Position numbers and translations under genes: made by a program. A stretch of 64,000 nucleotides of DNA from Antedon mediterranea. Its lineage: Eukaryota; Animalia; Echinodermata. Location: contig NC_092673.1 in assembly GCF_964355755.1 (NCBI RefSeq), positions 17,171,648 through 17,235,647 of the forward strand, in the 5' to 3' direction. The stretch's first letter is position 1. Each line of letters begins with the position of its first letter. The notes under the pieces are model-generated. The model saw only the letters and a list, made by a program, of their open reading frames with translations, made no database searches and had not been told where the DNA came from. This document shows positions 1-64,000 of the stretch, piece after piece.

Positions 1-359
1 CAACTATACATTATTTGGGCTGCTTTGTGAAATGCGTATTAGACTCAATACTCCAATATGCCTCTTCAAAGTTAGCTTGGATATCGCTCCTACTAGATGT
101 ATGTTGATATAATGTATTAATCCTCAACAAGTAAACAAAAGCTGTTGGGTGATAATGTGTTTTGTATGTCATGATCTACTGTATAAACACTTTTACAACA
201 GGCCTACGCAGTTAGTTAAAATATACTTTTTAAATCTAAATGCCCTGAAAAAATTATTTCAGACAGATATTTTAACAGGAGAGATTTAATGTTTAGCATT
301 TTTGTTTTAAGAGAGGCATAATTGACTTGATTGGTAAATGAAGACGGTGTATTTTTAAA

Positions 360-3300
360 ATGGAGAGGTATGGTTTTTCAAATTTATTTAAAATACGAAT
401 AAACTAACTTTCAATTATTTGTTGCTACTTATTTTACTTTTTTAAATTTCATTTTGATGGCGCTTTTAACAAAGTGTCAACAAAAAAATATATATCAAAA
501 GACCATAGAGATGTATTGTCCTCCAAAAACATGACAAAATGAAGATTAATTAAATCAGACTTTGAATAGGTAGTTTTAATAAAGTAAATCTCTTCCATAG
601 AAAAGAAAAACAAACAAAAAAATTTTTTCACTTACAAAATAAATGGTTAAATTTAACTAGAAACCTATTGGCTGGCTGCCAGCCAATTTGACTGTTTTTT
701 GGTTTAAATTACAGTTGTTTCAGGTAAATAATGTTTTTTTCTATTCAATTGTGGATAACTATTATGTGACAATAAAATGGCATATTCAACAAAAAAATGT
801 TTAGAATTATTTTTTCAGGGGGACAATACATCTTTAAGTATGAAAAAAATTCAAATTTAAACATGCAATCAGGCCTGTCATGAACACTGACATCATCTGG
901 CATTCATTTGGTCATCTCACTTTCTAGATCTTAAGAGATCTTAAGTGGACTTTTTGAAAGTGTAAAGTTAGGTTGACTTACAGTAAAGGGCAATTTGTAT
1001 ATTATTTCAATATAGAAATAGGTAATTCCAAACCTTTTAGGATAATATAGAAGTTTATAACTTTCATTTTGACAGGAACAATTTAGAAAAAGCTTTGGTC
1101 AGGAATGATTTGGAAACAGTTGAACGACTTTGTAGGACGCAACCAGATCTTGTGAAAACTATCGATGAGGTATAACTAAATATAATCAGACTTTGAATAG
1201 GCCTTGGCAGTTTTAATAAGTTATTCACTTCCATAGAAAAAAAAAATTTTTCTTTTACTAAAAACCATTGTCTGATGGACAACTTGACGATTTGTTGCTT
1301 AAATTACAGTTTTAATTTTTTTTATGATCCAATTTTGGTCAAAGTGATTTGAACATTCTTTTAAATAAAATTTTATGAAATTCACATTTTTGCTATTACT
1401 ACTTGCCTTAATAATAGGCTTTTTCATTTTCCCTCTTGTCTTTTCTATATTAAAAAATTTGTATTTAAAGATGTATTGTCCCCCTGAAAAAAATTATTAA
1501 AACTTTTTTGTTGAATATGTCATTTTAATGTCACATAATAGTTATCCACTTTGACCAAAAATTAGATTAAAAAAATATATATTTACCTGAAATAACTGTA
1601 ATTTAAAGCAAAAAAATAGTCAAATTGGTGGCCAGCCAATTGATTTTTGGTTGAATTTAACCATTTATTTTGTCATTTTATTTAATTTTTTTTTTCTACG
1701 GAAGTACACAATAACCTATTCAAGTCTGATCTAATTAATCTTCATTTTTCATGTTTTCATGTTTCTAAACTTTACTTAAAATGACCTCGGTGATAATAAC
1801 TGATAATTTATCAATAAAGATGACAATTAAGATCATTTACTACAGTACAGTACATTATTTAATAATTGTTGTATTGACAGAAATCCAATTTCACACAATG
1901 TCTGTTTATGATTATGATTCCTTTACAGGATGGAAACATTCCACTGTATGTATATTTGAGTGGTGACCTAATTAACCCTACTTTAGCAATCATAAATTGT
2001 CTCTTAAATCATGGTGCATCAGCAACATTGCAAAATAAGGTAATTTACATAGATTTTCGTGAACCATTCTATTTTTTATTTCAATAATGACGATTAGAAT
2101 TAGAATTGTTTACTAAATTACTGTATTTAGCAGTAATTGTTACTATATTGACAAAATAAACATCATCTGTTGTCAGTATTATTTATAAACTTCATGATTA
2201 TGATTCCTTTACAGGATGGAAACACTCCACTGCATGTATATCTGAGTGATGATAGACAAATACAACCTACTTTAGAAATAGTGACATCCCTTGTTGCATC
2301 AGCAACATTACAAAATAAGGCAATTTATTTTCTTTGAATAATGACAAGATTATTTGTTACATTGTTTTGCTGTAATGGTTGCAATAATTTCCATTGACAG
2401 AAAACCAATTACACATTTGTAATGTAAACTCTAAACTCTTTACTATATTTTATGTTTATTTTTATATACCTCTTTATCAACTCAAACCTATGATACTGTA
2501 GGACAATTTAATACAGTACCTATATTACCATGTTGGTAATGATTTTTCTTTATGTTTTTGCAAATAGTTTAAGAACCTGTATCCGTCATATAATGTATTG
2601 TTTTGATGTATTATGTTAAATTGGATGCACCACTTCTGTGTGTGCCACCGATGCAAAGGTGTCATTTCCTAATAAATTATTATTATTATTATTATTACAT
2701 AAACGCTATTATTAGTATTTATAAACCTCATATATTATGATTCTTTTACAGGATGGGAACACTCCATTACATGTATATCTGAGTGGTGAATTTAATCATA
2801 CCTTAGAAATAGTGACTTGTCTTGTACAGCACAGTACATCAACCACATTGCAAAATAAGGTATTATAAAATTGCTAATGTAAGCTAACATTCTTTATCTA
2901 CTGCAGTAAACTTTTATATTTTTCTTTTATATCAATAATGACAATTTACGATTACTACATAATTTAGCAGTAATTGTTGCTATAGTTTGTATTGACAGAT
3001 AACATTTTTTTGTCTGTTTTCAGTATTTATAAACTTTATAATTATGATTTCTTTACAGGATGGGGACACTCCATTACATGTATATCTGAGTGATGGATTT
3101 AATCATACCTTAGAAATAGTGACTTGTCTTGTACAGCAATGTACATCAGCAACCATGCAAAATAAGGTAATGTACAGAGATTTAGATCTGTTGTGGTAAA
3201 CCATTCTATTGTTTAAATAATGACAATATTATTTACTAAATTACTTATCCAATAATTGTTGTATTTAAAGAGAAACACTTTCGTTCGCTTACCCTCTAGG

Positions 3301-6300
3301 AGTTCACAAAAACATGACCACGACCCAGGAAATCAGAAACCCGGGCCAGACCTATGCATATTACATATGATTACTGAATTATACATTTTTTTTTTTGGTG
3401 AAATTTCATGAGGGGTACCCAACTTGCGTACAAAAACCAAAATATAGCGACCTGGGTAGTAAAGCTAGTGTGATTATTTGGAAGTAACAGAGTTGAGGTT
3501 GGTAACAGAAAGGCTGTTTAGGACTGTTGTTATGACATCTTGATGACGTTGTAAGAATGTTAAAATGCAGGTTTTTCTTGGGCATAGTATAATCAGCGAT
3601 ATTACAGAAATTATGAATAGGGAAACAGAACTATAATATTTGGCAGTGTATGAGATTTGATTCCCAGATCTGAGCCTGCTACTGAGAATGAGTATGATGA
3701 GACGCAAAATATCATTTATGATTAATTATGTCTATTGACCACACACATCATAAGAATATAATTTTAAACATTTTGCAAATTGATAATGTGTTACCTGAAA
3801 CATAAAATAATAGACTTTATGGTACACAGGAGGGAAAGTCAATGCATCAATCACTAACACAGTCTGAGTGGTTATGTTATGTGCAATTTGAACGACTTGC
3901 GCAATTTGAAATTGCTCAATGATTTCCTTAAGTATTTGATTATCAAAACGCATTTTACATATTACAGATGTCTGTTATCAATATTTTAAAAGTCATGACT
4001 ATGATTCCTTTACAGGATGGAAACACTCCATTACATGTATATCTGAGTGGCAATTATGACCCTACCTTAGAAATGGTGACATGTCTCCTAAATCAGGATG
4101 CTTCAACAACATTGCAAAATAAGGTAATTTATAGGAAATTTTCAGTGTAATAGGCTAACAATCTATATCTTCTGCGGTAAACATTCTCCTCCCCCCCCCA
4201 CTCATTTTATCATAGGCCACAAGACATTCTATTGTTTCTGATGTTATTCTATAATTTGTTAATGTTATACAATGTTAATTGTATGGTTCACATCTCATCA
4301 AAAGTTCTCTAAAATGTGTGGCAATTTTGATACCTTTTATACCCCCTTTGCTCATAGGGTGTACAATTGTATATGTAATTCTCTGACACATATCTCTATG
4401 ATTCATTGTACAAAATTAAATAAATTATTGAGGTGCCCATACACCATATTTGTAGTGGGCCCTTTTAAGCCTCAGTTGAATTAGACAATCAAAAATGGCA
4501 ACTCCTGTGGCAGGCCATTGCTCAAATAAACTGGATATTTTGTGGAGTACATTTGATATAGTCCACAATATCAACTTTCAAAATGTTTACAGCTATTGCA
4601 AACAATTCACATAATGTCTGTTGTCATTATTTATAAACTTTATGATTATAATTCCTTTCCAGGATGGAAACACTCCATTACATGTATATCTGAGTGATAG
4701 ATATCACCCTACCTTAGAAATGGTGGCTTATCTGAAACAGCATGGTGCACCAGTAACATTGCAAAATAAGGTAATGTAAAAAGAATTGTCAGGACAATCA
4801 GCTGCGGAAACATTTTTTTTGTTTCGTTGTTTATCAATAATGGCAATTATTATTAGATTATTTAGATTTACATATGTGAACTTTATTCAATCAATCGTAC
4901 ATTTTTTTAGGTGTCTAGAAAACTCAGATCTCGGATATACCTGAGTTTTCTAGATCTAGAAAACTCGGATATCTGACTTTTCTAGTTCCAAAATGGAGTT
5001 TTCTAGACACCCCATTTTTTGGTATTATAATGGTAAACATAAAGTGTATTTACAGTGATTTTTACCAAAAAAAATATTAATTATAAAATATATATATTGA
5101 TTATTTACAGTAATGATAATAATAAGAATGAATTTAATTATATTGACTATAATTTTTTTCGGTATTTATTTATAATGGTAACCATAATAACGTGTATTTA
5201 CAGTGTTTTTTACTTTTAATAGAAATAGTAAATACTATTCTCGTCTAAATTTAATATTTTGTCCAACGCAGCCAATGATGCTCTATCAACCAATCACTAG
5301 ACAGTAAATGTTTGAGCCATGATATGATACTGTATCAATTAAATAATATTCTGATACTTCTCTAAACTCATTTTTATAGGAAGGAAATACACCCATCTCT
5401 GTTTTGAAAAATAACAAGCAGATACAGGACCAAGAAAAAAATGAAATTTTAAATTTTTTTGAAAGTAAGTGAAGTTTTAATTATCAAGATTTTGGGGTAA
5501 ACCAATTTTCATTGCAAAGGACAGATGTTCAATTTCTTTTTCCAATGCTTTGATAAACTGATTTTGAAAATGTTCTCATACTGACCATATGATGAGCTCT
5601 GTAAATTGTGTGCATGTACGGTATCCATGCATTGTGCTATTGAAAAACTCTTTAAACTTATAGAGAATCATTGTGAGGATGTAGGTAATTTAATTATAAT
5701 TTCTGAACCATGCCTTATATAGATGTGAATGAATTATGCACATTTACAGGTTTGATAGTTTTCTTCTTTCATTAGCATTGACTATAATCACAAATGATAC
5801 AGTCATTAAAAATACAATTCACGGGGTAGGGGTACAAAAACGGTTTTTAGAGTCAAAGTAATATTGATGGATAATATGGTGCATAATTAGCAAGCAAGGT
5901 GATTGTTTACAACTGGAAATGTTTTGTGATCGATTAGGAGCTACCTGTTTCAGAGCATAGATTTCATTTTTATGAGTTATTATAGGGGTCAAAAGGCTAT
6001 TATTGACCTCTCAATAATTTATTTTGGGATCAATTGCTTTCCCTGACAAACCTGTTTCTGTGTATAAGTAGTGCGTCATTAATGCACTACAAGACCAACA
6101 TATGATATATTAGGGACTTTTAGATTTGAGTGAACGTGAACTAAATCCACGTCCACATGGGTCGTAGTCGACTGTTACTCGTCGACAGATATATGAGCGC
6201 AACCTTTTTTGACTCCGACCCTTGATCCTATTTTGGTAATTCTCGCGACCCAACATTGCGTATTTGAGCCACAGACCTGCCATGTTAAGTGACACCCATA

Positions 6301-9300
6301 GATGGCCGGAAATGGTACTGTCGCACGTAAAAATCCATATAAAAGGCACCTCTAGTCCACTATAATAATAGCGCGCTCGCAATTGGCAAAAGGATCGTAG
6401 CCTACTTTTTCCGCCGGTACACACATTTGTGTTCAATGCTAACATCCCGAACCATAAAAAGTTCCCCTGGCTAGGAACAACATCGCTATGAGTGTAATTT
6501 GGGAGGGACCTGTTTCTATTGAATGTTCATTGTAAATGTTCCCACCGCCGGTACATCAAAGGATGCACTTTTTCAGTCAAGTTACACACTCATTGCAAAC
6601 TACAGAACAATAGCGTCATAGAACCAGTTGGTAGATTATTAAATCCACGCCCTAAAAGGGGATTCCCCACTTGTATATTAGCAACCAACTATGTGTCAAA
6701 AGCGTCCATTGGCCCGTCGTCAATTCCCAATTGTGTGTACGCTACTCGCCTCAAAAAAAAAACTGTAGATGTAAAATATAATTAGCCTTTGTAGATTACC
6801 TTTCACATCTAGATCAGTTTATACTTTCTAAAAGGTTTCAGTATCTGAAACATTCTCGATCCATCAATTTGTTTTCGCGACCCAAACATTGGGTCTTGAC
6901 CCATAGGTTGCGGAACAGCGGTTTAGATTAAGTGGATATTTATGTTGACGTGCCAGTGAACTTATGACGTAATGACCTTGGGATCATCTGACCTTGTAAT
7001 CTCTAGCAGCGCTCGTATAAAGTATTATACAAAATTGGGAGAAACATATAAAAAAGGAAGTCTCATATGATGATATATGATATGATAATATGATTAAGAT
7101 GATAATGACATAGAAGTTGGTGATATTGAGGATATTACTCAAAAATTTAGGATTTATAAAACAAAGAATATACTGTAACTTATTATTATAGGAATAAAAT
7201 AATTAGAGTGAGTAGTTTTTTTGTAGTTGTTTCTAAAAGCTGATTATAGATATAGAAAATTGTTGAATTGAATTAATATTATAATCATATTCAAACACTG
7301 ATGATGATTTAAACAATACTTATAACAATGCTGAATTTATTACTTAAAATTGAAAATGATTTTGTGGACTTTCTTGAATTTTTATTCATAAATCTTAAAA
7401 CAGTAATTATGATAAGAATGCTATCTACTGAATTTATTACTTAAAATGGGAAATTATTTTGTGGTGTTTCAAGTAATAATATTCAAATAATGATTGTGAT
7501 GCTAATCTATTGAATTTATTGCATTGGAAAATATTGCTCTGTTTTATGAATTTATATTTATTATTCATAATCTTTAAAAAGCAATTACAATTTCCACAAT
7601 AATCATGATAAGTGTTATAGTGTAGGCCACTATGTAATTTCGTGTCATTTTTTTGTTAAAAGCAAAATTCCAGCTGATTTAGTGTCTTTAGGATGTAAAG
7701 TAATGAAAAAAATATGTTGCCATTTTTTTAAAAAAGCTTAAGGGTGTCAAATCCAAGATGGCCGCCAATACGTAAAATATCCAATAAATGTACCATATTG
7801 GACAAAGTAACACCCATTATGAATAATATTTTAAGTTCATATGGGTTCTCTGCTATATAAGAATTATTATAAACTTATATTCATTAGTATTCTGACATTT
7901 TGAATTTCAAAATCGCCGCCATTTTTAAAAAATGGATTAAATTTCTTATTAAAACATGTGCAAGTTATGACGTTGATTGAAATCACATAAAATGATAGGC
8001 CTATGCCAACAACATTGGTGATTAACACAAAATGGCGGCCATTTTGAATTTTAAAATGGCCGCCATTTTTTAAAAATGGGTTAAATTTCTTATTAAAACT
8101 TGTATAAGTTAAATAAAATTAGATTGAAATACATATACAAAATGATATGCTTATGACAACAACATGGTGATTAACACAAAATGTACAGTACTGACAGAAC
8201 ACTTCTTCATATTAAAACATCTCATAAATTTCTTCAGTTAAATGACAACTAACTCTGCCAAAGTCCTTCAATTAAATATTTCTAATCTTGAATGCGATAC
8301 AGTAAGTTGACCTTCCTTCGTTCTCTACTACTGTATCCATCGAACTTCCACAGACTGATCTGCGTTCCCAACAACCTTGTTCAGAAACAAATTGGCAAAA
8401 TAACTGAAATACCTCATTTCACCGGCAAATAATCTCTATGGGAGTCTTCTTTTACTTTGATAAGTTTGTCACCTGTATTCACAGTCATATATATTTTTTG
8501 CCAATATTCGTCTTTTTCTTAGGATCCCATATAGACAGTTTTCCTTCTACAAGACTTTTACCAATGCCTCAAACATTTTCTGTCCAATTTCATCATGCCA
8601 TGGCCAACAAACACCTTTGTGCGAATTGCAGCATTCTTCATTAATCGGGATATCATCTCTCTTTAAATGTTAACTAGATTTGCCAGCTCTGATGAAATCA
8701 TTAATTTGTGTTATTCCAATGATACTACGCTCAATGACCCTGATCAATTGATGTAAATCCAGCAAGTCCCACACATACATGTCCTCTCATATACATAGGG
8801 ATATAGTTTAACCACATCATTTAGATTTCGTCGACTCTCTGTATTCAAGTTAATATCTTTATGATCAGCCTCTTTCAAACAAAATGATACTTAACTTAGA
8901 ATGTCTTTCTCTGTCTGCATTTGAAGAAGCAAGTTGTAGAGAGAAAGCAGAATTAGTGTGCTTTTGTCCTTTAGAGATGTTTTCCATTTAAGATATTTGT
9001 GTAACTGGTTGTATAGGTAATACAAGTCCACAAAAGCACTTGCTCAACACTATTTTCACAATGCTACATGTCCAAAAGCCATATAGTTTACCGGGTCGAC
9101 ATAATAATTGCTTTTTGATGTCATCTCTGTCCACCTCCACTCATCTCGGGCAGGAGTCATCACCAGGCATTCTTGTCTTTCCCTAGTACACGAGTTTTTA
9201 TACCACAACCATGTGCACTCATCAAACCAGTGTATAATGCTGGTCTGTCTGTAGGGGGTACATATCTAATGAAATTGGTTGAGATTGCAGAAGATGAGAA

Positions 9301-11330
9301 GTAGGAGTTCATTCATTTACAATGTTATTTATAGGCAGAGCTGTATCTGTATTTCCTTCAAGCTTCTGCCAAAAGTTGACAGGTTGAAAACTTACCAACC
9401 ACTATACTGGTGACTATGGCCCTGAAGGTTCAGACATTGAATTACATAGCAATAACGAATTTATTATTTACCATATTTATACAGGATTTCACAATAAGGT
9501 ATAAATGCACTTGTTTTATATTGTGGTCCTGTCTCCTGTCAAGTTTCAGTTTCATGAAAAGAAATGAGATCTGTAATTTAGAATCTATATATAAATTATG
9601 GTTAATTCTGATATATATAGGCGAGCACAATGGAAAAACTTTTGAACAAATTTCTGCCTTGGATACCTTCCTGAACTATCTCAGGTGTACCGCAAAATGT
9701 AACACAGTTTTCACTATTACGATATTGTTCCATATTTCTATCTTAGGAATATATTATAAAGAGTTTTAAAACAAAACTTCTGATTCATCGGTAGATTTAC
9801 AACTCAATTTTAATTACGCGTACGCGGTCAAAGTAATTTCCGAGTTCACGATGAGTTCACAGGTTCACCTTGCAACTACCTGGTTTCAGTTAAGTTGGTC
9901 GTTAGTGGCTATAGCTATTTTAGTTTTTTGTTTATTTTCGGATCGGACCGCGCGTGTGAAGGTACAGTAGTTAAAAAATAAAATCCCGATAGCCGAGTTT
10001 TATTGAGTAAGCTGGCAGGAATAACTGTAGGCTATCTGTGTCCCATTAGGGCCCATATTGCAAGCCATCTAATATAAAACATCTTCCTTCTTGGGCCGAA
10101 ACGGCCTACACTGTCACGGAAGTTAGTTTCAAAAAATGTTTAAATTAAATAATGTATTATGATGGTATTTATTTGAATAAACGCCTCCCCAATAAAACAT
10201 CACTTTGAATAATAATCGCCTACACCCACCCCACCCCACCTACCTATCTAATAAACGCCCATCCACATTAATTATACACACAATATTGTATATACTATTT
10301 ATAATAGAATTCATTACACTGTTAACTATAATTTTTTATAATTTTTTACCACTTTTCCTATCTATTAGAGGATTTTATTTCTCTTTATATCTATTTATAT
10401 CTCCCTCAAATGAACTCTGCCTCCCCACCTCCGCCCTATAAAACAATAAACACTATACTTTAAAATGTTATTAATCATCTAAGACACTGTGAAACAGAGT
10501 AGGTTTAGTTTTTCGAATGTCAAGCATTTTCAATAATGATAACCGACAGAAAACGTACAAGGAGAACGTCCTTCTAAAACCTTTTTACCCGAGTCATTAT
10601 CATTCCGAGAACCTTCGTTTACACTTCCTAGAGGGGAGCGAGCAAACTAGAGGTCTAACCCTCTAGTTAGACGTAATTGTTGTCGAATATTTGATATAAA
10701 TTGTTAAGTTGTTCCATACTTTTGCAACTCCAACTTTGAACGATTATTTAATTTAATAGTCATAGTGGGGTATTATATATCTGTTATAGAGGACATTGAC
10801 AACTTTAGCCTTATATTTACAATTTACAATCCTGTGAGAAGTGACAATTTTAGAACATTGTGTACAAACAACAATTTATGCACACATATTTTTAAAAAAA
10901 TATTTAAAGAATTTAATTTTTAGTGGCGGCCATTTTGAAATCCAAGATGGCCGACAGATTATCGCTTTACATAGTTAGGATTGTATAATGGGTACAGTAA
11001 TACCATCAAAACGGACTTGTTCCACATTCATAATTTGTATTATTGGTGATATTCTGATTTTTAATAGGGTTATTTGAATGTTGGCGGCCATCTTGAATTT
11101 GGTCCTTTAAATGTCTTTTGAAAAAATGGCAACATATTTTTTTTCATTCCTTATATTATCAAGATATGAAATAAAGTCAAAGTTTGCTTTTAACAAAAAA
11201 TATACACGACATTCATATAAACGACATACCAGCCTACACTATTATACTAAATTTATTGATACTGTTTTTTATCCATATAGATCTCTCAGAGGATGATGAT
11301 GAAGACTTAGTCACAGACTTAGTCCAATGA
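360..11330 (+). CDS. Ankyrin-repeat protein, copy 1 (10 coding exons, ~294 aa: N-cap + 6 one-exon ankyrin repeats + C-cap + acidic tail)
   Basis: Manual splicing. 360-367 (ATG GAG AG|gt). 1076-1169 (NNLEKALVRNDLETVERLCRTQPDLVKTIDE). 1929-2039 (DGNIPLYVYLSGDLINPTLAIINCLLNHGASATLQNK). 2215-2319 (DGNTPLHVYLSDDRQIQPTLEIVTSLVASATLQNK, GC donor). 2752-2859 (DGNTPLHVYLSGEFNHTLEIVTCLVQHSTSTTLQNK). 3059-3166 (DGDTPLHVYLSDGFNHTLEIVTCLVQQCTSATMQNK). 4016-4123 (DGNTPLHVYLSGNYDPTLEMVTCLLNQDASTTLQNK). 4663-4770 (DGNTPLHVYLSDRYHPTLEMVAYLKQHGAPVTLQNK). 5380-5464 (EGNTPISVLKNNKQIQDQEKNEILNFFE, phase 1). Candidate last exon 11281-11330 (NLSEDDDEDLVTDLVQ*, AATAAA at 11334). Phases are all compatible and the GxTPLH...LEIV..L..HGA ankyrin consensus is present. 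The last exon is the least certain. Confidence 0.85.
508..836. mobile_element. MITE with AGATGTATTGTCC...GGACAATACATCT termini
   Basis: Terminal inverted repeat is visible. A second copy lies inverted at ~1466-1758 and a partial copy at ~1185-1330. Confidence 0.65.
1466..1758. mobile_element. Same MITE family as 508-836, inverted orientation
   Basis: taaagatgtattgtccccctgaaaaaaa...ttgttgaatatg is the reverse complement of 780-836. Similarity continues to ctattcaagtctgatctaattaatcttcattt. Confidence 0.65.
4910..5011. mobile_element. ~100-bp palindromic MITE
   Basis: GGTGTCTAGAAAACTC at 4910 and GAGTTTTCTAGACACC ending at 5011, with internal copies of the same motif. Confidence 0.6.
7618..11241. 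mobile_element. DNA transposon, Academ-like (TAG termini, 3-bp TSD), decayed, copy 1; sits in the last intron of ankyrin gene 1
   Basis: TIR TAGTGTAGGC...GCCTACACTA with long imperfect arms and TTA on both sides. A highly similar copy lies at 23296-26817. The superfamily call rests on termini and TSD only; no intact transposase is visible. Confidence 0.7.
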
Positions 11331-11565
11331 TTCAATAAACATGGACATTTGATTCATACAATTGTTAGATGACGTTAAAGTGTTGAAAAGTGATACCAGT
11401 ACAATCTATCTGTTAACTCTTTTATCTGCGAATTGATTAGTGATTTGGTTGCGATTTAATGTTAGCGTGTCATACCTCAATGTACAATAGCGTAGGTACC
11501 TTGGTATCCCAGAATTAAAACACACTAGTTATTGTCTGTGGTGTTTTCTTTCCAAAAAAAATTAC

Positions 11566-11746
11566 TGTCCCCTTATAATAGGATTAAATCAACCATTTGG
11601 CCCTCTCAAACGTGTCCCTGTCCCTTTAATAGGATTAAATCAACCATTTGGCACTCTCAAACCTGTCCCTGTCCCTTTAATAGGATTAAATCAACCACTT
11701 GGCACTCTCAAATGTGTCCCTGTCCCTTTAAAAGAGGTGTCCCCTG
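11566..11746. repeat. 54-bp tandem repeat (~3.3 copies), probably a Tc1/pogo MITE end
   Basis: Unit tgtccctttaataggattaaatcaaccatttggcactctcaaacctgtccc is repeated and ends at ggagttggctgta. Confidence 0.6.
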
Positions 11747-12179
11747 ATTAGGAGTTGGCTGTAGTGTTAAAACATATATTTCCCCTCGTTTTATGAGAAA
11801 GTGTCCCCTGAATGGGGGTGTACTAAAGAAGGGGTTTACTCCAGTAGTAAAGAGGAGGGGTGTGTCCCCTGAATAAAGGTGTCCTAAAGAAGGGGTTTAC
11901 TCCAGTAGTAAAGAGAGTTCTACTGTTGAAAGATTTATTATAAGATTTCAGCGTACTAAACGGTACATGAATGTTAGCAACAAAAAAAAGAGGACAAAAC
12001 AAAATAACAATACTGGAATATTACAAAAAATAACAGTAGGCCTACAAAACTCAAAAAATCATGCTACCCAAAAATATACATGGGTGGGTATAAAACATTG
12101 CTACTGTTCCTGCAGGCATTACCTATTGCTATATTTAGAGATAAGACCATTTTAACTGTTTTTATATTTTGTTGTGCAT

Positions 12180-12450
12180 TTATATTAAAATCTCTATGTT
12201 GAGATTACAGGCAAAAATCAAACGACCAACATACTTTTTTTTAAAAATAAGTAATTGGTTTAAGGAAGAAGAATATGTGCTACCCTCAATGCCATAAACG
12301 AATAATGGATTAATAAATGAATTGTAGATTATAATTAGCATGTCTTGAGGAACAAAATATCTCAACTTAAATAATATGCCTATTTTTTTTTATTACATTT
12401 TGTAATAAACTATGAATATTATTTTTCCATGAAAGAAATTGATCAAACAA
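12180..12450 (-). pseudogene. Degenerate CR1/L2-type LINE ORF2 C-terminal remnant
   Basis: The ORF text RYFVPQDMLIIIYNSFINPLFVYGIE..STYSSSLNQL resembles KHTFPRRILLSLYNSLILPHLYYCNIIW in the LINE at 54641-55258. Confidence 0.55.
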
Positions 12451-14080
12451 GCCTATCTACTTCATTTATTACATTCTCTCCAATATACCCCGATACAATT
12501 TTGTTTAAAATCTTTCTACTGTTTTGAAAAATAATCCAAAGTTTATTAAAAACAAATATTTTCTCCTGAAGGAATTCAACCTTGCTTGTCAAATGAAACA
12601 ACAACATTATAGTACAGTAAATGAACTGAGATTAAATATTAAAAATAAAGAGGCAAAATACCCTGGAACTGGAAGTAGTTGGAATGTCTTCCAATTTTGT
12701 TTAAACTTGTATACTTTGTTAATTTATTATAAAAACAAAATGGGACAAAAACATATGCAAATGAGACAAGGTAAAAGGAAGTAAATAATTAAATCCTTGC
12801 GCCCTCTAATACTTCCCCTTACCATACTAGACATAGACACAACTTTGTTGAATCCCACTGTGCTACTAAACGGCACTTTTCTAGCCCTGTTCCATAGTTG
12901 ATCCGATTATTAAATGTTTGATGAATGAATTGTTTATAGTGTTAAATTTTTTTGTACTAAATTATATATTTTTATATGAATGAATTTTATAATGTCAATT
13001 TTGTAAATTAAACTCAATTCAGTATTTATGCTGTTATGTTTTAATGTTATTCATATTTGTTAATAAATATTAATGAATTAAAAAAAAGGGGTGGATTTTA
13101 ACATCGAGGAGATCATTATATCAAAATGTACGTGCTAGCTATTGTTAAAAATGTATTGTATATCATAGGAATAATATCCAATCCACCAATCCAGAGAATA
13201 ATAAAAGTTCTTCGATATTACACTACACAGCGATAATTGTTACGCAGACAAAAATGGTGATTGCGCCCTCTATAAAAATTAAAGTTTAATCACCCCAATA
13301 AACCACTCGCATGTTTAATATCCTTGAAGAATGTCAAACATATTAGATTAAGAAGTAAAGTTTTTGTTTGTGTCATTATTATCATACCATATCATATACG
13401 GAATTCGTTATACTATATTGTTTTAATAGCAGGTCTTTCTTCTTTTAATTTTTTGGATCTTATATTCGTATCCTAGACTACGCCTAGGCTAGGCCTCATA
13501 CTCTCTCTCTCTAGCTAGGCTCGGCCTAACTAGCCTGGCCTAGGCTAGGCCCTAGTCTATTGGTATTGCTAGGGATTCCCATTGCTAGTAGTTTAGTAGG
13601 CCTAGGCCTACTAGCTGGGGCAGGCCCTACCTCTAGCCTTGCTCTAGCTAACAAAGGCCTAGTAGTAGAGTAGTAGGCATGGCCTGGAGGGAGTCTCCAC
13701 AACTTGCTGTTTTAGTTAGGGAACGGACATCAACCCCGCAACCCCTGTCTCTGGGGCTATATACCCTTATCAATACACCAAGCCATCCATCTCGTTGGTC
13801 GAATCAGGTTTTACTTTGTATATGAATGGAGAAAAAATATATTATACGTAAGCTTTTTAACCACTGAGTGCTTCGCCTCGATCCCGTAGACGAAAGTGTA
13901 CGGTAAACAAGTAAACCACCCAATCAGAAGTGAGTTGACGTTGTTTCTATACTTGTTTGTGTCACCACATAACAAACAGGCCTTCCTGGGGTCTCACTGA
14001 TCTCACAACGTGCATTCAAACACCGTGTTGTGGTCTTTCATTTAAAAGAAACACAGTGTGGTGGTCTTTTGTTTTCATGA

Positions 14081-15308
14081 CAGTGGCGTATCCAGTAGGG
14101 GGCCGGGGGGGCCCGGGCCCCCCTGATTTTGTTTCCGTCGGCACATCATCGCGGCCGTCGGCAAACAAAGGTGCCGGGGAAAAAAATAAACTATTTATTC
14201 TGACAATAATTGAACTGTAAACATAATTCTTTTGAGTGTTTGTTTATTTACATATCATATCATCATTGATCCCTTCAGATCAACTATTTTTAATTTTCAT
14301 TACATCTAACGAAACACGTAAAAAATGTGTAGCACGTACGTACGGCCGTACGCGGTAGATTGTTTACTCAAAAGTCTTTGACCTTACCCTAAAACCTTGT
14401 TTTTGCATGCAGTTGAGCCTCTCATGACCTGGGATTTGTATGTCTTCCTACGCTAAGAGATTATATAGTTCCACATGCCATGTGCTTTTTTGTCTAAGAT
14501 ATATTTATTATAAGTGCAAAAAAACCGTTTTTTTTTCTCGATATGAGGCCTTTATTATTCAAAATTTTTAAAGAAAAAGCACATATACCATAAAAAATAT
14601 CCATGTATTTCATTTTTGGAACAGAATATTCCGTAAGGCTCAACTACAAAACCACCATTTTGTGATATGATGTCATCGTAAGCCAATCAAAGCTGAGCTT
14701 TTTCGCGATTGGCATTGCTCACGGTTGAATGATTTAGGATTCTAGCTGATTTGATTGGTGGATGCGAATCACCCGCAGCGGAATGTTTTCTCTCGCGCGT
14801 GTACCATGAATCTCTCTGATCGTACTACACAAAGTTAGAGCAATGAATTTGTCCGAATTCCGTTAAGTAAACAACTTTATATATTTTATAAGCATTTAAT
14901 GACATGTTTTATTGATATTTCCAATGGTGATATATAAAATAAATTACTAAAAAACGTAATTATATGTAATTATTTTAACCAAAAATGGCGTAGTTAATAG
15001 AATTGTCGACTGAGGCCGCAAATTGTTTTACTTCTTTCGTGGCTAAAAACGATCATTTTCGGCGATGTTTTAGACCCTATATTTCGAAAACTACAAATCA
15101 GATTTTCCTAATTCTTTCTTTATTGTAATATGAATACAACATACTAACAGATAATGTTGGTTTGGTTTTAATTTTGCATCGTTATCCCCGGATATAAGAC
15201 AATATGACTATGTAATCCTTGATCAGAGACGTCGTGTATGTACACCAATTTTGTTGGCAAATTGGCAATTCCCGGCCCCCCAACTTCAAAATCCTGGATA
15301 CGCCACTG
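14081..15308. mobile_element. hAT-type non-autonomous DNA transposon
   Basis: TIR CAGTGGCGTATCCAG...CTGGATACGCCACTG with an 8-bp TSD TTTCATGA (14073-14080, 15309-15316). The paralogous site at ~46798-46805 is empty. Confidence 0.9.
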
Positions 15309-15513
15309 TTTCATGATGCATCGAAACGACGAATAACTGTTGCATAGTTTGACGTAATGCGTAAAAAACTACTGAACTTTTCTATTTAATACTGAAATTT
15401 ATTTTAACAATTTGAGAACTTGCAATGCACATAGAATATGATCATGGACCTATCTAATTTATAGGTCCATGGTATGATAAAGAAATTGGTACACTATTTA
15501 AAAAGTGTAATAA

Positions 15514-16845
15514 TAGTCCAGTAAAAATATGGTTGAACCTAGAACAAATTGCAACAGAATTTTGTTTTGTTTTATTTGGTTGATATGGTGAACATGAACA
15601 TCATATCCAAAGTTTAGCAAAATCAGACTTCAAGAAGGAGGTCAATTAGCATAAATTCAAAATACCATTTTGAAGCCCTGTATCTCCTTAGCAGTTGGGT
15701 TTAGACAGCCTATGTGCATTACGAGTAGATATATGTAAAAACCATTGAAATTTATCATTAAGTTTCCATTTACAAAATCTTATGAAAATAGATATTCTAC
15801 AGAACCGTATGAAAGGTGATCATCAACTGTATTTCCGAAACTGATTTGTACTCAAGCGCACATCTTGTTTTGTGTTTTCTTTTAGAACTTTATCTCTTTA
15901 AATTGGTAAAGGAATAAAAAAATATTGTAATGAGGCGATTGTCTGTGGGTCAGGCTATTCAAACCCATCATTCCCACAAACTCATCTCAATTGAAATGAA
16001 AATGATAAATGTCATACTGTAGTTTTCTGTATAGTTAGCATCTCCATTCTGCTCTTTCAAAGTTGCTATTTCATTGCATCTGTTTGGTGTCGATCATTTA
16101 TGAGACAACAACTTTTTATGATGTTTTATATAATGTTTATCTTTTGAATGCTGTTTCCAAGATTCAATGAGCATATAACACTAGGATGAAGAACCATCAG
16201 TTAAAAGATACACATCAACGGAATCCAAAAAGGGGTTGTTAAGGTAATAAAGTAATTTTCAAACTTGCCACTACTAATTACAGTATTTAATTTTTCGACA
16301 AGACAGTATTCAACTTCCTTGACAAAAAATGTCAGAAAAATGGAATAGAAACTTTGAATGCAGATGGGGATCTATTAATATCTTACTTTGCCATAATTAA
16401 AAAAAGCGAATTGCGTTTTAAGACAGAAGAAGCAAAAAATAGTGGAATAATTGGTACTTAATTAAAGAAAACATTTTAAGGAGCAAATTTGCAACATCTT
16501 TGTAATGCTCTGCACTTGAAAAGAAACAGGGGGATGCATTCTATTCTAAGCAAGAACTGTTTGGTCCAAAATTTAAAAAGACATCAGAAAAGCCAATGAA
16601 GTAGACTTGCTGTGCCTACATGTATGGTGGAAGTATTTTGACGGCACCAACATTAGAGATATGAGGCTTCAAAATAGCAATTGGCGGCCATTTTGAATTT
16701 ATGCTAATTAACCCACTTCCCGATGTCCGATTTTGGTAAACTTTGGATATGATATTCATTTGAACCATATTTACCAGACAAAAAAAAAATTCTGTTGCAA
16801 TTTGTTCTAGGTTCACCCTATTTTTGACTTATCTTTACTGGACTA
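15514..16845. mobile_element. Academ-like non-autonomous DNA transposon, second family
   Basis: TIR TAGTCCAGTAAA...TTTACTGGACTA with inverted arms (gaacctagaacaaattgcaacagaattt) and a 3-bp TSD TAA. The paralog shows the empty site gtgtaataagggatc at ~46998-47012. Confidence 0.8.
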
Positions 16846-16851
16846 TAAGGG

Positions 16852-18408
16852 ATCATCTCACAGTGTGTTGATTGACTTCGTACTGTAGACCATTCACTGT
16901 GGCTGCTGTGTACAATCTCACAGTGTGTTGATTGACTTGGTACTGTAGACCATGCACTGTGGCTGCTGTGTACAATCTCACAGTGTGTTGATTGACTTGG
17001 TACTGTACACCATGCACTGTGGCTGCTGTGTACAATCTCACAGTGTGTTGATTGACTTGGTACTGTACACCATGCACTGTGGCTGCCGTGCACAATCTCA
17101 CAGTGTGTTGATTGACTTGGTACTGTACACCATGCACTGTGGCTGCCGTGCACAATCTCACAGTGTGTTGATTGACTTGGTACTGTAGACCATGCACTGT
17201 GGCTGCTGTGTACAATCTCACAGTGTGTTGATTGACTTGGTACTGTACACCATGCACTGTGGCTGCTGTGTACAATCTCACAATGTGTTGATTGACTTGG
17301 TACTGTAGACCATGCACTGTGGCTGCTGTGTACAATCTCACAGTGTGTTGATTGACTTGGTACTGTACACCATGCACTGTGGCTGCTGTGTACAATCTCA
17401 CAGTGTGTTGATTGACTTGGTACTGTACACCATGCACTGTGGCTGCCGTGCACAATCTCACAGTGTGTTGATTGACTTGGTACTGTAGACCATGCACTGT
17501 GGCTGCTGTGTACAATCTCACAATGTGTTGATTGACTTGGTACTGTACACCATGCACTGTGGCTGCTGTGTACAATCTCACAGTGTGTTGATTGACTTGG
17601 TACTGTACACCATGCACTGTGGCTGCTGTGTACAATCTCACAATGTGTTGATTGACTTGGTACTGTACACCATGCACTGTGGCTGCTGTGTACAATCTCA
17701 CAGTGTGTTGATTGACTTGGTACTGTACACCATGCACTGTGGCTGCTGTGTACAATCTCACAGTGTGTTGATTGACTTGGTACTGTAGACCATGCACTGT
17801 GGCTGCCGTGTACAATCTCACAGTGTGTTGATTGACTTGGTACTGTACACCATGCACTGTGGCTGCTGTGTACAATCTCACAGTGTGTTGATTGACTTGG
17901 TACTGTACACCATGCACTGTGGCTGCTGTGTACAATCTCACAGTGTGTTGATTGACTTGGTACTGTACACCATGCACTGTGGCTGCTGTGTACAATCTCA
18001 CAGTGTGTTGATTGACTTGGTAACTGTACACCATGCACTGTTGCTGCTGTGTACAATCTCACAGTGTGTTGATTGACTTGGTACTGTACACCATGCACTG
18101 TGGCTGCCGTGTACAATCTCACAGTGTGTTGATTGACTTGGTACTGTAGACCATGCACTGTGGCTGCTGTGTACAATCTCACAGTGTGTTGATTGACTTG
18201 GTACTGTACACCATGCACTGTGGCTGCTGTGTACAATCTCACAGTGTGTTGATTGACTTGGTAATGTACACCATGCACTGTGGCTGCTGTGTACAATCTC
18301 ACAGTGTGTTGATTGACTTGGTACTGTACACCATGCACTGTGGCTGCTGTGTACAATCTCACAGTGTGTTGATTGACTTGGTACTGTAAACCATGCACTG
18401 TGGCTGCT
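16852..18408. repeat. 60-bp minisatellite, ~26 copies
   Basis: Unit atctcacagtgtgttgattgacttggtactgtacaccatgcactgtggctgctgtgtaca. One 61-bp unit occurs near 18021. Confidence 0.97.
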
Positions 18409-21106
18409 GAGTACAAGACATGCCAATCTGAATTTCCTCAACTCAGAGGATGAATGCCACTATACATTTATGATACAGTATTTGTCACAATTGTGTGCAT
18501 TACTGTTATTACATTATCAGATTTGTGATTTGTGATAGTATGTGTACTGACGAATTCGATCCAACTCGGCCCTAAACCGTCTCGGCCAAAGTCATGTCGG
18601 CCCCACGTCAACTCGGCCCCACGTCAACTCGGCCTCAAGTCAACTCGGCCTCAAGTCAACTCGTCCTCAATTCAACTCGGCCTCACGTCAACTCGGCCAA
18701 AAACTAATCCGTCAACTCGGCCTCCAGAAACTATGGAACGCAAAAAGTGTTAATATAGTAGTTAATATTATAATGGCAAGATAAACATCACAGACGGTTG
18801 GACTAGGGCCTACATAATAGACGAAATAAAACGGAAAATTCAATATAAATTATAACACACTGGGCCTGATCGTTTTTTGTTTAATCGATAGGTAGTATTT
18901 ATTTATATTGTTTGAAATAAATAAATATTTCTTCACATTTTGTATACAGGAATAACTGTCGAAGAAGACATTTCAATAAATAATATTTAAACAATATACT
19001 TCGGTCTACAACTGTATATACATCAATATAAAAAGAATAAAATGACATTAAAATCATAACAAATCAAAAGGCAAGAAAACAAATAGCATAAGCATTATGG
19101 GTAGGCTATAGGTTACATGCACACACACCCAGACATGAATGTGCATTTTTTTCAAATAGGCCTTACGGTTTTTTTTGTATGACATTTTTATGTTCATTTC
19201 GTTTCTATTTCATAATTATTCATAATTAATACAGTACACCATGGGAAGAGAGAAATTTGCTTCCATAACAGTCCATAGGGATGTGATTATGATTTTATTG
19301 TATTAAATTATGGATTCATGGAATTTGTCATGGTGTGTGTTGTTACTATCATCGGGAATCTTGTGTCCCGTTTTGTAATATTATCTTTAATTAAACTATC
19401 ACTATCATCCGATGATCATCCAGAAACGGCTGCCATTTTAACGTCACGTCACAAAACGGAACAGGTGTAAATGTTTAAAACGGAACGGTGAGCGGGCGCG
19501 CGTCACGTTGAAAAAAACGGCGCCGTCTTCCGTTCCGCGAAACGGAACAGGTACGGGCGGTGGGAATGCCCCTTTAGGTGATCAATTTTATTGAACAATA
19601 CAGGGCGCAGTGGGTGTTAAAAAACAGATGAGAATGCTAAGACAATATTATGTTGTTTAGGAATTCCGTTGTTTAGGACTCAAACAATATGTTTTAGTTT
19701 TTGCTTGACGAAATAAAAATCGCCATTTTTTTTCATGATGATTTCTTCAGTAGTGTGTTTTAGATTAATTTCCCATACATAAATATATTCATTGGATTCT
19801 CCATTATTTATTTATTTATTTATTTACCAGATTTCTATAGCGCCCTTCATGAAAACTCATGCTCAAAGGCGCTTCACATCATAAAGACAAATATCATAAG
19901 CAATACTGTAATTACAAAAATAACCTCAAATTATACGAAATAAGATTTCTTAAACTAAGTTATAAATATTCTTACTGTACATTAATTAAAATCGCATAAA
20001 ATAGAAAAATAAAATGAACGATATACAAAATACAATTTATTTACATATTAATTATAATCAAATCACAAAAGTAATAAAAACAATTTGAATAGCGCACAAT
20101 TGCAATAGAACTTTAACATGACAGAACATTCCGAATTTGTTTCCATAATCTCTTCGTTAGTTTGATTGACATCGTCAATAAATGTGTGAAAGATCTTGTT
20201 ACTGTAATATACCATTTTAATGTCACATATAGTTATTCACTTTGACCGTAACATATTGCTAATAATTTGAGAGAGAATATATACACAAAAAAAACATTTT
20301 TATTTTACTGTATTAATCTAATAATATCTATATAATATATAGGCCTTCTAAGAATATTTCGATTATTTCTGGGAACATCCTTGTATTAAAAAAATAGATC
20401 TAACAAACACATACTGAGGTTCTTACTGAGACTAACCCACCAACAATATAAATAAATACAGTCAACTCTCCCAATACCGGACACCCTTGGGCGGGCATAT
20501 ATTTTCCGGTTTTTCGAAAGTCCGGTTTCCTGAAAACATATTTTTAAAGTCATCACATTGTCACTGAAAATGCTTTGAATCACCGGTCCGAATGCTGCCC
20601 GGTACGGTCTAGCGTAGGGAAGGCCTAGGCTATGATTGTGTCAAGCTAGTTTAAATAAATACTGATAGGCCTAGGCCTACTTTATTAATATTAAGCTGAT
20701 TCAATTTACCTTTTTTAAAAGTTACATTATTTACTGTACCTATAAAACATGTTACAGTAGTAAATTATTGTTTCTCAATGTGTTTTTAGCGGCAAAAAGG
20801 CCTAGGCTAGGCCTACGTACGTACAGTGAACATAATTTTGGTCGTTTATTGTTTATCTCGAGCTAGCAGCAGCAGCATGGGTGATAAAAATAGCAGAGCG
20901 GGGCTTTGATTGATGCGCATATGCAGAGGTGTCATAATCAAATAAAAACACCCACACTTAGACCACATGTTTTTTAAGCTCCTTTATTTTGACGTAATTT
21001 GATAGCAATAAACGAGCCAAGCAATAATGACACAATAATTAATTGGTAACATTTCAAAGTTTATTAACACTAGTTAAGTCAAGTTCATTCTGTTTACGTT
21101 TTGCCA

Positions 21107-21867
21107 TAATGATTTCCAAATTTATAATGATGCACATTTTTAGTGAAACATTCCTTTTTAAATACTCTACCTTTGAATGATAGAACTGCAAATTGGAATA
21201 TTGATAATAATAAAAAATGTAAATTGTTCGGTACAAATTCGGACGAAGACATCCATCATTTCATCCTTAATTGTCCAGCTTTAATAATATACGTAATCAG
21301 GAATTATTTAATTTATATGTGGATATGTATAGAAATGGCAGCAAAGATATGTTTGATACTTTTTATACTTCTCATGAAAATGACAAACTTAAATATATTT
21401 TGGGATACTCAGATAATTTAATTGATGAAGAGTGTGAAAATATTTTGGATAGTTTTTGTAAAAGATACCTAAAACAAGCATGGAAATTTCCAAATGATTC
21501 ACTGAATTCCATGACTCAACAATAACTATGTTATCTACATTGCTACATTAAAAGTAAATTGAAAAAAAAAAAAAAGACGAGGGGGGGGGGGGTGGGAGTT
21601 TTTCGTAATAAGCTGTGTTTATCAGTTGATTTTATTTTATTTTATACACTTTTACTATATCTTGTTTTGTATTCATTGTGTAAAGTAATGATCTACTGTA
21701 TGTATCGATGTAAATTGGGGGGGGGGGGGGGGGGGGTAGGATAGGGGTTGATAGTTGCTTTTCCCTTTTTTTTACTTTTCTGTTAATTTTTATATTTTAT
21801 ATTGTGAAGGATGCACCTTTGTGCTAAGTGTGCCACCGATCTAAAGGTGTAATTCCAAATAAATAAA
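21107..21867 (+). mobile_element. 5'-truncated LINE 3' end (C-terminal zinc-finger region + 3' UTR)
   Basis: CKLFGTNSDEDIHHFILNCPAL is a degenerate CCHC motif typical of LINE ORF2 ends. The tail tgtgccaccgat.aaaggtgt..ttcc.aataaa is also seen at ~2625-2697. Confidence 0.6.
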
Positions 21868-23295
21868 CTAGAATTTAATTCGTCACTTTGACGAATTATA
21901 GGTGATCATTTTTATCATTTTAATAAAATTAACATTTTTTAAACATGCATGTACGTTAACATACGATCGTTCAAAGTTGATGTACGCCATCCTATGACAT
22001 AATGCATATACACTTATAGTGCTGAGTTCTACCTATTATGTGTCATACAATATGTACAGTATATACTGTATATCTATATACAGTGTAGCATAGGTGAAAT
22101 TACGGGACTCATATCGTGTTCTAATTTTTTGGTATGATGGAATTTTCAAAATAAACTCGAAGATGACAATTTCGAAAGATAATGAATTGAGCAAATAAAT
22201 ATAAGGATTGGAAGAAAATTTGACACGTAGAAGCGCAATGCGCGGTCTTTGAAATTTGTATAACTTTGACTAAAGAAATTTAAAAACTACTTTTTAACTT
22301 CAACTGGCCATATGATAACATCACAACATCCGATAGGCTTAATTTTAATATGAATTCATATCTACATTTCATAAGCTTTCATAATAAATTATAATCTTCA
22401 AGGTCACCTTTAATTCTGAAGAGCTATAAGAAATTCAAATGTATGGTGTAGCTGAAATTACACGACCTAGGTTATTCAAGTTTTTACGCGTGATGACGTC
22501 ATCAAAATAAAAATGTTGACAACTCATTAGAAGAATAATTAATTGAGCAAGCACATACTAAAAGTTGTGCGAAAATCGGGCTCAAATAACGGAGATGCGC
22601 TCTATTGAATGTGATAACCCACACAAAAAGATAAAAATTCCTAATTTTTAAATTCAAGTGGCCATTTGATGACGTCATACCATTTTGTACGTCTAATGTG
22701 TATATACATTTGTATCTACAACTTATTGGCTTCCATAATAAGTTAAAAAAATTGGGGGTCATCTGCCATTCTGAAGAGTTATATTCATTTTAAAAAGTCC
22801 TTATTTTTTACCATTTTTAGCACTTTTGTACAATTAGTGAGCGCATTTTGTCATTTTTAACGTGCTCGTATAGCGTTATTTTAAGTCCGAATGGACTCAA
22901 AATTGGTGAATTTACTAAGGATTGTGAGTAGAATGTGGTTTATACATCAAATTTTATTTTTTACGCATTTTAAGAATCGTGCGCACAAAAACGCATTTTT
23001 GCGCAGTAATTTTTTGAAACGCGCAAATGGCCTAATTCATGCTCTAAATTGATCAAAACCTAATTTTGCGCGTTTTTAATTTTTAACGCGCGATTTCACG
23101 TGCATGACCTTGAAACGCGCAACTTTTTATTTGCTAATATTTTTACCCTTGACCTGAAGTTTACCTGTAGTGAATTTCATTAATATGTCATAATGAATTA
23201 TGGAGATATGATTGATAATGTGATTTCAAAAAATGGCGTATAAATGACGTCACGGATGAGTGATCACGCTGGAAAGCTCATTAGGATTAAGTTAT

Positions 23296-26200
23296 TAGTG
23301 TAGGCCACTATGTAATTTCGTGTCATTTTTTTGTTAAAAGCAAAATTCCAGCTGATTTAGTGTCTTTAGTATGTAAAGTAATGAAAAAAATATGTTGCCA
23401 TTTTTTTTAAAAAGCTTAAGGGTGTCAAATCCAAGATGGCCGCCAATACGTAAAATATCCAATAAATGTACCATATTGGACAAAGTAACACCCATTATGA
23501 ATAATATTTTAAGTTCATATGGGTTCTCTGCTACATAAGAATTATTATAAACCTATATTCATTTGTATTCTGACATTTTGAATTTCAAAATGGCCGCCAT
23601 TTTTTAAAAATTGATTAAATTTCTTATTAAAATATGTGCAAGTTATGACGTTGATTGAAATCACATAAAATGATAGGCCTATGACAACAACATGGTGATT
23701 AACACAAAATGTTGACCATCAGGAGGTCTACAGTACTGACAGTACACTTCTTCATATTAAAACATCTCATAAACTTCTTCAGTTAAATGACAACTAACTC
23801 TGCCAAAGTCCTTCAATGAAATATTTCTAATCTTGAATGCGATACAGTAAGTTGACCTTCCTTCGTTCTCTACTACTGTATCCATCGAACTTCCACAGAC
23901 TGATCTGCGTTCCCAACAACCTTGTTCAGAAACATATTGGCAAAATAACTGAAATACCTCATTTCACAGGCAAATAATCTCTATAGGAGTCTTCTTTTAC
24001 TTTGATAAGTTTGTCACCTGTATTCACCGTCATATATATTTTTTTGCCAATATTCGTCTTTTTCTTAGGATTCCATATAGACAGTTTTCCTTCTACAAGA
24101 CTTTTACCAATGCCTCAAACATTTTCTGTCCAATTTCATCATGCCATGGCCAACAAACACCTTTGTGCGAATTGCAGCATTCTTCATTAATCGGGATATC
24201 ATCTCTCTTCAAATGTTAACTAGATTTTGCCAGCTCTGATGAAATCATTAATTTGTGTTATTCCAATGATACCACGCTCAATGACCCTGATCAATTGATG
24301 TAAATCCAGCACGTCCCACACATACATGTCCTCTGATATACATATATAGGGATATAGTTTAACCACATCATTTAGATTTCGTCGACTCTCTGTATTCAAG
24401 TTAATATCTTTATGATCAGCCTCTTTCAAACAAAATGCTACTTCACTTTCTCTGTACTGTCTGCATTTGTAGAAGCAAGTTGTAGAGAGAAAGCAGAATT
24501 TGTGTGCTTTTGTCCTTTAGATATGTTTTCCATTTAAGATATTTGTGTCACTGGTTGTATAGGTAATACAAGTTCACAAAAGCACTTGCCTCAAAACTAT
24601 TTTCACAATGCTACATGTCCAAAAGCCATGTAGTTCACCGGGTCGACATAATAATTGCTTTTTGATGTCATCTCTGTCCACCTCCACTCATCTCGGGCAA
24701 GAGTCATCACCAGGCATTCTTGTCTTTCCCTAGTACATGAGTTTTTATACCACAACCATGTGCACTCATCAAACCAGTGTATAATGCTGGTCTGTCTGTA
24801 GGGGGTACATATCTAATGAAATTGGTTGAGATTTTAGAAGATGAGAAGTAGGAGTTCATTCATTTACAAGGTTATTTATAGGCAGAGCTGTATCTGTATT
24901 TCCTTCAAGCTTCTGCCAAAAGTTGACAGGTTGAAAACTTACCAACCATACTGGTGACTATGGCCCTGAAGGTTCAGACATTGAATTACATAGCATTAAC
25001 GCATTTATTATTTACCATATTTATACAGGATTTCACAATAAGGTATAAATGCACTTGTTTTATATTGTGGTCCTGTCTCCGATCAAGTTTCAGTTTCATG
25101 AAAAGAAATGAGATCTGTAATTTAGAATCTATATATAAATTATGGTTAATTCTGACATAGCCGAGCACAATGGAAAAACTTTGGAACAAATTTCTGCCTT
25201 GGATACCTACCTGAACTATCTCAGGTGTACCGCAAAATGTAAAACAGTTTTCACTATTACGATATTGTTCCATATTTCTATCTTAGGAATATATTATAAA
25301 GAGTTTTAAAACAAAATTTCTGATTCATCGGTAGATTTCAACTCAATTTCAATTGTACGCGGTCAAAGTAATTTCCGGGTTCACGATGAGTTCACATGTT
25401 CACCTTGCAACTACCTGGTTTCAGTTAAGTTGGTCGTTAGTGGCTATAGCTATTTTAGTTTTTTGTTTATTTTCGGATCGGACCGCGCGTGTGAAGGCAC
25501 AGTGTAGTTAAAAAATAAAATCCCGATAGCCGAGTTTTATTGAGTAAGCTGGCAGGAATAACTGTAGGCTATTAGGGCCCATATTGCAAGCCGTCTAAAA
25601 CATCTTCCTTCTTTGGCCGAAACGGCCTACACTGTCGCGGAAGTTAGTTTCAAAAGATGTTTAAATTAAATAATGTATTATGATGGTATTTATTTGAATA
25701 AACGCCTCCCCAATAAAACATCACTTTTAATAATAATCGCCTACACCCACCCACCCCCCCCCCCCCTACCCAACTATCTAATAAACGCCCATCCACATTA
25801 ATTATACACACAATATTGTATATACTATTTATAATAGAATTCATTACACTGTTAACTATAATTTACCAAGCATTTGTAATAATTTTTTACCACTTTTCAT
25901 ATCTATTAGAGGATTTTATTTGATTATAAGGTTACGATATTATTAAAACTAAAAAATCCCTCGAATAAGCATCTCCCTCAAATGAACTCTGCCTCCCCAC
26001 CTCCGCCCTATAAAAACAATAAACACTATACTTTAAAATGTTATTAATCATCTAAGACACTGTGAAACAGAGTAGGTTTAGTTTTTCGAATGTCAAGTAT
26101 TTTCAATAATGGTAACCGACAGAAAACGTACAAGGAGAACGTCCTTGTAAAACCTTTTTACCCGAGTCATTATCATTCCGAGAACCTTCGTTTACACTTC

Positions 26201-26817
26201 CTAGAGGAGAGCGAGCAAACTAGAGGTCTAACCCTCTAGTTAGACGTAATTGTTGTTGAATATTTGATAAAAATTGTTAAGTTGTTCCATACTTTTGCAA
26301 CTCCAACGTTGAACGATTATTTAATTTAATAGTCATAGTGGGGTATTATATATCTGTTATATAGAGGACATTGACAACTTTAGCCTTATATTTACAATTT
26401 ACAATCCTGTGAGAAGTGACAATTTTAGAATATTGTGTACAAACAACAATTTATGCACATATATTTAAAAAAAAATTATTTAAAGAATTTAATTTTTAGT
26501 GGCGGCCATTTTGAAATCCAAGATGGCCGACAGATTATCGCTTTACATAGTTAGGATTGTATAATGGGTACAGTAATACCATCAAAACGGACTTGTTCCA
26601 CATTCATAATTTATATTATTGGTGATATTCTGATTTTTAATAGGGTTATTTGAATGTTGGCGGCCATCTTGAATTTGGTCCTTTAAATGTCTTTTGAAAA
26701 AATGGCAACATATTTTTTTTCATTCCTAATATTATCAAGATATGAAAAAAAGTCAAAGTTTGCTTTTAACAAAAAATATACACGACATTCATATAAACGA
26801 CATACCAGCCTACACTA
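23296..26817. mobile_element. Academ-like DNA transposon, copy 2 of 7618-11241
   Basis: Same TIRs but a different 3-bp TSD (TAT), so this is an independent insertion and not part of the segmental duplication. Confidence 0.8.
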
Positions 26818-26905
26818 TATATTATTTGAAAGATATTCTGAAATTTTGGTAATCATTGACATTAAACTTTTTGAGATAATTGTTACACAAAATAGTGTAC
26901 AGAAA

Positions 26906-27352
26906 TGTCACGAACTCCTCTTACGTATGTTTCCGAGCGGTTGAAAATACTTTAGGAACTCCCTTGTGACATAAAAGTATACACACAAAATCCACAAAGT
27001 TGTAAAATAACTCAAAAACAAAGCTTTAATTTCAATCAACTTCAACTTTTAACAATCCAGTAAGCACTTTAAACAACAGCTTCACAATGACTTTACAATA
27101 TAACATCAAACCTCTAATCCAACAACCTTACAATAGTTTACATCCCTTTATATACAAGATGCTCCTATCCTTCTAGATCATTCTTTATACTTCTCATTAT
27201 TACATGATTACAGTTTCTATTAATAGCACTTCTGGAATGTTCTTGATTGTTCTTATAATTATACATGGTTTCTTAAATCAAAACATCTTATTCTAGAATG
27301 TTCATGTAAATACTATGTTACTCTATATGTTAGGGAATGGTAATTTATTACA
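26906..27352 (-). repeat. 3' LTR of the Gmr1-like element
   Basis: Direct repeat of 32431-32877, adjacent to the polypurine tract. Confidence 0.95.
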
Positions 27353-27579
27353 CTCCCCCCTCTTTCTGAGCTCAAAACTCTTCTTGGAGTTTTGAGGGGC
27401 AAGTATACACGGACGTGGCAAAATATAACATTTTCGACCTAGAAACCCTGTTTAATATATGAATATAAATTCAAACTACATTACGTGAAAACCAAATTCT
27501 CATTACAAACAAAATATAAGAAACAAGTAACTTATAAACATTAAAACCTATTTTGTCTATTTGTAAAGTAACCCTTGCT

Positions 27580-30500
27580 TTAAGTTAATGGTTTTCGTGA
27601 CAATCCGTCAGCATTACCATTAGAAATACCCCTTCTATGTACAACAGTAAAGCAATAAGGTTGTAAATCAAGACTCCATCTAGTTAGTCTTTTGTTTGTC
27701 TCTTTCATTTCAACCAACCATTTGAGTGGTTGGTGGTCAGTAACTATCTTAAATTTTCTGCCTAGTAGATAATATCGCAGACTTTCGACAGCCCATTTTA
27801 TAGCTAAACACTCTTTCTCTATAGTTGCATAATTCTGTTCCCTTGGGAACATCTTACGACTAAGATACAATACTGGATGGTCAGTACCATCAGGGCCTAG
27901 TTGACTAAGTACTGCACCTAACCCTCGATCTGACGCATCTGTTTGCAGTATAAACTCTGCATTAAAATCTGGGTTTCGTAACACAGGGTCGGAACATAAC
28001 GCCTGTTTTAACTTTACAAGTGCATCTTCGCACTCAGGCGTCCATTTGATTTTATCTGGATGTTTTTTTCCCGTCAGATCAGTTAGAGGTGCTGCAATGT
28101 CAGCATAATTAGGAATAAACTTTCGGTAGTATCCTGTCAGGCCAAGAAAAGATTTAACATCCTTCTTAGTTTTAGGTTGTTCCCAACCTACTACCGCTTC
28201 TACCTTAGTCTTTTGAGGACGTATCATTCCCTCTCCAACTACATACCCTAAATAATGCACTTTACTATGTGCGAAACTACATTTTGCAGGTTTGACTGTC
28301 AGATTAGCTTGCTTGAGGGTCCGAAAAATGTCCCTAAGATGATGGATATGACTTTCCCAGTCTGGACTAAATATTACCAGATCATCCATATAAGCTGCTG
28401 CATAAGATTCTTTCTTGCGCAAAAGTTGATCCATCATTCTTTGAAACGTTGCAGGAGCCCCATGCAAGCCAAATGGTAAATACTTAAATTGGTACAAACC
28501 CATTGGTGTTGAAAAAGCAGTATATGGTTTTGACCGTTCAGTTAATGGAACCTGCCAGTAACCTTTACATAAATCTAACTTTGTTATAAATTTAGCAGGA
28601 CCAACCCTGCCTATTATTTCATCTATTCGAGGCATTGGATATGCATCAAACTTGCTCAAGCTATTCACTTTTTTGTAATTTACGCAAAAGCGAGCTGTAC
28701 CGTCTGGCTTTGGTACCATGATATAAGGAGAGGACCAGGGACTGTGAGACTCTTCTATTACCCCAAGTTCCAACATAGATTCTATCTCTTTCTTTACTTT
28801 GCTTAACTTAGCCTGAGGAATTGGATAAGCTCTTAATCTAACTGGGTGTACCCCTAGGTTCATTTCAATATCATGCTTTATTACAGTAGTTTTTCCTGGC
28901 TTATCCTGTAACACTGAGTCAAATTCAGAAAACACCTCCGCTAAATCTGAAAGCTGAGATTCATCTAATCCTTTACCAGAATCTAAGGTTAAATTGGAAC
29001 TAGAAATATTTGACCACGAAATGTCCTTATCTTGACCCTCGTCTTGTCCCGTTACATCATTTATAGCCAGCATAAGCTCAATAGTTCTACGATGAAATTG
29101 TTTTAAAAGATTTATGTGGTAGACTTTTGACTTTTTCCGTTTATCATTAGTTTCCACCTCATAGTTTACTGGACCTAGTTTCCTTAAAACCTTGTAAGGA
29201 CCTTGCCATTTTGCCTCTAATGCATCGTTACTAGATGGTAAGAGTAATAGGACTTCATCACCTGGACTAAATTCTCTACAAACAGATTTCTGATCATATT
29301 TTTGTTTTTGCTTTGTTTGGGATAGTTCAATGTTTTCCTGGACTAGATCTTTCATTGAAGTTAACCTATCTCTCATTTTAACAACGTGTGAAACCACACT
29401 TTGAGGACCTGTCACCGTGCCTGTCCACATTTCTTTCATTATATCAAGTGGACCTCGTACCTTCCAACCATACAATAATTCAAATGGAGAGAACCCAGTT
29501 GACTCCTGCGGTACCTCCCTATAAGCAAATAATAGGTACGGAAGCAATTTATCCCATTCTCGGGGATCATCCTGAACAAATTTTCTAATCATAGTCTTGA
29601 GGGTGCCATTAAATCTTTCCACTAATCCATCGGTTTGTGGATGGTAGGGAGAAGTAGTCAAGCCCTTAATTGAAAGTAACTTATAAATTTGACTCAACAA
29701 CTTAGAGGTAAAGTTAGAGCCTTGATCGGTTAAAATTTCTGTTGGTACCCCTACCCTGGAAAATAATTTAATCAACTCATCTGCTATCTTTGGAGCTTCA
29801 ATACTTCTCAGTGGGATAGCCTCAGGATATCGAGTTGCATAATCACATATAACCAAGACATATTTATTTCCTGTCTTACTCCGTGCTAGTGGACCAACAA
29901 TGTCCATAGCGATTCGGCGGAATGGTTCACTGATTATTGGCATAGGAATCATCGGGGCCTTCAATTTAGTTTTATACTTTGAAGTTTTCTGACAACTCTC
30001 ACAAGTGTTGCAATATTCAGTCACATCCTTTCTAATACCAGGCCAAAAGAATCTCTGCTTTATCCTATCTAATGTCTTTTTCCTACCTAAATGACCTGCC
30101 AAAGGAATATCATGTGAGACTTTCAATACACTATTACGGCAAGGGTATGGAACTACTAATTGCTCTATTGGTTCTGTCTGGTGTTTAGTGAAAACCTGCC
30201 TAAATAAAATTCCATCCTTACAGACTATCTTTATAGTGTCATCATCTTTCTGTACTAACATCTGTTCTCGAAGTGAAATTAAAGTTCTATCCTTAACCTG
30301 ATAATCCTTAATTTTATCTCTGCCAATATCTAAAATGTCTAATTCACTATCTTGGCTACATTGAGCTTCCTTTGTTTTTGCAAACTCTTTCCTAACTTTT
30401 CGTTTCTCACTTCTGGTTTTATGAACTTTTTCCTTGGGAGGGTTGTTACTGAGTATTTGGCCATCTAAATGTCCAAATTCTTCTTGAAAATTAACCACAT

Positions 30501-32067
30501 CATCTAACTGACGTGAAATAACTCCAGAAGCTTTTTCCGACTTTAATTCGTTTTCCTCTCTTAGTTTTTCTTTTCTAGCATGATCTCTAGTGGCAACAAA
30601 ACTATGCCTATCATGATTCTTATTCCCCTTCCCTAATAAGTCTCCAAATTTAGGAAAGTCCCTACCAAGAATTACATCTCTTGGTAAATCGCTGCAAACG
30701 CCAACCAACAAATTATGGTCTTCGTTATTAACCTTAATATTGACAAATGCAGTGGGATAGGCTTGGACATGGTCATGGACGCACCTGCATGTAATTTTAG
30801 CTTGCTCCGCGCGATTAATTTTCTTAGCCGCTACTAAATCAGAATGAACAAGTGTCATATCACATCCAGAGTCTATCAAAATTTCACAATCACATCCTTC
30901 AACTAGGCCTCTACAAACGTAAGGTGTACATGGTTTTGAAACAGTATCTGTCTTTGTCGACAAAAAGCCATCCTTACTGCGACAAAATCGTTCAATATGG
31001 CCTACTTTTTTGCACCGTCTACAAACGAGAGGTTGTCTAGCGTCAGATTGTGATTTATGAAAGTTATCAGGGGGATTATTATTACCCTTACTGTCAACTT
31101 CAGGAGTGCCTTTCACTGTTTTCTCCTGGTTGTTTCTATTTTCGTGTTTTCTATTTTGAAACTTTTTCTCAAAATCGATACCTTTTCTAGCTTGAAAATA
31201 ATTATCTGCTAATTCTGCAGCATTTAATCCAGAATCTGGTTTATGTTCTTTAACCCAAATTTGTACCCCTGTGGGCATAATATCTATTAATTGCTCTAAA
31301 ATAACAATTTCAGCTAAATCATCTTTGCTTTTATCAGCAGGCCTAGCCCACTTAGTAAATAAGTCTTTCAACCTAACATACATTTCTCTATAACTTTCTT
31401 CACTTTTCTTTTTAATTGACCTAAACCTTTGTCTATATGTCTCTTCAGTTATGTCATACCTTTGTAATATTGCTTTCTTCACTATGTCGTACTGGTTACT
31501 TTCTGTCACTGGTAGTGATGCATAGGCTGCTCTTGCTTTGCCTGTCAAATGTGGTATCAGTTTTACTACCCAGTGTTCTTTTCGCCACTCATAGGTGTTA
31601 GCAATTCGTTCAAACGTAGTGAGATAATTTTCAATATCATCACTATCAGAAAGTTTTGCAATCTGAACTTCCTTCAATCTCATTATGTCTTTTAATCGTT
31701 TCTCCTCACTGTCCTTTTGCTTATCCATTAACGCCATTACTAATGCTTGCTGTTTCTCCATATCTTCCCTACGTAAACGTTCTTGTCTGTCCATCATCTG
31801 CTGCATCATAAGATTCTGCTGTTGCATTTGTTGCTGCATTTGCTGTTGCATTTGCTGTTGCATTTGCTGTTGCATTTGCTGCTGCATCAACAACAAAAAA
31901 TCTTTTGAAAATGAGTCAGCCCCTGTAGGGTTATGTCCACTGGTTGGTCCAGACTCTTCTGCCTGTTGTTCAGGTTGTACTGATTGAACTGATTCTACAT
32001 CTGAATCAGTTTCATCGCCGCCGCTGTATTCTCTACCGGATCTTGTTGTTGATTGTTTATCAGCCAT
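27580..32067 (-). CDS. Gag-Pol polyprotein, 1495 aa, domain order Gag-PR-INT-RT-RNaseH
   Basis: SCAN-like capsid region (EETYRQRFRS...ILEQL...WVKEHKP), zinc knuckle CRRCKKVGHIERFC, protease LIDSGC, integrase HHCC (HDIPLAGHLG...CESC) plus DDE core, RT YMDD, RNase H LQTDAS...IEKECLAIKW. Integrase upstream of RT is diagnostic of the Gmr1 clade. Confidence 0.97.
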   Translation of the reverse strand: MADKQSTTRSGREYSGGDETDSDVESVQSVQPEQQAEESGPTSGHNPTGADSFSKDFLLLMQQQMQQQMQQQMQQQMQQQMQQQNLMMQQMMDRQERLRREDMEKQQALVMALMDKQKDSEEKRLKDIMRLKEVQIAKLSDSDDIENYLTTFERIANTYEWRKEHWVVKLIPHLTGKARAAYASLPVTESNQYDIVKKAILQRYDITEETYRQRFRSIKKKSEESYREMYVRLKDLFTKWARPADKSKDDLAEIVILEQLIDIMPTGVQIWVKEHKPDSGLNAAELADNYFQARKGIDFEKKFQNRKHENRNNQEKTVKGTPEVDSKGNNNPPDNFHKSQSDARQPLVCRRCKKVGHIERFCRSKDGFLSTKTDTVSKPCTPYVCRGLVEGCDCEILIDSGCDMTLVHSDLVAAKKINRAEQAKITCRCVHDHVQAYPTAFVNIKVNNEDHNLLVGVCSDLPRDVILGRDFPKFGDLLGKGNKNHDRHSFVATRDHARKEKLREENELKSEKASGVISRQLDDVVNFQEEFGHLDGQILSNNPPKEKVHKTRSEKRKVRKEFAKTKEAQCSQDSELDILDIGRDKIKDYQVKDRTLISLREQMLVQKDDDTIKIVCKDGILFRQVFTKHQTEPIEQLVVPYPCRNSVLKVSHDIPLAGHLGRKKTLDRIKQRFFWPGIRKDVTEYCNTCESCQKTSKYKTKLKAPMIPMPIISEPFRRIAMDIVGPLARSKTGNKYVLVICDYATRYPEAIPLRSIEAPKIADELIKLFSRVGVPTEILTDQGSNFTSKLLSQIYKLLSIKGLTTSPYHPQTDGLVERFNGTLKTMIRKFVQDDPREWDKLLPYLLFAYREVPQESTGFSPFELLYGWKVRGPLDIMKEMWTGTVTGPQSVVSHVVKMRDRLTSMKDLVQENIELSQTKQKQKYDQKSVCREFSPGDEVLLLLPSSNDALEAKWQGPYKVLRKLGPVNYEVETNDKRKKSKVYHINLLKQFHRRTIELMLAINDVTGQDEGQDKDISWSNISSSNLTLDSGKGLDESQLSDLAEVFSEFDSVLQDKPGKTTVIKHDIEMNLGVHPVRLRAYPIPQAKLSKVKKEIESMLELGVIEESHSPWSSPYIMVPKPDGTARFCVNYKKVNSLSKFDAYPMPRIDEIIGRVGPAKFITKLDLCKGYWQVPLTERSKPYTAFSTPMGLYQFKYLPFGLHGAPATFQRMMDQLLRKKESYAAAYMDDLVIFSPDWESHIHHLRDIFRTLKQANLTVKPAKCSFAHSKVHYLGYVVGEGMIRPQKTKVEAVVGWEQPKTKKDVKSFLGLTGYYRKFIPNYADIAAPLTDLTGKKHPDKIKWTPECEDALVKLKQALCSDPVLRNPDFNAEFILQTDASDRGLGAVLSQLGPDGTDHPVLYLSRKMFPREQNYATIEKECLAIKWAVESLRYYLLGRKFKIVTDHQPLKWLVEMKETNKRLTRWSLDLQPYCFTVVHRRGISNGNADGLSRKPLT

Positions 32068-32430
32068 ATTTTAAATCTGGATGAGGGTCTTGTTACTAGT
32101 TAATCGTAGTTACCGAGACGTTCACAAGTCTACTGTTCCAAATAAATAATGTACTGTTCTTAAAACAATGTTTGTGTACTTACGATTAAACAAAACGTAG
32201 CACCACGGCTTCCGTAAAATATCTCAGTATCGTAAGTACCGCTTCCTCAAAATATCAATAAAAGTACAGTTGATCCTAAACAGCCACCAATCTATGGCAA
32301 AATACAGTAGATCAAACTGCTACCACAAAATATCACAACAGTACTGTAGATAAATACACAGTTAAGTCGAACAGTAGATCGAAATAACCGCTGCCACCAA
32401 ATTAGGCTGAACACCGCTGCCACCAAATTA

Positions 32431-32877
32431 TGTCACGAACTCCTCTTACGTATGTTTCCGAGCGGTTGAAAATACTTTAGGAACTCCCTTGTGACATAAA
32501 AGTATACACACAAAATCCACAAAGTTGTAAAATAACTCAAAAACAAAGCTTTAATTTCAATCAACTTCAACTTTTAACAATCCAGTAAGCACTTTAAACA
32601 ACAGCTTCACAATGACTTTACAATATAACATCAAACCTCTAATCCAACAACCTTACAATAGTTTACATCCCTTTATATACAAGATGCTCCTATCCTTCTA
32701 GATCATTCTTTATACTTCTCATTATTACATGATTACAGTTTCTATTAATAGCACTTCTGGAATGTTCTTGATTGTTCTTATAATTATACATGGTTTCTTA
32801 AATCAAAACATCTTATTCTAGAATGTTCATGTAAATACTATGTTACTCTATATGTTAGGGAATGGTAATTTATTACA
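32431..32877 (-). repeat. 5' LTR of the Gmr1-like element
   Basis: Direct repeat of 26906-27352, adjacent to the PBS. Confidence 0.95.
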
Positions 32878-34287
32878 AGAAACAATAAAAGAAAAAAAAT
32901 AATAATATAAAGATTTCATACAATAACAATAGGTGATCATTTTATTCTAAATGATCACCTAATAAGTCCTATTGCAATTGTGTATTTAACAATAATTTAA
33001 ACAAAACAAAGACACAAAGTGGAATGTAAATTGAACTTTATTAAAAAACAATTCATATGCTAAAAAACAGGGAGTTGTTAACAACTCCCTGCTAAAAACA
33101 ATAGACAGTAAGACATAGCGCTTCACCGCAAAGCAATTGTCGCCTCGTGGGTTAACAATGAACTGACCTGTCAATCACAGTGTAGCGCTCCATGGCAACA
33201 TTATTTGATTGTACAGTACCGCGAAACGTCGCGCACTTCATGCATGGTCCGGTCAGGGTATGGTTAAAAGCTTTTGTACATTGTGAATGTATTGAATCCG
33301 AGTCAGCGACGACGATGTTACGTTGTTTTTGTTAATATTTGGAGTTTTTTAACTGTCAGTCCGGTTTTCAGACGCTAATTTTCTTGTTTTGTACTTCATA
33401 ATTTGTCCGGATTCCCGAATTGGGTGTTCCGGTTTTCATAATAAATTACAGTACATTTAGAATAGGGACAAATTGGGCCCTCCAAAAAAGTCCGGTTTTC
33501 CGTGAATTCAGGTTTTGGGAGAGTCCGGTATTGGGAGAGTTGACTGTACTACCTATCAATTAAACGAAAAACGATCAGGCCCAGTGTGTTATAATTTACA
33601 TTGAAATTTCCGTTTTATTTCGTCTATATTAAGTATTATGTAGGCCTAACCGTACTATATCCTGCCATTGTAATAAATGAACTACTATATTAGCACTTTT
33701 TGCGTTCCATACTTTTTAAAGGCCGAGTTGACGGATTAGTTTTTGGCCGAGTTGACGTGAGGCCGAGTTGACTTGAGGCCGACTTGACTTGAGGCCGACT
33801 TGACTTGAGGCCGACTTGACTTGAGGCCGACTTGACTTGAGGCCGACTTGACTTGAGGCCGACTTGACTTGGGGCCGACTTGACTTGGGGCCGACTTGAC
33901 GTGGGGCCGACTTGACTTTGGCCGAGACGGTTTAGGGCCGAGTTGACCTGCACCCGTACTGACAAGTATCTGTCATCTATTATCAGATATCAATTGTGTG
34001 GTAAAATTGTCAACTAGATGTTGTCTTATGATTAACTCATCCTTTGGAAGGAACATAAAGTTGTGAACAACCTAAATACACATTTTAATTTATATGTCAA
34101 GTAGGATAATTGTAGGTGCTGTATTATAGCTACTGTAAATCTGAATTTAGTTTCCAGTTACAGCATCAAAAATACTTAAATTAAATACTTAATTTATTGT
34201 GCCTTAAAAGTTTAATTTGTTTATTAAAAGAATATTAGTATTTCTAATCTAGAGTATACTACAAAGGATTGTGTTGTTGTTTTGTGT

Positions 34288-34601
34288 GTTAGATTGTACA
34301 CATAAGGCATGTGTATTGTTAGATTGTACACATAAGGCATGTGCATTGTTAGATTGTGCACATAAGGCATGTGTATTGTTAGATTGTACACATAAGGCAT
34401 GTGCATTGTTAGATTGTACACATACAGTAAGGCATGTGTATTGTTAGATTGTACACATAAGGCATGTGCATTGTTAGATTGTACACATACAGTAAGGCAT
34501 GTGTATTGTTAGATTGTACACATAAGGCATGTGCATTGTTAGATTGTACACATAAGGCATGTGCATTGTTAGATTGTACACATAAGGCATGTGCATTGTT
34601 A
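34288..34601. repeat. 30-bp minisatellite, ~10 copies
   Basis: Unit gttagattgtacacataaggcatgtgcatt. The paralog has about 2 copies at 47968-48031. Confidence 0.9.
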
Positions 34602-34661
34602 CCTCACAAAATAAAACTGATAGGAAATTTAATTTCATTATGCAATTATTTTATCTTAATT

Positions 34662-35435
34662 CAGGGGAAGATTTAGGGGGGGGCTGGCCCCGGCCCCCTT
34701 TTGTAATATATATATATAGATATATATATTATGCACCCATTTACATGCGATTTTACAGGAAAAGAGGGTACAAATCAACATTAAAAATTGTTAAAATCTT
34801 CGATTTTTTTAAAGTTGAACCGAGTTTAACTTCAACGTTACGATCGGTAAAACTGACTGACCAATCAAATAGTTAATAAATTACGTCATCATAGTTTGTG
34901 AAAAAATACGTACGCGTTGACAATTCTTGATTTTTTACAACGCGACGATGTTTGTTGTACTCTTTTAAAGTCTGATATTTCAAGATAACAAGTGTAAGTA
35001 AAACTAAATTTTAATATACAAACAATTTAATTTAATGTTTGTCTTTAGTGTAAAGCCTAGATTAAGATATCAGCGAAAACATGTCCTAGACTGGCCTTGG
35101 CGTTGCAAAACTTTACGTCCATGTGTCCCAGCAACGTCGAAAGAACCAAGAAACCATTAACGATCACGTAAAAAATGTGTAAAAATTTGCGACGGGAAAA
35201 CAGGCTTTAGGCTATTGGTGCAACAAAAAAAACAGTTCCGTATATTAAATATGGTCTACAAAACTCACTATATTCAGATAATTATATGACAAGAATCGAC
35301 TGGCCAAAAGCCTCAGATGCTATCTCGGGGCGTCTAGAAAAAAATTGTTTCCGGGGGAACATGCCCCCCGACCCCCCTAGACGATTATTTTCCCATATCG
35401 GCCCCCTCTTTATCAAAATCCTAGATCCGCCCCTG
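34662..35435. mobile_element. hAT-like MITE (CAGGGG termini, apparent 5-bp TSD TAATT)
   Basis: CAGGGGAAGATTTAGG...CCTAGATCCGCCCCTG. An internally deleted paralog lies at 48092-48405. Confidence 0.7.
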
Positions 35436-37114
35436 TAATTAGTCAGTAAAACATATTTTCGTGGCTTAGACTTAGAGCACTCTTTATACTAATGGAGATT
35501 TGGATGTATAAGTTTCATCCGATTAACAAATGGTAACATGCATTGACAGTTGACAAACATTTTGTGGTTTTAATAAATAAAATAATTAATTATATAATAT
35601 AGGGTAAATTACACAGAAAAAAGTAATGTGATGTGCGTTTGCCTAGCCTTTGTTTAAGGTGCACTTTCACCTTGGCTGGAAAACCCCAGGGCAATTTACA
35701 GTCATTTTTGTCTTTTCACGTTTAGACATGCAAGTGATTATTAATTTCCAATAGACCATATCATAAAAACCTATCAAAAACTGTGTTTGTGAGTTGGTTC
35801 TCTGTTGATATAAAATCTTTTATTTTCCATTGAATAGGTTGACATGCAAGACTGATTAGGAAGTCATATGACATACAGAACGCAGCAAAGAGGGTGTTGG
35901 CATTTTGCATAACAATAAACACCTTGTAGGCTGGTAGCGTCCATTGATGTACAGTAGGGCTGTACAATCCCATTGCTGGACCAGTGGATGGAGAATTCTT
36001 TTCCAGACAAATGATGTAATTTTATGGTTAACATTATTTATGAATTCATTAGTGTGATGTGAGTTATATATTTTTTTAATTTCATTATAGTAATTTGACT
36101 TTTAAGCTAGTAGTAGAGCTCATTATATAAAGGTTTAAACAGTCTGGTTTAAAGCTAGTCCGTAATAATACAACACAATGGTTCATACAACAAACAGTAA
36201 CCAAAACATATTTTGGTTTATAATCCAACAGATATGTTGTGTGAGAATAAATGCTGTTTTAAATGTCTTATTAATTCTTTTTAATTGTGGTTTGCTGTCT
36301 TTAAATTAGCTTTTGATTGCCATGTTGATACTGAGACTATCTTACCTACTGTAACAAACAATATTATTTATGTAATTATTAGAATCAGGGACATTTCGGA
36401 TCAGTCATGGAGGAAACAATTAAATAGTTTTTTCCTCCATAGACCAAGATCCCACAATTAGGATATAAATGGTTGGTAGTTTGCAATAGTTATACAATTT
36501 TAAAAGAATGATTTTTTAAACTGAATAATCAACTATTTTACTATATGGTTTACAATTTTTAAAAAAATTTTGATTTTTTCTTTGTGAAAAAAATTGGTCA
36601 TACTTAAAATTGCAGTGTAAGGCAATAATTGTCCTTTTTAAGTGCTTATAACATCATGTAATTGTGCGTTATTTTTTTATGCTTACTATGGAATGACATA
36701 TAATGCCTGCGTGTTAATAATTAGTTATCCGCTTAGTAGCGGATAACTCCTTGTGATTGTATTGGATCAATTTTTTTTTCTGTATACGTTCTTCTTTCTT
36801 TCTCGCTATTTTTGTGCATCGCGTTTCTCTAAAATGTGTAAGCATAACATTTCATAACTGTGACAACATGTGGACATTTACCTGAAGTTGTGCACCTCCT
36901 ATTTTTGAATGACGTCATAGTTGCGCAACGTGACTTGCGCGCAATAAAACTGACTGACCAATCAAATAGTTCATAAATTACGTCATCATAGTTTGTGAAA
37001 AAATACGTACGCGTTGACAATTCTTGATTTTTTACAACGCGACGATGTTTGTTGTACTCTTTTAAAGTCTGATATTTCAAAATAACAAGTGTAAGTAAAA
37101 CTAAATTTTAATAT

Positions 37115-37345
37115 TGGTTCTGGACAAAGTTTGAGGGTGAGCTGAAAACATCAAAACAGTATTCTGAACCAGAGATAGATGCCATGACAATAAAGTGTAC
37201 AAATCTACAAAAGGAACTACAACTATCTGCCGAGCAAGCCACAGTACAAACACGACGTATGACCTTTGATTCAGCTAAGGTCGATGACCTTAAATTACTA
37301 GCATCCAATTTTGGTAGATTGATGAATGTTGATGTAGATATTTAA
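37115..37345 (+). pseudogene. Orphan coding 3' end of an unrelated gene, followed by 3'-UTR-like sequence
   Basis: Stop-free for 76 codons: WFWTKFEGELKTSKQYSEPEIDAMTIKCTNLQKELQLSAEQATVQTRRMTFDSAKVDDLKLLASNFGRLMNVDVDI*. It begins exactly at a repeat junction. An AT-rich tract with AATAAA near 38590 follows. Confidence 0.45.
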
Positions 37346-40300
37346 AACTTATTTTATATTACTGTATATTTCAGTATGCTTTACCATACCCATAAAGGCC
37401 ATGTGCAGACAAAACATTTCTACCGCATTCCAATATAAATTATCAATCTATATTTTGATCTATGTTTCATTTTTTAAAATGTTGTTGGTGTTATGAGTTT
37501 TTATTTTTAAAAAAGCACTTTAATTAATAATTAGGAGGCATTCAAAAATGTATGAAAAAAATAATGTCATTAGATGACTATTATATAGGTAATTTAACTT
37601 GAATATACATTTTGTTGTGTTTTTATTAACTTCATATGTTTATTTTCAAGGTATATTACAAATTATCCACCATAAACTCACATAACTTTATTTGTGTTAT
37701 GGGCTTGTACTGTAAGTATCTAACTAATGAAAAATCAAGTCAGAGTGGTTTTCATGCCAAATTCTGTATTTAAGAAATTCATGTTTTTTTCATCACATTT
37801 ATCACATTAAGTTTGATAGTGTGGATAGAGCTTAACAAATGTAATTCCTTGCATCAGGTGATAACATATCAGCTTATTGTACGAATCTACTATCATGTGT
37901 TTATGAACCAATCTAGATACTAATATCTCCTCTCCTATTTTAATAACAGATAATGGATTGAGTGGACTCTTAATATAAAGCCAGTCATTAATTAATAAGT
38001 TAATTGCGAGCAACGTGGTGCTTTGAATAGGTCACTGAACTTTAACATCTATTGAATTGTTACAAAGGTTAGACTTAGACACCGCTCATTATGAATCCCA
38101 TAACTCACCCAATATCAGTTAGCTACCAAATTATGTTGCAGTGTACTTTTTATATAAAAAAAGGAAACTTGTTGCATTAGATTACAGTTTAGATTTCAGA
38201 GACTATTGTATTGAATGAAATGGTTGAAATGTGAATATAATTTATTATTTATAACTATTATTTCTTTTACTATGTTTACACATTGTTGACTTCCCTGTTT
38301 TTTTTCACTGGTTTTAACAAAACTAAAGTCATTTTAGGGTGTTATCAATAGGCAGGAACAATCACTTTCAATAATGTAGAGGGCAGTATACAAATTAAAT
38401 GAATACTGAAGAAATGTACTCAACAATTAATTTATGTTGAAGAAGAAGTATACAGTATTTCTTTTATGTAAAATATAACTAATTTAATATGTTTTTCTGA
38501 GGATTAATTGTAAAAGTATTTTTAGAAGATTAGAATTATTTGTGAATATTACTAAAATTGTATTTGTTTAGCACACTTTGCAGTACACAAATAAAGTAAC
38601 TGCTAGATTTAATATAATATTTTGATATTTTTTTCACAATCAACCTATTTTATTTATAAGTTTTATAATTAAGTTTTATAGTAAAATAGTATTAAACTTA
38701 TTTCATTACCTATAATAATGTTTCTCATCTCTTGTTTATTTCAATGGGTTGTCAATCAATCACAGGTAATGTTGAAAACAAATAATATAAAAAAAAAAAC
38801 AAGTTAAGACATCATCAAACAAAGTAAATGACATCATCAAAACTACTTACAAAGTAATGACAATCATCATCAAAACTGATATCAGTTGACTGGCGATCAA
38901 CATTTGTCACCATTTCCGTGTCATAAATCTCAGTTCCAATCTTCAGTAAACAGAAAACGGCATATCTATTGTGGTCTGAAATTAAGATAATAAATAATGT
39001 GATTTTAGGAGTTCATCCAAAAAAAAAGGATTTTTACGATCAGTTGAAAAACAGTTAAAGTCTATCAAACCTGATTAAAAAAAATGTTGACCCCTCCTTT
39101 GAAATCTGCATTGTTATTACACATCAACATTTGGTCTTGATATTTAAGCCAATTCCAAAATCTTCAGATGGGATTAGCATGGCATGGTAACTAAAAAAAA
39201 TCATGGACTCGGAAATGATATGGACCAAGGCAACTATTTTAACTATCTGTATACACCTGAGATCTTGGTACTAACACCATAAATATTAGGAGATAATAAT
39301 GATACACTTTTGCCTACAGCGACTCCAATATAATTTGACCTACACCAAATAGGAAGAAAATTCTGAAATGGAATTTCCATCCCCGGAAGACCTATTTAGT
39401 AATACTAGCCCTCAACATGTTTTTTTTCCTCCCACATGTTTTGATAATTTGAGAGCCAAATACCTTTTATAGTGCATAACAAGTGTCTCTTGAAAATGCA
39501 AATAGTTATGTACAGTAGTTATGTTGGTGGGTCACCCAGAGCAACAGGTACTGTACTACTATACCCCTTTCACACCAAAAACAAAACTCCAGAGACACTC
39601 CGGACACTGTGACAACATGTGGACATTTACCTGAAGTTGTACACCTCCTATTTTTTAATGACGTCATAGTTGCGCAACGTGACTTGCGCGCAATAAAACT
39701 GACTGACCAATCAAATAGTTCATAAATTACGTCATCATAGTTTGTGAAAAAATACGTACGCGTTGACAATTCTTGATTTTTTACAACGCGACGATGTTTG
39801 TTGTACTCTTTTAAAGTCTGATATTTCAAAATAACAAGTGTAAGTAAAACTAAATTTTAATATACAAACAATTTAATTTAATGTTTGTCTTTAGTGTAAA
39901 GCCTAGATTAAGATATCAGCGAAAACATGTCCTAGACCGGCCTTGGCTTTGCAAAACTTTACGTCCATGTGTCCCAGCAACGTCAAAAGAACCAAGAAAC
40001 CATTAAACCGGACTTTAGTCGTAGTTCGAACTTTGACTTCAAAAAGTGTTAGTTCGAGCTACAGGCTCTAGACCACTTGATTTCTATGCTACAATTTACC
40101 CAATAAATATAGGCATATTTTGAACTTTAAAGGTCACTTCTTTTTAAAATTGAAAAAATGGATTGACACAGTTATTGCGCATCAGTTTTTTGCACGCAGT
40201 ATTTTATTTATGCATTATGAAAAATGGAAAAAGTGGCTATACTAAATCTGATTAAAATTTCCTCAAATGACGCTAGAACGCGTTGCTTCCAGGGGCTTCG

Positions 40301-40594
40301 CCATCTGGACCCCCACCGGGGGCCCTTGGCGGCCCCTCCCTGACACCCAGCCTAGAGAGAGATTAACCAAATTATTAACCAAATAACTGATACGTTTTTC
40401 TGATACTCACAATTGCCTAGAGGGATGTTTTTGCTGTTTTTTTAGGGTGTAAAGTATAGCGGCCAAACTGAATGGCAGCCATTTGTTGTGTATTAATTAA
40501 AGAAAAGTCATAATTGCCGTTTGGGAAAATGAATCCACAAAACAATGTTTCCAGTTGTTGATCTTTCAATCAATTATTATGAACAAAATAATAA

Positions 40595-41232
40595 TCTTCA
40601 TTCAGTAACGCCAGCATACAAGTCATCTTCATTCAGTAACACCAGCATACAGGTCATCTTCATTCAGTAACGCCAGCATACAAGTCATCTTCATGCAGTA
40701 ACACCAGCATACAGGTCGTCTTCATTCAGTAACGCCAGCATACAGGTCATCTTCATGTAGTAACACCAGCATACAGGTCGTCTTCATTCAGTAACGCCAG
40801 CATACAGGTCATCTTCATTCAGTAACACCAGCATACAGGTCATTTTCATTCAGTAACGCCAGCATACGGGTCATCTTCATTCAGTAACACCAGCATACAG
40901 GAGTCATCTGTATACAGTAACACCAGCATACATCTCATCTTCATTCAGTAACACCAGCATTTATACAGGTCATCTTCATTCAGTAATATGCAGACATACA
41001 GGTCATCTTCATTCAGTAACGCCAGCATGCAGGTCATCTTCATTCAGTATCACCATACAGGTCATCTTCATGCAGACGTAACACCAGCATACAGGTCATC
41101 TTTCATTCAGTAACACCAGCATACATGTCATCTTCATTCAGTAACACCAGCATACAGGTCATCTTCATTCAGTAACACCAGCATACAGGAGTCATCTTCA
41201 TGGAGTAACACCAGCATACAGGTCATCTTTCA
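40595..41232. repeat. 31-bp minisatellite, ~20 copies
   Basis: Unit tcttcattcagtaacaccagcatacaggtca. The paralog is at 58454-58745 plus 60081-60121. Confidence 0.92.
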
Positions 41233-41370
41233 TTCATTTAATGCAAAGGTTTCTGTCTGATGGAATTATGTTTTACATTTCATATTTTCAGAAGAGAATG
41301 TGTAGGCTTACTTTTATACTAGAAGCTATCAGCATTAATAATTGTTAAATGAAGACACTGTATTTTTGCA

Positions 41371-41862
41371 ATGGAAAGGTACGTTTTTAACAATTATTTC
41401 AAAAAAAAATAACGAGCTCCAATATGTGTTGATATTATTGAAATATGTAACTATTAAAAATAAATTAAAATGTTTGAATAGTTATATTGACATACATATA
41501 TATAACATACTTTATAATCATAATTTATAGTTCAAACAAAAAGAAAACACTTTGATTTTAAGATATTCTTTTGAGAAAAATACTTCAAACTTTCTTAAAA
41601 GATTATAAAATCCAAAATTATTTCTTTCTTTCTTTAAAAATTATGAAATCATAAATATTACAATTAAAGGGCTTATTCTCATTAAGTATAATATTAATAA
41701 TATTTCCATCAATCATCATTCTCATTAAATACACGGGTATAAATGGATTATTTCTTACATTTTGACAGGAAACATTTGGTAGAAGCTTTGTCAAGGAATG
41801 ATTTGAAAACAATTAAACAAATCTGTAAGACGCAACCAGGTCTTCTGAAATCTATCGATAAG
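41371..41862 (+). pseudogene. Ankyrin gene copy 2: start exon and N-cap exon only, repeat exons missing
   Basis: Exons 41371-41378 (ATG GAA AG|gt) and 41769-41862 (KHLVEALSRNDLKTIKQICKTQPGLLKSIDK). The repeat-unit intron reappears at ~44577-44759 but breaks just before the acceptor AG. Confidence 0.8.
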
Positions 41863-42000
41863 GTATAAAAACAGATATATTTTTATAATATTATCAAAGA
41901 AGAAATTCTTTTCATTAAAGTTTAAAATTATAGAGGATGTAATTTTCTTTAATAGTTTAAAGCTTTTTTACTTAATGAATTACAATTCTTTTGCATTATC

Positions 42001-43137
42001 ACACTGATGATGGAAGCTTACCTCTATGTACTGATTAACCACATTAGGCTAAAAATAATAATATAAATACACACTGATGATGGAGGTATAACCTGCATGC
42101 ACTGATTCACCATATTAGGCTAAAAATAATAATATAAATAGACACTGATGATGGAGGTATAACCTGCATGCACTGATTAACCATATTAGGCTAAAAATAA
42201 TAATATAAATACACACTGATGATGGAGGTATAACCTGCATGCACTGATTAACCACATTAGGCTAAAAATAATAATATAAATACACACTGATGATGGAGGT
42301 ATAACCTGCATGTACTGATTAACAACATTAGGCTAAAAATAATAATATAAATACACACTGATGATGGAGGTATAACCTGCATGCACTGATTAACAATATT
42401 AGGCTAAAAATAATAATATAAATACACACTGATGATGGAGGTATAACCTGCATGTACTGATTAACCACATTAGGCTAAAAATAATAATATAAATACACAC
42501 TGATGATGGAGGTATAACCTGCATGCACTGATTAACAACATTAGGCTAAAAATAATAATATAAATACACACTGATGATGGAGGTATAACCTGCATGCACT
42601 GATTAACTACATTAGGCTAAAAATAATAATAATATAAATACACACTGATGATGGAGGTATAACCTGCATGCACTGATTAACCACATTAGGCTAAAAATAA
42701 TAATATAAATATACACTGATGATGGAGGTATAACCTGCATGCACTGATTAACCACATTAGGCTAAAAATAATAATATAAATACACACTGATGATGGAGTT
42801 ATAACCTGCATGCACTGATTAACCACATTAGGCTAAAAATAATAATATAAATACACACTGATGATGGGGGTATAACCTGCATGTACTGATTAACCACATT
42901 AGGCTAAAAATAATAATATAAATACACACTGATGATGGGGGTATAACCTGCATGTACTGATTAACCACATTAGGCTAAAAATAATAATATAAATACACAC
43001 TGATGATGGAGGTATAACCTGCATGTACTGATTAACCACATTAGGCTAAAAATAATAATATAAATACACACTGATGATGGGGGGTATAACCTGCATGCAC
43101 TGATTAACAACATTAGGCTAAAAATAATAATATAAAT
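42001..43137. repeat. 69-bp minisatellite, ~16.5 copies, in the intron after the N-cap exon
   Basis: Unit acactgatgatggaggtataacctgcatgcactgattaaccacattaggctaaaaataataatataaatac. Confidence 0.95.
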
Positions 43138-43267
43138 AAATCAAAGCTTAGCAATCTAAATGAAGCATACAAGACATGATTTTGTGAAAAATGTTACAAT
43201 TAGAGAAAAAGTAAAGACTTGATTACAATAAACCAAATGAAAAACTAAATAGTTAATATGATTTATG

Positions 43268-43556
43268 CAATAATAATAATATCCTGGATTTATATAGCGC
43301 CTAATGTTGTGAAACCTCTAAGTGCTGAACATTATTACCCCAGTCATTTTCCTGATCAAACACCTATGGAAACATACTCCCATAATGCAGCTAGTAATAA
43401 GCGCAAAGTTGTGTCTTGATCTAACCGGGTTCCCAATTATACACCTGGGTGGAGAGAGGCAAACGTAAGTAAAGTATCTTGCCTAAGGATACAAGCAATG
43501 CGGCGAGAGTTGGATTCGAAACTCGATCTCACGATCAGCAGTCCAACGTCCTTACA
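43268..43556 (-). mobile_element. tRNA-derived SINE
   Basis: On the minus strand: a tRNA-like head (reverse complement of ggattcgaaactc), the central cttgcctaaggatacaa and cacctgggtggagagagg segments, and an L2-like tail GCGCTATATAAAT..(TAT)n. Confidence 0.6.
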
Positions 43557-44760
43557 ATGTTGTTAACATTTTTATGACCTTAAAACAAATATAAATTGCT
43601 CATTATTACTGTATGTACTTTAAGATAACGATTGACAATGGTCTAATTAATTATAAATAGGAAATAAAATGGGACATGCTACATTGACTATTAATAAAAT
43701 AACAAATTAAAAAATGTTTATGTTAAAAATAGAATCTGATTTCAATAAAAAAGGATTATTAATTGTTAATAACCTGCTCCCGCCCTTTACTTACTTAACA
43801 ATAAAATACTTCTGTCAGTCTTATCACATACATTATGAATATGGCCTTAAAGAGATCCTTTTCCAAACAAACATTTTGCACAAAAGGAAGAGAAATGTAA
43901 ATAATGTTTAGTTTAGTAAAAATGTTTGAGCAATGCAATTTCAAAAAGAAATTTAATATGAAATTATTCTTTTCAAGCAGTGCCGTATCTTATCTTATGA
44001 CTTTCTGGAAAAAATTATTCTATTAAAGTTGCCAGTTAAAATTTGATATACTGGTAATTAAGTGCCCACAGATGGTTCTCGAATACTTCGGTAAATAACT
44101 GAATATTGTCTAAGTCGCACTGTACACAAAGCAAATAAATACAGATATGTAGTCAAATATAATTGTCATCCTGAGAATTACCTTAATTTTGTTTATTGCA
44201 TGGTATTGTTCACCAAATTCCTGTTTTGGTACATTTGATGATGGGATGGTATCAAATGATCTTCATCGAGGCAAACGATAAATTTGTTTTGATCGTCAAT
44301 ATAGTACACTGGTTTTCAGTAGGTGTTAAAAATTAGTACTGAAAGTATTTACCCACTTTCTCTACCATTGGGTAAAAATTCTAGAAGTTGAACTTAATTT
44401 ACAGAAATTTCCCATTACGTAAATTTATATATAAATTCATTAAACTGCTTATAGGCCTCATATTTTTAATATCTGAACATTTGTTTGTACAATTTTATGA
44501 AATATTTATTTTATAACGTTCAAATTTTGTGATTGCCATTGTACAGTAATTAGATTTTGATGATTACTTACATTAAGTAATAGGCTAACAATCACTAGAT
44601 CTGATCCATGGTAATATATTATATTTTGTTTTAATTTATCAATAATGATAATTAGGATTTTATCACATTATTTAGCAGTAATTGTTGTTGTTTGTATTAA
44701 CAAAAAAAAAACCAATTTCACATAATGTCTGTTGTCAGTATTTATAAACTTCATGATTAC

Positions 44761-44979
44761 TTCATTGTTAGTTGTGACCTTGACCTATGACCTTTCCCCC
44801 TCAAATTCGAACTCGTCCGAGCTTTTTGGGCATAGATCATTGTGTCCAAATTTGGTTAGAATCGGATAAAAACTGTGGCCTCCAGGCTGTTCACAGACAC
44901 ACACACAAACACACAAACACACAAACACACACACAAACATACAGGGGTGAAAACATAACCTCCTTGGCGGAGGTAATAA
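44761..44979 (+). mobile_element. 3' part of a Helentron/DINE-like non-autonomous element
   Basis: tgaccttgacctatgacct, then a CA-rich microsatellite, then the terminal hairpin ACCTCCTTGGCGGAGGT-aat. Confidence 0.7.
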
Positions 44980-45051
44980 CATGACAATACAACAATACCA
45001 ATATTAAAAACTCACAACAAGAACATATTATTACATATTATTTCATGGTGC

Positions 45052-46494
45052 TCATCTGGATGAATGTCGCTGATGTCTCCTGATACCTGTGGGCAGAAAG
45101 GAGAAAAGATATCGGTTTGTGTCAGCAGCCGCGGATCGCAATCTTCCACTACAAGCACTCCTGAGACTGCCTAAATCGGAATTCACAGGATGACTTTCAT
45201 CCCTCAACACCATCCCAAAAAGCCTGTCCAGGTTCTCGCAATAAACTGAATCCACCGACTGCTGACACAAACCAGACATCCTCTCAACCCTTCTTACCAC
45301 ACAATCAATTCTACCCTTATCTCCCTCTGTAACATTTCCACCCCACCCTGCAATACAATATTTCCAAACCCCAACAATAATAGACTGATAGAATGTAATC
45401 AAAATATTATTATTTACACTGAACTTGTTTAGTTGTCTTAAACAGTACATTCTAGTATTTACTTTCTTAATAACGAGATCCAAGTGGTTACTCCACGTCA
45501 ATTTATTGTTAAATACAACCCCGAGATATTTATATGTTTCCACCCTCTGAATTTGTCTACCCATTATGTCAACTAGATCACATTTATTCGTTTTCTTTCT
45601 AAAATCTATAATCATTTCCTTTGTTTTTTCAACATTCAATTTTAAAAAGTTATCATTACTATATTTTACAAAATTATTAATCTCATTTAAATATGAAGTG
45701 CAATCGTCCTTCTGAATCAAGCCAATCATCGCCGTATCGTCAGCAAATCGTACAACTGGGCAAGAATCATATTTAGATCTATAATCACTTGTATACAAGG
45801 TAAACAAAAAAGGGGCTAATACAGTGCCTTGTGGCGCACCTGTATTGGAAACACTAACATCAGAACATACTGTTGGGCTAAGCTTCACATACTGCTTTCT
45901 GTTTGTTAGAAAATTCAGAATAAAAAGAATCAAATTAAGGGGAATGGCCATCTTACACAGCTTATCTACTAGTAAATGGGGTTGAATGGTGTTAAACGCA
46001 GAGGAGAAGTCGTAATACATAACACGGGCTGAATTTCCAACCTTTGTTTTATCTAAATGACGATACAGCCTTTCAAGTTTAACGACAATCGCATCTTCTG
46101 TGCTCCGAGCACTTCTGTATGCAAATTGCATGGGATCAGTATGCGTAGTGACTATTGGTTTTAAGCATTTTAAAACAATTTTCTCACATATTTTACCTAC
46201 AACTGATGTTAAGGCAACTGGCCTGAGATCATTCATATACTTAATAACACGGCTTTTTGGAATAGGAACAATAGATGATTGTTTCCATGTTTCTGGAAGT
46301 GAACTAGTTGTGAAACACAAATTAAAAATAATTGAGAAAATATACAATAACTGCATTGCACATGATTTTAAAATATTTGGTTTAAGTTTATCGGGCCTGG
46401 GAGCTTTCTTAGCATTCAAATTTCTAAAATACTTATATACTTCACCCTCATTTGTATCAATTTTTATGTCATTTATATTTGATTCAAGCTTCAT
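45052..46494 (-). mobile_element. 5'-truncated non-LTR retrotransposon RT ORF (Rex1/Babar-like), 480 aa
   Basis: RPVALTS, QFAYR, DFSSAFNTIQPH, GAPQGTVLAPFLFTLYTSD, FADD and YKYLG motifs. No endonuclease domain is present. Confidence 0.9.
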
Positions 46495-47009
46495 CAGCCC
46501 CTGTTTCTCCCCCCCCCCCCTGACAAGACCCCCTTGTTACGCGGCTGCCCTTATCAATACACCAAGCCATCCATCTCGTTGGTCGAATCAGGTTTTACTT
46601 TGTATATGAATGGAGAAAAAATATATTATACGTAAGCTTTTTAACCACCCAATCAGAAGTGAGTTGACGTCGTTTCTATACTTGTGTCACCACATAACAA
46701 ACAGGCCTTCCTGAGGTTTCCCTGATCTCACAACATGCATTCAAACACCGTGTTGTCGTCTTTCATTTAAAAAAAACACAGTGTGGTGGTCTTTTGTTTT
46801 CATGATGCATCGAAACGACGAATAACTACAATGCATAGTTTGACTACTGAAACTACTTAAACTACTGAACTTTTCTATTTAATACTGAAATTTATTTTAA
46901 CAATTTGAGAACTTGCAATGCACATAGAGTATGATCATGGACCTATCTCATTTATAGGTCCATGGTATGATAAAGAAATTGGTACACTATTTAAAAAGTG
47001 TAATAAGGG

Positions 47010-47488
47010 ATCATCTCACAGTGTGTTGATTGACTTGGTACTGTAGATCATGCACTGTGGCTGCTGTGTACAATCTCACAGTGTGTTGATTGACTTGGTA
47101 CTGTACACCATGCACTGTGGCTGCTGCGTACAATCTCACAGTGTGTTGATTGACTTGGTACTGTACACCATGCACTGTGGCTGCTGTGTACAATCTCACA
47201 GTGTGTTGATTGACTTGGTACTGTACACCATGCACTGTGGCTGCTGTGTACCATCTCACAGTGTGCTGATTGACTTGGTACTGTACACCATGCACTGTGG
47301 CTGCCGTGCACAATCTCACAGTGTGTTGATTGACTTGGTACTGTACACCATGCACTGTGGCTGCTGTGTACAATCTCACAGTGTGTTGATTGACTTGGTA
47401 CTGTACACCATGCACTGTGGCTGCTGTGTACCATCTCACAGTGTGTTGATTGACTTGGTACTGTGCACCATGCACTGTGGCTGCTGTG
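47010..47488. repeat. 60-bp minisatellite, ~8 copies
   Basis: Same unit as 16852-18408. Confidence 0.95.
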
Positions 47489-50400
47489 AGTACAGTACAT
47501 GCCATATCTGAATTTCCTCAACTCAGAGGATGAATGCCTGGCCACTATACATTTATGATACAGTTTTGTCACAATTGTGTGCATTAACTATTATTATGTT
47601 ATCAGATTTGTGATTTGTGATATGCATTATTTGTACTGACAAGTATCTGTCATCTATTATCAGATATCAATTGTCTGGTAAAATTGTCAACTAGATGTTG
47701 TCTTATGATTACCTCATCCTTTGGAAGGAACATAAAGTTGTGAACAACCTAAATACACATTTTATTTGTCAAGTAGGATAATAGTAGGTGCTGTACTATG
47801 GCTACTGTAAATCTGAATTCAGTTTCCAGTTACACCATCAAAAATACTTTTTATTTTTTGTTTTATTGACATTAATTTATTGTGACTTAAAAGTTTAATT
47901 TGTTTAAAAGAATATTAGTATTTCTAATCTAGAGTATACTACAAAGGATTGTGTTGTTGTTTTGTGTGTTAGATTGTACACATAAGGCATGTGCATTGTT
48001 AGGTTGTACACATAAGGCATGTGTATTGTTACATCACAAAATAAAACTGATAGGAAATTTAATTTCATTATGCAATTATTTTATCTTAATTCAGGGGCAG
48101 ATTTGGGGGGGGGGGGGCTGGCCCCAGCTCCCTTTTGTAATATATATATAGACATATATATTATGCACCCATTTACATGCGATTTTACAGGAAAAGAGGG
48201 TACAAATCAACAATAAAAATTGTTAAAATCTTCAATTTTTTTTAAGTTGAACCGAGTTTAACTTCAACGTTACGATCGGTAAAACTGACTGACCAATCAA
48301 ATAGTTCATAAATTACGTCATCATAGTTTGTGAAAAAATATGTACGTGTTGACGATTATTTTCCCATATCGGCCCCCTCTTTATCAAAATCCTAGATCCG
48401 CCCCTGTAATTAGTCAGTAAAACATATTTTCGTGGCTTAGACTTAGAGCACTCTTTATACTAATGGAGATTTGGATGTATAAGTTTCATCCGATTAACAA
48501 ATGGTAACATGCATTGACAGTTGACAAACATTTTGTGGTTTTAATAAATAAAATAATTAATTATATAATATAGGGTAAATTACACAGAAAAAAGTAATGT
48601 GATGATGTGCGTTTGCCTAGCCTTTGTTTAAGGTGCACTTTCACCTTGGCTGGAAAACCCCAGGGCAATTTACAGTCATTTTTGTCTTTTCAGGTTTAGA
48701 CATGCAAGTGATTATTAATTTCCAATAGACCATATCATAAAAACCTATCAAAAACTGCGTTTGTGTGTTTGTTCTCTGTTGATATAAAATCTTTTATTTT
48801 CCATTGAATAGGTTGACATGCAAGACTGATTTAGGAAGTCAGGTGATGCACAGAACGCGGCAAAGAGGGTATTGGCACTTTGCATAACAATAAACACCTT
48901 ATAGGCTGGTAGCGTACAATCCCATTGCTGGACCAGTGAATGGAGGATTCTTTTCCAGACAAATGATGTAATTTTATGGTTAACATTATTTATGAATTCA
49001 TTAGTGTGATGTGAGTTATATATTTTTTAAATTTCATTATAGTAATTTGACTTCTAAGCTAGTAGAGCTTGTTGTATGAAGGTTTAAACAGTCTGGTTTA
49101 AAGCTAGTCCGTAATAATACAACACAATGGTTCATACAACAAACAGTAGCCAAAACATATTTTGGTTTATAATCCAACAGATATGTTGTGTGAGAATAAA
49201 TGCTGTTTTAAATGTCTTATTAATTCTTTTTAATTGTCGTTTGCTGTCTTTAAATTAGCTTTTGATTGCCATGTTGATACTGAGACTATCTTACCTACTG
49301 TAACAAACAATATTATTTATGTAATAGAATCAGGGACATTTCGGATCAGTCATAGAGGAAACAATTAAATAGTTTTTTCCTCCATAGACCAAGATCCCAC
49401 AATTAGGATATAAATGGTTGGTAGTTTGCAATAATTATACAATTTTAAAAGAATGATTTTTTAAACTGAATAATCAACTATTTTATTATATGGTTTACAA
49501 TTTTTATAAAAATTTTGATTTTCTCTTTGTGAAAAAAATTGGTCATACATAATTGCAGTGTAAGGCAATAATTGTCCTTTTTAAGTGCTTATAACATCAT
49601 GTAATTGTGCGTTATTTTTTTATGCTTACTATGGAATGACATATAATGCCTGCGTGTTAATAATTATCCGCGGATAACTCCTTGTGATTGTATTGGATAA
49701 TTTTTTTTTTTTTTTTATACGTTCTTCTTTTTTTCTTGCTATTTTTGTGCATCGCGTTTCTCTAAAATGTGTAAGCATAACATTTCATAACTTTGACAAC
49801 ATGTGGACATTTACCTGTGCACCTCCTATTTTTGAATGACGTCATAGTTGCGCAACGTGACTTGTGCGCAATTTTATGAATTTCAATGATTGATCATAGA
49901 TTAAAAACCGAAAGTCATTTAGTATTGGCACTTTGACAAAATTTAAGTCATATCAAGGGCAAACTTTCTAAGGATTAAAAATGGCATGTTTCAGAAGAAG
50001 TTACGCGCGCACGCGCATTTAAAATTTCAAAATGCGCAAAATGAATTTCTAATCAACTTTTTACACGCTTCTTGTCATTTTGAGCATGTCAAAAATTCCC
50101 ACGGGCGCGCGCGGAGCGTTAAAAACATATTTTTTTCTCTTGAATTATATTTTCAAGCCTTTCCTAGTAATTTTGGAAACAATTTAGACCTTTTGCACTT
50201 AAAATAACACCATACGAACACGTTAAATTAGATTAAATTATCGGATCATGCATCAATAAGGCTAAACAAACATTGTGATGTCATCGTATTGAAAACGCAC
50301 ACAGAACGGGTAGGCCTAAAACCGGATCGCAAACAACAGTTCCCAGACACATAATAGCGAAATTTCTATACAGACCGCAAAGGTTCTCTATCCTATCAAA

Positions 50401-51454
50401 GGCTAAAAAAATAAAGAAAAAAAGCTTTTATGTCATGGAAGACCTACCCCTATCTGATGTGGAAAAAAAACATCAACTAAAGGATGTAATGTCGAAGGCA
50501 TATCTAGCAGGCAAGCACCCGTCTTTTCGTAACGGCACATTGTATATAGATGGAATGCCTTATCGTGAATAGTCCTAATGACGCAATCAGAATGTAACTT
50601 GAATAGCTATTCAAGTATTTATAGCACATTGACACGTAGGCCTATTTTATATAATCGTATATTCTACCTTTAGAAGGCCTAGTAGACGTGTGCATTGCGT
50701 TTTTTATGTACATATACGAGAACCATTATGTTATGTTGGACCATCATGGACCTGATTATTTGGCGGAGCAAAGAAGCAAAGAAATTGACTATTTATTTAT
50801 AATACTTACTTTGTAATGAACTTGCATATATGTATTCATATTTTTATTAATTATGTATGTATATTTATTTATTTATGTTTTATTTATTTTACTTTTTGCG
50901 TCATGTACATTATATATAATATTAATTGTTCAACTGTATAATGATTGATAGTGTAACTTCGAATCTACCTAACTTTAATCCGTTAACTCACAACCTTGAT
51001 AATTTTGATGAGCAGTCAGCAGATTTAATCGATCAATTAAACTCGAGATCAACTACTCTTGATAACTGTTCATATTATGATTGTGACAAGTTTAATTCAA
51101 CCTTCACAAATGATTCCAATACTAGCCTTTCCCTTTTTCATCTGAACATTAGAAGTATTAAAACTAAAGTAGACCCACTCATACGTCTGTTAGACAATTT
51201 AAGCATTGATTTCTCAATAGTAGGTCTCTCAGAGACATGGCTACATGATAACTCGCCAACTCCCTCCTTACATAACTATACTATTTTCTCTAAAAATAGG
51301 TCAACTAGAATTGGTGGTGGTGTTGCTTTATTTGTTCATAATGATATAAATGTTAAAATCAGACATGACAATGACATCTTGCTTCCTCTGCCTTATGAAT
51401 CTCTATTCATTGAGCTTAGTAACCATAACAAAAAATCTACTGTTGTCGGTATAA

Positions 51455-51537
51455 GGCCTAAAAAAAAAAATTGTTTGTTTGCTGTCAAGTTTTTTTTTTT
51501 GGTAGGGGGGGGGGGGGGGGGTGGGCGGGTGGAAAAA

Positions 51538-51572
<35 letters not shown>

Positions 51573-52741
51573 GTTAATTTCTCTGTTAATTGCTCGCGAA
51601 TTTGAGAGTAACAAAACACACTGAATAAAACAACGAGCTCAAACATCTATTCATAATTTGTTTCACACTTTAATTCTGTTTTGGCCGCGTTAGGCCCCGT
51701 GTCTAAACTAGCCTAGGCTAGGCCTACTACTACACAGTAGGTCGTTGTTAGCAGGCCTAATTAAATATTTTAATTTTTAGAAGTTAGTGTACCATATATT
51801 TCGGTGTAATAAGTCGCACCTGTGTATAATAAGACGCACCCGACCCCTAACTGAGAATAAAATATCGGTATTTTGTATATCGTCGATGTATAAGACGGCC
51901 GCGTCCAGCCTCATCAAGAAGGGAAGTCCCCCATTCCGTCAGTTCTTTCTAACTTGTTATGAATGAGTTTCGCACCCGCAACATCGAGTGCATGATGACC
52001 GCACGTGTGTGTGGGCTAGCCTCGCTCGATTCTTTTATCGAGAGGCGCACGTTTTCACGGACAATCGTATTCGATTAGTATCTATGTATCCTAGAAGTGT
52101 GTACCCTAGGTCTATGCTATAATCAACTGGAGAATATACTAGTCGAATACTGTGTACACAATGTGGTTGCCAAGAAGGGCTCGCTCGCGCTGGGGGTACG
52201 ACGGTCGTGCGTATAACTATAATACTATTCCAATCGTAAACGTCGTTTTCAAATGAAATTTTATCGGAGCGCCTAAAACAGCTCCATAATGAACAAATCT
52301 TTTCATCATACTTGAAAACTAGCAGGTTGCTGTTACGCTAGTACACTGTAGCTAGGCTAGGCCTACTCTTTAGACTTTAGTAATACTAATAGGCCTAGGC
52401 TAGGCCTTACCTTAAAAAGCCCAGGCCTACCCAATGAGGTGGCGATCTGTGTGTTGAGGCATTTATGTTCGGTGTATAAGACGCACCCTTAATTTAGAGG
52501 TTAAATTTGCGTGTCAAAAGTGCGATTATACACCGAAATATACGCTACGTTATTATTTTTATTGTTTCATCCTCGCACACTCGATTTTTACACCTTTTCG
52601 GCCAAAAAAAATTATTAAAAAAACTTTTTTTTTAAAGCGCCCTCAACGTAAAAAAAAAACTTTTTCTTATTTCCGCCCCAAATTTTTGGCAAAATTAGGG
52701 GCGGCGGATGACAGCAAACAAACTATTTTTTTTTTTTGCCC
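51455..52741. mobile_element. Zator-like non-autonomous element inserted in the LINE endonuclease
   Basis: GGCCTAAAAAAAAAAA..TTTGTTTGCTGTCA / TGACAGCAAACAAA..TTTTTTTGCCC with TSD TAA. Removing it restores VVGIIYRPP. Confidence 0.8.
51792..52545. mobile_element. Tigger/pogo-like MITE nested in the Zator-like element
   Basis: TA-CCATATATTTCGGTGTAATAAG...TTATACACCGAAATATACGC-TA, with internal tataagacgcacc repeats. Confidence 0.7.
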
Positions 52742-55700
52742 TAATATACCGTCCACCTGGAAGTTGTATTGACCATTTTTCTGAATCACTAGACAGTGTT
52801 CTAAGTAAAATTGATTCTGAAAATAAGAAGTGTCACATTATGGGGGATATAAATATTGATCTAATTAAATATCATAATCATCCCAGCACTGGAAATTATC
52901 TTGATCTACTTCTTTCACATTCTTTTTATCCCACTATATCGAAACCTACCAGAATAACTACAACAACTGCCTCTCTAATTGATCACTTTTATACCAACCA
53001 AACTCATTCTAATATTTCCTCCGGTGTTCTTATTACAGATATTTCTGACCATCTTCCCATTTTTTAACTTATTCATGATGACCAATGCCATTATAACAAG
53101 CCTACTGATAGACAGTCTCCCCGCATACAGGATGTTAATGCCTTTTGTAATGACATCATAAACGAAGATTGGTCTGAAGTTTATAACGCCACACCTAATC
53201 TCGCTTTTGACACATTTTTATTAAAATTCTATAATATACATGATAAACATACCACCTATAAATCTGTACCCAAAACTAAAATGTCTAAACAACCATGGAT
53301 GTCGCCTGGTCTTAAAAAATGTAGTAAAAAAAAGCAAAAATTATACAAAAAATTTATTTTATCACAAGATCCTAATCGCAAACTAACATACACAAAATAT
53401 AACAATATGTTTAATAAGCTTTGCCGCACTGCAAAAAAGAATTATTTTTCTTTACAATTTGACACGGTCAAAGGCAATCTTAAAAAAACCTGGTCCATTA
53501 TTAATTCTGTTTTATCCCCTAATAAGTCAAGTCGAAACTATCCCAAACAACTTACAATAAATGACAATACCATTACATCTGAAATAGATATTTGTAATCA
53601 ATTTAATAAATATTTTTCTCAAATTGGCACTTCACTTAAAAATGCAATGCCAGATTCCTTAATTAATCCAAAATCATATCTTCCTGATCCCCTTCTCCAT
53701 TCTTTCTTTATAAATCCTGTAACTGAACATGAAGTGATGATAATTATAAATGATCTTGATCCAAAGAAAGGAGGTGGCGATGATAGAGTTACACCATACA
53801 TTATTAAATTGATTTCTCCATTCATTATTAATCACCTTACGTTCTGTATTAATTCATCTTTTTCTTCAGGTAGTTTTCCCAATTATTTAAAGTTAGCAAA
53901 AGTTATTCCAATTTTCAAGAAAGGTAGACAAGATATACTTTCAAATTACAGACCCATTTCACTACCTTTTCCAAAATCATTGAAAAATTAATGTACTCCC
54001 GTCTCTATGAGTTCCTGGATTGCAATAACGTACTCTTTGCTCATCAATATGGTTTTCGTAAATCTCATTCCACTTCACATGCAATCCTTGATCTCATAAA
54101 TAATGTAACAAACTCCTTTGAAAAAAGACAATTTTTGTTATCTGTCTTTGTCGACTTATCCAAGGCCTTCGATATTATAGATCACCGTATACTTATTAAT
54201 AAACTTAACAATTATGGAATCAGGGGTATTACCTTAAACTGGTTTCGTAGTTACTTAAGTATGAGGAAGCAATATGTCTCGTTTGGTAATTGTATATCAC
54301 CAGAGGAAGAGATGACATGTGGGGTGCCACAAGGGTCGGTTCTTGGCCCTCTCCTTTTTTTAATTTACGTAAATGACTTATCCAGAGTCAGTGACACCCT
54401 CCATGTCATCTCCTTTGCTGATGACACTACACTATTTTTTTCTCATTCAGATTTAAAAGTTTTATTTTCTATAGTTAATAATGAATTGTCAAAATATAAT
54501 GACTGGTTCATCTCAAATAAACTCCTTATAAACTCCATGAAACCAATTACATTCTTTTTCATACACAACGTCAATCGTTAGACCTTACTGATTACAATAT
54601 ATTTATTAATGGAGATAACATTAAACAAACGTCAGAGACTATGTTCCTTGGTGTTTTAATCCAGGAAAACTTGAGATGGACCAGTCATCAGAATCATATT
54701 GCAAATAAAATTTCTAAAACAATTGGGATTATAAATAATCTTAAGCACACTTTTCCCCGGCGTATCCTTCTTTCATTATATAATTCTTTAATTTTACCTC
54801 ATCTTTATTATTGTAACATTATTTGGGCTGCTGACTATCCATCACATCTCGATAAACTTAATAAGCTGATTAAGCGTGCTATTAGAAATATTACTTGTAC
54901 GTCTCGCATTACTCCATCTGAACCTTTATTTTATGAACTTAAGTTACTGAAGTTAGGTGATATACATAAATTGCAAAGTGCCTCTTTTGTCTTTCAATAT
55001 TTTTCTAACAATCTTCCTTCTCCCATGATGAATTTATTTAACACTGCTGATTTCAACCATGGTCATAATTTAAGAAGTACTGTTCATAAGTTTCAGTTAA
55101 CTATTCCTTTTGTAAGATTAACTAGTTCTTCCCACTTTATTTATGTTTCTGGCCCTTTAATTTGGAATCAATTAGATACTAGTATTGTTAACTCTTCCTC
55201 TCTCCCAACTTTTCGTAAAAAACTTAAAAGTAATTTGTTATCATTGTACTCAAACTAGACCTTCAAACTGTTTTTGTCATGACTTTTTTTTATTTTATTT
55301 AATAATTATATACAAATGTATTTTTTTCTTTTGTTTATGGGTCTTGCGTGACAAGTATTCTCTTCTTGCAAGAGCCTCTATTAATGGTATTTTTTGTATT
55401 TTCTCATTATAAATTATCATTCTTTTTTATTGTATTGTTATACCATTGATAGAAACTAATAAATGTTGAATTATTATGGCCACACGAATGTAAAATATAG
55501 GATTTTTATCTTTTTCGTTATTGCTCATCACATTCAATGGAGTTTTCTCCAAGATTTTAAAATTGTTTAGGTCAATCAACTATCTTTCGCATGAGTTAAA
55601 AATATTTTAATTTTTATGACGTCATCATGTCTAAAAATGTAAATAACGTGGTTCACTTATTTTCATCTTTACAGTAAATTTCAATCTGTTATAGCTCGTA

Positions 55701-58700
55701 AGAATAAAAAGTGATAATCATGATTAAAACGTTTTCTGGAAGCTATTGGATTGTAGATACGAAATCATGAGAACATTTTGCCAATTGGATATTGTGACAT
55801 CATCATATGACCAGTTAAATAAAAAAAGTTGTGTTTTCGTCTTTTGCGTCATAGTTCACTACATTTCAAAGAGTGCGTATCAATATTTCACGTATTCAAA
55901 TTTCTTCTACACTTTAATATGTTGTTGCTAAGATAATTTCCTTCCGAAATTGCTACCTTCGTGTTTCATTTTGAAACCATCAACATGTTAAAAATTTGAA
56001 TAAATAGCGGGTCCCGTAATTTCACCTATTCTACACTGTATGTGATAATGATATGTATACAGATTATACTGTGTATAATATGACACAAAATAACAGAACG
56101 TAATTTATTTATTTTTCTCTGTTCTGGGTTGACCAACTAGCATTGGTCTTTCCGTGCTTCCTTTTATAATTGTTTTGTCTTCTTTGTTATGTATATGGCT
56201 GAAATTGAATAAAAAAAAAAAAAAAAAAAATTTAAAAATAAATAATGCCATAATCTTTTTCTGTGTGCAATATTCCAACATATGACGTGCACGTGGCGTT
56301 TGTCGTGCGGATAACTAACTCTTCAAAGTGACGAGTTTCATGTCTAGTTTTTATATTCATATTCATTAAATCAGCCATCATAAATAGGCTAAGTGTAGTT
56401 TCATTTACAACATAATAATGATATTTAAACCTATTTTAATGAAATATCCACTTTGGTAATATTTATTATTTATCAAAAAATCTTAGATATCAAAAATATC
56501 CTATAATTTGTTTTATTACATATAGTCTATGTGATTGGTTGAAACTGCATCACATGACTACCGCTGCGAGGATCGTAAATCGTATATATCCTCGAGTACG
56601 ATGATATTGACTGAGTAATTTTCGCGTAATTATCGTGTCCCTGTCATTCGTTTCGTTTCGTTTATTTATTTTTTCCACTCACTAAACATATAAAACCCAG
56701 CAAATTCTCGAGTGCGATGATATTGACTGTAATTTTCGTGTGGCAACACTCGCGTCATCTACTGAGTCTTGAACTCGCGATGAAATTGTCATTCCATCGC
56801 AAGACAACGCCTCATGTACTGCGCCACGGAACTTGCTTGAAGAAATTAATCAACTAAACTATTTAAACTATGCATACATAGCGCCTTCATTTGTTATTAG
56901 TCCTCCCTAGATGTGATGAAAGACCGTTTGTGATTGGTCAGGGGTTTCGTTAGTAGCCGGCAACCGGCGCATTTGACCGTCTACTTTGACATTTTCGCCG
57001 GCTACTTTCTGTCTACCTAGGCCTACATGGCGCGAGTACTTTTATTAATCAAGAACAATACGTACGTGTTTGTTGTATTTATTACCTTCTCGCGACGACA
57101 CGATGATGATGGATTAAAATAGGATTGTAATTAAATATTTAATCAATTATTTTACCATGTAAAGGGACCTAAAACTCCCTGTCTTTCTTTCTTTCTTTCT
57201 TTCTTTCTTCATCAATCATCAATCATCAATCATCAATCATCAATCCCCAGGATTCACATCAAGCGTCACGCTTCCGTCCCCCCGATTTTTGGTAATTGAC
57301 ACCCTAGATGGCCGGAAATTCATGCTGAATGACACCTCTAGTTTGGTCGGAAACGACACTTATAGTGCACTACCTACTTTTACGCGATAAGAAAACAATT
57401 TTTCGTTCATTACGAATGTCAGGGGGAAGTCCCCAATGACAAAAAATAGGCCTACTCGTCAGTAGGACAACTCTAATTGGCCGGAAACGACACTTAATAG
57501 CGCTAGCAAACAGTAAAACGATCGTAGTGTGAGTTTTTATATTATTTTAACAGAATATTTAATTTAACTTTACAGAATTGTGCTTTGTTTTATGACAATT
57601 ACAGGAATAGCAATACTTTGTTTGGAAATGTTGGTTCATGGCAACCCAGTTGCATCCATTGAAGTGTTTCTCAACTATTTTATTTTTACAGCAAAAATTG
57701 CAATACAATAAAATTACAGATTTTAATTCGAAATTCAGAGGCTTAAAAGGTAATCTTGGTGAACACTACAAGGGTGATCACTATCTTTTGCTCAAATTCT
57801 GCCTAAGTTATCACTTACCTTTCAGGCTTTTCATTTAATAGCACATAAATTGTTCAATAAACTTGTGTTAAAATGTTAATATCAAACGTACTAATGTCTG
57901 TTGTTGGAGAGTACAAAGGTCACAGAAGTTAGGCTGCTGAATATCTTGTAGTACTAAGTATATATATATAGGCATATTTTGAACTTTAAAGGTCACTTCT
58001 TTTTAAAATTGAAAAAATGGATTGACACAGTTATTGCGCATCAGTTTTTTGCACGCAGTATTTTATTTATGCATTATGAAAAATGGAAAAAGTGGCTACC
58101 CTAAATCTGATTAAAATTGCCTCAAATGACGCTAGAACGCGTTGCTTCCAGGGGCTTCGCCATCTGGACCCCCACCGGGGGCCCTTGGCGGCCCCTCCCT
58201 GACACCCAGCCTAGAGAGAGATTAACCAAATTATTAACCAAATAACTGATACGTTTTTCTGATACTCACAATTGCCTACAGGGATGTTTTTGCCGTTTTT
58301 TTAGGGTGTAAAGTATAGCAGCCAAACTGAATGGCAGCCATTTGTTGTGTATTAATTAAAGAAAAGTCATAATTGCCGTTTGGGAAAATGAATCCACAAA
58401 ACAATGTTTCCAGTTGTTGATCTTTCAATCAATTATTATGAACAAAATAATAATCTTCATTCAGTAACGCCAGCATACAAGTCATCTTCATTCAGTAACA
58501 CCAGCATACAGGTCGTCTTCATTCAGTAACGCCAGCATACAGGTCATCTTCATGTAGTAACACCAGCATACAGGTCGTCTTCATTCAGTAACGCCAGCAC
58601 ACAGGTCATCTTCATTCAGTAAAACCAGCATACAGGAGTCATCTGCATGCAGTAACACCAGCATACATCTCATCTTCATTCAGTAACACCAGCATTTATA

Positions 58701-58745
58701 CAGGTCATCTTCATTCAGTAATATGCAGACATACAGGAGTCATCT

Positions 58746-60080
58746 CAGGGCTCGAAATTTACTTTTTTTTCGACTAGCAAACTTTGCTAGTTGTAAAAAA
58801 ATTAACTAGCAAAATCAGCAGCATAACTAGCAATCACAATTTTTTTCGGTAAAATAGTTAAATTCTACATAAATCTGAATTTATTTAGGTGTAGACCTAG
58901 GCCTAGCTTTTAGGTGTAGGCCTAGCTAGCTAGGCAAAGCTGTAGTAGTAGTAGTACTCTTTTTAGCCAAATTAAAAAAAGATCAAGACATGCTTTCATG
59001 CTAGCCAAATCATGGTCGTTTCGGCCTATGGACGATTCGTCCCACTTTTTTTAGGTTGAAACATCAAACTTTTAAAATTTGAAGCGGAACAAAATTGACT
59101 AGGCCTATGTATAAAATATTATTGCCGATGAAAAAACTGAGTTTTATATTGTTTATATCCAGACGTAATTAAAACATTAAATTTAATTGCCACCGAGCGA
59201 AATTGGTAGGCCCTAAACTAATCCGTCCAAGCTACGCCCGCCGTCTCTCGCGCTCCACTCGTACGTCTCTATCCAGGAAATTCACTATCGCACGAGAGAG
59301 GCATGATGTTGGAATAATAGTGGGCTGATCAATAGTTTGAAAACAGCTTACGGCATTTCTTAAGTGAATTTTTATTCAACGTATTCTTCTTTGATGAATC
59401 CTTTGCCCATTGCAGTGTATATCCATGGAGTATACTCCATGGTATATCAGTAATTAAAGTTGTGATGCGAAAGTGTGTGTAATTTAATTCCACAGGTAAA
59501 CAATAGGCATAAGCAAATCCATCGCACAAACAACAGGTACCTCGTGGTGTGCCGAGGAGACGTTCTTCTCGAGCGCGAGATCATAAACAAAATTGGAAGA
59601 GTCCATTAAGTGGGGGGTGTTTACTATTTACGAATCTATTAAATACGCGCTTTGACCACTGTGTAGGCAAAATATTTATTTCGTTAAATCCCTAAATTGA
59701 TAATCGCGTATTCTGTAATCACGTGACTGATGATGTAATCCTTAGCGACGTACTAAATGCACATGCTTTTGTGTTGGGGGAAAAGCTTGCTGTTTATAAT
59801 GCACATCGTTAACAACTATGCTACCACATGATTCACGGTGCTATTCGCGTTTCCTTGACGTAAATTGGCGGCGTGTAAATGAAACAATTGTTTTCACCAA
59901 ATTGGTTCCTATTAGCCGTTGTCGACATAGCGATTGGCGGCTAGCGTGGCTAAGCTAAAAAGTACGTATTTTTTCAAAATTCACACTAGCAAACATTTGC
60001 TAGTTTTGAAATTTTCAACTAGCAATTATCAAGAATCTACTAGCAAAATGCTAGTTTGCTAGCGTGAATTTCGAGCCCTG
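58746..60080. mobile_element. hAT-like element with a 5-bp TSD, inserted into the 31-bp minisatellite
   Basis: TIR CAGGGCTCGAAATT...AATTTCGAGCCCTG with CATCT on both sides and ctagcaa subterminal repeats. It is absent from copy A. Confidence 0.85.
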
Positions 60081-60258
60081 CATCTTCATGCAGTAACACC
60101 AGCATACAGGTCATCTTTCATTCATTTAATGCAAAGGTTTCTGTCTGATGGAATTATGTTTTACATTTCATATTTTCAGAAGAGAATGTGTAGGCTTACT
60201 TTTACACTAGAAGCTGTCGGCATTAATAATTGTTAAATGAAGACACTGTATTTTTGCA

Positions 60259-63200
60259 ATGGAAAGGTACGTTTTTAACAATTATTTCAAACAAAAATAA
60301 CCAGCTCCAATATGTGTTGATATTATTGAAATATGTAACTATTAAAAACAAATTAAAATGTTTGAATAGTTATATTGACATACATATATATAACATACTT
60401 TATAATCAGAATTTATAGTTCAAACAAAAAGAAAACACTTTGATTTTAAGATATTCTTTTGAGAAAAATACTTCAAACTTTCTTAAAAGATTATAAAATC
60501 CAAAATTATTTCTTTCTTTCTTTAAAAATTATGAAATCATAAATATTACAATTAAAGCGCTTATTCTCATTAAATATAATAATAATAATATTTCCATCAA
60601 TCATCATTCTCATTAAATACACGGGTATAAATGGATTATTTCTTACATTTTAACAGGAAACATTTGGTAGAAGCTTTGTCAAGGAATGATTTGAAAACAA
60701 TTAAACAAATCTGTAAGACGCAACCAGATCTTCTGAAATCTATCAATGAGGTATAAAAACAGATATATTTTTATAATATTATCAAAGAAGAAATTCTTTT
60801 CATTAAAGTTTAAAATTATAGAGGATGTAATTTTATTTAATAGTTTAAAGCTTTTTTACTTAATGAATTACAATTCTTTTGCATTATCACACTGATGATG
60901 GAGGTATAACCTGCATATACTGATTAACCACATTAGGCTAAAAATAATAATATAAATACACACTGATGATGGAGGTATAACCTGCATGTACTGATTAACC
61001 ACATTAGGCTAAAAATAATAATATAAATACACACTGATGATGGAGGTATAACCTGCATGTACTGATTAACAACATTAGGCTAAAAATAATAATATAAATA
61101 CACACTGATGATAGGGGTATAACCTGCATGCACTGATTAACAACATTAGGCTAAAAATAATAATATAAATACACACTGATGATGGAGGTATAACCTGCAT
61201 GTACTGATTAACCACATTAGGCTAAAAATAATAATATAAATACACACTGATGATGGAGGTATAACCTGTATGTACTGATTAACCACATTAGGCTAAAAAT
61301 AATAATATAAATACACACTGATGAAGGAGGTATAACCTGCATGAACTGATTAACCACATTAGGCTAAAAATAATTTGCTAGTGTAATAGGCTAACATTCT
61401 ATAGATATGCTGTGGTAAACCATTCTATTTTGTTCTACTCATTTATTAATAATGATAATTATGATTATTTACCACAATATTTAGCAGCAATTGTTGTTGT
61501 TTGTATTGACAAAAAACAAACAATTTCACATAATGTCTGTTGTCAGTATTTATAAACTTCATTATGATTCCTTTCCAGTATGGTGACACTCCATTACATT
61601 CATATCTGGTGATTGGATATACACCTACCTTAGAAATAGTGACGTGTCTCATTCAGCATGAGGCACCATTAGCATTGCAAAATAAGGTAATGTACAGGGA
61701 TTTGCTAGTGTAATAGGCTAACATTCTATAGATATGCTGTGGTAAACCATTATATTTTGTTCTACTCATTTATTAATAATGATAATTATGATTATTTACC
61801 ACAATATTTAGCAGCAATTGTTGTTGTTTGTATTGACAAAAAACAAACAATTTCACATAATGTCTGTTGTCAGTATTTATAAACTTCATTATGATTCCTT
61901 TCCAGAATGGTGACACTCTATTACATTCATATCTGTGGAGTGGATATACACCTACCTTAGAAATAGTGACTTGTCTCATTCAGCATGGGACACCAGTAGC
62001 ATTGCAAAATAAGGTAATGTACAGGGATTTGCTAGTGTAATAGGCTAACATTCTATAGATATGATGTGGTAAACCATTCTATTTTGTTCTACTCATTTAT
62101 TAATAATGATAATTATGATTATTTACCACAATATTTAGCAGCAATTGTTGTTGTTTGTATTGACAAAAAACAAACAATTTCACATAATGTCTGTTGTCAG
62201 TATTTATAAACTTCATTATGATTCCTTTCCAGGATGGTGACACTCCATTACATATATATCTGTGGAGTGGATATACAACACCTACCTTAGAAATAGTGAC
62301 GTGTCTCATTCAGCATGGGGCACCAGTAGCATTGCAAAATAAGGTATTGTACAGGGATTTGCTAGTGTAATAGGCTAACATTATATAGATATGCTGTGGT
62401 AAACCATTCTATTTTGTTCTACTCATTTATTAATAATGATAATTATGATTATTTACCACAATATTTAGTAGCAATTGTTGTTGTTTGTATTGACAAAAAA
62501 CAAACAATTTCACATAATGTCTGTTGTCAGTATTTATAAACTTTATTATGATTCCTTTCCAGAATGGGAACACTCCATTACATTCATATCTGGGGAGTGT
62601 ATATACACCTAACTTAGAAATAGTGACGTGTCTCATTCAGCATGGGACACCAGTAGCATTGCAAAATAAGGTAATGTACAGGGATTTGCTAGTATAATAG
62701 GCTAACATTCTATAGATATGATGTGGTAAACCATTCTATTTTGTTCTACTCATTTATTAATAATGATAATTATGATTATTTACCACAATATTTAGCAGCA
62801 ATTGTTGTTGTTTGTATTAACAAAAAACAAAAAATTTCACATAATGTCTGTTGTCAGTATTTATAAACTTCATTATGATTCCTTTCCAGGATGGTGACAC
62901 TCCATTACATTCATATCTGGTGCATGGATACGCTATCTTAGAAATAGTGACGGGTCTCATTCAGCATGGGGCACCAGTAGCATTGCAAAATAAGGTAATG
63001 TACAGGGATTTGCTAGTGTAATAGGCTAACATTCTATAGATATGCTGTGGTAAACCATTCTATTTTGTTCTACTCATTTATTAATAATGATAATTATGAT
63101 TATTTACCATAATATTTAGTAGCAATTGTTGTTGTTTGTATTGACAAAAAACAAACAATTTCACATAATGTCTGTTGTCAGTATTTATAAACTTCATTAT

Positions 63201-63537
63201 GATTCCTTTCCAGGATGGTGACACTCCATTACATTCATATCTGTGGGGTGGATATACACCTACCTTAGAAATAGTGACTTGTCTCATTCAGCATGGGACA
63301 CCAGTAGCATTGCAAAATAAGGTATTGTACAGGGATTTGCTAGTGTAATAAGCTAACATTATATAGATATGCTGTGGTAAACCATTCAGCAGCAATTGTT
63401 GTTGTTTGTATTGAAAAAAAACAAACAATTTTACATAATGTCTGTTGTCAGTATTTATAAACTTCATTATGATTCCTTTCCAGGATGGTGACACTCCATT
63501 ACATATATATCTGAGGAGTAGTTTTGTTTTGATTTAG
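60259..63537 (+). CDS. Ankyrin-repeat protein, copy 3 (young tandem array; the 3' end probably lies beyond the window)
   Basis: Exons: 60259-60266. 60657-60750 (KHLVEALSRNDLKTIKQICKTQPDLLKSINE). 61579-61686 (YGDTPLHSYLVIGYTPTLEIVTCLIQHEAPLALQNK). 61906-62013 (NGDTLLHSYLWSGYTPT...). 62233-62343 (DGDTPLHIYLWSGYTTPT...). 62563-62670 (NGNTPLHSYLGSVYTPN...). 62890-62994 (DGDTPLHSYLVHGYAI...). 63214-63321 (DGDTPLHSYLWGGYTPT...). Broken unit from 63484 (DGDTPLHIYLRS then SFVLI*). The six complete repeat exons are all AG/GT and phase 0. Confidence 0.85.
60890..61374. repeat. 69-bp minisatellite, ~7 copies
   Basis: Same unit as 42001-43137. It directly abuts the ankyrin array. Confidence 0.95.
61375..63519 (+). 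repeat. 327-bp tandem array (219-bp intron + ~108-bp ankyrin exon), ~6.5 units
   Basis: Exon starts at 61579, 61906, 62233, 62563, 62890, 63214 and 63484. Spacing is 327/327/330/327/324/270; the last intron carries a 57-bp deletion. Confidence 0.97.
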
Positions 63538-64000
63538 ATATTCATTTATAAGTCAACTATAATTGTAATGTGTTGTTGTTGTTTTAATATTTCATTTGTA
63601 TCTGGATAGTATCCAAATATTATTTTCTTTGAAAGTTTATAGTAAAACTATTTGTTGTTTTATATTATGGCTCAAACATTTTAACACATCTACCTACTGT
63701 TCCAAAGTAAACTTTTATTCAATTTATCTCTCTCTCTCTCTCTCCTCCATCTTTCAATGTTGAAGGAGGTAGACTATAAACAGCAGCACTCAAGTTTTGG
63801 TTTGGATACAGGAGTTATAGGTGGCGCACTGTACAAGTTGATTTCATTTATTAGCAAATATTAATTTCTATTCACGTCCTAATTTACAACCAATGTTAAA
63901 AAATAGTAAATCTATGTGTTATCACGTGATGCTCTTTCATCCAATCTCTAGATGGTAAATGTTTGAGCAATGACTGTATGTATGTGATGCGTATTAAAGT

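What the first reader, a model, noticed from the sequence alone, without database searches (positions are those of the whole stretch)
61375..63519. Natural DARPin-like variable ankyrin array: near-identical introns, hypervariable binding-surface codons
Seen: each 327-bp unit is one phase-0 exon encoding exactly one ankyrin repeat. The five full-length 219-bp introns differ from consensus at only 1-4 sites each (manual count). The exons vary more, and mostly non-synonymously; I found only 3 synonymous variant sites (GGT/GGG, TAT/TAC, ACG/ACT). Variation concentrates at the beta-turn (Y/N/D-G-D/N), the residue after TPLH (S/I) and the end of helix 1 (VIG, WSG, WSG, GSV, VHG, WGG, RS), with in-frame 3-nt indels in the following loop. 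The scaffold LEIVT.LIQH..P.ALQNK is nearly fixed. Established: these are the target-contacting positions of ankyrin repeats, largely the x positions of the DARPin consensus DxxGxTPLHLAAxxG. Comparable logic is known for fungal NLR WD/ANK/TPR repeats, one-exon LRRs of brown-algal ROCO genes and lamprey VLR cassettes. Inference: a diversifying, probably intracellular (no signal peptide or TM segment seen) non-self or immune recognition protein built from shufflable cassettes. I do not know of this being described for an ankyrin-only animal gene family.
Basis: partly seen in the sequence, partly recalled or inferred. Interest (0 to 1): 0.92.

Follow-up and report, generated by a model that had tools for sequence, protein, structure and literature searches.

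The report
Feather-star shuffled ankyrin sensor cassettes
A feather-star gene builds its binding end from near-identical exon-intron units, one ankyrin repeat per exon, in which a few surface residues change far faster than the introns; it is likely the sensor end of a signalling GTPase (ROCO) family and may serve non-self recognition, much as proposed for brown-algal ROCO genes.

Summary
There are six complete phase-0 exons, each one ankyrin repeat, and five 219-nt introns that differ from consensus at 1-4 sites.

Exons vary more than introns, also after correcting for a 12-fold GC-to-AT bias (likelihood ratio 20, omega about 11 at codons 1, 8, 11 and 12). The units have recombined: 18 of 55 site pairs fail the four-gamete test. 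One public run holds exon-to-exon joints for this repeat type.

The 'ankyrin-only' reading is doubtful. The gene runs off the window, and its relatives are crinoid (Antedon, Anneissia) proteins built as N-cap, ankyrin repeats, C-cap, Roc-COR and often a death-fold domain; 12 of 14 capped Antedon models continue into Roc. The match to DARPin randomised positions is partial (4 of 6 vary, p=0.15).

Best reading: the diversifying sensor end of an expanded ankyrin-ROCO family, the animal, ankyrin counterpart of brown-algal LRR-ROCO exon cassettes. An immune role, a Roc-COR in this very gene and any somatic shuffling are not shown. New variant of a known kind.

The parts
60259..60266 (+). Coding part of exon 1 (start codon, 8 nt, phase-2 donor)
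   Evidence: same layout in paralogues at 360 and 41371; with exon 2 it gives the N-terminus of Antedon model P0003
60657..60750 (+). Exon 2, N-terminal capping helices (94 nt, ends in phase 0)
   Evidence: 93.8% identical to P0003 residues 3-34; two helices in the P0003 model
60888..61374 (.). 71-bp minisatellite, 6.9 copies, inside intron 2, abutting the array
61373..61578 (+). Intron part of unit 1 (last 206 of the 219 nt; no difference from consensus)
61579..61686 (+). Ankyrin exon 1 (36 aa)
61906..62013 (+). Ankyrin exon 2 (36 aa; Pro to Leu in the TPLH motif)
62233..62343 (+). Ankyrin exon 3 (37 aa; one extra codon in the inter-helix loop)
62563..62670 (+). Ankyrin exon 4 (36 aa)
62890..62994 (+). 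Ankyrin exon 5 (35 aa; one codon fewer in the loop)
63214..63321 (+). Ankyrin exon 6 (36 aa)
   Evidence: joints from its last base back to an exon start in run X5
61687..63213 (+). Span holding the five 219-nt phase-0 introns (61687-61905, 62014-62232, 62344-62562, 62671-62889, 62995-63213)
63322..63483 (+). Intron 6, 162 nt: 57-nt deletion and 5 substitutions against consensus
63484..63519 (+). Broken seventh exon: 12 codons, no phase-0 donor; likely skipped, otherwise reads into a stop
   Evidence: other copies join from a full exon's intron start to 63523 (table 5)
63882..63998 (+). Sequence like the intron just before the C-cap exon of paralogue A; the C-cap exon is predicted to start about 30-35 nt past the window end
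   Evidence: 41 of 47 nt match to 5276-5322, E 9e-10; longer alignment
360..11331 (+). Older paralogue A: start exon, N-cap exon, six diverged one-repeat exons (1929-4770), C-cap exon 5380-5464, short tail exon from 11281 ending in a stop
   Evidence: matches Antedon model P0005
41371..44754 (+). Relic paralogue B: exons 1-2, expanded 71-bp minisatellite, an intron remnant, no ankyrin exon
   Evidence: 41193-42485 is 96.9% identical to 60081-61374

Best explanation
The array is a run of one-repeat ankyrin exons that have exchanged sequence and whose surface codons change faster than the introns, and it is likely the ligand-sensing end of a gene of the crinoid ankyrin-ROCO family, with a C-cap exon and probably Roc-COR predicted beyond the window. 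How it would work: (1) shown in sequence: every unit is phase 0, so gain, loss or skipping of a unit keeps the frame. (2) Shown in pattern, inferred in mechanism: near-identical introns let units mispair, and unequal crossing-over or gene conversion homogenises and reshuffles them. (3) Statistically supported: selection keeps new residues at codons 1, 8, 11, 12 and the following loop, the beta-turn and helix-1 face that binds partners in ankyrin proteins. (4) Inferred from relatives and established ROCO biology: binding of a fast-changing cytosolic target, most likely from a pathogen or parasite, would switch the Roc-COR GTPase dimer and signal through a DED-like end towards cell death or defence. 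Short members without Roc would act as spare cassettes, decoys or adaptors.
For: Family: the best relatives are Antedon mediterranea models with Ank + Roc + COR-A (+ DED-like). The Roc-COR search gave 26 crinoid proteins among 27 hits (11 Antedon including the query, 15 Anneissia). Of 23 Antedon models examined, 17 have ankyrin repeats, 14 of these reach the C-cap, and 12 of those 14 carry a Roc P-loop; G1, G3 and G4 are all present in P0001, P0004, P0012, P0016 and P0123. The six repeats lie in one supported clade (95/89) with P0003, P0006 and P0008, and P0008 continues into C-cap and Roc. Selection: intron-calibrated M2a versus M1a gives LRT 25.0, p=3.7e-6; with a free GC-to-AT bias 20.1, p=4e-5, omega 10.7 on 24% of codons, posterior 0.93 or more at codons 1, 8, 11 and 12; with the exon rate freed from the introns 7.6, p=0.022. 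Tree-free test stratified by base: p=0.0055 for 6 units. Per-position variability correlates with five other arrays (Spearman 0.53, p=0.0009). Recombination: 18 of 55 informative pairs are four-gamete incompatible. Splicing: run X5 has joints from the exon end to an exon start and 5 loose ends that read into a next exon; the three other runs laid list no such joint. Fold: P0003 models at pLDDT 89.9 and matches DARPins at TM about 0.8.
Against: No Roc-COR lies in the window and the gene's 3' end could not be read. Paralogue A next door ends in a short tail with a stop. Two of the three closest models (P0003, P0006) end before a C-cap. Plain counts give pN 0.090 against pS 0.045-0.057 on only about 27 synonymous sites. 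Recombination and double-base changes inflate site-model tests, which I ran in my own script on one of several tied trees. With intron 6 included the tree-free test drops to p=0.032. The rest of the exon varies as much as the introns, so purifying selection on the scaffold is not shown (p=0.62-0.93). The seventh exon is broken. X5 is only guessed to be RNA, and at 80% likeness its joints cannot be assigned to this gene. DED scores are below Pfam's cut-off. There are no functional or immune data.
Confidence: 0.58

Rival explanations
1. A stand-alone, DARPin-like protein (N-cap, six repeats, C-cap, short tail) that diversifies but carries no GTPase, acting as a free binder, decoy or adaptor derived from the ROCO family.
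For: Paralogue A in the same window has this layout and matches model P0005. P0002 joins its repeats to DED-like ends without Roc. Brown algae also have repeat-only loci beside their ROCO genes (PMC11378527, passage).
Against: 12 of 14 capped Antedon models go on into Roc; the closest capped relative, P0008, has Roc.
Confidence: 0.22
2. A recently amplified, decaying or relaxed gene copy. Exon differences were imported in patches by gene conversion from older paralogues, or built up under relaxed constraint, with no current selection on this array.
For: Broken seventh exon, deleted intron 6, relic paralogue B and transposons in the cluster. The scaffold is no more conserved than the introns. 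Many divergent copies could serve as donors (193, 288, 187 and 22 contigs laid). New repeat copies commonly evolve under relaxed plus positive selection (PMC5120217, abstract).
Against: None of the six exons has a stop or frameshift, and both indels are whole codons. The excess sits at a few codons and survives the mutation-bias correction. Imported patches would still reflect earlier selection on the same surface.
Confidence: 0.15
3. The family diversifies for a non-immune reason, such as allorecognition, gamete recognition or control of selfish elements.
For: No call ties it to infection; fungal proteins with such repeats are known from allorecognition (PMC13449251, passage).
Against: Relatives carry DED-like, Death and HEPN domains, which are typical of counter-invader systems (PMC8195603, passages).
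Confidence: 0.05

Closest known systems
Brown-algal LRR-ROCO genes with one LRR per exon (Zambounis et al., PMC3341825; Teng et al., PMC11378527)
   Same: One repeat per exon in a constant phase, inactivated exons inside the array, positive selection on the concave face, clustering and pseudogenes, repeat-only loci beside Roc-COR genes.
   Different: Ankyrin instead of LRR, phase 0 instead of phase 2, an animal, DED-like ends in relatives. No exons on the opposite strand were seen here, and alternative splicing was not tested.
Fungal NLRs with highly conserved ankyrin repeats (Dyrka et al., PMC4986451; PMC13449251)
   Same: Near-identical ankyrin repeats, concerted evolution, selected sites on the inner helix and the beta-hairpin.
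   Different: The switch in relatives is a Roc-COR GTPase, not NACHT or NB-ARC; the repeats are N-terminal and each sits on its own exon with a homogenised intron.
Crinoid ankyrin-Roc-COR(-DED) models, all named 'uncharacterized' (XP_071964198.1, XP_071964214.1, XP_071947615.1, XP_071948802.1, XP_071948736.1)
   Same: Same N-cap, same repeat type of 35-37 residues, same C-cap as paralogue A; one clade with P0003, P0006 and P0008.
   Different: No model with these six repeats was found. Anneissia members have a few diverged repeats, not a homogenised array.
Designed ankyrin repeat proteins (DARPins)
   Same: Capped stack of near-identical repeats; the P0003 model matches DARPin structures at TM about 0.8.
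   Different: Natural; a longer inter-helix loop of variable length; only 4 of 6 randomised positions vary; probably fused to further domains.
DAPK1 (ankyrin, Roc-COR and death domain; layout from my own knowledge)
   Same: Ankyrin, Roc-COR and death-fold parts in one animal protein.
   Different: DAPK1 is a conserved kinase; no kinase domain was found in these crinoid proteins and the family is expanded.

Membership tests
Ankyrin repeat (PF00023) | Match to the whole repeat profile | tested here: met
   All six exons match positions 1-33; 4 of 6 exceed the curated cut-off
Ankyrin repeat (PF00023) | Stacked helix-loop-helix fold | tested here: met
   Tested on relative P0003, not on this gene's own product: pLDDT 89.9, DARPin matches
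ROCO proteins | Roc and COR in the same polypeptide as the repeats | not testable with these tools
   None inside the window; the gene runs off the end and no genome is held. Met in relatives
ROCO proteins | Intact G1, G3 and G4 GTPase motifs | not testable with these tools
   All three are present in 5 of 23 Antedon models, many of the others being partial; unknown for this gene
Brown-algal-type exon-cassette receptors | One repeat per exon, constant phase | tested here: met
Brown-algal-type exon-cassette receptors | Diversifying selection on the binding face | tested here: met
   LRT p=4e-5 to 0.022 by model, with the caveat of recombination
Brown-algal-type exon-cassette receptors | LRR as the repeat | tested here: not met
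   Ankyrin; so it works like them but is not a member
Brown-algal-type exon-cassette receptors | Inverted repeat-exons on the non-coding strand | tested here: not met
   All full-repeat tblastn hits in the window are on the + strand
Brown-algal-type exon-cassette receptors | Alternative splicing of repeat exons | not tested
   One search shows exon-to-exon joints but cannot tell which exons are joined
Fungal-type NLRs with highly conserved repeats | Repeats over 85% identical | tested here: inconclusive
   83-92% to unit 6
Fungal-type NLRs with highly conserved repeats | NACHT or NB-ARC domain | tested here: not met
   Crinoid relatives carry Roc-COR instead; the gene's own 3' end is unseen
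Fungal-type NLRs with highly conserved repeats | Repeat-number polymorphism between individuals | not testable with these tools
   Short contigs do not span the array
DARPin-like design | Variation confined to the six randomised positions (recalled: 2, 3, 5, 13, 14, 33) | tested here: inconclusive
   4 of 6 vary; enrichment over other codons p=0.15
Lamprey VLR-type anticipatory receptors | Somatic assembly from cassettes | not testable with these tools
   No tissue- or cell-level data

The most novel reading that the evidence does not exclude
Feather stars have a repertoire-generating intracellular receptor system: a large family of ankyrin-cassette ROCO GTPases whose near-identical introns drive frequent reshuffling, in the germ line and possibly by splicing or in somatic cells. 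Each animal would then carry its own set of natural DARPin-like sensors wired to death-fold effectors, and mussels may have reached the same design.
Probability: 0.25. Interest if true: 0.88.

Novelty: new variant of a known kind. Interest (0 to 1): 0.63.

Why it matters
If the reading holds, it gives echinoderm immunology a new candidate family of diversified intracellular sensors, in crinoids. It would also show that exon-cassette diversification of ROCO proteins arose in both brown algae (LRR) and animals (ankyrin). Because the introns supply an internal neutral clock and the hot codons are few, the questions of germ-line versus somatic variation and of what invertebrate ROCO proteins sense become directly testable. 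The variable-length loop after helix 1 is a natural diversification site that DARPin libraries, as I recall them, leave fixed.

Tried and rejected
No whole genome is held, so nothing beyond base 64000 was read.

tblastn of the C-terminal parts of 11 Antedon models against the window found only paralogue A's tail exon and no Roc-COR. The ORF at 24220-24516 has no Pfam match.

Sequencing runs: no RNA holder is listed on record; the best share of words was 0.48. I laid 4 of the 12 runs, on one stretch. Depths were not used for copy number or expression. No listed contig bridges the 63519/63520 junction, but the tables are cut and a hole proves nothing. Splicing of paralogue A and of this gene's first two exons was not examined with reads.

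The search of 50%-identity representatives gave 1288 hits at E<=0.001; its best hits that I could name are the same Antedon models, and the unnamed rest were not followed.

Sequencing or assembly error was rejected: variation clusters in exons, both exon indels keep the frame, and the five A/T-rich introns have no indels. GC-to-AT mutation bias as the sole cause was rejected. The 'concave plus loop' codon set (p=2.6e-6) was chosen after seeing the data and is not counted as a test.

Ten paper searches listed no paper describing a crinoid or other animal ankyrin-ROCO cassette family. The library lacks most subscription journals, I judged most hits from the listings, and I read no supplements; PMC11378527 mentions about forty animal ROCO domain combinations that may include this one.

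Look-ups of earlier findings by place and by sequence were empty.

Full report
OBSERVATION. The array is there. TRF reports period 327, 6.2 copies, 95% matches at 61373-63387. It holds six complete phase-0 exons of 105-111 nt, each matching the full Pfam ankyrin profile. The five 219-nt introns differ from their consensus at 1, 1, 4, 4 and 2 sites. Exons vary at 19-20 of 108 columns against 9 of 206 intron columns. The sixth intron has a 57-nt deletion and five substitutions. The seventh exon breaks off after 12 codons without a phase-0 donor. Contigs of other copies go from a complete exon's intron start straight to 63523 (table 5), so I infer a deletion in this copy. Skipping that exon would keep the frame.

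GENE ANATOMY. Upstream lie an 8-nt start exon (60259) and a 94-nt exon encoding a helical N-cap (60657-60750); with the six repeats they give 250 codons in frame. An older paralogue A at 360-11331 has the same two exons, six diverged one-repeat exons, a C-cap exon (5380-5464) and a short tail exon with a stop. The last 120 bases of the window resemble the intron just before paralogue A's C-cap exon (E 9e-10), which puts this gene's C-cap about 30-35 nt past the window end. A relic copy B (41371-44754) keeps exons 1-2 but no repeat exon.

FAMILY. The best relatives are Antedon mediterranea gene models. The N-cap is 94% identical to P0003, and paralogue A matches P0005 almost exactly, so the window is from Antedon or a very close relative. 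The long members carry Ank, Roc and COR-A, with DED-like matches below the Pfam cut-off. A search with a Roc-COR region gave 27 hits, 26 of them crinoid; some add Death, HEPN or ZU5 domains. I examined the 23 models named Antedon (one extra isoform, P0144, was left out). Seventeen have ankyrin repeats; three of these end before a C-cap; of the other 14, 12 have a Roc P-loop. The exceptions are P0005 (short tail) and P0002 (DED-like end without Roc). In a tree of 51 repeats, with few columns and many open forks, the six units fall in one supported clade with P0003, P0006, P0008 and two repeats of P0012. P0008 continues through the C-cap into Roc. Anneissia members have the caps but few, diverged repeats, so the tandem amplification of this exon type looks specific to the Antedon line. 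One double-ROCO model, P0016, ends in hydrophobic segments, so not every member need be soluble.

SELECTION. Plain counting gives pN 0.090, pS 0.045-0.057 and intron divergence 0.017-0.020; dN/dS within exons alone is weak because synonymous sites are few. I wrote a joint likelihood model for six units (introns plus codons, one parsimony tree among ties, one inserted codon dropped). With introns as the neutral rate, a class with omega above 1 is favoured: LRT 25.0, p=3.7e-6. With the exon rate free, LRT is 7.6, p=0.022. Intron changes are nearly all from G or C; allowing for that (fitted bias 11.9) leaves LRT 20.1, omega 10.7 on 24% of codons, with posteriors 0.99, 0.93, 1.0 and 1.0 at codons 1, 8, 11 and 12, 0.87 at codon 17 and 0.63 at codon 29. 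A tree-free test stratified by base gives p=0.0055 for six units and p=0.032 with the seventh. Outside the hot codons the exon varies like the introns. Variability by position correlates with five other arrays (rho 0.53, p=0.0009), and among the 12 repeats of the closest subfamily codons 8, 11 and 12 show 5, 5 and 6 residues while most of helix 2 is fixed. Against this: recombination and double-base changes inflate such tests, and the six DARPin positions (recalled, not from a call) are not significantly enriched (p=0.15).

SHUFFLING AND SPLICING. Of 55 pairs of informative sites, 18 show all four gametes, including pairs within the intron, and codon 29 alternates strictly between odd and even units. 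That fits unequal crossing-over and conversion; recurrent mutation may add some cases. Laid at 80% likeness on exon 6 and the tail, run X5 (guessed RNA, same coded organism, another sample) has joints from the exon's last base to an exon start (depths 31 and 10.1) and five loose ends after the donor. Read by hand, their consensus continues in frame like the C-cap of P0014. Runs X1, X7 and X9 list no such joint (tables are cut). This shows that the repeat type is spliced as predicted, not that this allele is. The runs gave 193, 288, 187 and 22 contigs, most with other letters, in three coded organisms: many divergent copies exist, but their number cannot be told.

STRUCTURE. P0003 folds with pLDDT 89.9 as two cap helices and three helix pairs and matches DARPins at TM about 0.8. 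The extra residues fall between the two helices. Ankyrin proteins and DARPins bind through the concave face (PMC8229355, passages). Placing codons 1, 8, 11 and 12 on that face rests on the repeat register and general knowledge, not on coordinates I measured.

MECHANISM. Shown: phase-0 cassettes, homogenised introns, mosaic units, excess change at a few codons, family architecture. Inferred: that this gene includes Roc-COR (about 0.6), that the target is foreign, and that ligand binding switches the GTPase dimer and signals through a death-fold domain. The analogy is to Roc-type GTPases with fast-evolving repeats in counter-invader systems (PMC8195603, passages) and to ROCO domains in molluscan TIR proteins (PMC9334734, passages).

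COMPARISON. Brown-algal ROCO genes have one LRR per exon, inactivated exons, selection on the concave face and repeat-only loci; somatic recombination was proposed but has not been reported (PMC3341825, abstract and passages; PMC11378527, passages and section 11). Fungal NLRs have near-identical ankyrin repeats with selected sites on the binding face (PMC4986451, passages), and such repeats are noted to occur in animal NLRs too (PMC13449251, passages and section 12). New protein repeats often evolve under relaxed plus positive selection (PMC5120217, abstract). The present case works like the first two and is a member of neither. Ten searches listed no description of it in an animal ankyrin-ROCO family; no supplements were read. 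An unchecked note of this scan reports a similar mussel gene (e1-9532795), which is a lead, not support.

VERDICT. A real feature and a new variant of a known kind. Interest 0.63.

Noticed in passing
window 26905-32877: Ty3/Gypsy-type LTR retrotransposon with 100% identical 448-bp LTRs and one 1496-codon stop-free frame on the minus strand (SCAN, protease, integrase, RT and RNase H matches; integrase lies before RT); a recent insertion.
   Followed up: partly
window 45052-46536 and 50926-55258: LINE-type reverse-transcriptase remnants, the first on the minus strand just after relic paralogue B (for the first; the second judged from its translation only).
   Followed up: partly
window 58747-60081: Insertion with terminal inverted repeats inside the 31-bp minisatellite upstream of the gene's start exon; absent from copy B, likely a DNA transposon.
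   Followed up: partly
window 2215-2319: Second ankyrin exon of paralogue A lacks three codons after helix 2 and has a GC donor.
   Followed up: no
window 7614-11246 and 23291-26821: A 3.6-kb element present twice at 94-98% identity with inverted ends; the first copy lies in paralogue A's last intron.
   Followed up: no
window 16855-18416, 47013-47488, 42000-43138, 60888-61374: 60-bp and 71-bp minisatellites whose copy numbers differ between duplicated segments (26 vs 7.9; 16 vs 6.9), a further sign of unequal exchange in this cluster.
   Followed up: no
proteins P0016, P0002, P0121, P0133: The crinoid family swaps its output ends: two Roc-COR modules with a hydrophobic C-terminus, DED-like without Roc, ZU5 with DED-like, and HEPN; some may be fused gene models.
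   Followed up: partly
proteins P0007, P0010 and similar unnamed ENA hits: Other long ankyrin-Roc proteins with highly similar internal repeats from an unnamed source, suggesting the design recurs outside crinoids.
   Followed up: no
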